Below, piece by piece: positions 1 through 39,344 of a stretch of DNA of 39,344 nucleotides (positions are counted from its first letter, which is position 1; each line of letters starts with the position of its first letter). Origin of the DNA: an uncultured Bacilli bacterium (GTDB taxonomy: Bacteria > Bacillota_I > Bacilli_A > RF39 > UBA660). A program made the position numbers and the translations under genes. The notes under the pieces were generated by a model. That model was not told where the DNA came from and made no database searches. It saw only the letters and a program-made list of their open reading frames with translations. Location of the stretch: contig CALVOC010000002.1 in assembly GCA_944350145.1 (NCBI GenBank), forward strand, positions 1 through 39,344. The letters are read 5' to 3'.

Positions 1-23
1 AAGTTATCAACAACTTTTGCCAC

Positions 24-776
24 TTATTCACATATTTTTGTGATTTCTTCTACTTTGGGCTGTAAATAATAACATTTTAACTCTTTCTTTTTTATTTTAT
101 CATAAGTTCTCGGATATTTTTTTTCTGTTTCTTTTTCTTTTATAATGCTTAATAAAGTTCTTGTTCCTCCTAGATTTGGTAATTCAAATTTTTCTTTTTT
201 ATATATTTTGCAATGTAATATTTCCATTGTTTTTAATGAATTTTGAATTTCTTCATCGCTATTACCTTTCATGACTAGAAATTTTCCATTTACTTTAAGA
301 GCTGGAATATTTAATTCTAGTAAAATTCTTAAATCAGCAACTGCTCTAGAGGTTACAAAATCAAATTCTTCTCGATGAACTCTGGTAAAATCTTCTGCTC
401 TACTATATATAGTATGAACGTTTTGAAGTTGAAATTTTGAAATACATTCTTCTAAAAAAGTTATCTTTTTATTATTACTATCTAATAAAGTTATTTTTAA
501 ATTTGGAAAAACGATAGCTAAAACTAATCCTGGGAACCCTGCTCCTGTTCCAACGTCTAACAAAGTTCCTTGTTTTAAATCTGCTAGTTTTACTAAAGTA
601 AGTGAATCATAAAAATGTTTTAAAAACACTTCTTCTTCGGTTTTAATTGCTGTCAAATTGGTATGTTTGTTGTATTCTAACAAAAAGTCAGCATATTGTT
701 TTAGTTGTTCTTCCATTTTTTTGGTTAGTTCAATATTTAATTTTTTTATTTCTACTAAAAATTCTTCTCTATTCAT
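24..776 (-). CDS. rsmG: 16S rRNA (guanine527-N7)-methyltransferase RsmG (GidB)
   Basis: 250-aa ORF with SAM-binding motif LLDVGTGAGFPGL. It overlaps the mnmG stop and sits in the conserved mnmE-mnmG-rsmG origin cluster. Confidence 0.9.
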   Translation of the reverse strand: MNREEFLVEIKKLNIELTKKMEEQLKQYADFLLEYNKHTNLTAIKTEEEVFLKHFYDSLTLVKLADLKQGTLLDVGTGAGFPGLVLAIVFPNLKITLLDSNNKKITFLEECISKFQLQNVHTIYSRAEDFTRVHREEFDFVTSRAVADLRILLELNIPALKVNGKFLVMKGNSDEEIQNSLKTMEILHCKIYKKEKFELPNLGGTRTLLSIIKEKETEKKYPRTYDKIKKKELKCYYLQPKVEEITKICE

Positions 777-2634
777 TTTTATTATACTCTTTCTTTAGAT
801 AGACACTTAATATAGCAATGTCAGAAGGATTCACACCACTAATTCTTGCTGCTTGTCCCAAAGAAATTGGTCTTATTTTTTCTAACTTTTGACGTGCTTC
901 TGAAGCTAGATTTTTAACATTTTGATAGTTCATATCTTTAGGAATCATTTTTTCTTCTAGTTTTTTCATTTTTTCAACTTCTTTATACGTTTTTTTAATG
1001 TATCCTTCATACTTGATTTGTATTTCTAATTCTTCTTTAGTTTGATCATCTATTGGAATAGGAATGATTTTTTCTAAAAAATCCATTGTAATTTCTGGCC
1101 TTTTTAAAAGATTGTATAAAGATTCTGTAATATTCGGAACTTCTTTTTGATTGTTTTCAAATATTTCTTTAATTTCTGGTGTTATTTTTAATTTTGTTTC
1201 CTTTAAGTATTCTTCTCCTAATTGAATGTTTTTTTGACGATTTTGATAATTTTGATATTGTTTTTCTGTTATGCTACCGACTTGATGAGCATATTCTCTT
1301 AATCTTAAATCGGCATTATCATGACGGAGGATTAATCGAAATTCCGCACGAGAAGTTAACATACGATATGGTTCTTGTGTGCCTTTTGTTACTAAATCAT
1401 CAATTAAAACGCCGATGTATGCATCATTTCTTTTTAAAATAAGTGGATCTTTGCCTTCTAATTTTAAACTGGCATTAATCCCCGCCATTAATCCTTGTCC
1501 TGCTGCTTCTTCATAACCGCTTGTACCATTAATTTGACCGGCTGTATAAAGATTTTCAATTACTTTGGTTTCTAAAGATGGATATATTTGTAAAGGATCA
1601 ATAGCATCATATTCGATTGCATAGGCATATTTTGATATAACTGCATTTTCTAATCCGCTCAAACTATGAACCATTTTTTCTTGAATATCTCTCGGCATTG
1701 AAGTAGAAAATCCCTGTAGATACCATTCATCATAATAGAGACTTTCAGGTTCTAAGAAAAGTTGATGTCTTTCTTTATCTTTAAAACGAACTAATTTGTC
1801 TTCAATACTTGGACAATATCTTGGACCAATTCCAGTAACATACCCTCCATACATTGCAGATTTATCAAGATTATCTAATATAATTTTATGCGTATTTTCA
1901 TTGGTATAAATCAAGTAGCATTTTTGTTGTTCATTAATTTTATAAGTTGGTGGATTATCAAACGAAAATGTCCAATAGGTATTGTCGCCATACTCTGGTT
2001 GCATTTTAGAAAAATCTATAGATGAAGCTTTGATTCTTTGTGGTGTTCCCGTTTTTAATCTTTGAATTGTAAAGCCATATTTTTTTAAATTATCACTTAA
2101 GTAATTGCTCCTTTTTTCACCATGAGGACCAGATGGGGTATTTTCTGAGCCTATTAAAATATTGGCTTTTAAATAAGTTCCTGTTGTTAGGATTACTGCA
2201 TCTGCTAAAATTTTTTGACCGTCTTGTAAAACAACTCCTTTTACTTTATTTTTTTCTAAAATTAAATCTTCTACTGTTCCTTCTAAAATAGATAGATTAG
2301 GTGTATTTTCTAAAGCTTTTAGCATATTTTTTGGATAAGTAGTTTTGTCGGCTTGAGCTCTTAAAGAACGAACTGCTGGGCCTTTCGAATTATTTAGCAT
2401 TTTTATTTGAAAATGAGAAATATCCGCTACACGTCCCATAATTCCGCCTAGAGCATCAACTTCTCTAACGATAATTCCTTTAGCCGTTCCGCCAATGGAC
2501 GGATTACATGGCATATCTCCTATATTTTTTATATTCATTGTGATTAAAAGCGTTTTGTGTCCTTTAAAAGCAGCAATATGACTGGCTTCAATTCCAGCAT
2601 GACCGCCACCTACTACTATAATATCGTATTTCAT
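769..2634 (-). CDS. mnmG: tRNA uridine 5-carboxymethylaminomethyl modification enzyme MnmG (GidA)
   Basis: 621-aa ORF with N-terminal FAD fold IIVVGGGHAGIEAS and GidA-family length. Conserved position next to mnmE. Confidence 0.95.
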   Translation of the reverse strand: MKYDIIVVGGGHAGIEASHIAAFKGHKTLLITMNIKNIGDMPCNPSIGGTAKGIIVREVDALGGIMGRVADISHFQIKMLNNSKGPAVRSLRAQADKTTYPKNMLKALENTPNLSILEGTVEDLILEKNKVKGVVLQDGQKILADAVILTTGTYLKANILIGSENTPSGPHGEKRSNYLSDNLKKYGFTIQRLKTGTPQRIKASSIDFSKMQPEYGDNTYWTFSFDNPPTYKINEQQKCYLIYTNENTHKIILDNLDKSAMYGGYVTGIGPRYCPSIEDKLVRFKDKERHQLFLEPESLYYDEWYLQGFSTSMPRDIQEKMVHSLSGLENAVISKYAYAIEYDAIDPLQIYPSLETKVIENLYTAGQINGTSGYEEAAGQGLMAGINASLKLEGKDPLILKRNDAYIGVLIDDLVTKGTQEPYRMLTSRAEFRLILRHDNADLRLREYAHQVGSITEKQYQNYQNRQKNIQLGEEYLKETKLKITPEIKEIFENNQKEVPNITESLYNLLKRPEITMDFLEKIIPIPIDDQTKEELEIQIKYEGYIKKTYKEVEKMKKLEEKMIPKDMNYQNVKNLASEARQKLEKIRPISLGQAARISGVNPSDIAILSVYLKKEYNKNE

Positions 2635-2641
2635 TTTACCC

Positions 2642-3997
2642 CTACTTTCCTAAACAAAATCTTTTGAATATATTGTCTACTAATTCATCTTCATAAGCTT
2701 CTCCAATAATTTGACCTAAATTTTCCCAAGCTTCCCGAAGCTCTATCGCTAGCATATCTACAGGAATATCTTTTTTGTTTTCTTCTATTACATGGTCTAT
2801 GTTTTGAAGTGCTTGTTTTGCTAAAGATATCTGTCTTGTATTTGAAAGATATGTTAAATCTTTATAGCTCATGTCTTCTAATGAAAAAATGTTAATAATT
2901 TCTTGTTTTAATTCTTCTATTCCATTTTTAGTCAATGTACTTCCTTTAATAATTTTTTTTGAAGTCGCGAGGGTTTCTAATTTAGGTTCTAAATCAATTT
3001 TATTTATAAAAATGATTGCTTTTTGATTTTCAATAGATTTTAATAATTCTTTTTCTTCTTGAGTTAATGGTTCATTATTGTTTAATACTAAAATTGTAAT
3101 ATCGGCTTTTTGCTTCATTGCTAAACTTTTTTGAACTCCAATCTTTTCTACTATATCATTGGTTTCTCGGATTCCTGCTGTATCAATAAATTTTAGATTA
3201 ATTCCCTTATATAAAATCTCGCCTTCTACTATATCTCTCGTTGTTCCAGATATATCGGTTACAATTGCTTTATCCTCTTCAAGCAATGCATTTAAAAGGG
3301 AAGATTTACCAACATTTGGACGGCCAATAATTGCAATGGTAATGCCGTTTTTTATAAATTGACCATTTTGTGATTCTTCAACAATTTTTGTTAATTTATT
3401 CTTAATTTCTTTTAAAACTGGAGAGATATTTTCTTTGGTGATTTGAAGTTCATCAATGTATTCTGGATAATCAATATTCACTTCAATATTTGCAAGTAAT
3501 TCAACCATTTTTTCTCGTAATTCTTGAATTAAAGTTGTTGTTTTTCCACTTAATCCATTCATAGCCATTTTACGAGCATTTTCATTTTTTGCTTCTAATA
3601 AATCTTCAATACTTTCTGCTTCTAGTAAATTTATTCTTCCATTTAAAAAAGCACGTTTTGTAAATTCTCCTGGTTCTGCAGGTACAGCTCCATTATCATA
3701 TAATAATTCTAAAATTTTATTTGCGGTTATAGAACCTCCATGGCAATTAATTTCTACTACATCCTCTTTGGTATAGGTTTTTGGGGCTCTCATAAGCATG
3801 ACTAACACTTCATCTATTTTTTCTTTTTCAGTTGTTATAAATCCATAATGAATTGTGTGAGATGGTGCTTGAGAAAATTTTTTATTAGAAAATATTTTAG
3901 AAACAATGTCGACTGCCTCTGGGCCGCTTACTCTTATTATGTTAATTGCACCGATGCCAAGATTATTAGTTGAAATTGCTGCAATTGTAGTATTCAT
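2642..3997 (-). CDS. mnmE: tRNA modification GTPase MnmE (TrmE/ThdF)
   Basis: 451-aa ORF with G-domain motifs GRPNVGKSSLLNAL and DTAGIRET, and the characteristic C-terminal CLGK. Confidence 0.95.
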   Translation of the reverse strand: MNTTIAAISTNNLGIGAINIIRVSGPEAVDIVSKIFSNKKFSQAPSHTIHYGFITTEKEKIDEVLVMLMRAPKTYTKEDVVEINCHGGSITANKILELLYDNGAVPAEPGEFTKRAFLNGRINLLEAESIEDLLEAKNENARKMAMNGLSGKTTTLIQELREKMVELLANIEVNIDYPEYIDELQITKENISPVLKEIKNKLTKIVEESQNGQFIKNGITIAIIGRPNVGKSSLLNALLEEDKAIVTDISGTTRDIVEGEILYKGINLKFIDTAGIRETNDIVEKIGVQKSLAMKQKADITILVLNNNEPLTQEEKELLKSIENQKAIIFINKIDLEPKLETLATSKKIIKGSTLTKNGIEELKQEIINIFSLEDMSYKDLTYLSNTRQISLAKQALQNIDHVIEENKKDIPVDMLAIELREAWENLGQIIGEAYEDELVDNIFKRFCLGK

Positions 3998-4056
3998 AAC
4001 TTCACTTCCATTCGCGGGTATTATACCATTATTTTAAAAAGTTGTAAAAAAAAAAT

Positions 4057-4072
4057 TATTTCCCGGGAAATA
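4057..4072. promoter_or_regulatory. Noc-binding-site-like palindrome TATTTCCCGGGAAATA (perfect 16-mer), intergenic jag/mnmE
   Basis: Exact 16-bp palindrome read in the sequence. It is identical to the B. subtilis Noc-binding site (NBS) consensus, and CCCGGG is otherwise very rare in this AT-rich window. Confidence 0.6.
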
Positions 4073-4082
4073 AAAAAACAGA

Positions 4083-4679
4083 TTACTCTGCTTTTATTAT
4101 TACATGACGATGTGGTTCTTCTCCTTCACTTACCGTTGAAACCCCTTTAAAATTTGCTAATTTATTATGAATTATTCTTCGTTCATAAGAATTCATATCT
4201 TCTAAAACTGCATCCATTTTTGTCTCTCTTACCTCTTTAGCTGTTTTTATAGCTAATCTTTCTAAACTAGCAATTCTTTTTTCTTTATAATTTGCCACAT
4301 CTAAATTTAATTTTATGTGTATTTGCCAATCCAAATGAATTTTTGCTTTTACTAATGTTTCTAAAGCTTTTAATGTTTGTCCATTTTTTCCAATTAATAT
4401 CGGATTATTATTCGAATACATCGTAATATTAAAGATTTTTTCATCAAAACTTGCTTCAAATTGAACTTCTAAACCAAGATTTTCTATTACATCTTGTAAA
4501 TATTTTTTTATTTCTTCAAGAAGTTCTTGATAAGAAATCGCGGTTACTTGATAAGTTTTGCCTTTAAATAATTTTCCTTTTATTTCTTCGCTCTTATATA
4601 AAATTTTATCTGTGTGTAGAAGATTTTTGGTTTCTTCAACTGCTTCAATTAAAGTTTTGGCTTCAACTACGGTTGGCAT
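4083..4679 (-). CDS. jag: Jag/KhpB-type RNA-binding protein (Jag-N, KH and R3H domains)
   Basis: 198-aa ORF immediately downstream of yidC, as in spoIIIJ-jag operons. The C-terminal R3H-like region reads NSYERRIIHNKL. Confidence 0.85.
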   Translation of the reverse strand: MPTVVEAKTLIEAVEETKNLLHTDKILYKSEEIKGKLFKGKTYQVTAISYQELLEEIKKYLQDVIENLGLEVQFEASFDEKIFNITMYSNNNPILIGKNGQTLKALETLVKAKIHLDWQIHIKLNLDVANYKEKRIASLERLAIKTAKEVRETKMDAVLEDMNSYERRIIHNKLANFKGVSTVSEGEEPHRHVIIKAE

Positions 4680-4680
4680 T

Positions 4681-5715
4681 TTACTTCACTTCTTTCTTTT
4701 TTTTCTTTTCAGTTTTTTTTGACTTTTTTTCTTTATGCTTTATGTCTATTATATTTGGATCTTTTTGATCTTTGGCTAATATTTTTTTGATTATGTAATT
4801 TTGAATTACAGCAAATCCATTAATCACAATCCAATAAAATGCTATCGCTGTTGGTAAACTGAAAGAAGCTATCGAAATACTTATGATCATGAACATAAAC
4901 ATAAAGTTCATTTGTTTCATCATTTCATTATTTTGTCCTTGCTTCATAGTATTTTTAAAAGAAATATAAGTTGTTGCTACAATTAAGAAAATTAAAACTA
5001 TATATATATATTGTCCTTCGGCTAAGCCTTTCCAAGGTGTCATTCCTAAATGCATACCTAATAACTCGCCTTCAAAAATGGCTGGGACTTCATTAATTGC
5101 TGATAAAAATGCGAAAAACAATGGAATCTGAATTAAAGCAACTAAACATCCCGAAACTGGATTAATTTTATATTTTTGATAAACCATCATGGTTTCTTGA
5201 CTTTTAGCCATCATAGAATCACTATCTGTTCTTCCGGCATATTTTTTTTCAATTCTAGCTATTTCTGGTTGGGCTTTTTGTAGATTGCTTGATTGTCGCA
5301 TACTTTTTATTGATAAAGGCATTAAAATAACTCGAATTAATAACCCTACTACCATGACTGAAATACCGAAATTATTAAATAAAAATCCAAATTGTAAAAT
5401 AATAAAGGCTAATGGTCGAACTAAAACTGCTTGCCATAATCCGTCATATTTATTTGAAGTCAAATTAAAATCTTTACAAGTTGGTAATTCACTTACTGGT
5501 ACATCTAATTGATCTTGATGTTCTTCATAAATCCTGTATAATTCTGAATCTTTTTCTGGTTGACATAATATATTCTTTTGTACACTCTGGCCAGTAGCCT
5601 CATTTACTAAAATATTTCCATTTTCATCTTTTAAATAATCATCACTGCCACAGCCACTTGCTAAAAAAATCATTGCAATAACAATTAAAGCTAAGATCTT
5701 ATTTTGTTTTTTCAT
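4681..5715 (-). CDS. yidC: YidC/SpoIIIJ/Oxa1-family membrane protein insertase (lipoprotein)
   Basis: 344-aa ORF with lipobox LASGCGS, multiple TM segments and a lysine-rich C-terminal tail. Located between rnpA and jag. Confidence 0.9.
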   Translation of the reverse strand: MKKQNKILALIVIAMIFLASGCGSDDYLKDENGNILVNEATGQSVQKNILCQPEKDSELYRIYEEHQDQLDVPVSELPTCKDFNLTSNKYDGLWQAVLVRPLAFIILQFGFLFNNFGISVMVVGLLIRVILMPLSIKSMRQSSNLQKAQPEIARIEKKYAGRTDSDSMMAKSQETMMVYQKYKINPVSGCLVALIQIPLFFAFLSAINEVPAIFEGELLGMHLGMTPWKGLAEGQYIYIVLIFLIVATTYISFKNTMKQGQNNEMMKQMNFMFMFMIISISIASFSLPTAIAFYWIVINGFAVIQNYIIKKILAKDQKDPNIIDIKHKEKKSKKTEKKKKKEVK

Positions 5716-6043
5716 TTTCTCTCCTTTTTGATGTTAATTTTAAAAAGCTATTTCTCATTTCTTCAAATGATAAATTTTTTGTGCTTTCTTTCATTATTAT
5801 AATATAATCTTCATTGTACTTCAAATCTTTTTTCCACTCATCTAGAATCATTCGCATCCTTCTTTTTAGTTTATTTCTAGTAACGGCATTGCCTAATTTT
5901 TTTGAAACTGCTATACCAAAATGTGGATAGCTATATTTTCCTTTCCTTATATATATAGAAAAATCATGATTCTTAATATATTTTTCTTTTTGAATTATTT
6001 CGGTAAATTCTCGATGTGATTTAATCATTTCTATTTTTTTCAA
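5699..6043 (-). CDS. rnpA: Ribonuclease P protein component RnpA
   Basis: Basic protein containing GNAVTRNKLKRRMR (RNR-like motif). Start preferred at TTG 6043, which has GGAGGG 6 nt upstream. The ORF-track ATG at 6076 lies inside the rpmH terminator hairpin. Confidence 0.85.
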   Translation of the reverse strand: MKKIEMIKSHREFTEIIQKEKYIKNHDFSIYIRKGKYSYPHFGIAVSKKLGNAVTRNKLKRRMRMILDEWKKDLKYNEDYIIIMKESTKNLSFEEMRNSFLKLTSKRRENEKTK

Positions 6044-6061
6044 GGAATTCCCTCCTCCATA

Positions 6062-6087
6062 TAAAAAAAGCCACATAAAAGATGTGG
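6062..6087 (-). terminator. Rho-independent terminator/attenuator between rpmH and rnpA
   Basis: On the minus strand the hairpin is CCACAU-CUUUU-AUGUGG, followed by CUUUUUUUAU, directly after the rpmH stop. Confidence 0.5.
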
Positions 6088-6088
6088 T

Positions 6089-6211
6089 TTATTTACATAA
6101 TACTTTGCGTCCTTTTTTTCTTCTTCTTTTTAAAATATTTGATTCTTTACGAGCAAAAAAACCATGTTTCTTTGCTTTTTTTCTTTTATTAGGTTGATAA
6201 GTTCCGATCAT
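6089..6211 (-). CDS. rpmH: 50S ribosomal protein L34 (short, 40 aa)
   Basis: My own translation of the minus strand gives MIGTYQPNKRKKAKKHGFFARKESNILKRRRKKGRKVLCK, with GGAGGG 7 nt upstream. It is too short to appear in the ORF track. Position is the canonical rpmH-rnpA arrangement facing dnaA. Confidence 0.85.
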   Translation of the reverse strand: MIGTYQPNKRKKAKKHGFFARKESNILKRRRKKGRKVLCK

Positions 6212-6315
6212 GACAATTCCCTCCTTTTTCTAAAGCTCTCTTATTATAATATTAAAAACTAGGAAAAGTCAACAATTTATGGGTTTTCTCCTTAATAATC
6301 TAATATTTTTTTTTA

Positions 6316-6526
6316 TGTGAATAAGTATCCACATTTTAAAAGATGTTTTTTTTCTGTATTTTTGAGTTTTTTCTTTAGTTATACACCTATTCACATCATG
6401 TGGATAACTTTTTTCGACATTATCCACTAATTCACAATTTATTTTTTTGGCTATTGTGAATAATGTGGATAACTGCATTTTTTTCTTTATTTTTCAGCTA
6501 TTATTTTGTTGATAAGTTGTGAATAG
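6316..6526. promoter_or_regulatory. oriC part 1: DnaA-box cluster upstream of dnaA
   Basis: Perfect TGTGGATAA at 6399-6407 and 6464-6472. TGTGAATAA at 6316-6324 and 6455-6463. One-mismatch boxes at 6325-6333, 6420-6428, 6507-6515 and 6518-6526. Located in the rpmH-dnaA intergenic region. Confidence 0.85.
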
Positions 6527-6609
6527 TATGTTAATATACATTTTAGTCTTTTAAAAAGATTTAAAAAAGTGTAGAATATTGTTGACAAGTTTTAAAGCGG
6601 GGTGGTTTC

Positions 6610-8007
6610 ATGGGTGAAAATGATCTTTGGCAATCTGTATTAAATGAGATATATCCAGAAGTAAACTCGGCTTCTTTTCATGCTTGGTTTAATGACTTAA
6701 AACTGATAAAAATTCAGAATAATAAAGTGTTTATACAAGTACCTATGGAGATCCATAAGCGAATTTTAACCACTAATTATTATAATTTAATTGATGATGC
6801 TTTTTATAAAATTACAAATCATAATTATGAATTTGAGTTTTTGCTAAAAGAAGAAATTGAAGAGAAATTTGGTGAAGTAGAACAGAATGTGGATAATGTG
6901 GATAACTTATCTACTGCTATAGTTAAAGAAGAAAAACCAGTCGTTAGAGAAGAGGAAAAATGGGAATCAAATCTTATTAAAGAACTTAATTTTGATAATT
7001 ATATAGTAGGGGATTCTAATCGGCTCGCTAAAACGGCTGGCATGATTGTAGCAGAACATCCCGGTAAAGTTCATAATCCTTTATTTATATATGGAAAGAG
7101 CGGGCTAGGGAAGACTCATTTAATGCATGCGATTGGAAATTATATTGTTGAACACTCAAAAAAAAAGGTGTTATATACTACTAGTGAAATGTTTAAAGAC
7201 GATTATATTAATATTATTAATAATGAAAATAAGGGAAATAATATTCAAGTAGCTGCAGATTTTAAAAAGAAATATCGAGAAGTAGATGTATTAATTATTG
7301 ATGATATACAGTATCTTGTAGGTGCTGAAAAAACTCAACAAGAATTTTTTCATACTTTTAATGCTTTACATCAAGCAAATAAACAGATTATAATAAGTTC
7401 AGATCGAAGTCCAGATGATTTAAAACTCTTGGAGGAACGACTTCGAAGTCGATTTATGTGGGGATTACCTGTGGATATTTATCCACCAGATTTTGAACTT
7501 CGATGTAAGATTTTAAGAGCAAAAATTAAAAATATGTCGATTTCGACTAAGATTGAAGATAGTGTCATTGAGTATATTGCTAATAACTGTCAAAATGATG
7601 TTCGATTTTTGGAAGGAGCTTTAAATCGACTTATGGCTTATACAGCAATGATTGTGCCTGAAAAGGTAGATTTAAACTTTGCAATTGAAGCATTAGCTGA
7701 TTTTGTAAATCACAATATATACACAAGAAGCAGTATTGAAGGAATTCAAAAGGCTGTTGCAGATTACTATAAAATCACGATTGATGATTTAAAAGGAAAG
7801 AAGAGAAGTGCTAATATTGCTTATCCAAGACAAATTGCCATGTATTTATCACGAACTTTAACGGAAGAAAACTTAAATAGAATTGGTTTAGAATTTGGTG
7901 GAAGAGATCATTCAACAGTTATCCACGCTTGTGATAAAATTACTAGTGATTTAAAGACAAATAAGGCTCTGGAGCAACAATTAAAAGAAATACAAAATAA
8001 AATGTAA
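6610..8007 (+). CDS. dnaA: Chromosomal replication initiator protein DnaA
   Basis: 465-aa ORF with AAA+ Walker A GKSGLGKTHL, Walker B LIIDDIQ and a C-terminal DnaA-box-binding domain (GGRDHSTVIHA). Confidence 0.97.
   Translation: MGENDLWQSVLNEIYPEVNSASFHAWFNDLKLIKIQNNKVFIQVPMEIHKRILTTNYYNLIDDAFYKITNHNYEFEFLLKEEIEEKFGEVEQNVDNVDNLSTAIVKEEKPVVREEEKWESNLIKELNFDNYIVGDSNRLAKTAGMIVAEHPGKVHNPLFIYGKSGLGKTHLMHAIGNYIVEHSKKKVLYTTSEMFKDDYINIINNENKGNNIQVAADFKKKYREVDVLIIDDIQYLVGAEKTQQEFFHTFNALHQANKQIIISSDRSPDDLKLLEERLRSRFMWGLPVDIYPPDFELRCKILRAKIKNMSISTKIEDSVIEYIANNCQNDVRFLEGALNRLMAYTAMIVPEKVDLNFAIEALADFVNHNIYTRSSIEGIQKAVADYYKITIDDLKGKKRSANIAYPRQIAMYLSRTLTEENLNRIGLEFGGRDHSTVIHACDKITSDLKTNKALEQQLKEIQNKM
6888..6905 (+). 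promoter_or_regulatory. Two abutting perfect DnaA boxes (TGTGGATAATGTGGATAA) inside the dnaA CDS
   Basis: Read directly. They encode N-V-D-N-V-D-N in the low-complexity linker (domain II region) of DnaA. Confidence 0.55.
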
Positions 8008-8150
8008 TGTGCATAAGTTTTAGAAATGTTCATAGTTATCCACGATAAAATTCGGCATTTTTTCTATTATTTAAGGGATTTTTAAAAGTTATCCACATTA
8101 TCCACCGTATTAATAATATGAATATATAAATATAATAATAAGAAAGAGGG
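8008..8150. promoter_or_regulatory. oriC part 2: DnaA boxes plus AT-rich unwinding element (dnaA-dnaN intergenic)
   Basis: Boxes TGTGCATAA 8008-8016, TTATCCACG 8036-8044, TTATCCACA 8089-8097 and the abutting TTATCCACC 8098-8106. These are followed by a roughly 40-bp, almost pure A/T stretch (8107-8145) before the dnaN RBS. Confidence 0.8.
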
Positions 8151-8156
8151 AAAGTT

Positions 8157-9275
8157 ATGAAATTTGCAATTGATAAAAACATATTATTAGAAAATTTAAA
8201 TAATGTTATTCGAGGAATATCTACAAAAAACGTAATTCCTGTATTAAATGGTATAAAATTTGAATTAAAAGACACAGGGTTAACTTTAACTGCTAGTGAT
8301 AGTGAACTTACTATTGAATCTTTTATTGAAAGCAAGTTTATTCGTAATATTGAAAGTACAGGAACTATCATTATAAGTAGTAAGTATATTTTAGATATTA
8401 TTCGTAAAATGCCTAGTGATGTTATTAACTTTGAAATGATGGATAGTTTAAAAATTAAAATTTATTCTGATTTTAATCAATATAATTTAAATTGTTTGGA
8501 TCCAAGTGAATATCCTAGTATTAAGTTGATAAGTCATAAAGATCCTATTACTATAAAGGCTAATGTTTTGAAAGAACTAATTAATCAAACTTCTTTTGCT
8601 ATTTCAACTCAAGAGTTAAGACCTATTTTAACTGGTTTAAACATGAAAATTAATGGAGATATCTTTGAAGTTATTGCTACAGACTCTTATCGTTTAGCTA
8701 AAAAGAATATTAAATTAGATGTTCCTGTTGAAACAGATGTTAATATAGTTATTCCTGGTAAAAATATTACAGAATTAGAACATATCTTAGTAGATGATGA
8801 AGATGTTTATATGAATGTATTTAATAACCGAGTTTTATTTCAATATAAAAACATTAAGTTTCAAACTAATATTTTGTCTGGTAGCTATCCAAATACTTCA
8901 AATTTAATTCCAACTGAATTTGAAATAATTGTTCAAACTAAGAAAAGTGAATTTATGGGTGCAGTTGATCGTGCCGCTTTATTAACACAAGGAAAAGATA
9001 AAAATATTATTAAAATGAAAATTGAAAATAAAGAAATGATTATTAATTCTTATGCTTCTGAAATAGGTAAAACAGAGGAGAGAGTAGCAATTGATACAGA
9101 TGAAAAATCTAATATAGATATATCTTTTAGTGCTCGTTATATGATGGATGCTTTAAAAACTATTAAAGATGAAGATATTTTAATTCTTTTAAATAATGAT
9201 GTTAAACCTATAGTACTTAAATCTTTAACAGATGAAAGTTTAATCCAATTAATTTTACCAATTAAAACTTATTAA
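8157..9275 (+). CDS. dnaN: DNA polymerase III beta sliding clamp DnaN
   Basis: 372-aa ORF directly after dnaA with typical clamp length and N-terminus (MKFAIDKNILLENL). Confidence 0.95.
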   Translation: MKFAIDKNILLENLNNVIRGISTKNVIPVLNGIKFELKDTGLTLTASDSELTIESFIESKFIRNIESTGTIIISSKYILDIIRKMPSDVINFEMMDSLKIKIYSDFNQYNLNCLDPSEYPSIKLISHKDPITIKANVLKELINQTSFAISTQELRPILTGLNMKINGDIFEVIATDSYRLAKKNIKLDVPVETDVNIVIPGKNITELEHILVDDEDVYMNVFNNRVLFQYKNIKFQTNILSGSYPNTSNLIPTEFEIIVQTKKSEFMGAVDRAALLTQGKDKNIIKMKIENKEMIINSYASEIGKTEERVAIDTDEKSNIDISFSARYMMDALKTIKDEDILILLNNDVKPIVLKSLTDESLIQLILPIKTY

Positions 9276-9276
9276 G

Positions 9277-9299
9277 AGCTGTCAAATGACAGTTTTTTT
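9277..9299 (+). terminator. Weak rho-independent terminator after dnaN
   Basis: Hairpin AGCTGTC-AAAT-GACAGTT followed by a T7 run. Confidence 0.4.
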
Positions 9300-9380
9300 G
9301 TTGATCTTCTTTTTTCGACATATTTTCTCTTATAAATGTGATAGTCTAAAAACAATTTTTATGTAAGTGGGGGGAATTTT

Positions 9381-9842
9381 ATGAGAAAAGAATATGAAAT
9401 CAATGAAGAAACTTTAGCAATAATTGCTGTGGATAAGAACTATTCTGAGGTTTATGAGTTAAACGATCACTATGTTATTGAAAAAGGATCAAATAAAATT
9501 ATGGAAGATAGTTGCCGTTATTTTGGAAGTTCATTGGATGGCAGACGAAAAGGGACCGAATATATGATAGGCGTAAATTATAAAGCTCCTATTATTGTTG
9601 AAGAAACAAAAGAAATTATTTTTTTTCCGACATCTACATCTAGAGAAAATTGTAATTGGATTGGACTTAAACATATTAAATCCTATTATAGAGAAGGGGA
9701 AATTTTATTTATTGAGTTTGAAAATGATGTGAAAATTCCTTTAAGTGTTTCCTATGGGATAATCGATAATCAAGTTTTGCGTGCAAGTCGGTTAGAAAGT
9801 GCTTTACGTGGGCGAAAAATAGCAAAAAAATCTATTAAATAA
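9381..9842 (+). CDS. ComK-family protein (competence transcription factor-like), short form of 153 aa
   Basis: Block similarity to B. subtilis ComK as I recall it. SCRYFGSSLDGRRKGTEYMIGVNYKAPIIVEETKEIIFFPTSTSRENCNWIG aligns with SCRFFGSSYAGRKAGTYEVTKISHKPPIMVDPSNQIFLFPTLSSTRPQCGWI. SVSYGIIDNQVLRASRL aligns with PISYNSFENQVYRTAWL. It has its own RBS (GGGGGG) and terminators on both sides. Confidence 0.75.
   Translation: MRKEYEINEETLAIIAVDKNYSEVYELNDHYVIEKGSNKIMEDSCRYFGSSLDGRRKGTEYMIGVNYKAPIIVEETKEIIFFPTSTSRENCNWIGLKHIKSYYREGEILFIEFENDVKIPLSVSYGIIDNQVLRASRLESALRGRKIAKKSIK
9428..9436 (+). promoter_or_regulatory. Perfect DnaA box TGTGGATAA inside the comK-like CDS
   Basis: Read directly. It encodes A-V-D-K. 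Confidence 0.4.
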
Positions 9843-9867
9843 GTCATTTTTGTGTTATAATTATTTT

Positions 9868-9900
9868 AGGTATAGGAGTATTAGTATACCTTTATTTTTT
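9868..9900 (+). terminator. Rho-independent terminator after the comK-like gene
   Basis: Hairpin AGGTATA-(10 nt)-TATACCT followed by TTTATTTTTT. Confidence 0.6.
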
Positions 9901-9928
9901 CTGTAAATAAAAATTAAGGGGCAAAAAT

Positions 9929-11041
9929 ATGAAAGTAGAGTTCTTACAATTGTATAATTTTCGAAATTATGATCAATTAACTATTTCTTTTCATCCACAC
10001 CTTAATCTTATTTATGGAAAGAATGGTTCAGGAAAAACAAATTTAGTAGAAGCAATTTATGTTCTTGGTTTAACAAGAAGCTTTCGATTGGTGGGAGATA
10101 AAACTCTTATTAAAGATGGGGCTTCTATGTGTAAAATTATGGGACGTATTGTGGATAAGTACTCTACAGATTATCAAATTTTACTAAATAAAGAAGGAAA
10201 AAAAGTTCAAATTAATCATGATAAAGTTGCAAAAATTTCAGATTACATTTCCAAAATTCCGATTGTTTTGTTTCATCCTGATGATTTGAGATTCATTAAA
10301 GATACTCCAAGTACCCGTCGAAAAAATGTAAATATTTCTATTTCAGAATTAGATTTGGTTTATTTACGATATTTAAATGATTATAACAAATTATTGAAGC
10401 AACGTAATTCTTATTTAAAACAGATGATTGTTAATGGAAATACTTCAAGTAATTACTTAGAAATTTTAACTGATAAATTAATTGATTATGGCATGAATAT
10501 TCATTTGAAAAGAAAGGAATTTTTAGACTTAATTAACGAATATATTGGTTGTTTTTATCAAAAAATTACGGGGGTTTCTGGTTTAAAATTAAAATATGTT
10601 TCTTCTTATAATGATTTAAGTAAAGATGAGTTGACTGATTTGTATGCTAAAATGCTTGCTAAGGATATTAATTTTGGTAAGACCAATGTTGGCATTCATA
10701 TGGATGATTTGAAGTTTTCTTTAAATGATAAAGATTTAAAAGATTATGGGAGTGAAGGTCAACAAAAAAATGCGATTATTGCTTATAAATTTAGTGAATT
10801 AGAAATATTTAAGAAAATGAAAGGAAATTATCCTATTTTAATACTTGATGATTTGTTTAGTGAATTAGATTTAGAAAAAGTTCAGAATATTTTGAAGTTA
10901 CTTAAAGAAGAAGTTCAAACATTTATTACTACTACTGATGTTACAAAATTTTCTTTTTTGACATCTTTTTCTTACAAACAAATTCATATTCAAAATGGAA
11001 AAGTAGTGGAGGAGAGTGAACATGAAAGAAGAAAAGAATGA
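9929..11041 (+). CDS. recF: DNA replication and repair protein RecF
   Basis: 370-aa ORF with Walker [11 protein letters not shown], signature-like GSEGQQK and Walker B ILILDD. Confidence 0.95.
10150..10158 (+). promoter_or_regulatory. Perfect DnaA box TGTGGATAA inside the recF CDS
   Basis: Read directly. It encodes I-V-D-K. Confidence 0.4.
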
Positions 11042-12941
11042 CAATTATGGCGATAGTGCCATTCAAGTCTTAGAAGGATTGGAAGCTGTTCGTAAACGTC
11101 CAGGAATGTATATTGGAAATACCAATGAGGCTGGTCTTCATCATTTAGTTTGGGAAATTGTTGATAACGCAGTTGATGAAGCATTAGCTGGTTATTGTGA
11201 TGATATTGAAGTAGAAATTGGAAAAGGAAATGTTATTACTGTAAAAGATGATGGACGTGGAATGCCAACTGGTATGAATGCTAAAACTGGTCTTTCAACT
11301 ATTGAAACTATATTTACTGTATTACATGCTGGTGGTAAATTTGGCGGCGGTGGATATAAGGTTTCTGGTGGTCTTCACGGTGTAGGTGCTAGTGTTGTCA
11401 ATGCTCTATCTGATTGGTTAGAGGTACGTGTTTATCGTGGTGGAAAAGTGTATTTTCAACGTTTTGAAAATGGTGGACATCCTGTAGAGCCTTTAAAAGT
11501 TATTGATTCTTGTAGCGAGGATCGAACCGGTACAACAGTTACTTTTCATGCGGATCCAACAATGTTTGAAACAACTGTCTATAACTGGGATATTTTGTAT
11601 AAACGTTTACAAGAAATGGCTTTTTTAAATAAAGGTATTAGAATAACTTTGATTGATCATCGTGAGGATGAGAAAAAGGAAATTTTCCATTATAATGGTG
11701 GAATTATTGAATATGTTCAAATGTTAAACAAAAATAAACAACCTTTATTTGATGATATTGTATATGTAGAAGGTAGAGAAGATGATGTATTAATCGAAGT
11801 AGCTATGCAGTATAATGATAGCTATAACGCGGCTATTTATTCTTTTACTAATAATATTCATACAACTGAAGGTGGCACACATGAGGATGGGGTTAAACAA
11901 GCATTAACAAGAGTTATTAATAATTATGCAAAGCAAAATAAACTTTTAAAAGATAATGACGATAGTTTGACTGGCGAAGATGTTCGAGAAGGAATCGTTA
12001 TGATTATTTCTTGTAAGCATCCTAATCCTCAATTTGAGGGACAAACGAAAACGAAACTTGGTAATAGTGAAGTTAAGAAGATTGCAAGTGATGTTTTTGG
12101 TAATGGCTTAGAACGTTTTTTAATGGAAAATCCGGATGCTGCTCGAGCTATTATTGAAAAGTGCATGACTGCTTCTAGAGCAAGACTTGCTGCTAAAAAA
12201 GCAAGGGAGTTAACTAGAAGAAAAGGCGATTTAGATATTACAAACTTTTATGGTAAATTGTCTGATTGTAAAAGTAAAGATCCGTCAGAATGTGAAATTT
12301 TCTTGGTCGAGGGTGATAGTGCCGGTGGTTCTGCTAAAAAAGGGCGAAATAGTATGACTCAAGCAATTTTGCCTCTTCGTGGTAAGATTTTGAATGTAGA
12401 AAAAGCTCGTTTGGATCGAGCATTATCAAATGAAGAAATTCGAACAATTATTACTGCTTTTGGTACAGGAATTGGCGATGAATTTGATTTATCAAAGTTA
12501 AGATATAATAAAATTATTATTATGACTGATGCCGATGTGGATGGGGCACATATTCGAGTTTTATTACTAACATTGTTTTATCGGTTTTTTAAGCCAATTG
12601 TTGAAGCTGGCCATGTATATGCAGCTCAGCCTCCATTATTTAGTATTAAACATGGTAAAACGATAAAATATGTATTAACAGAGGAAGAGAAAAATGAGTA
12701 TATTGCTAGTTTGCCGCCAACTACAAAATATGAAATTGGAAGAATGAAGGGTTTAGGAGAAATGAATGCTGATGAGTTATTTGAAACAACTATGGATATT
12801 GAAAAACGTACTTTAAGACAAATAACAGTAGATGATACGATTGCTGCAGATGAAATTTTTTCAACACTTATGGGTGAAGAGGTTGAACCAAGACGTAAGT
12901 TTATTGAAGAAAATGCTCAATATGCAGATCTAGATATTTAG
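11022..12941 (+). CDS. gyrB: DNA gyrase subunit B
   Basis: GHKL ATPase and TOPRIM motifs ([33 protein letters not shown]). ATG 11022 is preferred over the ORF-track GTG 11016 because GGAGGAG lies 8 nt upstream. The CDS overlaps the recF 3' end. Confidence 0.97.
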
Positions 12942-12951
12942 GAGGTAAACT

Positions 12952-15417
12952 ATGGATCGTTTAGAAAAAAATAATATTGTTACAGAAGTTAGTAAGTCCT
13001 TTGTTGATTATTCTGTAAGTGTTATCACCTCACGTGCGTTGCCAGATTTACGAGATGGTTTAAAACCTGTTCATCGTAGAATTTTATTTTCTATGTATCA
13101 ATCTGGATATACGAATGATAAACAACATAAGAAATGTGCTCGTATTGTCGGGGATGTTATGGGTAAATTTCATCCTCATGGAGATTCTTCTATTTATGAA
13201 GCTATGGTTCGAATGGCTCAAGATTTCAGTTATCGTTATCCACTTATTGATGGTCATGGTAATTTTGGTAATATGGATGGTGATGGAGCAGCGGCAATGC
13301 GTTATACCGAGGCTCGATTGGCAAAAATTTCTTCAGAATTACTAAGGGATATTAATAAAAATACTGTAGATATGACTCCTAATTTTGATGAATTAGAGGA
13401 AGAACCAGTCGTTTTACCTAGTAGATTTCCAAATATTTTAGTAAATGGTACAATGGGAATTGCTGTAGGTATGGCAACAAATATTCCACCTCATAATTTA
13501 GGCGAGGTAATTGATGGATGTGTTGCATATATTGATAATCCAGAGATCGATACAATGGGATTAATGCAATATATTAAGGGACCAGATTTTCCAACAGGCG
13601 CTACAATTTTAGGAAATAGTGGTATTAAAAAAGCTTATGAAACCGGACGCGGCACTATTACTATTCGTAGTAAAGCCAGTATTGAAGAGAAAAATGGTCG
13701 TTTTCAAATCGTTTTTGATGAAGTTCCTTATGGTGTGAATACCTTAGAGTTGAAGAATAAGGTTGCTGAACTTGTTCATAATAAAGTAATAGAGGGAATT
13801 TCAGATTATCATTCTGATTTAAAGGATGGTATTAAAATTACAATAACTTTAAAAAGGGATGCTAATCCACAAGTTGTTTTAAATAATTTGTATAAACATA
13901 CATCTTTCCAAATTTCTTATGGAATTATTTTATTAATGATTGATCAAGGAGTTCCTAAAACGTTAGGATTGAAAGATATAATAAGTAAATACATTGATTT
14001 TCAACGAGAAGTAATTGTAAGAAGAACTCGTTTTGATTTAGAAAAAGCAGAAGCTCGTGTTCATATTTTACAAGGATTGAAGATAGCTTTAGATCATATT
14101 GATGAAGTAATTAAGATTATTCGCGGAAGTAGAACAGATGTTGAGGCTAAAGAGACTTTAATGAGTCGTTTTGGGCTTTCTGAAATTCAAAGCGATGCTA
14201 TTTTGGAAATGAGATTACGTCGTTTAACTGGTTTAGAAAAGGATAAAATTGAAGCCGAATTAGCTGAATTATTAAAGAAAATTGAAGAATATAAGGCTAT
14301 TTTAGCAAGTGATGAAAAGGTATTAGCTATTATTCGAGCAGAATTACTAGAAATAAAGGATAAATATGCAGATGAACGTCGTACAAATATTGATATGACT
14401 GCAATTGAGTATATTGAGGATGAATCCTTAATTCCAGAAGAAAATATCATGGTGGCTTTAACTAATAAGGGTTATATTAAAAGAACTACTACAGATACCT
14501 TTAAAGCACAAAATAGAGGCGGAGTTGGAGTTAAAGGTATGGCCACAAATGAAGAAGATTTTGTTGAACATTTGCTAAACTTATCCACACATGATTATGT
14601 ATTATTCTTTACAAATAAAGGTAAGGTTTATCGTTTGAAAGGTTATGAGATTCCTGAATTTAGTCGTCAATCTAAGGGAATTCCAGTTATTAACTTATTG
14701 CAAATTGATAAAGATGAATCTATTAATTCTATAATTCGTATTGATAAAGATAATAAGTATAAGTATTTATTATTTGCAACGAAGAAGGGTATTGTTAAGA
14801 AAACTTCTATTGAGGAGTTTGATAATATTCGAACTAATGGTAAGATTTGTATAACATTGAGAGAATCTGATGAATTAATTAGTGTTCGTAAAACTACTGG
14901 TAATGATCTTATTTTACTAGGTTCTAGTGCTGGTAGAATGGTAAAATTTAATGAAAATGAACTTAGAGTAATGGGAAGAACTGCAAGTGGTGTACGGGGT
15001 ATCAATTTAGATGGCACTGACTGCATTGGTGCTGAAATAGCTTCGGATGATGACAAAATTTTAATAGTAACTGAAAAAGGGTACGGAAAGCAAACAAATG
15101 TTCGTGAATACCGCCAGACAAGTCGTGGTAGTAAAGGGGTAAAGGCATTAAATATTACAGATAAAAATGGATCTATTGCTTCCTTTAAATTAGTTGGTGA
15201 AAATAGTGATGTTGTTATTATAACTAATACTGGAATGCTGATTCGTTTACCTTTGGATCAAGTTTCTACTTTAGGTCGTGTTACCCAGGGTGTGCGATTG
15301 ATTCACTTGAAGGATAACCAATCTGTTTCTACTGTTAGTATTGTGGAACATGAAGAAAAAGTGGATTACGACGTAGATGAATCAAATAATTCTAATAATG
15401 AAGAGAAATCTGAATAA
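12952..15417 (+). CDS. gyrA: DNA gyrase subunit A
   Basis: 821-aa ORF with the active-site region [10 protein letters not shown], the QRDR-like [13 protein letters not shown] and C-terminal beta-pinwheel repeats. Confidence 0.97.
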
Positions 15418-15430
15418 GATTTCTTTTTTA

Positions 15431-15446
15431 TGTTTCACGTGAAACA
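15431..15446. promoter_or_regulatory. parS-1 TGTTTCACGTGAAACA
   Basis: Perfect match to TGTTNCACGTGAAACA. Confidence 0.85.
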
Positions 15447-15456
15447 TATCTATAAA

Positions 15457-15472
15457 TATTTCCCGGGAAATA
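15457..15472. promoter_or_regulatory. NBS-like palindrome TATTTCCCGGGAAATA (perfect), between parS-1 and parS-2
   Basis: Exact 16-mer. It starts 11 nt after the end of parS-1 and is followed 5 nt later by TGTGAATAA (15478-15486). Confidence 0.6.
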
Positions 15473-15490
15473 AAATATGTGAATAACCAA

Positions 15491-15506
15491 TGTTCCACGT
15501 GAAACA
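15491..15506. promoter_or_regulatory. parS-2 TGTTCCACGTGAAACA
   Basis: Perfect match, identical to the B. subtilis consensus site. Confidence 0.85.
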
Positions 15507-15606
15507 TTGATTTATAATTTTAAACTTATTAAGCGAAAAATATTTATTTTTTTAATAAAAAAGAAATTTATTTTATTGTAGTATACATATAAAAGTTGAT
15601 AACTAA

Positions 15607-15622
15607 TGTTTCACGTGAAACG
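15607..15622. promoter_or_regulatory. parS-3 TGTTTCACGTGAAACG
   Basis: 15/16 match (last base G). Confidence 0.75.
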
Positions 15623-15709
15623 TATGAATTATTAAATAAAAATTATTTAATTATATTTTAGATTATTTTTCTTTTAAATCTTATAAATCCTTTATGTTTA
15701 TAACCATGA

Positions 15710-15725
15710 TGTTTCACGTGAAACA
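15710..15725. promoter_or_regulatory. parS-4 TGTTTCACGTGAAACA
   Basis: Perfect match. Confidence 0.85.
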
Positions 15726-15835
15726 TTCTATTTCTTGTTAGAAATAATGTAAAAATTTATTTTTTTTGATTCATTCTTATTTAAAAAATTCGTTTTTAAT
15801 TATAAATAATTAAATAATAAAGTGTATAACTGTTA

Positions 15836-15851
15836 TGTTCCACGTGAAACA
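15836..15851. promoter_or_regulatory. parS-5 TGTTCCACGTGAAACA
   Basis: Perfect match. Confidence 0.85.
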
Positions 15852-16019
15852 TAATACAAATTGTTATATAAACCATTAAATAGAGTATAATAAAAAATAT
15901 GTAAGTTTTTTTGTTAAAATTAAAGTTTAAATCAAAAAAATTGCATTTTTTCATACTATTTATTTAATCATAAATTTTTAAAATTAACTAATATGTAAAA
16001 TAGAAGTTTATAACTATGA

Positions 16020-16035
16020 TGTTTCACGTGGAACA
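16020..16035. promoter_or_regulatory. parS-6 TGTTTCACGTGGAACA
   Basis: Perfect match on the opposite strand (reverse complement is TGTTCCACGTGAAACA). Confidence 0.85.
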
Positions 16036-16043
16036 TATGTAAT

Positions 16044-16059
16044 TATTTCCTGGGAAATA
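16044..16059. promoter_or_regulatory. NBS-like palindrome TATTTCCTGGGAAATA (15/16), next to parS-6
   Basis: One C-to-T change from the perfect 16-mer. It is followed 2 nt later by TGTGAATAA (16062-16070). Confidence 0.45.
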
Positions 16060-16122
16060 TTTGTGAATAACAATTTTTTTAACATTTTTAAACAAAATTG
16101 AGGTATTTTTGTGTATAACCAA

Positions 16123-16138
16123 TGTTTCACGTGAAACG
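16123..16138. promoter_or_regulatory. parS-7 TGTTTCACGTGAAACG
   Basis: 15/16 match (last base G). Confidence 0.75.
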
Positions 16139-16185
16139 TTGATAATTTATGCTTGCATTTTTACTTTATTTTTGATAATCTTAAT

Positions 16186-16262
16186 TTGTGCAACAAATAT
16201 ATTGTAATCTGGTCAGGATCGGAAGATAGCAGCCACGTCAATCCCTATTTGTGTGCACTTTT
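16186..16262 (+). ncRNA. ffs: Signal recognition particle RNA, minimal 4.5S-like form (about 75 nt)
   Basis: Conserved helix-8 core CUGGUCAGGAUCGGAAGAUAGCAGCCACG, comparable to E. coli 4.5S GGUCAGGUCCGGAAGGAAGCAGCC, with a GGAA tetraloop. The closing stem pairs GUGCAACAAAUA with UAUUUGUGUGCAC and is followed by a U-run. It lies beside tadA and upstream of dnaX, close to the tadA-scr-dnaX arrangement in Bacillus. The ends are approximate. Confidence 0.7.
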
Positions 16263-16279
16263 TTATTGGAGGAATTTAA

Positions 16280-16693
16280 GTGGATAAATATATAGATGTG
16301 TGTTTGGATGAAGCCAGGATTAGTTATCAACAATCTGATGTTCCAATTGGAGCAATTATTGTAAAAAATGGTGAAATTATTGCAAAATCGCATAATACTA
16401 GGGAAATGGATAAGTCTATTCTTGGTCATGCTGAAATTAATGCAATTTTAAGTGCTTCTAAACTATTAAATCGCTGGAATTTGAGTGATTGTGAGCTTTA
16501 TGTAACTTTAAAACCTTGTTCTATGTGTATGGAAGTTATTAAACAGTCCAGAATAGGCAAAATTTACTATTTATTAGACAAATTAGATTATAAAAAAGAG
16601 TTTACTAAAAGTGAATTTATTAAAATTAATGAAAAAGAAAGCGAACAAACGTATCAAAAAATGCTTTCAGATTTTTTTAAAGATAAAAGATAA
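16280..16693 (+). CDS. tadA: tRNA-specific adenosine deaminase TadA
   Basis: GTG start with GGAGG upstream. CDA zinc motifs HAEINAI and PCSMCMEVI. Confidence 0.9.
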   Translation: MDKYIDVCLDEARISYQQSDVPIGAIIVKNGEIIAKSHNTREMDKSILGHAEINAILSASKLLNRWNLSDCELYVTLKPCSMCMEVIKQSRIGKIYYLLDKLDYKKEFTKSEFIKINEKESEQTYQKMLSDFFKDKR

Positions 16694-16731
16694 AATTTTA
16701 TGTTATAATAATAAGGAATGATTTTTTAGAA

Positions 16732-18381
16732 ATGGTGGGGTTTTCATTGGAATATAAAGTTTTATATCGTAAGTATCGTCCTAATTGTTTTAAAAATATA
16801 GTTGGGCAAGATTATACTGTTAAGATGTTGCAAAATGCAATTATTCACAATAAAATTGCTCATTCTTATTTGTTTACTGGTCCAAGAGGAACAGGAAAGA
16901 CTAGTACTGCTAAAGTGTTTGCAAAAACTATTAATTGTCAAAATATTCAAAATGGGGAAGCTTGTGGTAAATGTGCCAGCTGTCTTGCATTTGAACAAAG
17001 CCCAGACATTATTGAAATTGATGCTGCTTCTAATAATGGAGTAGATGATATTCGAGAACTTATAAACAATGTAAAAATAGCTCCTACTGAAGGGAAGTAT
17101 AAGATTTATATCATTGATGAAGTTCATATGATGACTCCAAGTGCATTTAATGCTTTGTTATTAACCTTGGAGGAACCTCCAGCTCATGCGATTTTTATCA
17201 TGGCTACCACTAATGTAGAAAGTGTTCCAATAACTATTTTATCTCGTTGTCAAAGATTTAATTTTAAGAAATTTTCTATAGAAGATCTGACTAAGCAAAT
17301 TCGGTATGTTTGTGAGCAAGAATCGATTTCTATAACAGATGATGCGGTTTTAGAGATTGCATATTTATCAGAAGGTGGAATGCGTGATGCTTTAAGTTTG
17401 TTGGATCAGTTGTCTTCAAATGGGGAAGAAATTACTGTAGATAAAATTTTAACAAATTATGGATCAATTTCTATGAAATTTATACGTGATTTAATTCATA
17501 ATGTTGAAAATAAGGAAGTTTCTTTAGTGCATCAAGCATTGATTGAGTTACAAAATACTTCGTCTGACTATAAAATTTTTATAAAAAAAATGATTCAAGA
17601 GCTTTCAGAAATTGCTGTTTCTATTGTTTCTGGAACTTATGAAGGAAAATTTAGTTATGAACAAGTTAAGGATTTGATATTTAGTTTTAACGATTGTTTA
17701 AATAAGATTAATATTCATGTTAATCCGTTTGTTTTGATTGAAGTTATATTATTTGATTCATTTTCTGAAAAAAAGTCTAAAAATGTGGATAACTATTTAG
17801 AAAATGTGGATAAAATTTTAAATAAAGAAGAAAAAAATCAAAAAATTTTGGATAATGTTGCAGTTGTTTCTAATGAAGCTGAAGAAGTTTTGAGGGAATC
17901 TACTGAAAAAGAAGATGATTATTTAAATAAACTTATTCAAATTAGAGTGAATAACTGTTTTACTGAGGCTAAAAAAGATGCATTGCTTAAAATGCAAAGT
18001 TTTTGGAGTAAATTGATTCACGAGGATAAAATAAAGCCGACTATAAAGTCTCTAATATTAGATTCCAATGTCGTTGCTGCCTCAGATAATTATTGTATTT
18101 TAACTGCTAAGCTTGATAGTACAGTTCATTTGTTAAATAAAAGTTTAGAAGCTTTAACAGAAGAATTGCACTCTTATCTTAATGATACGATTTATTTTGT
18201 TGCTTTAAATGAGAAAGATTGGCAGTTTGAAAAGAAAGAATATGTGAAAAATATTAAAAATGGTCAAAAATATACTTTAATTTCTGAAGAGACTTTAGAA
18301 GATTTAAAACCAAAAGTTTATTCTGAGATTGAAGATATTGCCACAAATGTGTTTAATCATGATAAAATAGAGTTAGTTTAG
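16732..18381 (+). CDS. dnaX: DNA polymerase III subunit tau/gamma DnaX
   Basis: Contains YRKYRP, Walker A GPRGTGKTS, a zinc module CGKCASC, Walker B IIDEVHM and SRCQRF. The true start may be TTG 16747 (GGTGGGG 6 nt upstream) rather than ATG 16732. Confidence 0.93.
   Translation: MVGFSLEYKVLYRKYRPNCFKNIVGQDYTVKMLQNAIIHNKIAHSYLFTGPRGTGKTSTAKVFAKTINCQNIQNGEACGKCASCLAFEQSPDIIEIDAASNNGVDDIRELINNVKIAPTEGKYKIYIIDEVHMMTPSAFNALLLTLEEPPAHAIFIMATTNVESVPITILSRCQRFNFKKFSIEDLTKQIRYVCEQESISITDDAVLEIAYLSEGGMRDALSLLDQLSSNGEEITVDKILTNYGSISMKFIRDLIHNVENKEVSLVHQALIELQNTSSDYKIFIKKMIQELSEIAVSIVSGTYEGKFSYEQVKDLIFSFNDCLNKINIHVNPFVLIEVILFDSFSEKKSKNVDNYLENVDKILNKEEKNQKILDNVAVVSNEAEEVLRESTEKEDDYLNKLIQIRVNNCFTEAKKDALLKMQSFWSKLIHEDKIKPTIKSLILDSNVVAASDNYCILTAKLDSTVHLLNKSLEALTEELHSYLNDTIYFVALNEKDWQFEKKEYVKNIKNGQKYTLISEETLEDLKPKVYSEIEDIATNVFNHDKIELV
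17784..17813 (+). promoter_or_regulatory. Two perfect DnaA boxes (TGTGGATAA at 17784-17792 and 17805-17813) inside the dnaX CDS
   Basis: Read directly. Same orientation with a 21-bp start-to-start spacing. They encode N-V-D-N and N-V-D-K in the variable linker of DnaX. Confidence 0.5.
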
Positions 18382-18397
18382 AAAAGAGGAAAAAAAT

Positions 18398-18694
18398 ATG
18401 AATATGCAAAGTATAATGGCTCAAGCACAAAGAATGCAAAGAGATTTACAAAAGAAAAAAGATGAAATTAATGCTCAATTATTTCCTGGGAAATATGAAT
18501 TTGTTGAAGTTACCTTGAATGGAAAAAAGGAAATGGTTCGTTGTAAGATTAATAAAGAATCAATTGATGCTTCAGATATGGAATTATTAGAAGATTTTAT
18601 TGTTTTGGCTACGAAAGATGCTATTCAAAAAATTGACAAAGAGTTTCAAGCTAAAATGGGTCAATACGCAGGAATGCTTGACGGTTTGATGTAA
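18398..18694 (+). CDS. ybaB: Nucleoid-associated protein YbaB/EbfC (YaaK)
   Basis: 98-aa ORF between dnaX and recF's partner recR, starting MNMQSIMAQAQRMQRDLQKKKDE, which is typical of the family. Confidence 0.9.
   Translation: MNMQSIMAQAQRMQRDLQKKKDEINAQLFPGKYEFVEVTLNGKKEMVRCKINKESIDASDMELLEDFIVLATKDAIQKIDKEFQAKMGQYAGMLDGLM
18480..18495. promoter_or_regulatory. NBS-like palindrome TATTTCCTGGGAAATA (15/16) inside ybaB
   Basis: Read directly. It encodes L-F-P-G-K-Y. Confidence 0.4.
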
Positions 18695-18695
18695 T

Positions 18696-19301
18696 ATGGG
18701 AGTTTATCCAAAAAATTTTGAAGCTTTAGTTGAGTCTTTAAAAAAACTGCCTGGAATAGGTGAAAAGAGTGCTGAAAGAATGGCTTTGGCTGTTTTGGAC
18801 ATGCCTACTGAAGATGTTTCTATAATGAGCAATGCTTTAGTGGAAGCAAAAAAGACTTTACATCCTTGTTCTATTTGTGGAAATTTAACAGATCAAGATG
18901 TATGTAATATTTGTTCGAATGAAGCAAGAGATAAAAATTTAATTTGTGTTGTTGAGGATTATAAAAGTGCTTTTGCTTTTGAAAAAGTTGGAAATTTTAA
19001 AGGAGTTTACCATGTGTTAAATGGATTAATTTCTCCTATGTTAAATATTGGTGTAGATGATATTAATTTGGCTTCTTTAATAAAGAGAGTTTCGGAGTTA
19101 GAGCATCCAGAACTTATTTTAGCTTTAAGAAGTTCGATTGAAGGTCAAACTACAACTTCATATATTAAAAAAATTTTTGAAAATCAAAATGTTACCATTA
19201 GTCGTTTGGCTTATGGTATTCCTATGGGAGCTGAGATTGAATATTTGGATATGTTAACTCTAGATAAGGCATTGTTTGATCGCAAAATTATTTCGGAATA
19301 A
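18696..19301 (+). CDS. recR: Recombination protein RecR
   Basis: 201-aa ORF with an HhH motif (LPGIGEKSAERMA), a C4 zinc finger (CSICGNLTDQDVCNIC) and a Toprim domain. Confidence 0.95.
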   Translation: MGVYPKNFEALVESLKKLPGIGEKSAERMALAVLDMPTEDVSIMSNALVEAKKTLHPCSICGNLTDQDVCNICSNEARDKNLICVVEDYKSAFAFEKVGNFKGVYHVLNGLISPMLNIGVDDINLASLIKRVSELEHPELILALRSSIEGQTTTSYIKKIFENQNVTISRLAYGIPMGAEIEYLDMLTLDKALFDRKIISE

Positions 19302-19341
19302 AAATCCGATTTTTTTCATATCTTTTAATAGAGGGAATTCT

Positions 19342-19530
19342 ATGATAAAGAAAATATCTGCTATTTTGAAAAAAGTTGTGTTTGCTTTTTTATTATTATA
19401 TGGTTTAAATTATTTTATTTCTTCTTTACATATTTATATTCCAATTAATGTTATTACCGTTGGTATTGTCAGTTTTCTTGGAGTTCCAGGGCTTTCTTCT
19501 TTAATTATTTTGTATTTTATAGTAAAATAA
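19342..19530 (+). CDS. bofA: Pro-sigma-K processing inhibitor BofA-like small membrane protein
   Basis: Internal ATG 19342 with an AGAGGGA RBS. SLHIYIPINVITVGIVSFLGVPGLSSLIILYFIV resembles B. subtilis BofA SLGIHVPINLVTTAISGILGIPGIAALVVIKQFII. Same position after recR as in Bacillus. Confidence 0.7.
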   Translation: MIKKISAILKKVVFAFLLLYGLNYFISSLHIYIPINVITVGIVSFLGVPGLSSLIILYFIVK

Positions 19531-19536
19531 CTTTAG

Positions 19537-20394
19537 GTGAGGAATGTGAATAACAATATTTTTCAGGAATTAATTCAAGCATATCGTGAGAATAAACTAG
19601 CTCATGCTTTTTTGATTGAAACAAATGATAAAGAAAAAAGTTATCATTCTTTACTTCAATTTTTAAAAATTCTTAATTGTCCTGATGAATATAAAGAAGG
19701 CTGTTCAAACTGTAATTTATGTCATTTAATTGATACAAATTCTTTACCTAGTTTACTCACGGTTTATCCAGACGGTATAAATATAAAAAAAGAACAAATT
19801 TTAGAAGTAAAACGTGCTTTTCAGACGAAACCGGTTTTTTCTAAATATAATATGTATATTATTATGGATGCGGAAAATTTAAATTCTTCTAGTGCAAATA
19901 CTATGTTAAAATTTTTAGAGGAACCAGAAGATTCAATTATTGGCTTTTTTATTACTAACAATAAAGAAAACGTAATCGATACAATTAAAAGTCGATGCCA
20001 AATATTATTAGATTATTATAATGTCGATGTTTCAATGCAAATTCCTTCTGCTTTGAAAGAGTTAGCTATTTCATATGTTAAAGAAATTGAAACCTCAAAA
20101 ATGGAAACAATTTTGTATAATAGAGATATTCTTCTTCCTGAGATAAAGGATAAAAAAACTTTATTTTATTTATTTGAATCTTTATTGGATATTTATAGAA
20201 ATTTGTTTTTTACTGTACAAAATCTTGAAGAATTGAAGGGCGAATATAAAGAGTTTAAATATTTGTTGAAAAAAGATGTAAAATATTTTGAAAGAAAAGT
20301 AGATTTAATTATGGAAATTTTGGATGAAATTAATTATAATTTAAATATTTCTTTGGTTTTGGATCGATTTGTATTAGAAGGTGGTGATTCATAG
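19537..20394 (+). CDS. holB: DNA polymerase III delta-prime subunit HolB
   Basis: Contains LAHAFLIE, a zinc-module-like CSNCNLCHLI, LKFLEEP and SRCQ. The probable start is GTG 19546, downstream of AGGTGAGG. Confidence 0.85.
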   Translation: MRNVNNNIFQELIQAYRENKLAHAFLIETNDKEKSYHSLLQFLKILNCPDEYKEGCSNCNLCHLIDTNSLPSLLTVYPDGINIKKEQILEVKRAFQTKPVFSKYNMYIIMDAENLNSSSANTMLKFLEEPEDSIIGFFITNNKENVIDTIKSRCQILLDYYNVDVSMQIPSALKELAISYVKEIETSKMETILYNRDILLPEIKDKKTLFYLFESLLDIYRNLFFTVQNLEELKGEYKEFKYLLKKDVKYFERKVDLIMEILDEINYNLNISLVLDRFVLEGGDS

Positions 20395-21182
20395 TGAATA
20401 TTTATGGTGTTGTTTTTCGAGATCGTGGAAAGATTTATTATTTTAATGGTGAGAATAAAAGAATTCCTAATCGAGTTACAGTTATAGTTGAAACTGAAAA
20501 AGGTGAACAATTTGGACGAGTTGTTTCTAGATTAAGCAAAGAAAAAGTTTTGAGTTATGAAGGAGAAATGAAAAAGATTCTTCGGATTGCAACCAAAAAA
20601 GATTATGAACACTATTTGACAAATTTAAAAGATGCTGAGGAAGCACTAAAAAAAGCTCGTTTGTTTAGTAAAGAATTGGGATTAACTATGAATTTTATTG
20701 ATGCTAATTTCACTTTTGATCGTAAACAATTGTTGTTTAATTTTTTTGCAGATGAAAGGGTAGATTTTCGTGAATTGGCCAAGAAACTAGCTAGTATTTA
20801 TCATACTCGAATTGAATTAAGGCAAGTTGGAGCTCGTGATAAAGCTGAGCATATTGGTGGAATAGGTATATGTGGCCGTAATCTTTGCTGTGCTAGTTGT
20901 CTAACTCATTTAGAATCTGTTACTATGAATATGGCTAAAAATCAAAATTTAGCTTTAAATCCTTCTAAAATAAACGGAGCCTGTGGTCGATTGTTGTGTT
21001 GTTTAGCATATGAAGATACAGAATATTTACGATGTTCTAAAGGAATGCCAAGTGTCGGTCAAGAAATAGAAACTTCATTTGGAAAAGGAAAAGTAGTAAG
21101 TATTGACATTTTAAATCGAAAGTATAAAATTTTAGTTCAAGATGAGGTAAAGGAGATTTATTTAGATGAAAAAGCAACTTAA
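20394..21182 (+). CDS. ricT: PSP1-domain protein RicT (YaaT)
   Basis: 262-aa ORF with a PSP1 C-terminal region and cysteine cluster (CGRNLCCASCL, CGRLLCCLAYE). Follows holB as in Bacillus. Confidence 0.85.
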   Translation: MNIYGVVFRDRGKIYYFNGENKRIPNRVTVIVETEKGEQFGRVVSRLSKEKVLSYEGEMKKILRIATKKDYEHYLTNLKDAEEALKKARLFSKELGLTMNFIDANFTFDRKQLLFNFFADERVDFRELAKKLASIYHTRIELRQVGARDKAEHIGGIGICGRNLCCASCLTHLESVTMNMAKNQNLALNPSKINGACGRLLCCLAYEDTEYLRCSKGMPSVGQEIETSFGKGKVVSIDILNRKYKILVQDEVKEIYLDEKAT

Positions 21183-21876
21183 TTGGTTGTTTGATTATCC
21201 CAATCTAAAAATATATCAATATGAAGAAGGTTTTAAATTTTCTTTAGATTCTATTTTATTAGCTGAATTTGCCGAAATAAGAAAAAATGATAACAAAATA
21301 TTAGATTTATGTACGGGTAATGCTGTTATTCCTATTATTTTAAATTATAAATATCATAAGTCTATTATTGCGGTCGAAGTTCAGCCACAAATTGTAGAGC
21401 TTGCTAAGGCTTCAATTTATGAAAATCATATGGAAAATGCTATTCAAATAGTAGAAAAAAATGTGTTGGAATTGGAAAATTATTTCCCGGGAAATAATTT
21501 TGATGTTCTTTTATCAAATCCACCATATTTTAAATTTCATCATGAAGATTTTTTAAATCATAACAAATTAAAACAAATTGCCCGTCATGAAGTTTTAATT
21601 GATTTAGAATCTTTAATTCGGATTGCTTCTATTTTATTGAAAACTAAAGGAAGATTTTATTTGGTTCATATTCCAAATCGTTTGGATGAAATAATTGTTT
21701 TTGCACATAAATATCATTTTGGCATAAAAAAGGTTCAATTTATCCATTCTAAAATGGAAGAATCTCCAATTATTGTTTTAGTATGTTTAGTTAAAAATGG
21801 TAAATTTGGGTGTATTGTTAAACCTCCTATTTCAATAAATGGTTTAGAAACGTATCAAAATTTATTTAAGAATTGA
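21166..21876 (+). CDS. tRNA1(Val) (adenine37-N6)-methyltransferase-like (YabB/TrmN6 family)
   Basis: N6-adenine methyltransferase motif LSNPPYF and a SAM-binding region ILDLCTGNAV. The position is equivalent to yabB. Confidence 0.8.
   Translation: MKKQLNWLFDYPNLKIYQYEEGFKFSLDSILLAEFAEIRKNDNKILDLCTGNAVIPIILNYKYHKSIIAVEVQPQIVELAKASIYENHMENAIQIVEKNVLELENYFPGNNFDVLLSNPPYFKFHHEDFLNHNKLKQIARHEVLIDLESLIRIASILLKTKGRFYLVHIPNRLDEIIVFAHKYHFGIKKVQFIHSKMEESPIIVLVCLVKNGKFGCIVKPPISINGLETYQNLFKN
21481..21496. promoter_or_regulatory. NBS-like palindrome TATTTCCCGGGAAATA (perfect) inside the methyltransferase CDS
   Basis: Read directly. It encodes Y-F-P-G-N. Confidence 0.55.
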
Positions 21877-21888
21877 GGAATGTAGTAT

Positions 21889-22434
21889 ATGAAAATGATT
21901 GTTGGTTTAGGAAATCCTGGAAAAGAATACGAAAATACACGTCATAATATAGGATTTATGGTTTTGGATTCTTTTGTAACGGATTTTAAAATAGAAAAAA
22001 AATTTCAAGCTATGGTTAAAAAAGAAAAAATTAAAACAGAAGATGTATTGTATGTTAAACCTTTAACTTATATGAATTTAAGTGGTATTGCAGTTTCTAA
22101 AATTGCTGGTTATTATCATATAGCTGCTGAAGATATTTTGGTTATTCAAGATGATTTAGATTTGCCATTTGGAAAGTATCGCTTGAAAGTTCATAGTAGT
22201 TCCGGTGGGCATAATGGGATAAAGTCTATTATTTCTTCTTTGAATACAGATCAATTTTCAAGACTAAAAATTGGAATATCTTCACCTTCTAGTGTTTCCG
22301 TAGTTGATTACGTATTAGGTAAGTTTTCTAAAAGTGATTTGGATTTTTTACGAGATCATTTTTCTATTTACCAAGAAATTATTGAGTGCTTTGTTTTAGA
22401 GGGAATTTCTAAAACGATGAATAAATTTAATTGA
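21889..22434 (+). CDS. pth: Peptidyl-tRNA hydrolase
   Basis: Contains GLGNPGKEYENTRHNIGF and GGHNGIKSI. Confidence 0.95.
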   Translation: MKMIVGLGNPGKEYENTRHNIGFMVLDSFVTDFKIEKKFQAMVKKEKIKTEDVLYVKPLTYMNLSGIAVSKIAGYYHIAAEDILVIQDDLDLPFGKYRLKVHSSSGGHNGIKSIISSLNTDQFSRLKIGISSPSSVSVVDYVLGKFSKSDLDFLRDHFSIYQEIIECFVLEGISKTMNKFN

Positions 22435-22444
22435 AGGAGGACTT

Positions 22445-25400
22445 ATGCAAATGTTTGACAAGTTTTCTTTTGAAGATCAAGTGATTATTGAAGGACTAAC
22501 GAATGAGTTATCCGTTTTTTACGTGCTTGAAGCTTTTAAAAAAGAAGGAAAAAATATTATTGTTTTAACAAGTAATCTTTATAAAGCTAATCAATTGTTT
22601 CGTTCTTTAGAAACGTATACTGATCAAGTTTTATTGTTTCCTATGGATGATTTTTTTACTTCTGTGGCTATTGCTGTTTCTCCAGAATTGAAGTTAAAAC
22701 GTCTTGAGACTTTAGAAAAATTAAAAAGTGGTAAACATATTTTGGTAACAAACTTAATGGGATATTTACATTTTTTGCCTAATCAACAAGAGCAAAATTC
22801 TTTAGAAATTGTATTAGAAAAGCAAATGAATATTTCTAGAGATCAAGTTGTTTCTACATTAGAATCCTTGGGTTATCAAAGAGAATCCATGGTTACTTCT
22901 ACCGGGGAATATGCAGTTCGTGGTTTTATTGTAGATGTCTTTTTTAATCAAGAGGATCATCCAGTACGTATTGAATTTTTTGGCGATGAAATCGATTCTA
23001 TTCGTTATTTTGATGAAGAGACTCAATTGTCTTTAAAAGAAATTCAACATATTAAATGTCAAGCAAATGAGGAAATATCTTCTTTGAATCCAAATTCTTT
23101 ATTAGATTATATGCCTGATTCTATCCTTATTTCTTTTGATCAAGAGCAGATAGATATTGCTTATCAAAAACTTATAGAAGAAATGCTTCATTTTAATGAA
23201 GAATCCGCGACTGTAGGAAAGAAACATTTTTGGTATTTGGAAGATTTAAGACCTTTAAAAAATATCTTTATTAATCAAGTTACTAATACTTTACAAAATA
23301 AAAAGATTTTAAAATTTTCGACTCAAGAAATCGATAATTTTCGAAGTGATTTTACAAAACTTCATGAAACTGTTCAAGGTTATATAAATAAAGGAAAGAC
23401 AGTTGTTTTTGCTCTTTCTAAAGATAGTGAAATAAAAGTTATAAAAGAACTATTTCAAGACGTACTTCTAATTTCTGATTTTCATTTGGAAAAAAATCGT
23501 ATTCATATTTTAAAAACCAAAATTAATAAAGGCTTTATTTGGGATGATATTGTGGTTATTTCTGAGTATGATATTGAAGAAATAAAACAAGAGGTTACAT
23601 ATAAAAATCCTATACGTATTGGGAAAAAAATTCATGGTATAGATGCTTTATCTTTAGGGGATTATGTTGTTCATAGGACTTATGGAATAGGAGTGTATAA
23701 TGGTGTTGTAACTTTAACGAATCATGGTGTTAAAAAAGATTACATTCAAATTTCCTATTTAGGAAATGATAAAGTATATATTCCTGTAGAAAAAATTTCA
23801 ACTATTTATAAATATAGTGATAAAGATGGCCTAAAACCTCAAATAAATAAGCTTGGATCTACTTCATGGCTTAAGAAAAAACAATCAATACAAAAAAGAA
23901 TTCATGATATTTCGAAAGAATTAATTTCTTTGTATGCTAAAAGAAATCAAGTTGTCGGGGTAGCTTATCATGATTATCCTGAAGAAAATCTTTTTGCAAA
24001 AAGTTTTCCGTATGAAGAAACTCGTGATCAAACTAGAGCTATTCGAGATATTTTTCATGATTTGGATTCAACTGTACCTATGGATCGGTTGTTATGTGGA
24101 GATGTTGGTTTTGGAAAGACTGAAGTGGCTTTTCGGGCTATGTTTAAGACGGTTTGTAATAATTTTCAAGTTATGTATTTGTGTCCAACAACAATTCTAT
24201 CTAAGCAACAGTATGAATCTGCATTCGAAAGATTTAAAGATTATCCGATAGAAATTGCTTTATTAAATCGTTTTACTACACCTAAAGAAGTTAAAAGAAT
24301 TTTGGAAGATTTAAAGTCTGGAAAAATAGATATGGTTTTTGGAACTCATCGTTTACTTAGTAATGATGTTAAATTTAAACGTTTGGGATTATTGGTAGTA
24401 GATGAGGAGCAACGTTTTGGAGTTACTCATAAAGAAAAAATTAAGGAATTTAAAAATGATGTAAATGTTTTAACATTATCTGCCACTCCTATACCGAGAA
24501 CTTTAAAAATGGCTTTATCTGGTCTTCGGGATTTATCTATAATTGATACACCTCCAGTAAACCGTTATCCAGTACAAACTTATGTTGTATCTGAAAGTGA
24601 TTTGTTAGTTAAAGATGCGATTTATAAGGAATTAGCTCGTGATGGTCAAATTTTTGTATTATATAATCGAATTGAGACGATTGAAGAAATGTTATCTCGT
24701 TTAAAAAGACTTGTTCCTGAAGCAAAGATTCGATATGCACATGGGAGAATGAATAAACAAGAATTGGATCATATTATGGAAGATTTTGTGGATCATCAAT
24801 TTGATATTTTGCTAAGTACTACTATTATAGAAACAGGTATAGATATTCCAAATGCCAATACTTTAATTATTTATGATGCGGATTACTTCGGTTTAAGTCA
24901 ATTATATCAATTGCGGGGGCGTGTTGGGCGAAGCAATAAAATTGCTTATGCTTATTTACTTTATCAAAAAAATAAAATGTTAAATGATATTGCTGTTAAA
25001 CGTTTACAGGCTATTCGAGATTTTACGGAACTTGGAAGTGGTTATAAAATCGCGATGAGAGATTTATCTATTCGTGGAGCTGGAGATATTTTAGGAAGTG
25101 AACAAGCTGGTTTTGTTGATTCAGTTGGAATTAGTCTTTATATGAAGATGATTGAAGAAGAAATGAAACGTTTAAAAGGTGAGGAAGTAGTAGAAGAAGA
25201 TACTAAAGAATCTTTAATTAATGTTGAAACTCATATAGATCAAAATTATGTAGAAGATGAGTCTGTTCGTATTGAAATTCATCAAATGATTAATGAAATT
25301 GATTCTTATGAGAAAATGGAAGAAATTAAAAAGCAAATTGTGGATCGTTTCGGAAATATTTCGCCAGCAATGGAGGTTTATATGTATGAAGAATGGTTTG

Positions 25401-25660
25401 AGAAACTTGCTGAACGTTTAAAAATCACGGATGTTAAGCAAACAGATCGTTTTATTTCAATTTCTCTTCCACCCGATATTTCTTCAAAAGTTAAAGGGGA
25501 TAAACTTTTCTTAGAAACTTATAATATTAATCCTAAATTTCAATTAAAATATGAAAATCATAAAATTGTTATAAGTTTAAATCTTTTAGGGTTAAAACAT
25601 CATTTTATTTATGATGTTGTTCGATTAATTCAATTGATTGCTACGGATTTAGAAGTATAA
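22445..25660 (+). CDS. mfd: Transcription-repair coupling factor Mfd
   Basis: 1071-aa ORF with a CarD/TRCF RNAP-interacting region (YVVHRTYGIGVYNG), SF2 helicase motifs (GDVGFGKTEVA, DEEQRFG) and a TRG-type C-terminal part. Confidence 0.95.
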   Translation: MQMFDKFSFEDQVIIEGLTNELSVFYVLEAFKKEGKNIIVLTSNLYKANQLFRSLETYTDQVLLFPMDDFFTSVAIAVSPELKLKRLETLEKLKSGKHILVTNLMGYLHFLPNQQEQNSLEIVLEKQMNISRDQVVSTLESLGYQRESMVTSTGEYAVRGFIVDVFFNQEDHPVRIEFFGDEIDSIRYFDEETQLSLKEIQHIKCQANEEISSLNPNSLLDYMPDSILISFDQEQIDIAYQKLIEEMLHFNEESATVGKKHFWYLEDLRPLKNIFINQVTNTLQNKKILKFSTQEIDNFRSDFTKLHETVQGYINKGKTVVFALSKDSEIKVIKELFQDVLLISDFHLEKNRIHILKTKINKGFIWDDIVVISEYDIEEIKQEVTYKNPIRIGKKIHGIDALSLGDYVVHRTYGIGVYNGVVTLTNHGVKKDYIQISYLGNDKVYIPVEKISTIYKYSDKDGLKPQINKLGSTSWLKKKQSIQKRIHDISKELISLYAKRNQVVGVAYHDYPEENLFAKSFPYEETRDQTRAIRDIFHDLDSTVPMDRLLCGDVGFGKTEVAFRAMFKTVCNNFQVMYLCPTTILSKQQYESAFERFKDYPIEIALLNRFTTPKEVKRILEDLKSGKIDMVFGTHRLLSNDVKFKRLGLLVVDEEQRFGVTHKEKIKEFKNDVNVLTLSATPIPRTLKMALSGLRDLSIIDTPPVNRYPVQTYVVSESDLLVKDAIYKELARDGQIFVLYNRIETIEEMLSRLKRLVPEAKIRYAHGRMNKQELDHIMEDFVDHQFDILLSTTIIETGIDIPNANTLIIYDADYFGLSQLYQLRGRVGRSNKIAYAYLLYQKNKMLNDIAVKRLQAIRDFTELGSGYKIAMRDLSIRGAGDILGSEQAGFVDSVGISLYMKMIEEEMKRLKGEEVVEEDTKESLINVETHIDQNYVEDESVRIEIHQMINEIDSYEKMEEIKKQIVDRFGNISPAMEVYMYEEWFEKLAERLKITDVKQTDRFISISLPPDISSKVKGDKLFLETYNINPKFQLKYENHKIVISLNLLGLKHHFIYDVVRLIQLIATDLEV

Positions 25661-25692
25661 TTTTTTCAAATCTTCTCAAACTATTTTATAGA

Positions 25693-26223
25693 TTGGAGTG
25701 GATTTTTGAAGTGAAGGATACAGGTGTTATTCGTAAAATTGATGAGTTAGGAAGAATTGTGATTCCTAAAGAGATAAGAAGAACTTTAGGTATACGAGAT
25801 GGTGAAAATTTAGAAATTTTCGTTTCTTCTAATGGAATATGTTTGCAAAAACATTCTCGACTTTTAAATTATCAAGAATTAGCAAATAAATTATGTGAAA
25901 TCGCCTATGATATAATGAATTATTCTATTTTAATTTTTGATCGAGAACAAGTTATTGCGGCTTTTAAAAATGAATTTAAACATATATTATTAAATACTAA
26001 ATTATTAAAATTTTTAGAAAATAGGGAAACTTATGAGTCTGTTTATAAAGAAAACATTTTAAGTGAAATTGAAGAAAGTTATTATTATGTGATTCCTTTA
26101 ATTGTTTCTACAGATGTAGTGGGAGTGTTGGTTTTATTTTCTTCTCAACCTATTACAGAGGAACAGAAAAAATTTTTGAACTTTATTAATAAGCTGCTTA
26201 TTAATAAAATCGACATTTTGTAG
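25693..26223 (+). CDS. spoVT: Stage V sporulation protein T (AbrB-type SpoVT domain plus GAF-like C-terminus)
   Basis: GVIRKIDELGRIVIPKEIRRTLGIRDGENLEIF matches the SpoVT/AbrB swapped-hairpin domain. The length of about 176 aa fits SpoVT rather than AbrB. The likely start is GTG 25711, since B. subtilis SpoVT starts MKATGIVRRIDDLGR. Confidence 0.85.
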   Translation: MEWIFEVKDTGVIRKIDELGRIVIPKEIRRTLGIRDGENLEIFVSSNGICLQKHSRLLNYQELANKLCEIAYDIMNYSILIFDREQVIAAFKNEFKHILLNTKLLKFLENRETYESVYKENILSEIEESYYYVIPLIVSTDVVGVLVLFSSQPITEEQKKFLNFINKLLINKIDIL

Positions 26224-26254
26224 ACATTTTTTGAGAATGAGACTTTTCCCATTG

Positions 26255-26282
26255 TTGACTTTTAAAAAAACTATGTTAAAAT
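26255..26282 (+). promoter_or_regulatory. Promoter of the metG leader (TTGACT, 16-bp spacer, extended -10 TGTTAAAAT)
   Basis: -35 TTGACT at 26255-26260, TG at 26274-26275 and -10 TAAAAT at 26277-26282. Confidence 0.6.
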
Positions 26283-26287
26283 ATCAT

Positions 26288-26487
26288 TAATCAATGAGGA
26301 AGGAAAGAGTATATAATTATTTCTTTATTAGAGAGTTTATGGTTGGTGAAAATAAACAAAGGAAAATTATAGAAGATGGCTCTGGAGTTGAAACGTTATC
26401 TCGCGTTAAGGGTAAAGTGCATGAATTATCATGAAATAAGGTGGTACCACGGGTTTTTATTCGTCCTTATGTTCATGATTTTTTTAT
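26288..26487 (+). promoter_or_regulatory. T-box riboswitch leader (probable Met specifier AUG) controlling metG
   Basis: AGAGAG/GGUUGGUG stem I elements. Candidate specifier AUG at 26376-26378. Conserved T-box sequence AAAUAAGGUGGUACCACGG at 26434-26452. The terminator helix pairs AUCAUGAAAUAAGG with CCUUAUGUUCAUGAU and is followed by a U7 run. Confidence 0.8.
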
Positions 26488-26504
26488 TTGAAAGGATGAT
26501 AAAG

Positions 26505-28055
26505 ATGGAAAAGTTTTATATTACAACCGCGATTGCTTACGCATCTGGAAAACCACATATTGGCAATACTTATGAAATTGTTTTGGCAGACGCAATTGCT
26601 CGTTATAAAAGATTAAAAGGTTTTGATGTTTATTTTCAAACCGGAACAGATGAACATGGTGAAAAAATTGAGGGAAAGGCTCTAGAAAATGGTCAAACTC
26701 CTCAAGAATTTGTCGATAATATTTCCCGGGAAATAAAAAGAATTTGGGATGTGATGAATACTAGTTATGATAAATTTGTACGAACTACAGATGAACATCA
26801 TAAAAAAATAGTACAGCATATTTTTCAAAAACTATATGATCAAGGTGATATTTATTTGGATCAATATGAGGGATGGTATTGTACTCCTTGTGAGTCGTTT
26901 TGGACAGATAATCAACTTGTAGATGGAAAATGCCCAGATTGTGGTAGAGAAGTAAAAAAAAGAAGTGAAGAATCCTATTTTTTTAGAATGTCTAAGTATC
27001 AAGATCGGTTGATTGAATATATTGAAAATCATCCAGAATTTATTCAGCCAGAAGCTCGTAAAAATGAAATGATTAATAATTTTTTGAAACCAGGTTTACA
27101 AGATTTGTGTGTTTCTAGAACTTCTTTTGATTGGGGTATTCGAGTTCCTTTTAATGATAAGCATATCGTTTATGTTTGGATTGATGCTTTGTCTAACTAT
27201 ATTACTAATATTGGTTATGATACTGATGGAGGAGATGATACTTTTAAAAAATGGTGGCCTGCTGATTTACATTTAGTTGGTAAGGATATTATTCGTTTTC
27301 ATACTATTTATTGGCCAATTTTATTAATGGCATTAGATTTACCTTTACCTAAACAAGTTTTTGGGCATCCTTGGCTTTTGATGAATAACGATAAAATGAG
27401 TAAGAGTAAAGGAAATATTATGTATGCAGATGATTTAGTTTCGTTGTTTGGAGTTGATGCAATTCGGTATTATTTGTTGCATGAAATTCCTTTTCAAAGT
27501 GATGGAACGATTTCTTATGAGCTTATCATTGAACGTATTAATAGTGATTTAGCTAATATTTTAGGAAATTTAGTAAATCGAACAATTTCAATGGCTAAGA
27601 AATATTTTGACGGAGAAATTGAAAATAAAAAAATTTTAGAAGATATGGACTCTTCATATATTGAAATGATCAATAGTTTAGAAGAACGCGTTGAAAAAAG
27701 AATGTTTAAATTAGAGATAGGTTCTGCACTTGATGAAATTTTTGATACTTTACGAGCTAGTAATAAATATATAGATGATACTATGCCTTGGAGTCTTGCT
27801 AAGGAAGAAACAAAACGAGATCGTTTAGAAACTGTATTATATAATTTATTAGAAGGTATTCAAGTTTGTGCTGTTTTTCTAAAGCCATTTTTGCCCGCTA
27901 CTTCAGATGAAATTTTTAGACAATTACAAACGAATAATTTATCGTTTTGCTTTATAAATGATCATAAATATTGTGTATTGGATCCGACTCCTATTTTTAT
28001 GAGAATTGATAGTTCTAAAAAACTTGCTGAAATAGCAGCGAATAAGGAAGAGTAA
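26505..28055 (+). CDS. metG: Methionine--tRNA ligase
   Basis: The real start is ATG 26505 (MEKFYITTAIAYASGKPHIGN). Class I HIGN and KMSKS motifs are present, with zinc knuckles CTPC and CPDC. The ORF-track start at 26376 runs through the T-box leader. Confidence 0.95.
   Translation: MEKFYITTAIAYASGKPHIGNTYEIVLADAIARYKRLKGFDVYFQTGTDEHGEKIEGKALENGQTPQEFVDNISREIKRIWDVMNTSYDKFVRTTDEHHKKIVQHIFQKLYDQGDIYLDQYEGWYCTPCESFWTDNQLVDGKCPDCGREVKKRSEESYFFRMSKYQDRLIEYIENHPEFIQPEARKNEMINNFLKPGLQDLCVSRTSFDWGIRVPFNDKHIVYVWIDALSNYITNIGYDTDGGDDTFKKWWPADLHLVGKDIIRFHTIYWPILLMALDLPLPKQVFGHPWLLMNNDKMSKSKGNIMYADDLVSLFGVDAIRYYLLHEIPFQSDGTISYELIIERINSDLANILGNLVNRTISMAKKYFDGEIENKKILEDMDSSYIEMINSLEERVEKRMFKLEIGSALDEIFDTLRASNKYIDDTMPWSLAKEETKRDRLETVLYNLLEGIQVCAVFLKPFLPATSDEIFRQLQTNNLSFCFINDHKYCVLDPTPIFMRIDSSKKLAEIAANKEE
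26720..26735. promoter_or_regulatory. NBS-like palindrome TATTTCCCGGGAAATA (perfect) inside metG
   Basis: Read directly. It encodes N-I-S-R-E-I, a different codon phase from the copies in ybaB and the methyltransferase gene. Confidence 0.55.
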
Positions 28056-28056
28056 A

Positions 28057-28812
28057 ATGTTAGTAGATACTCATTGTCATTTATATAAAGAATATTATGA
28101 TTCTTTAACAGATGTTTTAAAAGAAGCTTCTTTAAATCAAGTAAGTAAATTTATTGTTGCTGGATGTGATCAAAAGAGTAATGAAGAAGTTTTAGAATTA
28201 TTAAAAAGCCAAGATAGCATTTATGGGTGTTTGGGTATTCATCCTGAATCTGTTACCACTTATCAAGATAAAGATTTGCTTTTTTTAGAAGAACATCTTA
28301 AGGATGTTAGGGTAGTTGCAGTTGGAGAAATAGGATTGGATTATCACTTTGATAAGGAACATAAAGAACAACAAAAAGAATTGTTTGAAAAACAGTTGGT
28401 TTTGGCTGAGAAATATTCTTTACCTGTTGTTGTACATTCGCGTGATGCTACTAAGGATACGATTGAAATATTAAAAAAATTTCCTAAAGTTAAAGGAGTG
28501 ATTCATTCTTTTTCTGGAAGTCTAGAAGTAGCAGAAATTTATATTAAAATGGGATATAAATTAGGAATTAATGGAGTGGTTACTTTTAAAAATAGTCATC
28601 TTAAAGAAATTCTTCCAACTATTTTTCCGTATATTGTTTTAGAAACGGATAGTCCATATTTGACTCCTCATCCTTATCGGGGTAACAAAAATTCTCCTAA
28701 AAATATTTTACTTATCGCAGATTTTATTTGTGAATATTTAAATATTTCTAAAAATCAACTGGAAAAAGTTACTAATGAAAATGTTCGAGCCGTTTTTGAC
28801 ATTTTAGTGTAG
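28057..28812 (+). CDS. tatD: TatD-family metal-dependent DNase/hydrolase (YabD)
   Basis: N-terminal DTHCHL motif, GEIGLDY and VVHSRDA. Follows metG as in Bacillus. Confidence 0.9.
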   Translation: MLVDTHCHLYKEYYDSLTDVLKEASLNQVSKFIVAGCDQKSNEEVLELLKSQDSIYGCLGIHPESVTTYQDKDLLFLEEHLKDVRVVAVGEIGLDYHFDKEHKEQQKELFEKQLVLAEKYSLPVVVHSRDATKDTIEILKKFPKVKGVIHSFSGSLEVAEIYIKMGYKLGINGVVTFKNSHLKEILPTIFPYIVLETDSPYLTPHPYRGNKNSPKNILLIADFICEYLNISKNQLEKVTNENVRAVFDILV

Positions 28813-28849
28813 GTATGATATCATGATCTTGTAAAACGAGGTGCAAGTA

Positions 28850-29383
28850 ATGGTTAAGTTAAAAAGAAATATTTGTCTTACCGTTCAATTGATTTTATTA
28901 GTTTTATTTGTTTTTGTGGCTAATGTTAGTACTACTAAAGAGATGGCAACTGTTTCAAATAATGCAAGTAATCGAGTTATAAATTTATCTACTATGGCTT
29001 TAAAATTAGAAGAAGATTTAAAAAATGATTTATATAGTGCTAAGGATACTTTTACTGGAGATATTACGGGATATGGAGCTAATTGTCCTATGTGTAGTGG
29101 TCATTTGGCTTGTTCAAGTTATTATGTAAAAGATGGCACTACTACTTATCCTGATTTAGAATATGGAACAGTAAGAATTGTTGCATCTTCTAGTAATTTG
29201 CCTTGTGGTTCTATTGTTCGTTTTGAGCTTCCAAGTATATCAAATGATCCTATAATTGCTATTGTCTTGGATCGTGGTGTTTTGGGAAATGATTTAGATT
29301 TATTGATGGCTAATGAAAGTGATGCTTCTAGATATGTTGGAAGAAAAACCAAGAGTTATGATGTTTTGAGAATTGGTTTTTAA
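28850..29383 (+). CDS. 3D-domain (MltA/RlpA-like double-psi barrel) secreted protein, YabE-like
   Basis: N-terminal TM/signal anchor. C-terminal GYGANCPMCSG...CGSIVRF...IVLDRG...DLDLL is typical of 3D domains. ATG 28850 is preferred because GAGGTG lies 7 nt upstream. Confidence 0.7.
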   Translation: MVKLKRNICLTVQLILLVLFVFVANVSTTKEMATVSNNASNRVINLSTMALKLEEDLKNDLYSAKDTFTGDITGYGANCPMCSGHLACSSYYVKDGTTTYPDLEYGTVRIVASSSNLPCGSIVRFELPSISNDPIIAIVLDRGVLGNDLDLLMANESDASRYVGRKTKSYDVLRIGF

Positions 29384-29388
29384 TAAAA

Positions 29389-29413
29389 GCTTATCTTTGG
29401 ATAAGTTTTTTTA
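29389..29413 (+). terminator. Rho-independent terminator
   Basis: Hairpin GCTTATC-TTTG-GATAAGT followed by a T7 run. Confidence 0.6.
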
Positions 29414-29469
29414 TATTCTTGATTGACTAAAATATCTGTGTTATATTACGTTTATAAGTTGGTGATGGT

Positions 29470-30252
29470 GTGAAAAAAATAATTGCAAAAAAAAGTTTAG
29501 GTCAAAATTTTTTGAAGGATGAGAAAGATTTGCAAAGAATTGCTGATACCTTTGATGTATCTTCTAATGATTTGATTGTTGAGATTGGTCCGGGTAAAGG
29601 TGCATTAACTAAATATTTGGTAAAAAAATCGAGTGATTTATTTTGTTATGAAATTGATGAAAGAATGAAGGAATTTTTATCTTCTTTTCAAAGTGAGCAT
29701 GTGAAGATTATTTTTGATGATTTTTTAAAAAGAAATTTGAAAGAAGATTTAAAGAAAAATTACGATCATATTTATGTTATTGCAAATATTCCTTATTATA
29801 TAACTACACCGATTATTGAACATTTGCTAACAAGTTCTCTTTTTATTTCAGGTATGACTTTATTAGTTCAAAAGGAAGTTGCTTTGCGTTTTGCTGCTTT
29901 GCCTGGAACAAAAGAATACGGATATTTTACCGTTTTATTGCAACATTTTTTTAATATTGAAAAACTTTTTGATGTATCACCCTCATCTTTTTCACCTCCG
30001 CCAAAAGTAATGAGTTCAGTAGTTCGTTTTGTTTGCAAAAAGGAAATTGTTTCTCTTGATATTGTTTCTTTTAGTATCTTTTTAAAAAAAGCTTTTTCTT
30101 TTAAAAGGAAGACATTAAAAAATAATTTAAAGGAGTATGATTGGGACTCTATTTTTCCTATTTTGCAGGAAAATCATTTTTCTTCAAATGTTCGAGCAGA
30201 AGAAATACCTTATGAAGTTTTTGTAAAAATTTTTACCAAATTGAATAACTAG
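29470..30252 (+). CDS. rsmA: 16S rRNA (adenine1518/1519-N6)-dimethyltransferase RsmA (KsgA)
   Basis: GTG start. Contains KSLGQNFL, EIGPGKGALT and ANIPYYITTPI. Confidence 0.9.
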   Translation: MKKIIAKKSLGQNFLKDEKDLQRIADTFDVSSNDLIVEIGPGKGALTKYLVKKSSDLFCYEIDERMKEFLSSFQSEHVKIIFDDFLKRNLKEDLKKNYDHIYVIANIPYYITTPIIEHLLTSSLFISGMTLLVQKEVALRFAALPGTKEYGYFTVLLQHFFNIEKLFDVSPSSFSPPPKVMSSVVRFVCKKEIVSLDIVSFSIFLKKAFSFKRKTLKNNLKEYDWDSIFPILQENHFSSNVRAEEIPYEVFVKIFTKLNN

Positions 30253-30297
30253 TAAAGTTTTGCTAGTTTTTTTCATATATTTTTTTAGGTGAAGCTT

Positions 30298-31071
30298 ATG
30301 ATATTTCAAGTAGGGGATCTTGTAACACGAATTAGTTACAATCATGATATTGTTTTTAAGATCTTAAATATCCGAGGAGAAGTAGCCTATTTAAAAGGAG
30401 AACAAGTTCGTTTGTATGCTGATGCTCCATTAGAAGATTTAGTTTTATATGTAAAAGAGGATCGTGATAGTGAAGAAGATTCTTTTTTGTTAGAGGATTT
30501 ATCAATGCGGGGAGATTTTTTTTATTTGCCTGGCAAAGTTTTACATATTGATGCTGATCAAGATTATTTGGAAAGATGTTTAAAGTTTTATAAGAGAAAT
30601 AAAGTGATGGCTGTTGGAAAAAGAATAGAAGAAAAAGATGTAGCTAAACAAATTAAAAATTTATTAATTGAGTATCAACCAGATATTGTGATTATTACTG
30701 GTCATGATGCTTATTATCCTAAAAAAGGTGGAATAAATGATATTCATAATTATAAAAATACTGAAAATTTTGTTCGAGCTGTAAAGGAAGCTCGCAAATA
30801 TGAAAAAAGTCATGAAAAATTAGTTATTATTGCTGGAGCTTGTCAAAGTAATTATGAAGAATTAATTAAGGCTGGAGCTAATTTTGCAAGTTCTCCAAAA
30901 CGCGTGAATATTCATGCATTAGATCCTGCAATTATTGCTACCGTGCTTGCAATGAGTGAACGTAATAAGGAAATTGATTTGGTAAATTTACTTTCTAAAA
31001 CTAAGTATGGAGCAAATGGTATGGGTGGGATTATAAGTACTGGAATGATGTATGTAGGATTTCCAAGATAG
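30298..31071 (+). CDS. yabG: Sporulation-specific protease YabG
   Basis: MIFQVGDLV is comparable to the B. subtilis YabG N-terminus. Also ITGHDAY and IAGACQSNYEELIKAGANFASSPKRVNIHALDP. ATG 30298 has AGGTGA 7 nt upstream. Confidence 0.85.
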   Translation: MIFQVGDLVTRISYNHDIVFKILNIRGEVAYLKGEQVRLYADAPLEDLVLYVKEDRDSEEDSFLLEDLSMRGDFFYLPGKVLHIDADQDYLERCLKFYKRNKVMAVGKRIEEKDVAKQIKNLLIEYQPDIVIITGHDAYYPKKGGINDIHNYKNTENFVRAVKEARKYEKSHEKLVIIAGACQSNYEELIKAGANFASSPKRVNIHALDPAIIATVLAMSERNKEIDLVNLLSKTKYGANGMGGIISTGMMYVGFPR

Positions 31072-31078
31072 GAGGATT

Positions 31079-31291
31079 ATGAATCTCGATATTGTTAGAG
31101 AAAAAATTGGAAGTTATTTAAACAAAAATGTAACTGTCCAAGTATATGGATTGCGTAATAAAAATTTTGAATATTATGGTGTTGTTTCTGGAGTATATCC
31201 GTATGTTTTTACAGTTTTGGTAAATGGTGTAGAAAAAAGTTTTAATTATTCAGATGTTATTATTGGAGATGTTGTTGTCAAACTTGCGTAA
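31079..31291 (+). CDS. veg: Veg protein
   Basis: 70-aa ORF in the veg position after yabG. LDIVREKIGSYLNKNVTVQ...GVYPYVFTV is typical of Veg. Confidence 0.85.
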   Translation: MNLDIVREKIGSYLNKNVTVQVYGLRNKNFEYYGVVSGVYPYVFTVLVNGVEKSFNYSDVIIGDVVVKLA

Positions 31292-31359
31292 AAAGCTTGA
31301 AATAATCCAATTTATGCTATACAATGTTAGTAAGTTGATGGACTTTAGAAGGAGAGTAA

Positions 31360-31629
31360 ATGATGAAAATTACATCTGTTAGTGTTCGTAAGATCACAAA
31401 AGAAAATTCAAGATTGAGAGGAATTGCTTCGGTTTTAATCGATGATGCATTTGCTATTCATGATATTCGTATTATTGAAGGTGATAATGGTTTATTTATT
31501 GCTATGCCAAGCAGAAAAACAGCAACTGGTGAATACAGAGACGTTTGTCATCCAATAAATCCAGATGTTCGTAGTGAATTTACTGATGCGATTTTGACAG
31601 AATATAATAAACAAGATTCTGCAGAATAA
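31360..31629 (+). CDS. spoVG: Septation/sporulation regulator SpoVG
   Basis: Contains ITSVSVRKI...LRGIASVLIDDAFAIHDIRIIEGDNGLFIAMPSRKT...HPIN. Confidence 0.93.
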   Translation: MMKITSVSVRKITKENSRLRGIASVLIDDAFAIHDIRIIEGDNGLFIAMPSRKTATGEYRDVCHPINPDVRSEFTDAILTEYNKQDSAE

Positions 31630-31652
31630 ATTCTAGGCAACTAGAATTTTTT
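31628..31652 (+). terminator. Rho-independent terminator after spoVG
   Basis: Hairpin AAATTCTAG-GCAA-CTAGAATTT followed by a T-run. Confidence 0.7.
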
Positions 31653-31671
31653 CCATGGTGGGGGGATTTTA

Positions 31672-32292
31672 ATGGAAAAATTGGAAAAGTTTCAAATGTA
31701 TCCTGTTATGTTAATTCACAATTTGAAAAATTGGTGTGAAAGACATCATATGCCGGTTATTTTAGCAACTCCGAGTCAATTGACTTTAAAAATTACAGAA
31801 GATAATCAACATGAAATTTTTTCTTTGTGTCAATTTCTTCGAAAAGTTGAATTTAATCGTAAAAGTGATAGATTTCCAGCTTTATCTGGTATATCTTTCA
31901 ATTGTCAGGATATGGGAGAGTGCTTTTTAGATTTATCTTTTTTTCATACATCCGTTTTAGAATTTTTAGTTGATTATGTTCAAAATTCTTTTTCATTTAT
32001 TTATGATATTCAAGAGTATCAGATGATTCTTAAAATGTTAAAGCATTTATCTTTTTATTCTTCTTCAGGTGGTTGTCTTATCAAAGATGAATTTTTAGAA
32101 AAGTATGTTCTTTATATTTTTGATAAAAGCGATGAGTTAAACGATCTTTTTCCTGAACAATTTGTTGAAAATAATACTATTTCACGAACTTTTTATACTT
32201 TTTATTTAAATGATTTAAAAACTTTGAAAAATTGTTTGGATACTTTAGATAATCATTTAGAATTAAAAAAGATTCGTGGTGATTTTTCATAA
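31672..32292 (+). CDS. Hypothetical cytoplasmic protein (206 aa), no recognisable family
   Basis: Strong RBS (GGTGGGGGG), its own terminator and no TM segments. I recognise no motif. Confidence 0.55.
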   Translation: MEKLEKFQMYPVMLIHNLKNWCERHHMPVILATPSQLTLKITEDNQHEIFSLCQFLRKVEFNRKSDRFPALSGISFNCQDMGECFLDLSFFHTSVLEFLVDYVQNSFSFIYDIQEYQMILKMLKHLSFYSSSGGCLIKDEFLEKYVLYIFDKSDELNDLFPEQFVENNTISRTFYTFYLNDLKTLKNCLDTLDNHLELKKIRGDFS

Positions 32293-32293
32293 A

Positions 32294-32321
32294 AATAATT
32301 CTTTTTGGAATTATTTTTTTT
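32294..32321 (+). terminator. Rho-independent terminator
   Basis: Hairpin AATAATTC-TTTTTG-GAATTATT followed by a T-run. Confidence 0.6.
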
Positions 32322-32352
32322 AGTTTGGCATATATATTTTTAGGTGATAAAA

Positions 32353-32649
32353 ATGGAGACGGAAAATACTATTCCTTTAGTACCGCCTAATCATGAAGTC
32401 AAGATTATTGATCGACGGGAAATTTATATTACAGGTGTAAAAAAGATAAGTAGTTTTGATCATGAAGAATTTTTATTAGAAACCACTATGGGGATTTTGT
32501 TGTTAAAAGGAAGTGGTCTTGAAATTTTAAAATTAGATACACATGATGGTAATGTTCGGATTAAAGGGAAAATTAATAGTTATCAATATTTAGAAAATGG
32601 TAAGGGAAAAGTCAAAGAAGAGAGTTTTATGGCTAAATTATTTAAATAA
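32353..32649 (+). CDS. yabP: Sporulation protein YabP
   Basis: IIDRREIYITGVKKISSFDHEEFLLETTMGILLLKGSGLEI is typical of YabP. ATG 32353 has AGGTGA 7 nt upstream. Confidence 0.85.
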   Translation: METENTIPLVPPNHEVKIIDRREIYITGVKKISSFDHEEFLLETTMGILLLKGSGLEILKLDTHDGNVRIKGKINSYQYLENGKGKVKEESFMAKLFK

Positions 32650-32963
32650 TGGATGAGATTGTTCAGCTTCTATCTTTTCTTTTTTCCTTTTTATTCGGAT
32701 TTGGTTTTCATATAGTTACACGTTGGCATTTTAAAATTTCTGAAACTTATTCCGTACCTATGAAATATTTAACGACTATTTTGTTTGTTATGAATATTGT
32801 TTTGTTGTATGTTTATTTAATGTATCAATTAAATGATGGGATTATTCACATCTATTTCTTGCTTTTTGTTTTGTTTGGTTTTGTTGTTTTTGATATTTTA
32901 CATAAACGTGTCAAATTAAGTTCTTTTCTTCCTTCTAAAATTGAAAAAATTTTTCGCCGATGA
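32649..32963 (+). CDS. yabQ: Spore cortex biosynthesis membrane protein YabQ
   Basis: Small polytopic membrane protein translationally coupled to yabP (ATAATG overlap). It carries the family-like NDGIIHIYFLLFVLFG segment. Confidence 0.75.
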   Translation: MDEIVQLLSFLFSFLFGFGFHIVTRWHFKISETYSVPMKYLTTILFVMNIVLLYVYLMYQLNDGIIHIYFLLFVLFGFVVFDILHKRVKLSSFLPSKIEKIFRR

Positions 32964-32990
32964 TATAATTTATTATATATTTATAAATAG

Positions 32991-33296
32991 GTGAAGAGAA
33001 TGAAAAGGAAAGGTTCAAATAAAGCTAAAAAACGTTTTTTGTTTTTATCTGTTTTTTTTATAGGTTTAGTGGGTCTATCTTTTGTGTCTATTTTTCGCGA
33101 TTGGTTACAAATAGTTGATAATACACAGCAAATAGCTAGTTTAACCTCTTATTATGATGATTTACTAAAAGAAGAAGAGAGTTTGACTAGTGAGGTTACA
33201 AAATTGCATGATCCAGATTATGTTGCAAGATATGCAAGAGAAAAATATATGTATTCATTACCTGGAGAGTTTATTATAAAAATTCCTGAAGAATAG
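32991..33296 (+). CDS. divIC: Septum formation initiator DivIC/FtsB family
   Basis: N-terminal TM anchor plus a coiled coil, ending DPDYVARYAREKYMYSLPGE. Follows yabQ as in Bacillus. The start could be GTG 32991 or ATG 33000. Confidence 0.7.
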   Translation: MKRMKRKGSNKAKKRFLFLSVFFIGLVGLSFVSIFRDWLQIVDNTQQIASLTSYYDDLLKEEESLTSEVTKLHDPDYVARYAREKYMYSLPGEFIIKIPEE

Positions 33297-33343
33297 AAAG
33301 TTTTTCTTTCTTTTCTTTTTTTTCTATTTTAAAATATAGAGTA

Positions 33344-34042
33344 GTGATGAATATGGAGAAGTATTGTCGTATAAATTTATTTGATTTACAATTGGAAGGG
33401 AAAAAGATCTTAACTGATTTTTCTCTTTCTTTTGATGGAAAAAATTCTATTTGTTTATTAGGAGAAAGTGGAAGTGGTAAAAGTCTTTTATTAAGAACTT
33501 TGTATAAAAATACTCAGTTGTTAGATACGAATGGAACATATGAATTTTACTTTTTGGAGGGTAAAGAAGTAAAAGATTGGAAATCTGAAATAAATTATGA
33601 ACATTTGGATACATCATGGCAAAGATTTTTAAATAAATTTTTAAAGGGTACTTCGCATTTAAATTGTCGTTATGCTTTAGTTTTAAAATTATTAAAGAAG
33701 CCGGATTTTCTTTTTTGTGAAGATTTAAAAAGAATTTTATCTTTAAAAGAATTGCAATTTTTTTTAGAATTTTTGAAAGAGCAACAAATTAAATGTTTTT
33801 ATATTACCAATCAAATCGAAAGCACTATTTTCTTTTCTTATTTAATCGTTATAAAAAATAATAAAATTGCTATTGAAGGGAATACTTTATCTGTATTGCA
33901 AGAAGAAAAAATTATGAAATTATTGGGTTTTTCATTACCTTTTTATGTCAATATGAGTATTCAACTAGGCTATTATGGGATTTTAAATAAAATTTGTTTA
34001 ACAAAGGAAGAATTGGAGGAAAGTATATGGCAATCCAAATGA
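33344..34042 (+). CDS. Degenerate ECF-type ABC ATPase (EcfA-like). Walker A is intact; the signature, Walker B and H-loop are degenerate.
   Basis: Walker A is GESGSGKS. Where LSGGQ is expected the sequence reads LNCRY, where hhhhDE is expected it reads FLFCED, and there is no switch histidine (ITNQIES). The position is equivalent to ecfA upstream of truA-rplM-rpsI. Confidence 0.6.
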   Translation: MMNMEKYCRINLFDLQLEGKKILTDFSLSFDGKNSICLLGESGSGKSLLLRTLYKNTQLLDTNGTYEFYFLEGKEVKDWKSEINYEHLDTSWQRFLNKFLKGTSHLNCRYALVLKLLKKPDFLFCEDLKRILSLKELQFFLEFLKEQQIKCFYITNQIESTIFFSYLIVIKNNKIAIEGNTLSVLQEEKIMKLLGFSLPFYVNMSIQLGYYGILNKICLTKEELEESIWQSK

Positions 34043-34671
34043 GTGATTTTATAAATAAAGACGGTTTTTCAATATTAGTTAATTTTCCTACTAAAATTCA
34101 TGGAGTTACAAGTGATGCAACTTCTGGATACGTTTTAGAAAAACGTTTTTCTACTACAATGTCGGTTCTTAATTATTTAAAAGATAAAACTCAAGCTAAT
34201 GAAGAAAAAATTATTCAATCGTTACAATTAGTGAAATTAAAACCTAGTTTGTATTCTGTGTCTTTAAATGCTTTAACTTTGCAGGAAAGTAAAAAAGTTT
34301 CCTTAGCTTTAGTGTTGCTTTTACAGTCAAAAGTTATTGTTTGCGAATATTTTTTTGAAGAGTTGATTTACAGTGAACAAGAGTATTTTAAAAGATTTTT
34401 TCGAAATTTAATGTATAAGCATCATATTGCTATTATTTTACTTGAAAATAATATGAATTTTGTATGTGAAACGGTTAAATCTTTTTATTTGTTTACAAAA
34501 AATGGAAAATATAAGTATATAGAAGATTTTTATCAAGATGAGATATATAAATATGTTTCCATGCCTTTTTCGGTAGAATTGGTTAAGTATTTAGAAAAAA
34601 AAGGACATAACATAGATCATGATATTACTTTTAATGAAACTTTAAAGTCTATTTATCGAGGTGCTGTATGA
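34027..34671 (+). CDS. Degenerate ECF-type ABC ATPase (EcfA'-like) lacking Walker A, signature, Walker B and H-loop residues
   Basis: ATG 34027 has GGAGGA upstream. The ABC fold is recognisable (LQLVKL...LNALTLQESKKVSLALVLLLQSKVIVCEYFFEEL...IAIILLENNMNFV), but every catalytic motif is substituted. Confidence 0.55.
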   Translation: MAIQMSDFINKDGFSILVNFPTKIHGVTSDATSGYVLEKRFSTTMSVLNYLKDKTQANEEKIIQSLQLVKLKPSLYSVSLNALTLQESKKVSLALVLLLQSKVIVCEYFFEELIYSEQEYFKRFFRNLMYKHHIAIILLENNMNFVCETVKSFYLFTKNGKYKYIEDFYQDEIYKYVSMPFSVELVKYLEKKGHNIDHDITFNETLKSIYRGAV

Positions 34672-35387
34672 GAATTTTAGCAAGAATTTCTTATGATGGA
34701 AGTAAGTTCATGGGCTTTCAACGTTTAGAAAATGGTAAAGGTGTTCAAAATGAGTTAGAGAGAGTATTAAGTATTCTTGCTAAAAAGGAAGTAGTTATTA
34801 AGGGTGCTGGAAGAACAGATGCTGGAGTTCATGCCTTAGATCAATGCGTTCATTTTGATTTAGATTTATCTGTTTCGTTAAAAAAATTAAAGTATATTAT
34901 GAATAGAATGCTATCTCCCTATATTGCTGTTCAATCTTTAGAACAAGTGGATAAGGATTTTCATGCTCGTTTTCTAGTAAAAGAAAAAACTTATGTTTAT
35001 AAAATTTATTGTGGAAAAAAGAATCCATTTTATAGCGATTATGCTTATTTTTTTCCGTATACTTTGGATTTAGAAAAAATGCAGGAATGTGCTAATTTAT
35101 TTTTAAAAGAACATGATTTTCATAATTTTGTAAGTGGATCTAGGGATTCTTATCAATCGTTTATTTCTTCTTTGAAAATTAGAAAAGACAAGAATTTTAT
35201 AACTATTGAAGTTTGTGGTAAAAGTTTTTATCGATATATGGTTAGAAGTATTGTAGGGGCTATATTGGATGTTGGAAGGGGAGCTGCAACTTGTTCTTCT
35301 GTTTCTAATGCTTTAAATACTTCTGAAGAAAAAAGATTTTCCGTTGTCCCAGCAATGGGATTATATTTAACAAAAATTGTTTATTGA
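34668..35387 (+). CDS. truA: tRNA pseudouridine(38-40) synthase TruA
   Basis: Contains YDGSKFMGFQ and the catalytic GAGRTDAGVHA. Its ATGA start overlaps the upstream ORF. Confidence 0.93.
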   Translation: MRILARISYDGSKFMGFQRLENGKGVQNELERVLSILAKKEVVIKGAGRTDAGVHALDQCVHFDLDLSVSLKKLKYIMNRMLSPYIAVQSLEQVDKDFHARFLVKEKTYVYKIYCGKKNPFYSDYAYFFPYTLDLEKMQECANLFLKEHDFHNFVSGSRDSYQSFISSLKIRKDKNFITIEVCGKSFYRYMVRSIVGAILDVGRGAATCSSVSNALNTSEEKRFSVVPAMGLYLTKIVY

Positions 35388-35439
35388 TGAAAAATGAATC
35401 AATTTCTTATGATTTTCATGTCAAAAATGCTTTTTTTGT

Positions 35440-35468
35440 TTGACTTTCAAGCTATATTCGCATATAAT
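35440..35468 (+). promoter_or_regulatory. Consensus sigma-A promoter of rplM-rpsI (TTGACT, 17 bp, TATAAT)
   Basis: -35 at 35440-35445 and -10 at 35463-35468, followed by a leader of about 80 nt before rplM. Confidence 0.7.
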
Positions 35469-35551
35469 TTTAATCGGTACATTTTATTTATCTGGAGAAC
35501 GTATGCCTTGGGAAAGCAAAAGTTTAAAAGAAAGATGAAAGGATTTTAAAC

Positions 35552-35983
35552 ATGAGTACATTTTTACAAAAAAAAGAAAACGTTGAACGTAAATGGTATG
35601 TTATTGATGCTAGTGGTATTTCTTTAGGTCGTGTTGCTAGTAAGGCTGCTACAGTTTTACGCGGTAAACATAAACCTACATATACACCTAGTGTTGATTG
35701 TGGAGATTATGTAATCATTATTAATGCTGACAAAGTAAAATTAACTGGTAATAAGTTAGAAGATAAGATGTATTATAATCATTCTGGTTATCCAGGAGGA
35801 CTTAGAGAACGTAATGCAAAAGAAATGATTCAAAATTATCCTGAAGAAATGATGGAAAGAGCTGTTAAGGGTATGATGCCTCATGGACGCCTTGGCAGAC
35901 AAATGGGTAAAAAGTTGTTTGTGTATCGTGGAACTGACCATAAACATCAAGCACAAAAACCTATAGAATTAAAGGTAATGTAA
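35552..35983 (+). CDS. rplM: 50S ribosomal protein L13
   Basis: 143-aa ORF containing [10 protein letters not shown]...[18 protein letters not shown]. Confidence 0.97.
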
Positions 35984-35993
35984 GGAGGACGTT

Positions 35994-36410
35994 ATGGCAA
36001 AACAAAGTTGGAAAGCTACAGGTAGAAGAAAAAGAGCTGTTGCTCAAGTTACATTAACAAGTGGTACTGGAAATATTACTGTAAATGGCGTTGATGTAAA
36101 TGAATATATGCCTGATAAAATTTTAGTTTTAGATTTAAAACAACCATTAACTTTAACAAATAATGAGAATCGTTTCGATATAACAGTTACTGTTAAAGGC
36201 GGCGGATATGCTGGTCAAGCCGGTGCTATTCGTCTAGGAATTACTAGAGCATTACTTTTATTTGATGCAAATACAGATCAAACTGCAGATACAGCTTATC
36301 GTAAAATTTTAAAACCAGCTGGTATGATTACAAGAGATCCACGAGTTAAAGAACGTAAAAAATATGGTCTTAAAAAAGCTCGTCGTGCTCCACAATTTAG
36401 TAAACGTTAG
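35994..36410 (+). CDS. rpsI: 30S ribosomal protein S9
   Basis: 138-aa ORF with [31 protein letters not shown] and C-terminal [11 protein letters not shown]. Confidence 0.97.
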
Positions 36411-36429
36411 CAAAAAGTTTTCTTTTATA

Positions 36430-36465
36430 CCCTATAAATCCTGTGTTTATGGGGTTTTCTTTTGT
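36430..36465 (+). terminator. Rho-independent terminator of rplM-rpsI
   Basis: Hairpin CCCTATAAA-(7 nt)-TTTATGGGG followed by TTTTCTTTTG. Confidence 0.7.
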
Positions 36466-36500
36466 TTAAGAATATGTCTAAACTCCATAAAATTTGGTTC

Positions 36501-36533
36501 GTAACCCACAAGTAACCCACAAGTAACCCACAA
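36501..36533 (+). repeat. Perfect 3 x 11-bp tandem repeat GTAACCCACAA
   Basis: Read directly. It lies 22 bp from the integrase stop codon at the chromosome/prophage junction. Confidence 0.9.
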
Positions 36534-36555
36534 ATCAAGATAATAAAAAAAGAAC

Positions 36556-37605
36556 TTATTTCAGGTAATTAACTGCCTCTATAAGTTCTTCTATATCTTT
36601 ATGAGTATAAACTTTATCTGTTATATCTGTACTAGCATGTCCCATTATTCTTTTTATACATAATTTATTAGCAGGTGTTCTGTCCATACGAGTGGCAAAA
36701 GTATGTCTTGTGTCATGAGGTTTATGATTTTTTGAAAACTCTAACTGTTCCATCATAATATCCCATTTTTCTCTTCTATAATTAGAGTATTTCATTTGTT
36801 TGCCTAAAGAATTAACGATTAAATAATCGCATTCAACTTCAACTGCTTTATCATAATATCTTTGGATAAGTGGTATTATTCTTTTATGAAGTGGTATTAC
36901 TCTATCTATTCCTGCTTCTGTTTTTAATCCACCGATCATATATTCTTTATCAATATGAACATTTTCAATTTTAATGTCTAATAATTCGCTTATTCTTAAG
37001 CCTGTGTAAATAAGTATCAATATAGTATCAATAAAATCCATTCTGTCGATATTTTCCCATAACTTGTCTATTTCTTCTTCCTCAAATGGTATTCGTACTA
37101 ATTTGGTCGTTTTTTTGCCTATGTCGATGTATTCTGAATATTTTTTAACATCTATATCATGTTTAATTGCATAATCGTACATTTGATGCCACATAATTTT
37201 GAATGCTTTTTTTGCACTCCATTTATCACCCATGCCATCAACTATTGCTTGCAAATGAGTTAGTCTAACATCGACAAACGGTATATCTTTTATATCTTGA
37301 CAATAATTCCAACACATATTGTATACTTGATGTGTTTTTTTAGAAATTTTAGGATATTTTTCATCTTGCCATTTTTGGTGAAGTTCTTCAACGGTTATTT
37401 TTTTAGCATCAATGTTATAAGGATTTTCATTAAATAATGCTAATGCTTGTAATGCTTGCTGTCTTGTTTCAAAATATCCAATAGTTTGCCTCTTTTGTAC
37501 TCCGTTTTCATTCCATCCAATAGTTTTTCTTACTCTATAAGGGTTTCTTCTATTTCCTGATAATTTTTCGATTATTCCGTAGTTATTAGGTAGTTTTATA
37601 AGACA
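36556..37605 (-). CDS. int: Phage tyrosine integrase. The reading frame is open for 349 codons but has no in-frame ATG at its 5' end.
   Basis: Catalytic residues are TGLRISELL (Arg), HDTRHTFATR (H-x-x-R) and HASTDITDKVYTH (Tyr). My translation upstream of the ORF-track ATG (37317) stays open and reads KLPNNYGIIEKLSGNRRNPYRVRKTIGWNENGVQKRQTIGYFETRQQALQALALFNENPYN, a typical integrase N-terminal domain. The SD-preceded ATG at 37606 is in a different frame (see findings). Confidence 0.85.
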   Translation of the reverse strand, partial: CLIKLPNNYGIIEKLSGNRRNPYRVRKTIGWNENGVQKRQTIGYFETRQQALQALALFNENPYNIDAKKITVEELHQKWQDEKYPKISKKTHQVYNMCWNYCQDIKDIPFVDVRLTHLQAIVDGMGDKWSAKKAFKIMWHQMYDYAIKHDIDVKKYSEYIDIGKKTTKLVRIPFEEEEIDKLWENIDRMDFIDTILILIYTGLRISELLDIKIENVHIDKEYMIGGLKTEAGIDRVIPLHKRIIPLIQRYYDKAVEVECDYLIVNSLGKQMKYSNYRREKWDIMMEQLEFSKNHKPHDTRHTFATRMDRTPANKLCIKRIMGHASTDITDKVYTHKDIEELIEAVNYLK

Positions 37606-37689
37606 TCACCACCTAAATGTAGATTGTATTTCATATATCAAAATCCTCCTATTTCTTGTGTTTTTCTTTTGCTTTTGATATAATGAAAT

Positions 37690-37792
37690 AGAAAAATCCA
37701 TAACATTATATCTTATATTTTGTTTTTTAGTTTTGCGGACTAAAAGTGATTTTTCATTCAAGACTTACTGTTCGAGCAGTAGGTCTTTTTTT
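37690..37792 (+). ncRNA. Candidate prophage small RNA of about 100 nt (promoter plus intrinsic terminator, no ORF)
   Basis: -35 TTGTGT at 37656-37661, 17-bp spacer, extended -10 TGATATAAT at 37676-37684. The terminator is an 11-bp stem, AAGACTTACTG/CAGTAGGTCTT (37760-37787), followed by a T-run. The transcript would contain the 23-nt element at 37723-37745. Confidence 0.35.
37723..37745 (+). repeat. Copy A of a 23-bp perfect inverted repeat (TTTTTTAGTTTTGCGGACTAAAA)
   Basis: It is the exact reverse complement of 38849-38871. Confidence 0.9.
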
Positions 37793-38456
37793 ATTCTTCC
37801 ATATAACTTATGCTGGAAATTTTTACTCTAGCGATACCAATTACTTTGACTGGCAAGTTTATTATTTCTTCTTTAGTATATGACGTAGGAAGATATCCAT
37901 CATCATTTTCAATATTTAGTGGTATTAATCTAATACCGTCTTCTTTTAATTTAAGAACCTTGAAAGTTGCATCGTCACCATTTACCATCACGCAGCAATC
38001 TTTATTATTGGCATATTGAAAATCATTTGTTTCTTCAAAAATAACGGTATCATTTGGCATATACTTCGGGCTCATGCTATTACCACTAATTTTTAAACCA
38101 TAATATTTTTTACTTTGCCTTATCCATTCTTTTGGTATTTCTACATAATCTAAAATATCTTCTTGTGCTTCAATTGGTGTACCTGCTTTTATCACTCCTA
38201 AAACTGGCACTTTCACTCTCTCTACATTTAAGTCGATTAATTCGGCATTATCAAATCTTAAATCTGAGCCTATGAAGTCGGGAACGGGAACGTCGAGTGC
38301 TTCTGCTACCTTTATTACATTTTCAACTGTCGTATCCATTCCTTTTTCCCATAGTGAGATAGTAGATTGATCAACGCCAATTTTTTTGGCTAATTCTTTT
38401 TGAGAGATCCCTTTTTGTTTTCTGATATATGGAAGATTATTATTGAAGTAACTCAT
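37791..38456 (-). CDS. Phage repressor, XRE-type HTH fused to an S24 (LexA/CI-like) autopeptidase domain
   Basis: The N-terminal HTH reads KGISQKELAKKIGVDQSTISLWEKG. The C-terminal S24 domain has ISGNSMSP (Ser) and TFKVLKL (Lys). It is divergent from the cro-like gene. Confidence 0.85.
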   Translation of the reverse strand: MSYFNNNLPYIRKQKGISQKELAKKIGVDQSTISLWEKGMDTTVENVIKVAEALDVPVPDFIGSDLRFDNAELIDLNVERVKVPVLGVIKAGTPIEAQEDILDYVEIPKEWIRQSKKYYGLKISGNSMSPKYMPNDTVIFEETNDFQYANNKDCCVMVNGDDATFKVLKLKEDGIRLIPLNIENDDGYLPTSYTKEEIINLPVKVIGIARVKISSISYMEE

Positions 38457-38512
38457 TCAATCCCCTCTTTCATGATATATTATAACGTTTTCAACGAAAT
38501 TTTACAACAAAA

Positions 38513-38565
38513 AAATGAAAATACTCATATTTTATATTGACAATATGAGAATACTCATATATAAT
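38513..38565 (+). promoter_or_regulatory. Rightward early promoter (TTGACA, 17 bp, TATAAT) with an operator palindrome ATATGAGAATACTCATAT in its spacer, plus an upstream variant half-operator
   Basis: -35 at 38537-38542 and -10 at 38560-38565. The 18-bp palindrome is at 38543-38560 and a 16/18 variant is at 38513-38530. Confidence 0.7.
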
Positions 38566-38592
38566 GAGGCTGTAATAGGGGAGGTGAAGATA

Positions 38593-38847
38593 TTGAATTA
38601 TTCAGTCTTAATTGGTAATGAATTACGAGCTATCAGAAATAGACATAATATGAGTTTAAAAGAATTGCAAGATAAAACTGGTATATATGCTCAAACTTTG
38701 TCTGAATATGAAAATAACAAAGTTAAAATTAAAGTTTGTATTTTAGAAAAAATATTAACTTATGGCTATGGAATTGACTTGTTTTATTTTTTTAAGGCAA
38801 TATATGAGAATACTCATATTTCGGAGTCTAATAAATTAGTTAAATAA
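38593..38847 (+). CDS. Cro/CI-type XRE HTH regulator (cro-like)
   Basis: HTH NMSLKELQDKTGIYAQTLSEYENNK. TTG 38593 is preferred because GGGGAGGTG lies upstream, whereas the ORF-track ATG 38515 lies within the promoter/operator region. Confidence 0.7.
   Translation: MNYSVLIGNELRAIRNRHNMSLKELQDKTGIYAQTLSEYENNKVKIKVCILEKILTYGYGIDLFYFFKAIYENTHISESNKLVK
38802..38819. promoter_or_regulatory. Second exact copy of the operator palindrome ATATGAGAATACTCATAT, inside the 3' end of the cro-like gene
   Basis: Identical 18-mer, 259 bp downstream of the promoter copy. Confidence 0.55.
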
Positions 38848-38848
38848 A

Positions 38849-38871
38849 TTTTAGTCCGCAAAACTAAAAAA
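38849..38871 (+). repeat. Copy B of the 23-bp inverted repeat (TTTTAGTCCGCAAAACTAAAAAA)
   Basis: It begins 2 nt after the cro-like stop codon and ends 30 nt before the next start codon. Confidence 0.9.
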
Positions 38872-38900
38872 ACAAAAACAAATATAAGAAAGGATTTTTT

Positions 38901-39113
38901 ATGAAAAAAATAACAATTAAAGAAGCATCAAAATTGATACATAAATCACCACAATTTATAAGAGTTGGATTACAAACCGGTAGATTGCCATTTGGTACCG
39001 CTGTTAAGGTTAAAGAAAGATGGAATTATCTAATCTATCCCGACTTGTTTTATCAATATTTAGGCATTAAGGATATTCAAGAGGAGAGTAGTAATGAAAA
39101 CGCAAATAATTAA
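38901..39113 (+). CDS. Small HTH DNA-binding protein (excisionase/HTH_17-like)
   Basis: 70-aa ORF. ITIKEASKLIHKSPQFIRVGLQTGRLPFGTA resembles the excisionase-type winged helix. The position after cro fits. Confidence 0.45.
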   Translation: MKKITIKEASKLIHKSPQFIRVGLQTGRLPFGTAVKVKERWNYLIYPDLFYQYLGIKDIQEESSNENANN

Positions 39114-39285
39114 AAAAAGAAGATTTAAGTGGGAATTAGTAGTGGGAATAGTGCTATTTGCCTGGATAATTTATAGCCTAATTGGAATTACTTTTGGACC
39201 AGAAAAGACAAAAGAAAACGGTAATGTTTGTAAAGGATATAACTATGGCCTTAAGGTTTGCCGTGGTGATATTAATAGAGATTAG
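39094..39285 (+). CDS. Hypothetical small membrane protein (phage)
   Basis: GAGGAG RBS and one TM segment (WELVVGIVLFAWIIYSLIGITF). Confidence 0.4.
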   Translation: MKTQIIKKRRFKWELVVGIVLFAWIIYSLIGITFGPEKTKENGNVCKGYNYGLKVCRGDINRD

Positions 39286-39320
39286 GGGTTGTCGAATGCT
39301 TTTGAGAAAGGAGCAATTAT

Positions 39321-39344
39321 ATGACAGAAGAATTTATTAAAAAA
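39321..39344 (+). CDS. 5' end of a further phage ORF (partial, MTEEFIKK...)
   Basis: ATG preceded by AAAGGAG. The ORF is truncated by the window end. Confidence 0.25.

Follow-up and report, generated by a model that had tools for sequence, protein, structure and literature searches.

The 0.7-kb non-coding spacer between gyrA and ffs in an uncultured lineage of gut Bacilli is, with high probability, the chromosomal centromere of this lineage, a canonical origin-proximal parS array that is fixed at this one place. A sequence scan of the window (the whole stretch of DNA that was analysed, 39,344 bases) located seven parS palindromes at positions 15431-16138, hereafter designated the island. The window is a metagenomic contig whose end lies 23 nt beyond rsmG, a point at which two more assemblies of the same organism stop too. 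The borders of the island and the two halves of the replication origin are as follows:

12952 to 15417, plus strand: gyrA, the left border of the island (NF004043, 1159 bits)
16179 to 16274, plus strand: ffs (small SRP RNA), the right border of the island; tadA (16280-16693) and dnaX come next
6077 to 6609, unstranded: oriC in the rnpA/rpmH-dnaA spacer, with a DnaA-box cluster and the GC-skew switch
8008 to 8156, unstranded: second half of oriC in the dnaA-dnaN spacer, with DnaA boxes

The genes left of oriC (rsmG, mnmG, mnmE, jag, yidC, and rnpA) are encoded on the minus strand. Those on the right are encoded on the plus strand and comprise dnaA, dnaN, a comK-like gene, recF, gyrB, and gyrA, then, beyond the island, ffs, tadA, dnaX, ybaB, recR, and more. 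The GC skew flips its sign at approximately 6 kb of the window, and DnaA-box clusters are located at 6316-6472 and 8008-8097. Based on the skew switch and these clusters, the island was assigned to the right replichore, where 7.3 kb separate it from the dnaA-dnaN spacer and 8.8 kb from the DNA upstream of dnaA. The origin-proximal location that characterizes chromosomal parS therefore holds with respect to both DnaA-box regions.

The sites were scored against the parS consensus TGTTNCACGTGAAACA, a 16-bp palindrome. Five of the seven sites are perfect copies of TGTTNCACGTGAAACA on one strand, and the remaining two deviate at the last base alone:

15431 to 15446, unstranded: parS 1, TGTTTCACGTGAAACA, perfect; the gyrA stop codon lies 13 nt before it, and the site is invariant in five aligned related species
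15491 to 15506, unstranded: parS 2, TGTTCCACGTGAAACA, perfect; present in the five-species alignment
15607 to 15622, unstranded: parS 3, TGTTTCACGTGAAACG, one mismatch, at the last base
15710 to 15725, unstranded: parS 4, TGTTTCACGTGAAACA, perfect
15836 to 15851, unstranded: parS 5, TGTTCCACGTGAAACA, perfect; present in the five-species alignment
16020 to 16035, unstranded: parS 6, TGTTTCACGTGGAACA, perfect on the minus strand; present in the five-species alignment
16123 to 16138, unstranded: parS 7, TGTTTCACGTGAAACG, one mismatch; ffs begins approximately 40 nt downstream, and the place of the site is kept in all five aligned species

No parS beyond these seven was found in the window at up to two mismatches, and the 14 observed strand-matches compare with 0.09 in dinucleotide-preserving shuffles of the window. 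The spacers between the sites measure 44, 100, 87, 110, 168, and 87 bp and consist of 85% A+T. The start-to-start spacing is irregular (60-184 bp), no tandem period was detected in the array, and the density amounts to approximately 10 parS per kb. An RNA or protein product of the island was considered and ruled out, because ffs is the only Rfam family at this location, the largest ORF touching the island has 52 aa, and promoter-like sites are not enriched; the sole "terminator" call is parS 7 itself. On rescanning, the description in the original prediction was reproduced in all these respects, namely seven sites with these positions and sequences, the absence of a parS-like copy elsewhere in the 39 kb, A/T-rich spacers of 44-168 bp, the lack of any ORF of 60 aa or more, and a distance of about 7.3 kb from oriC.

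For comparison with relatives, species-representative genomes were scanned with DnaA, which gave 80 loci with DnaA identities of 61-97%. These relatives are uncultured MAGs of gut Bacilli/"Tenericutes", including Ca. Ventrenecus, Ca. Caccenecus, and Mycoplasma sp. CAG:776. The gyrA-tadA spacer is complete in 51 of them (233-2043 bp), and all 51 contain 2-14 parS sites in it. Among the loci extending beyond the 3′ end of gyrA, parS is present in all except L064, whose contig ends approximately 200 bp after gyrA. Outside this spacer, there are only five parS-like matches in approximately 1.4 Mb; they are located just downstream in three loci, and three of them represent one shared one-mismatch position within dnaX. 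Both the scan of the window and the 51 complete spacers thus support the proposal that canonical parS is confined, within the stretches covered, to a single non-coding island near the origin. The original prediction had also put forward a comparison of the gyrA-ffs spacers, which reveals an array that is conserved throughout and that expands and contracts in copy number.

In the alignment of five species, the parS blocks are invariant, the A+T spacers between them are unalignable, and ffs is near-identical, with a mean column identity of 60%. The consensus over 300 sites of the relatives is A-TGTT(T/C)CACGTG(A/G)AACA-T. The 16-mer is near-invariant except for positions 5/12 and the end bases, and beyond it only A(-1)/T(+16) is strong. 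A "TATAAC" flank in the window was examined as a possible co-factor site of the whole lineage but discarded, as its C(-3) is weak over these 300 sites.

Direct repeats of 23-34 nt surround the parS sites of the window and point to local duplication. Among the relatives, L017 has 13.5 copies of a 40-bp unit with 95% identity and 14 parS sites, and the arrays of L012 and L016 contain higher-order duplications. Taken together, the relatives' spacers, the invariant blocks, and the duplication pattern indicate a real array that is fixed in position and held under purifying selection. We propose that the copy number shifts through local duplication and loss, which may account for the range of 2-14 copies. 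A selfish or accidental repeat family (MITE/REP-like), or an assembly artefact, without any centromere function might also produce an unstable copy number, and many MAG contigs are indeed broken inside or at the array (L013, L018, and L054 among them). However, the array occupies the same locus in all 51 species in many independent assemblies, down to a DnaA identity of 61%. Its conserved part is a 16-18 bp palindrome with no longer element around it, the window holds no other copies, and the sequence is the universal parS consensus. A repeat or artefact is therefore extremely improbable, and the conservation in the 51 spacers together with the invariant blocks of the alignment effectively rules it out. 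We attribute the frequent contig breaks after gyrA to the parS array.

The spacers of the island also contain two NBS-type palindromes and three DnaA boxes, which the original prediction had overlooked. The NBS consensus TATTTCCCGGGAAATA was taken from PMC7383237, and the DnaA-box consensus was TTATNCACA:

15457 to 15472, unstranded: NBS 16-mer, TATTTCCCGGGAAATA, perfect; between parS 1 and parS 2
16044 to 16059, unstranded: NBS-like 16-mer, TATTTCCTGGGAAATA, one mismatch; 8 nt after parS 6
15478 to 15486, minus strand: DnaA box, TTATTCACA; 4 nt ahead of parS 2, in an NBS - DnaA box - parS module
16062 to 16070, minus strand: DnaA box, TTATTCACA; 2 nt past the second NBS
16110 to 16118, minus strand: DnaA box, TTATACACA; 4 nt ahead of parS 7

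The window contains six NBS palindromes, four of them perfect, in comparison with 0.00 expected. Two of the six are in the island, and the density near oriC is approximately one per 6.5 kb. The loci of the relatives hold 78 NBS in 1.38 Mb, with several positions conserved. When the motifs were sorted by purity, 248 pure parS and 66 pure NBS 16-mers were obtained and no hybrid half-site, indicating two distinct specific binders. The module formed by NBS, DnaA box, and parS at 15457-15506 is also found in L015 and L016, and in this conserved module NBS and parS are 8-35 bp apart. Because NBS and DnaA boxes are interleaved with parS, the spacer is probably also visited by the Noc-type protein of the lineage and by DnaA. 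The three boxes in the 0.7-kb island are part of a DnaA-box enrichment outside oriC that is conserved among the relatives, and they partly account for the "TATAAC" flank.

It is conceivable that the spacer serves mainly in regulation, through titration or positioning of DnaA and/or as a ParB/Noc operator for ffs-tadA-dnaX, with parS as an accessory element. The relatives' spacers contain 78 DnaA boxes in 46 kb versus 3.75 in shuffles, although these counts are not independent because the boxes were duplicated along with the parS units. The boxes are frequently placed at a fixed 12 nt ahead of parS, and their density in the spacers (1.9 per kb) exceeds that in the other non-coding DNA of the loci (0.23 per kb). 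The promoter region of ffs adjoins the last parS in all five aligned species. Most of the metagenomic arrays listed in our scan (described below) sit in the parAB promoter region, at which autoregulation by ParB is usual. However, at least one DnaA box is present in only 36 of 48 relatives' spacers, and the 12 spacers without a perfect box include that of L017 with its 14 parS sites, whereas parS is found in 51 of 51. The box density is also 3.5-fold lower than that of oriC (6.7 per kb upstream of dnaA), and the island itself lacks promoter-like enrichment. We consider a mainly regulatory spacer unlikely and retain the centromere as the preferred interpretation.

A centromere of this type requires a ParB protein, and the loci were searched for its gene. 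In the relatives, rsmG is immediately followed by a gene for a protein of 340-404 aa with ParB_N and HTH_ParB domains. This gene is not visible for the organism of the window because the contig ends just past rsmG. A tblastn search with a ParB-family query of the 1.38 Mb of relatives' oriC-region loci detected one such gene per genome, and neither a second ParB-family gene nor ParA. This sole ParB-family gene of the lineage loci is located approximately 15 kb from the array, on the opposite side of oriC. The window itself yielded no canonical ParB, the lineage loci yielded neither canonical ParB nor ParA between about -13 and +33 kb relative to dnaA, and no ParA/ParB was found in the 10 kb further left of the noc-like gene (context of P0098). 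In the lineage loci, no parA or parB adjoins the parS cluster, as it would in an operon-linked ParABS centromere. In the CAG:776 group, the left flank is rearranged, and the ParB-family gene is absent from it. The supplement of PMC10868615 has no entries for spo0J, soj, or parB.

The rsmG-adjacent protein resembles Noc more closely than Spo0J. Against the PDB, it matches Noc (7NG0) with 196 bits and Spo0J with 164-173 bits. Against NCBIfam, nucleoid_noc (TIGR04285) is the best model with 270-285 bits, which is under the cut-off of 315, and parB_part reaches 177-186 bits. The specificity positions 173/179/184/201 are RTAG in ParB and QKKR in Noc, with K184 near-invariant in Noc (Jalal et al., PMC7383237). 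The same study showed that R173 is invariable in parS-specific variants and required for parS binding, that parS is preferred by 17 of 17 ParBs tested, and that Q173 and R201 read the NBS-specific bases, Q173 directing the recognition of the NBS adenine (PMC7383237). Our homologue set combined the best 120 homologues (query, N-terminal 202 aa) with the best 150 from 1.84 billion representatives, 269 sequences in total, and all of those listed are orthologues of the Noc-type family. The pattern Q-K-[N/S/T/A]-R is present in 260 of the 269 homologues listed, and the other nine lie outside the search pattern. The protein thus fits three of the four Noc residues (Q173, K179, and R201), with K184 replaced by N/S/T/A. 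An N-terminal amphipathic membrane-targeting helix is absent; the ORF starts approximately 16 residues before PNRFQPR, and a longer ORF is impossible. The linker is a low-complexity segment of 100-700 aa with a conserved NKFFNFLEDE motif. We designate this ParB paralogue as Noc-type on the grounds of its sequence. Its best matches to Noc, its Q173 and R201, and the lack of R173 suggest that it should bind NBS and not parS.

In the ancestral-type gene order, as in B. subtilis, rsmG is followed by noc, soj, and spo0J. In the lineage, this order breaks off after the noc-like gene, and only the Noc-type gene, with no ParA, is seen in the region around dnaA. A loss of canonical ParB (and ParA), with the array bound by a dual-specificity Noc-type paralogue or by an unrelated factor, is conceivable but improbable. 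The deviating residue at position 184, the 8-35 bp between NBS and parS in the module, and the 82 dual-specificity variants in the mutational landscape of ParB (PMC7383237) would be compatible with such a loss. However, parS specificity needs R173, which occurs in none of the homologues listed, and Q173 and R201 are present in all 260 scorable ones. The sharp separation of parS and NBS is what two proteins would give, a gene not found near oriC may still be encoded elsewhere in the genome, and the 16-mer is the consensus read by ParB across bacteria. That these reduced gut Bacilli lack canonical ParB/ParA and have the array read by the helix-less, long-linker Noc-type protein through a second binding mode or by some other factor, in what would be a new origin-organising centre, is quite improbable. 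If it were true, Noc-type clamps, DnaA, and centromere function would be coupled at one locus through the NBS - DnaA box - parS modules. Because the universal parS consensus is strictly conserved, it is very likely that a canonical ParB is encoded somewhere in the genome.

For the preferred interpretation as an origin-proximal centromere, the following mechanism can be envisaged. Canonical ParB would bind the array, and CTP-bound sliding clamps of a Spo0J-type ParB would be loaded at each parS. Seven sites within 0.7 kb would multiply the loading rate, stabilise condensation, and give rise to one large ParB-DNA complex, which may spread across the adjacent 10-30 kb, including oriC at 7-9 kb. 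Such a complex would mark the origin for segregation and, in all likelihood, recruit SMC-ScpAB. The Streptococcus pneumoniae system works without ParA, and the segregation system of the lineage may do likewise, a possibility raised by the fact that no ParA gene was seen near oriC. The array would fit the strong ParB nucleation point expected in the original prediction. In vitro, a larger number of parS sites leads to faster clamp loading and greater condensation force (PMC8299390).

For this uncultured group of gut Bacilli, which ranks at the order level and is related to RFN20, Ca. Ventrenecus, and "Mycoplasma sp. CAG:776", the array offers a clear centromere landmark throughout the lineage, and it aids the placement of oriC in MAGs. 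The 2-14 parS sites among close relatives constitute a natural series for studying the benefit of extra parS. The more intriguing side findings are that the array is uncoupled from a par operon, that it alternates with Noc-type sites and DnaA boxes, and that the membrane helix by which Noc function is defined is missing from the Noc-type protein of the lineage.

Dense parS arrays are also found elsewhere. We scanned metagenomes for three parS sites at most 45 nt apart (within about 140 bp) and obtained at least 120 loci; their GC contents span 25-67%, and a single locus can hold as many as 17 sites. Among the 120 loci listed, 67 have parA/parB within 600 bp, which ties triple-parS arrays generally to ParB systems. 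Eight of the 120 represent the gyrA-linked lineage, and two adjoin dnaA. No obvious parB was seen near the low-GC arrays without gyrA (L109 and L112). The original prediction had regarded chromosomal parS sites as single and scattered and the array as exceptional. This notion is contradicted by these metagenomic loci, by Myxococcus xanthus, and by gut Firmicutes, which often have several parS inside one 5-kb bin (PMC10197239). Dense chromosomal arrays are common and are usually placed in the parAB promoter region, which corrects the picture derived from B. subtilis. The array of the lineage shares with those upstream of parA-parB the close packing of three or more canonical parS sites, but it follows gyrA.

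In M. xanthus, there are 24 parS sites, most of them within 3 kb and approximately 30 kb from oriC, and the cluster centres a single 33-kb ParB peak (PMC3778016; bioRxiv 10.1101/2021.05.05.442810). Canonical parS is dense and near oriC in both cases (approximately 8 per kb in M. xanthus and 10 per kb here). However, the M. xanthus cluster is directly upstream of parAB, and its ParA is essential, whereas the array here lies between gyrA and ffs, with no parA/parB seen between approximately 13 kb left and 33 kb right of dnaA. B. subtilis has ten parS sites, each single and mostly within genes, which are distributed over hundreds of kb. In clear contrast, all parS sites detected here are packed in one spacer, and soj-spo0J is missing after noc. 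The system nonetheless resembles Spo0J-parS of B. subtilis in the identical 16-bp sequence, the class Bacilli, the origin-proximal bias, and the gene order of the oriC region; TGTTCCACGTGAAACA is the optimal parS of B. subtilis (PMC8299390). Resemblance extends to Noc-NBS of B. subtilis, because the NBS sequence is present in the island and the window and the relatives' paralogue has Q173, K179, and R201. Unlike B. subtilis Noc, the protein has no N-terminal extension for a membrane helix, carries N/S/T/A instead of K at position 184, contains the 100-700 aa linker, and scores under the NCBIfam cut-off for Noc.

In sopC of the F plasmid, 12 tandem 43-bp repeats are bound by SopB. The island is similar to sopC in that sites for a ParB-family protein are iterated in one short non-coding stretch, and L017, with its regular 40-bp units, is very similar. 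Nevertheless, the plasmid-style centromere suggested in the original prediction is not what the window contains, since its array is irregular without a tandem period, its sites have the chromosomal parS sequence, and it is embedded among core-chromosome genes (gyrA, ffs, and dnaX) with no partition operon alongside. Regular head-to-tail units, which in plasmid-type iterated centromeres stand beside partition genes, occur in the relative L017 alone. The array is a clean new example of the already known dense chromosomal centromere arrays and not an exception to them, and what is particular to this lineage is its placement in the gyrA-ffs spacer, detached from any par operon.

Six copies of the Noc-binding site (NBS) palindrome TATTTCCCGGGAAATA, four of them perfect and two with one mismatch, were found in the window (39 kb, 28.5% GC), where the chance expectation is 0.00. 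The oriC-region loci of related uncultured gut Bacilli (1.38 Mb) contain 78 NBS sites, and the jag-mnmE spacer is one of several NBS positions that are kept across these genomes. DnaA boxes also lie in the island that holds the parS array.

Sites in the window
4057-4072, NBS, match to TATTTCCCGGGAAATA
15457-15472, NBS, match to TATTTCCCGGGAAATA
15478-15486, DnaA box in the island
16044-16059, NBS, match to TATTTCCCGGGAAATA
16062-16070, DnaA box in the island
16110-16118, DnaA box in the island
18480-18495, NBS, match to TATTTCCCGGGAAATA
21481-21496, NBS, match to TATTTCCCGGGAAATA
26720-26735, NBS, match to TATTTCCCGGGAAATA

The gyrA-tadA spacers of the related loci L005-L082, where parS lies, have about 8 times the DnaA-box density of the remaining non-coding DNA in those loci. 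The box is frequently located 12 nt upstream of parS, which gives NBS - DnaA box - parS modules.

The sole ParB-family gene near oriC in the related loci is of the Noc type (Q-K-N/S/T/A-R at specificity positions 173/179/184/201). The gene is not visible in the window, whose contig stops 23 nt past rsmG.

Noc-type ParB-family genes in related loci
L005, 2046-3257, minus strand
L012, 376-1590, minus strand
L083, 10001-11020, plus strand

The protein is about 340-980 aa long among the homologues listed, a wide range that is due to a low-complexity linker. Noc has an N-terminal membrane helix, whereas the Noc-type protein of the relatives has no room for one. The linker carries a short conserved motif, PNKFFN(F/Y)LEDExxNM, reminiscent of FSRFFGLGE in the N-terminus of Bacillus subtilis Noc.

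Three assemblies of the window's organism (the window, L001, and L002) all stop just past rsmG, and the interior of the parS array is a frequent contig end in metagenome-assembled genomes (L013, L018, and L054). Short-read assembly seems to be interrupted by the parS repeats and by the noc-like gene with its low-complexity sequence.

Other features of the window
9381-9842, plus strand, ComK-family gene between dnaN and recF
26288-26471, plus strand, T-box leader (113.5 bits) upstream of the methionyl-tRNA synthetase gene
36556-38456, minus (opposite) strand, phage-type integrase and S24/LexA-like HTH repressor

The ComK-family gene, kept in relatives (L083, 283-729), occupies the position held in Bacillus by the small S4-like gene yaaA/rlbA. 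The integrase/repressor region, close to where the contig ends on the right, shows a local reversal of GC skew and is probably a prophage or integrative element.

A parS-like 16-mer with one mismatch is present inside dnaX at an identical offset (+224) in three relatives (L050, 19678; L058, 20224; L066, 19612); either the coding sequence matches parS by chance there or this is an additional site. Arrays still bigger than that of the window occur in unrelated metagenomic contigs, with 15 parS within 1 kb in L091 (1044-2012; GC 35%), about 1 kb from dnaA, and 17 each in L122 and L189 (2508-3948). In the relative L017, 13.5 near-identical 40-bp units with one parS per unit (18990-19530) form a regular, sopC-like tandem array, in contrast to the irregular array of the window.

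Follow-up and report, generated by a model that had tools for sequence, protein, structure and literature searches.

ParB and Noc are textbook paralogous CTP-dependent clamps with diverged DNA sites and diverged jobs, and depictions of the chromosome commonly show the two sets of sites apart. In the window analyzed here, a stretch of 39,344 nucleotides from an uncultured Bacilli bacterium, candidate sites of both kinds lie interleaved in one short tract beside the replication origin. The question that this locus raises is what Noc-type palindromes are doing inside a parS array: whether they are there by accident, and which proteins would read either site.

Two kinds of palindrome downstream of gyrA

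The window covers the replication-origin region of a genome with 28% GC. Its minus strand carries, in this order, rsmG (24..776), mnmG, mnmE, jag, yidC, and rnpA, its plus strand carries dnaA, dnaN, comK, recF, gyrB, and gyrA (12952..15417), and the GC skew switches at ~6 kb. The oriC region (6077..6609, no strand assigned), which lies 5′ of dnaA and contains DnaA boxes and the skew switch, serves as our reference for "origin-proximal." From the gyrA stop at 15417, a non-coding tract of ~860 bp runs to the small SRP RNA gene (ffs; 16179..16274, plus strand), followed by tadA (16280..16693, plus strand), dnaX, ybaB, and recR. gyrA and tadA anchor the array on its left and right in all related loci, and here ffs separates tadA from the array. 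Over the 862 bp of this intergenic region, four assemblies obtained independently from different samples showed 0 mismatches, which excludes an assembly artefact.

Searching the window for parS (TGTTNCACGTGNAACA, at most two mismatches) yielded seven sites, all at 15431-16138, against 0.06 expected, and none of 100 shuffles reached seven. The parS consensus is the 16-bp palindrome tGTTNCACGTGAAACa, and the array lies ~9 kb to the right of oriC, as placed from dnaA and the GC-skew switch. The first site, parS-1 (TGTTTCACGTGAAACA; 15431..15446; palindromic sites are given without strand throughout), lies directly 3′ of the gyrA stop and terminator. Matches to the parS motif follow at 15491..15506 (parS-2), 15710..15725 (parS-4), 15836..15851 (parS-5), and 16020..16035 (parS-6), whereas parS-3 (15607..15622) and parS-7 (16123..16138) have one mismatch each. 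On its right side, the array actually ends with parS-7.

The Noc-binding site (NBS) TATTTCCCGGGAAATA occurs six times in the 39-kb window against 0.33 expected, with none of 100 shuffles reaching six; sites of this class are thus strongly enriched in the genome. Two of the six lie in the array, 8-18 bp from parS sites. By the palindrome criterion tATTTCCCGGGAAATa, NBS-1 (15457..15472), separated from parS-1 by 10 bp and from parS-2 by 18 bp, is perfect, and NBS-2 (TATTTCCTGGGAAATA; 16044..16059), 8 bp after parS-6, has one mismatch. This mismatch (CCTGGG) is the variant also seen at 18480..18495 within ybaB, at a position kept in relatives. The remaining scattered sites are perfect: one in the jag-mnmE intergenic region (4057..4072), also present in conspecific contigs; one within a 236-aa ORF at 21166-21876 (21481..21496), kept in relatives in the frame NYFPGNN; and one within a T-box-regulated 559-aa ORF (26720..26735). 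The core of the published NBS oligonucleotide is identical to NBS-1 (PMC8429893), and the same 16-bp NBS appears in a second study (PMC7383237). This exact match upholds the identification of the array palindromes as NBS in the initial annotation, and we regard them as probably genuine Noc-binding sites.

The two NBS of the array sit in similar surroundings. On the left, the order is parS-1, NBS, TGTGAATAAC, caa, and parS-2; on the right, it is parS-6, NBS, TGTGAATAAC, 38 nt, TGTGTATAAC, caa, and parS-7, and the right module appears to be a diverged version of the left one. Every element of the initial annotation was found at its position in the window. It had described a three-part module of parS, NBS, and a DnaA-box-like element that occurs twice and brackets the array. 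Both modules are present, but they are not strict brackets, since parS-7 lies to the right of the right module.

The third element of the module, TGTGAATAAC, has exact copies at 15478, 16062, and 19545 of the window, and TGTGTATAAC occurs at 16110. The copy at 15478..15487 (plus strand) includes the 9-mer TGTGAATAA, one mismatch from TGTGGATAA; 16062..16071 (plus strand) is an exact copy in the right module, and TGTGTATAAC (16110..16119, plus strand) stands 3 nt before parS-7. Under the DnaA-box criterion TTATCCACA with at most one mismatch, the array of the window has two exact TGTGAATAA and one TGTGTATAA, and oriC at 6316-6473 has the same 9-mer type as the array box.

Recurrence beyond chance at one syntenic site

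We scanned one genome per species for a parS followed at a gap of 1-30 nt by an NBS and obtained at least 119 loci. The adjacency, therefore, occurs in at least 119 species, and among the matches listed, all lie at gyrA|array|tadA-dnaX. Almost all of these come from metagenome-assembled genomes (MAGs) labelled uncultured Bacilli, Erysipelotrichaceae, Tenericutes, or Mollicutes or from "Clostridium sp. CAG" genomes, a group that, going by the literature, probably corresponds to RFN20, RF39, and related orders. The arrays among the matches listed hold 1-11 parS and 1-11 NBS, and a number of them are perfect tandem repeats of a composite unit: (P-10-N-22)x8, (P-24-N-19)x9, (P-33-N-19)x6, and (P-10-N-131/292)x11, where P is parS and N is NBS. 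The expectation in the initial annotation that orthologous arrays would also carry NBS beside parS was thus borne out in many species. Its suggestion that NBS are held at array edges was not, as their number and position change among relatives. In the closest relatives of the window, the NBS occupies the left side of the array, the right side, or both, and these differing positions, together with the seventh parS, rule out the idea that NBS bracket the array.

Across 120 arrays, we counted 479 pure parS, 330 pure NBS, four single-position hybrids, and no half-site chimeras; parS and NBS are two discrete site classes. Their conserved footprints span 22-24 bp (caATGTTTCACGTGAAACATtg for parS and aAATTATTTCCCGGGAAATAATTt for NBS). 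These figures bear on the reading that the palindromes are not Noc-type at all but decayed parS or targets of restriction or modification with a CCCGGG core. NBS and parS do differ at just two positions per half-site, and CCCGGG is a common restriction site. However, the conservation of aAATTATTTCCCGGGAAATAATTt reaches far beyond a 6-bp restriction site, only 4 of 813 sites are parS-NBS intermediates, and a cognate Noc-type reader is encoded, which together make this reading extremely improbable.

The two classes are also distributed differently. In the related loci, 536 of 537 parS lie in the array, whereas NBS are found elsewhere too, with 61 further NBS outside the arrays. The variable linker of dnaX holds 28 NBS in two reading frames (IISREI and YFPGN), which shows that selection there targets the DNA itself rather than the encoded protein.

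How general the juxtaposition is was gauged from eight relatives chosen by TadA homology and contig size, without regard to NBS. All eight have the parS array, and three have NBS in it (one, one, and four copies). The initial annotation had taken absence of NBS from the arrays of close relatives as evidence against its proposal; five of the eight arrays lack NBS and three contain them, so that this evidence is present in part. With NBS in only three of eight unbiased arrays, the parS-NBS feature is clearly facultative and not universal.

This patchiness fits the main rival explanation, incidental co-location, in which ordinary scattered NBS accumulate in the array simply because, of the repeat-prone non-coding tracts in the neighborhood of the origin, it is the largest, and the juxtaposition is unselected and has no specific function. 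NBS density in the related loci is 3.2 per kb in arrays, 0.22 per kb in other non-coding DNA, and 0.065 per kb in coding DNA, so that even ordinary non-coding DNA is ~3.4-fold denser in NBS than coding DNA. The occurrence of NBS in three of eight unbiased arrays is near the non-coding expectation of ~18% per 1-kb array, and NBS positions turn over among close relatives. Moreover, many multi-copy cases are tandem duplicates of a single unit, and an NBS that arose by chance could be amplified along with parS. Because the loci had been selected for one adjacency, NBS favor non-coding DNA, and duplication inflates counts, we applied controls for ascertainment, non-coding preference, and tandem duplication, and these downgraded the raw 36-fold NBS enrichment.

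Nevertheless, several features exceed what incidental co-location predicts. After one NBS per locus was removed and similar flanks were collapsed, 72 flank-distinct extra NBS remained against 7-20 expected, and the unbiased sample has 6 NBS in ~7.6 kb against ~1.7 expected from ordinary non-coding density. The excess of NBS proximity to parS is modest: 164 of 203 distinct NBS (81%) lie within 35 bp of a parS, compared with 147.7 ± 4.1 (73%) under random placement conditioned on the selection rule (z = 4; reached in 0 of 300 simulations). Neighbors within 60 bp are overwhelmingly heterotypic (343 parS-NBS, 53 parS-parS, and 18 NBS-NBS pairs). The parS-NBS gaps are periodic, with a best period of 10.5 bp (p ~0.001 against a smoothed-envelope null with clustered spacers, in which phylogeny is only partly corrected). 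Preferred gaps are ~9.4 + 10.5n bp, that is, centre-to-centre distances of ~2.4, 3.4, and 4.4 helical turns, and no such periodicity appears in the parS-parS gaps. Recurrence at one syntenic site, with enrichment, proximity, and phasing beyond chance, is therefore shown. Incidental co-location accounts for the patchiness but leaves the proximity, the phasing, and the surplus of independent copies without explanation, and we judge it a serious possibility that nonetheless falls short of being probable.

As to the DnaA-box-like element, the arrays contain 42 exact TGTG[GA]ATAA 9-mers, compared with 4.7 for shuffled sequence, and an ATAAC-ending box accompanies most parS in near relatives of the window; in one of them (L015), TGTG[GA]ATAAC directly follows five of the seven parS. 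B. subtilis has DnaA-box clusters outside oriC. The enrichment of DnaA-box 9-mers in an origin-proximal non-coding tract resembles these clusters, with the differences that here only a minority of arrays have boxes, mostly one or two, and many are degenerate. Such boxes could belong to a three-part replication-control module in which DnaA is titrated or recruited beside ParB and Noc. Besides the enrichment and the relative just described, this reading draws on the use of the same box types by oriC of the window and on the finding that S. aureus Noc restrains replication initiation (PMC5540599). However, exact boxes occur in just 23 of 120 arrays (two or more in 12) and in three of the eight unbiased ones, and we found no fixed position beside parS across the clade (35 of 467). 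Most ATAAC elements in the window are also two positions away from a DnaA box, and the box-like element tracks parS, not NBS. A replication-control role is, therefore, unlikely. On the same counts (23/120, 3/8, and 35/467), we rejected the idea that a DnaA box is in general an obligatory third part of the module. The parS-NBS-box module of the initial annotation is not general, with boxes standing beside parS only in near relatives and in a minority of other species. The element accompanies parS in a lineage-specific manner and is no part of a general module.

Candidate readers of NBS and parS

The window itself holds no ParB-family gene, as judged by tblastn and a search for the GERR motif. 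Its bases 1-73 diverge from conspecific contigs exactly at the rsmG stop, and every contig that shares its exact 250-aa variant of RsmG stops shortly beyond rsmG. Other contigs, with 99.25% identity to positions 74-9972 of the window, extend further and encode a single 409-aa ParB-family protein that begins ~100 bp past the rsmG stop, followed by a convergent PBP gene and with no parA or parB adjacent. The Noc-like gene is likewise solitary in a relative whose RsmG is 75% identical. The prediction that noc would lie just left of rsmG, outside the window, thus proved right for conspecific contigs, and the lack of a Noc homologue, which the initial annotation held would count against it, does not apply. 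From the gene order rsmG-noc-soj-spo0J, the rsmG-noc part is kept, whereas soj and spo0J are absent beside noc. Orthologues of the protein bear the name Candidatus Ventrenecus.

Structure matches place the protein closer to Noc (7ng0/7nfu, E 6e-57) than to Spo0J (4e-51). Its top NCBIfam family is Noc TIGR04285 (nucleoid_noc) at 286.2 bits, below the cut-off of 315, compared with 182 bits for parB_part. It has the Pfam domains ParB_N and HTH_ParB and the GERR and ENxQR motifs, and its AF2 model comprises ParB_N, an HTH, and a Noc-like C-terminal domain. The HTH (GVSQSSIANKLRLLNL...ISERHAR) carries Q173, K179, N184, and R201 at the specificity positions. Jalal et al. (2020) assigned Q173, K179, K184, and R201 to Noc and R, T, A, and G to ParB, and reported that Q173 and R201 with a single Lys at 179 or 184 suffice for NBS specificity (PMC7383237). 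By these rules, the Q-K-N-R residues predict that the 409-aa protein binds NBS specifically.

The protein departs from Noc in other respects. An N-terminal amphipathic membrane helix is absent, with only 16 residues before box I. The N-terminal extensions in some gene calls (MLQYYIDRIGIKGLILV...) were rejected as non-coding because they translate the ribosome-binding site and a stop codon interrupts them in this species. B. subtilis Noc requires its N-terminal membrane helix for function (PMC8429893). With this defining helix missing, tethering of the centromere to the membrane by the canonical Noc mechanism, an option raised in the initial annotation, loses its support. The protein also has ENIQRRNL in place of the ENLQRE[ED]L of ParB and Noc, so that Arg replaces the catalytic Glu; this Glu is E111 of ParB, mutation of which abolishes CTP hydrolysis (PMC8494293). 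The linker of ~140 residues is variable and disordered except for an invariant island, PNKFFNFLEDE, predicted to form a short helix. Speculatively, this motif might substitute for the N-terminal helix. Its hydrophobic moment is similar to that of what we take to be the N terminus of B. subtilis Noc, a comparison that does not discriminate.

For parS, a canonical ParB (of the R173, G201 type) was sought in this species and found neither in the window nor in ~60 kb around oriC nor in ~20 kb around noc, and low-GC relatives have no ParB gene within 10 kb of noc. A ParB-like match in one low-GC relative (L156) turned out to be an XRE-type HTH membrane protein. A gene-content paper on RFN20/RF39 and its supplement are silent on spo0J and soj. 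Since no ParB gene was found around oriC or noc, the step from one protein to two is one that we infer.

A single reader would do without that step: the 409-aa Noc-like protein would then be the sole ParB homologue and bind both parS and NBS. A lone ParB-family gene is seen near the origin, with no parA or parB neighbor, in this species and in low-GC relatives, and the protein has Asn at 184 instead of the usual Lys. However, Q173, R201, and K179 together predict NBS specificity, and in variants with dual specificity the residue at 201 is mostly T or S (PMC7383237). A homodimer that accepts both half-sites should also tolerate chimeras of a parS half and an NBS half, and their absence among 813 sites argues against one. 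Moreover, the confinement of parS to the array (536/537), with NBS scattered as well, points to two readers. We consider a single reader very unlikely.

A possible mixed ParB/Noc domain

The reading to which we lean, with moderate confidence, is that true NBS lie inside an origin-proximal parS centromere and that a Noc-type reader, together with a ParB encoded elsewhere, would form a facultative mixed ParB/Noc domain. The predicted Noc-binding palindromes would be embedded in the centromere array, where one Noc-type ParB paralogue, encoded directly after rsmG, would read NBS through Q173, K179, N184, and R201. The parS sites would be read by a canonical ParB whose existence we infer. Both proteins would act as CTP-dependent clamps that load at their own sites and slide, and here they would load 8-18 bp apart. 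Sharing a few kilobases, they may build a mixed nucleoprotein domain at the centromere, and the spacing of ~2.4, 3.4, and 4.4 turns would fit simultaneous binding of both dimers. NBS, scattered origin-proximally and favoring non-coding DNA, may have moved into the gyrA-tadA array on repeated occasions and multiplied there together with parS as composite units. The facultative nature of the arrangement suggests that it has a modulating, not an essential, part in the centromere. The initial annotation had also proposed that the two clamps collide or compete while spreading; by analogy with roadblock experiments (PMC7053999), mutual hindrance or trapping between them is plausible.

A stronger version holds that Noc was repurposed as ParB's centromere partner in these small-genome gut Bacilli, giving a two-clamp, bipartite centromere, which we regard as rather doubtful. 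If it were true, a Noc that has lost its N-terminal helix and catalytic Glu would co-assemble with ParB half-integer helical turns apart. Such a bipartite centromere could replace ParA-driven segregation or link to the envelope or divisome by way of the conserved motifs in the linker.

The components have known counterparts. As in Noc-NBS nucleoid occlusion in B. subtilis and S. aureus (Wu 2009; PMC4331003; PMC8429893; PMC5540599), the 16-bp NBS palindrome is identical, NBS are scattered origin-proximally, and a Noc-type gene lies by rsmG whose product has Q173, K179, R201, the GERR CTP motif, and a Noc-like C-terminal domain. In contrast to that system, NBS are here interleaved with parS within a single centromere array, which in some species consists of composite repeats with phased spacing. 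The protein here differs from those Noc proteins in its missing N-terminal helix, its Asn184, its Arg for the catalytic Glu (ENIQRRNL), and its ~140-residue disordered linker with PNKFFNFLEDE, and soj-spo0J is not adjacent. The consensus parS near oriC, presumed to nucleate ParB clamps, resemble those of ParB-parS centromeres (B. subtilis Spo0J and Caulobacter ParB; PMC7333895). Those centromeres differ in that here seven parS are packed within 708 bp at a gyrA|tadA location fixed across the clade, sites of a paralogous clamp are interleaved, and no parAB operon lies near noc.

A conceptual parallel comes from RacA-ram in sporulating B. subtilis, where a second DNA-binding protein with origin-concentrated sites attaches the region to the envelope. 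The likeness is in concept only, as a possible envelope attachment through a second DNA-binding protein; the protein family and the DNA motif are different here. The lineage carries the sporulation genes spoIIR and bofA.

The initial annotation knew of no description of the juxtaposition. Our search of the open literature, which took in the main papers on Noc, the ChIP-seq study of Noc in S. aureus, and a review of ParABS, agrees with it, having found no account of parS and NBS lying adjacent or interleaved. The arrangement of parS and NBS is real and probably new, its components being already known. Natural arrays that alternate both site types every 10-30 bp, helically phased and present in many species, offer substrates for studying how two clamps load, block each other, or cooperate, and the Noc-like protein offers a natural Noc variant that lacks the canonical membrane helix and the catalytic Glu. 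The arrays let one ask whether Noc acts at the centromere. Even if the juxtaposition were incidental, these cells would still tolerate closely apposed loading sites for two clamps, which would constrain models of clamp loading and spreading.

Organization of parS, NBS, and DnaA-box-like elements

In some species (loci L013, L071, L041, L103, L010, and L054), we found near-perfect tandem arrays of a composite unit made up of parS and a predicted Noc-binding site (NBS), repeated 6-11 times with a period of roughly 74-84 bp or more. This near-perfect repetition suggests that parS and NBS were recently amplified together as one unit in these species. DnaA-box-like elements also accompany parS in some relatives. 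At L015:380-1500, five of the seven parS sites are immediately followed by TGTGAATAAC or TGTGGATAAC, giving a fused parS-DnaA-box unit, and the array of L163 carries four exact copies of the DnaA-box-like 9-mer, all on the same strand.

NBS also lie inside genes. Among the listed loci (L003-L121), dnaX carries 28 of them in its variable linker, roughly 1.6-1.8 kb away from the array (for example, L004:3792, L008:4702, and L088:3685), read in two different frames as either IISREI or YFPGN. The ybaB site (window 18480) is retained in every relative reaching that far among those chosen regardless of NBS. Another perfect NBS (26720) lies in a 559-aa ORF downstream of a T-box leader (26288-26471).

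The Noc-like protein and the left edge of the window

The gene for the Noc-like ParB paralogue, located on a conspecific contig (L122:4254-5483), falls immediately beyond window position 1 on the left. Within the variable, disordered linker of its product, residues 258-272 form an invariant island, PNKFFNFLEDEAANM, for which a short helix is predicted; IEVLDDF, MPFLF, and DPMDSVIKLDPNY are further invariant islands of the protein. The PNKFFNFLEDEAANM island is similar to SRFFGLGEKE, the N-terminal membrane-targeting peptide of Bacillus subtilis Noc.

In the motif that reads ENLQRE[ED]L in ParB and Noc, sequence comparison showed ENIQRRNL for the Noc-like protein: a Glu has given way to Arg in close relatives of the window and to Lys in a more distant one. 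The counterpart of this Glu in B. subtilis ParB, E111, is required for CTP hydrolysis (PMC8494293). Judged from its sequence, the Noc-like protein could be a naturally hydrolysis-deficient clamp.

Bases 1-73 of the window differ from all other conspecific contigs. The divergence begins exactly at the rsmG stop codon and leaves the rsmG ORF of the window 16 codons longer. This variant is common to three contigs, each of which stops within about 27 bases, and probably reflects either an insertion specific to the strain or the edge of a repeat.

Other genes of the window and its lineage

The position of comK between dnaN and recF (window 9381-9842) is kept across related loci. Directly after rplM-rpsI, window 36556-38847 encodes a phage-type integrase, a cI-like S24 repressor, and a Cro-like HTH protein; GC skew flips here, and the segment is probably the beginning of a prophage or integrative element. 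Homologues of spoIIR and bofA are present in the lineage (L122:12964-13470; L157:6063-6251, window about 19340-19530), and sporulation is therefore probable in this small-genome lineage.

Follow-up and report, generated by a model that had tools for sequence, protein, structure and literature searches.

The parS array studied here is built from composite units in which nearly every parS site is accompanied by a second short element. Seven parS-like 16-mers are located at positions 15431-16138 of the window (the whole stretch of DNA that was analysed, 39,344 nt), in the stretch that separates gyrA from the SRP-RNA gene; oriC is 9 kb away. Six of them have the motif xGTxxATAAC 4 or 6 nt upstream, always on the same strand and on the oriC-proximal side. 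This pattern is not due to chance, it is conserved among relatives while the surrounding spacers decay, and it fits the known binding of DnaA. The flank is an element in its own right and under selection, and its sequence makes a putative DnaA box the best reading. The array is probably a compact centromere that doubles as an origin-proximal cluster of putative DnaA boxes; the binding of DnaA and its consequence are what we infer. Since many related species retain the arrangement, the start of replication may be coupled here to chromosome segregation.

The parS sites, identified by a 16-mer scan, occupy 15431..15446 (parS-1), 15491..15506 (parS-2), 15607..15622 (parS-3), 15710..15725 (parS-4), 15836..15851 (parS-5), 16020..16035 (parS-6) and 16123..16138 (parS-7), each with at most one mismatch to TGTTTCACGTGAAACA. 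Seven matches compare with 0.21 expected, and none lies elsewhere in the window. Seven canonical 16-bp palindromes near the origin are in keeping with a chromosomal ParABS centromere. The first of them, parS-1, is a perfect 16-mer, is also conserved in the related loci L001 and L002, and is the only site without a box. In this array, parS is effectively an 18-mer in which the A at -1 and the T at +17 hardly vary, and the frequent C at -3 and G at +19 extend it to as many as 22 positions.

The gyrA-ffs gap measures 0.76 kb and lies to the right of oriC; the array within it is AT-rich (19% GC). Its right boundary is the gene of the small SRP RNA, ffs (16179..16274, + strand; Rfam RF00169, 57 bits). 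On the left, a weak hairpin (AGAAATC/GATTTCT) with a T-run, read directly from the sequence, overlaps the gyrA stop codon (15404..15429, + strand). It is likely the gyrA terminator and the left edge of an untranscribed gap, and it was missed by the terminator scan because the scan needs at least three GC pairs. Clearer hairpins occur at the equivalent place at the end of gyrA in relatives, and no evidence of transcription of the gap was found. An RNA element was also considered and rejected, the only Rfam matches in the window being ffs and a T-box.

The boxes beside parS, numbered with their sites and all on the + strand, were scored with the published matrix of B. subtilis DnaA (PMC4447404 Table S3). 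Box 2 (15478..15487) reads TGTGAATAAC, or TTATTCACA on the - strand, contains the 9-mer TGTGAATAA, matches the relaxed consensus TTATNCACA exactly and scores 11.3; its orthologous position in relatives is occupied by TGTTTATAAC or TGTGGATAAC. Box 3 (15594..15603; 9-mer AGTTGATAA, in full AGTTGATAAC) scores 7.2, box 4 (15695..15704; TGTTTATAA, in full TGTTTATAAC), which is identical in L001, scores 6.6, and box 5 (15821..15830; AGTGTATAA, in full AGTGTATAAC) scores 6.1. Box 6 (16005..16014; AGTTTATAA, in full AGTTTATAAC) is the weakest with 2.8, and nine of its ten bases are conserved in L001. Box 7 (16110..16119; TGTGTATAA, in full TGTGTATAAC) is the second exact match to TTATNCACA and scores 9.95. 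The four other flanks have one or two mismatches, and five of the six reach a score of at least 6, a threshold that corresponds to the top 0.4% of the 9-mers in the window. Every 9-mer has C as its next base, and the 9-mers lie 4, 4, 6, 6, 6 and 4 nt from the parS 16-mer. The earlier note, made from the sequence alone, had given these boxes, their coordinates, gaps and trailing C, and a further box at 16062, correctly to the base, and its division into two exact and four near matches agrees with TTATNCACA.

The further box, TGTGAATAAC at 16062..16071 (+ strand, again TGTGAATAA plus C, score 11.3), had been described as an extra copy with no adjacent parS. There is indeed no parS beside it, but it is not truly an orphan because a one-mismatch Noc-binding site ends 3 nt before it. 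An eighth box-like 9-mer, CGTTGATAA (16137..16145, + strand, score 8.0), overlaps the right end of parS-7. The array thus holds eight box-like 9-mers within 0.7 kb, 9 kb from dnaA and in one orientation, seven of which score at least 6. As in known DnaA-box clusters, the boxes are grouped in intergenic DNA near the origin and outside oriC. The interleaved Noc-binding sites, the eighth 9-mer and the 18-mer form of parS had been omitted from the earlier note.

Several measures define the repeated unit and its departure from chance. The sequence GTNNATAAC occurs 27 times in the window compared with 5.2 expected; those in the array, seven in number, share the + strand, and the others cluster at oriC. 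With the base composition of the array itself, the probability of finding the motif at the observed offsets near at least six of the seven parS sites is 3e-21, and it is still 5e-14 if the motif may lie on either side of parS, in either orientation and at any offset up to 20 nt. In the alignment of all seven sites, the box and parS are the sole conserved parts. The direct-repeat families end at 31-34 nt, the length of box, gap and parS together, which rules against a longer repeat unit; the earlier note had proposed a composite of about 30 bp in place of a bare parS. The unit comprises a 10-bp box, a 3-5-bp gap and the 18-bp parS, and a Noc site stands ahead of some units. The gaps, short sequences reading CCA, CTA, CCATG or CTATG, look related.

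The genome's own DnaA boxes serve as the reference for the flank. The left part of oriC is a cluster upstream of dnaA (6316..6526) with two copies each of TGTGGATAAC and TGTGAATAA and others; the right part, in the dnaA-dnaN gap (8008..8106), contains GTTATCCACA, TTATCCACC and others, followed by AT-rich DNA. The boxes of oriC read TGTGGATAAC or GTTATCCACA, including the additional C, and the flanks in the array share this extended form. The trailing C is found at 48% of parS-adjacent boxes and at 12% of the same core in spacers. The boxes of oriC are closer to the consensus than those of the array.

Alternatively, the resemblance of the flank to a DnaA box may be superficial, and the flank may be the site of another sequence-specific protein of this lineage or a structural element of the DNA. 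Its most conserved part is GT..ATAAC with a loose middle, T is commoner than G at the consensus-G position, and the boxes of oriC are almost all of the GTG type; these features would suit such an element, which we nevertheless consider unlikely. The A at position 6 is the usual second choice of B. subtilis DnaA: among 150 boxes bound in vitro, this position is C in 100 and A in 45 (PMC4447404 Table S3). The G/T degeneracy of the array is exactly that tolerated in vitro by the same protein (matrix of PMC4447404), and this independent matrix separates parS flanks from spacers. Orthologous boxes in relatives alternate between TGTGAATAAC, TGTTTATAAC and a perfect TGTGGATAAC, and a perfect TTATCCACA abuts parS in the related loci L020 and L051. 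Known elements of similar appearance do not fit either. On direct reading, Fur/PerR 7-1-7 palindromes, Spo0A 0A boxes and a degenerate parS half-site lack a second half or are in the wrong register, and an extended -10 element does not fit. A promoter with TATAAC as its -10 is disfavoured by the number of promoter-like sites (7 compared with 10.4 expected) and by the GGATAAC boxes, which do not match it. A putative DnaA box is the better description, and its oriC-like form, its conservation in 10 species and the enrichment by matrix score make co-binding or competition of DnaA and ParB a reasonable reading.

Conservation was followed in 80 related species, grouped by average-linkage clustering of GyrA. 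In 76 of them, arrays are found at the same place; the contigs of the other four stop just past gyrA. The parS arrays also break metagenome assemblies, with 28 of the 80 related contigs ending at the array. Conservation of the flank beyond background, which the earlier note had named as a test of its proposal, is seen in the window's clade: the box is kept in 10 species while the spacers decay, and a box scoring at least 6 lies within 18 nt of 78% of parS sites compared with 9% of spacer controls (p 4e-21). The same measure gives 65% compared with 7% in clades 01/02, and 75% compared with 17% in clades 09/12. Compared with array spacers, the DNA within 16 nt of parS is 8-fold richer in the strict motif TGTGNATAA, scrambled motifs reach 0.3-0.4-fold, and GATAAC, TGATAAC and GTGAATA head the list of k-mers enriched in parS flanks. 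The box is dispensable for parS function in general, because about half of the 80 species have parS arrays without a box near parS; in the clade with 126-bp tandem units, no box enrichment near parS was found (3% compared with 4% in controls).

Arrays in this group grow by tandem duplication, with units of 126, 76, 63 and 36 bp in relatives. The box might accordingly be a neutral passenger of a duplicated box-parS unit, without a function, and the earlier note had named such hitch-hiking as the outcome that would undo its reading. The related gap sequences and the uniform orientation of boxes within arrays (53:1, 33:0 and 1:23) would accord with this explanation, to which we assign little probability. 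The similarity between copies stops precisely at the outer edge of the box. In the comparison with L001 (86% identity in gyrA DNA), identity is 56% in spacers and 80-100% in shared boxes, and units without a positional counterpart between the two arrays also carry boxes. A passenger would not be expected to retain DnaA-type degeneracy together with a trailing C, or to recur beside parS in three separate clades with three different geometries.

These geometries also bear on an extended recognition element, the second alternative of the earlier note, according to which the ParB of this lineage would contact DNA outside the 16-mer. The extension of parS to an 18-22-mer could be taken in its favour, but this extension is symmetric, and the box stands on one side of a palindrome. 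The distance between box and parS varies, being 4 or 6 nt in the window and 0-9 nt in relatives. In one clade, the AAC end points toward parS across a gap of 2-5 nt; in others, the TGT end abuts parS, and the 0-bp geometry reads parS-TGTTGATAAC. The box therefore changes side or is inverted between clades, is absent at parS-1, and is missing in many species with identical parS sites. It has neither the fixed position nor the symmetry at all parS sites of an extended ParB operator, and this explanation is very improbable.

Besides parS, the array contains binding sites of the Noc type. A perfect Noc-binding site (NBS), ATTTCCCGGGAAAT, lies at 15458..15471 within a 16-bp palindrome (15457-15472), and box 2 of parS-2 begins 6 nt after it; a second site with one mismatch, ATTTCCTGGGAAAT, is located at 16045..16058. 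These two are among six in the window, compared with 0.24 expected. In the arrays of relatives, NBS reach 2.55 per kb compared with 0.088 per kb outside, a 29-fold enrichment. No general association of boxes with NBS was found: a box lies within 18 nt of 26 of the 142 NBS in arrays and of 11 of the 61 outside.

Genes for ParA or a parS-specific ParB were not found in the window or in the accessible loci of the lineage, and tblastn across the available loci revealed no ParB-family gene besides a Noc-like one. Three contigs with an identical RsmG all terminate at rsmG. A 59-kb metagenome contig from a near-identical relative (L083, RsmG 98%) extends past this gene; soj and spo0J were not found beside rsmG there, and the only ParB-family gene seen is of the Noc type. 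The best solved relative of its product is Noc (7NG0, 6e-57). The stretch ...SQSSIANKLRLLN...SERHAR was mapped by hand on the alignment as Q, K, N and R, so that the residues of NBS-type specificity (Q173, K179/K184, R201) are present in this protein, which belongs to the relative and not to the window. The protein has 409 aa, and its ORF starts five residues before the ParB N-domain, with in-frame stops upstream. It seems to be devoid of the N-terminal amphipathic membrane-targeting helix, although the choice of start codon or another anchor may account for this. Perfect NBS palindromes and a Noc-type ParB paralogue by rsmG in a relative resemble the Noc/NBS system of Firmicutes, but NBS are scattered round the chromosome in B. 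subtilis and S. aureus (PMC7383237, PMC5540599) and concentrated in the parS arrays of this group. No report of NBS interleaved with parS was found in the descriptions of these two species. In S. aureus, Noc restrains DnaA-dependent initiation (PMC7383237, PMC5540599).

The array might itself be part of the replication origin, as an auxiliary region of DnaA assembly or unwinding with parS sites inside, a role that has been proposed for the secondary replicons of Deinococcus. Its low GC content, the eight DnaA-type boxes in one orientation and the distance of 9 kb from dnaA would be compatible with such a role, and cisII/cisMP of Deinococcus combine ori and parS-like functions (PMC7671480). This origin role is nonetheless hardly probable. 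A canonical bipartite oriC with consensus boxes already flanks dnaA; the dnaA-dnaN gap has tandem boxes and then AT-rich DNA, and the genes change orientation at this place. With more than 100 bp between them, the boxes of the array are spaced too widely for DnaA to oligomerise contiguously. GC skew was uninformative for placing the origin at the array instead of dnaA, because it tracks gene orientation here.

For a centromere that is also a DnaA-box cluster, two steps may be proposed. In the first, DnaA would occupy the mostly sub-consensus boxes, and the array would thereby also take up initiator near the origin, like the B. subtilis DnaA-box clusters outside oriC or datA of E. coli. The datA locus is a comparable cluster of DnaA boxes outside oriC. 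The second starts from the facts that ParB-CTP clamps must slide off parS and that a DNA-bound protein stops sliding on its own side, so that DnaA sitting 0-6 bp from parS would be either a barrier on one side or a competitor. Loading of ParB (and Noc) and occupancy by DnaA would then depend on each other, which would couple initiation potential to the state of the centromere. The uptake of DnaA is likelier than the barrier or competition. A weak point of the DnaA-box centromere is that four of the six boxes are sub-consensus, one of them scoring only 2.8. No single DnaA-ParB contact surface is conserved, because the geometry differs between clades, and under the barrier model its direction would differ likewise. 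The uniform orientation of the boxes could simply reflect array growth by unit duplication. A bolder and rather doubtful proposal is that the compact centromere of this group would function only in composite form, with a site for a second protein of the origin region within base pairs of each ParB loading site; this protein would be DnaA in some clades, Noc in others and both in a few. The neighbour would gate the loading or escape of the ParB-CTP clamp, or DnaA would license the centromere as in Caulobacter. If so, the controls of initiation, segregation and division would all be read out on one 0.7-kb DNA.

The box-parS array is rated here as a variation on known crosstalk between DnaA and centromeres. 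The parS locus of Caulobacter contains boxes to which DnaA binds (Mera, Kalogeraki & Shapiro 2014, as summarised in PMC6399470). According to that summary, initiator boxes also lie inside an origin-near chromosomal centromere in C. crescentus, and the DnaA level is linked to centromere behaviour. The array described here differs in that the boxes are repeated for nearly every parS, at 0-6 bp and in fixed orientation, with Noc sites interleaved; the organism is of the Firmicute type, and the locus is known from sequence. In Deinococcus radiodurans, putative DnaA boxes overlap the ParB-binding iterons of cisII/cisMP, and both proteins bind in vitro (PMC7671480). Those loci belong to secondary replicons, combine non-canonical boxes with non-canonical centromere iterons and act as origins (PMC7671480), whereas here canonical parS and near-canonical boxes lie on the main chromosome with a separate oriC adjacent. 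The statement of the earlier note that no DnaA-box/parS composite has been described was thus too strong in view of these two precedents (PMC6399470, PMC7671480), but a description of canonical parS sites that each have a DnaA box directly beside them was not found in the literature.

Further systems are instructive. The rctA/parS2-B region of Vibrio cholerae chromosome II has centromere and initiator sites adjacent, with both proteins in neighbouring zones, but the account in PMC6399470 has RctB, not DnaA, as the initiator, and a single locus in place of a repeated composite. In B. subtilis, several DnaA boxes form clusters in intergenic gaps near oriC that restrain initiation; these clusters interact genetically with spo0J/soj, with synthetic sickness in the case of spo0J (Okumura et al. 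2012, PMC3245932). There, DnaA-box clusters and parS are separate loci; in the present array, they are merged unit by unit. On the side where a neighbour is tightly bound to the DNA, the spreading of ParB-CTP is attenuated (Jalal et al. 2020, PMC7053999), which is the physical mechanism proposed above for DnaA. The roadblocks of that study were engineered or incidental, and here they would be built into each loading site. No paper was found in the literature on DnaA as a ParB roadblock, nor on the parS arrays of this bacterial group.

Crosstalk between DnaA and ParABS has been established genetically in Bacillus, Caulobacter and Vibrio, and far less of it has been explained physically on the DNA itself. 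The array supplies such a unit of DNA, naturally occurring, conserved and very short, on which DnaA, ParB and, in some units, Noc would have to come together. It can be made synthetically and is testable with B. subtilis proteins. The alternation by clade between a DnaA box and a Noc site as the partner of parS provides a comparative handle that is missing in model organisms. The host group consists of reduced-genome gut Bacilli, and the source bacterium is low-GC and uncultured.

The window covers an origin region, and its gene order is Bacillus-like. The genes rsmG, mnmG, mnmE, jag, yidC and rnpA fill its left part on the minus strand; a DnaA-box cluster (6316-6526) lies between rnpA and dnaA (6610-8007), further DnaA boxes (8008-8106) precede dnaN, and dnaN, a comK-like ORF, recF and gyrB follow in that order. 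The ORF in the dnaN/recF interval (9381-9842) belongs to the ComK family (PF06338, 2e-36); B. subtilis has the small yaaA gene at this position. Downstream of gyrA (12952-15417) comes a 0.76-kb AT-rich gap with a GC content of 19%, against ~28% for the whole window, and then a small SRP RNA (16179-16274), tadA, dnaX, ybaB and recR. Over this origin-proximal window as a whole, the pattern GTNNATAAC is 5-fold over-represented; two abutting perfect TGTGGATAA boxes lie within the dnaA coding sequence (6888-6905), and two perfect boxes stand 21 nt apart within dnaX (17784-17813).

The gap carries seven parS 16-mers with 0-1 mismatch (parS-1 to parS-7, 15431-16138), where 0.21 would be expected, and zero others occur in the 39 kb. 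Upstream of six of them (parS-2 to parS-7) stands xGTxxATAA followed by C, with gaps of 4, 4, 6, 6, 6 and 4 nt, always on the plus strand. An extra box, TGTGAATAAC, is found at 16062, and every feature listed in the earlier note was recovered where it had been placed. This extra box does lack a neighbouring parS, as the note said, but it is hardly an orphan: a one-mismatch Noc-binding site (16045-16058), overlooked at the time, ends 3 nt before it. An eighth box-like 9-mer, likewise overlooked, overlaps the right end of parS-7. Given the gap's own composition, chance would place GTNNATAAC at six or more of the seven parS with a probability of 3e-21 for the offsets seen here; accepting hits on both sides, in both orientations and at every offset up to 20 nt raises this to 5e-14. 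When the seven sites are aligned as 76-nt windows, only box and parS are conserved, and the direct-repeat families stop at 31-34 nt, exactly the length of box, gap and parS.

Four lines of evidence agree on a DnaA box as the best reading of the flank, and DnaA quite probably binds these boxes. The oriC boxes of this genome read TGTGGATAAC or GTTATCCACA and carry the same C that the earlier note recorded after each flank, so this C is part of the local box. It follows the GT..ATAA core in 48% of parS-adjacent cases versus 12% in spacers (background 8%). In an unbiased k-mer comparison, the words most over-represented in parS flanks relative to array spacers are GATAAC, TGATAAC, GATAACT and GTGAATA. 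At its variable third position the motif has G or T. Of 150 boxes bound in vitro by B. subtilis DnaA, 100 have C and 45 have A at the equivalent position 6, where G and T hardly ever occur (PMC4447404, Tables S2, S3); the degeneracy is therefore one that DnaA tolerates. Functional DnaA boxes with two or three mismatches have also been reported (PMC4447404).

An independent matrix built from these in vitro boxes scores the six flanks at 11.3, 7.2, 6.6, 6.1, 2.8 and 9.95. Scores of at least 6 are reached by 0.4% of window 9-mers, and the oriC boxes score 6.9-14.4; most array boxes are sub-consensus. Among the clades obtained by GyrA-based clustering, the share of unique parS with a box of score 6 or more no farther than 18 nt away is 78% in the window's clade (spacer controls 9%; p 4e-21), 65% in clades 01/02 (controls 7%) and 75% in clades 09/12 (controls 17%). 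A large clade with 126-bp tandem units has no box enrichment by this measure (3% of unique parS, 4% of controls), and about half of the relatives have no boxes at parS. Simple pattern matching gives an 8-fold excess of strict TGTGNATAA in the 16 nt next to parS over the spacers, and scrambled motifs reach 0.3-0.4-fold.

The relatives are 80 species-level genomes, the closest found with GyrA and almost all metagenome bins, with titles such as "uncultured Bacilli", "Tenericutes", Candidatus Ventrenecus, Onthousia, Coprovivens, Scybalousia and Clostridium sp. CAG:710. We take them to be GTDB order RF39, an assignment without confirmation from NCBI taxonomy. One to nine parS lie immediately downstream of gyrA in 76 of the 80; the other four contigs end just past gyrA. 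These counts are lower bounds because parS arrays break assemblies: 28 of the 80 contigs break off <1.6 kb past the end of gyrA, within or at the array.

The flank might be a passenger hitch-hiking with the repeats, a reading that the earlier note had left to a comparison with relatives. The two loci L001 and L002 have GyrA 95% identical to that of the window and gyrA DNA 86% identical, while array spacers have decayed to 56%, barely above unrelated AT-rich DNA. Positional counterparts exist there for five of the seven parS; three of these are boxed in both genomes, with 80-100% box identity, and units without a positional counterpart bear boxes of their own. The window's clade comprises ten species, among which the box at orthologous positions varies between TGTGAATAAC, TGTTTATAAC and perfect TGTGGATAAC. 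This pattern is a footprint of selection acting on the box and makes the passenger reading unlikely.

The geometry of the composite is clade-specific. In the window's clade, the box lies upstream with its AAC end towards parS, 2-5 nt from the 18-mer (the 16-mer with A at -1 and T at +17), at a strand ratio of 53:1. In clades 01/02, it lies downstream with its TGT end abutting the 18-mer (parS-TGTTGATAAC), the chromosomal strand being unchanged (33:0). Clades 09/12 have the mirror image of this, upstream and mostly with a Noc site before it (strand ratio 1:23); at locus L020, a triple unit of Noc site, box and parS reads ATTTCCCGGGAAAT-aatt-TTATCCACA-A-TGTTTCACGTGAAACA (6492-6535). The earlier note, whose observation is confirmed, is supported only in part in its interpretation: an extended ParB operator is excluded by the one-sidedness of the box on a palindrome, the variable spacing and the alternative geometries. 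The same variation disfavours a single conserved DnaA-ParB contact surface. All the geometries fit a steric relation, either barrier or competition. The uniform box orientation may simply have come about as units were duplicated.

A second partner of parS is the binding site of Noc, a ParB paralogue. A perfect site, ATTTCCCGGGAAAT, escaped the earlier note at 15458-15471, 6 nt before the parS-2 box. The window holds six such sites versus 0.24 expected, two in the array and the others at 4058, 18481, 21482 and 26721. They are 29-fold concentrated in arrays (2.55 versus 0.088 per kb), and 52 of 77 parS-bearing loci (76 relatives and the window) have them in the array. In the 126-bp-unit clade (clade 13), each unit combines one parS with one Noc site, and boxes are missing; clades 01/02 have boxes and zero Noc sites, boxes in the window's clade are accompanied by few Noc sites, and clades 09/12 have all three elements. 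This alternation of DnaA box and Noc site as parS partner rests on few independent contrasts and is only a lead. The tandem units of 126-127 bp, about 12 helical turns, place the Noc site 42-43 nt downstream of parS (L027, L028, L037, L044, L063, L065 and L067, ~6470-7900). Other fixed tandem units are 62-63 bp (parS with Noc site), 76 bp and 36-37 bp (parS only), at L015/L021, L032 and L074/L052.

Next to rsmG on L083, a relative's contig with RsmG 98% identical to that of the window, the sole ParB-family gene (7804-9033) encodes 409 aa whose closest solved relative is Noc (7NG0, 6e-57). Its specificity residues, mapped by hand onto the alignment, are Q, K, N and R, the Noc-site type by published rules (PMC7383237). 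The protein has a long low-complexity linker and an unassigned C-terminal domain, and no N-terminal amphipathic helix is seen in the ORF as read. No soj/spo0J follows; the next gene encodes a PBP on the opposite strand. Neither a parS-type ParB nor a ParA was found in the window or the relatives' sequences reached; the missing ParB is the main gap of the centromere reading.

For the array itself, the evidence consists of sequence pattern, statistics and conservation, from which we infer a mechanism. If DnaA occupies the boxes, the array would double as an origin-proximal DnaA-box cluster. B. subtilis DnaA-box clusters near oriC restrain initiation, and their loss is near-lethal when spo0J is also deleted, via Soj-activated DnaA (PMC3245932); here, by comparison, such clusters and parS are fused unit by unit. 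ParB-CTP clamps have to leave parS by sliding, and a protein bound to the DNA stops ParB from spreading on its own side (PMC7053999), so that DnaA 0-6 bp from parS would act as a barrier or competitor. Conversely, DnaA occupancy could be affected by the movement of ParB or Noc. In S. aureus, Noc holds back DnaA-dependent initiation (PMC5540599). In Caulobacter, segregation itself can depend on DnaA boxes in the centromere (PMC6399470). That the adjacency is functional has roughly an even chance; either specific consequence, barrier or titration, is a distinctly more tentative proposal.

Precedents exist in DnaA at the Caulobacter centromere and an initiator adjoining parS in Vibrio chromosome II (PMC6399470), the overlapping DnaA boxes and iterons of Deinococcus (PMC7671480) and the DnaA-box clusters near oriC in Bacillus (PMC3245932). 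The literature searched yielded no description of canonical parS that each have a DnaA box abutting them, or of parS arrays interleaved with Noc sites.

Elsewhere in the window, SpoVT-, YabG- and YabP-family sporulation genes (25693-26223, 30289-31071 and 32344-32649) occur in a low-GC lineage whose relatives' record titles several times read "Tenericutes" or "Mycoplasma". A T-box leader (26288-26471, 113 bits) upstream of the methionyl-tRNA synthetase gene is an ordinary feature. A tyrosine integrase and an S24/HTH repressor on the opposite, minus strand (36556-38456), with a local GC-skew reversal, are likely the edge of an integrated element. At the other end, independent assemblies with identical RsmG (L081, L082) stop right at rsmG, as does the window (1-776), which suggests a repeat or assembly-breaking element just past this gene in the species.
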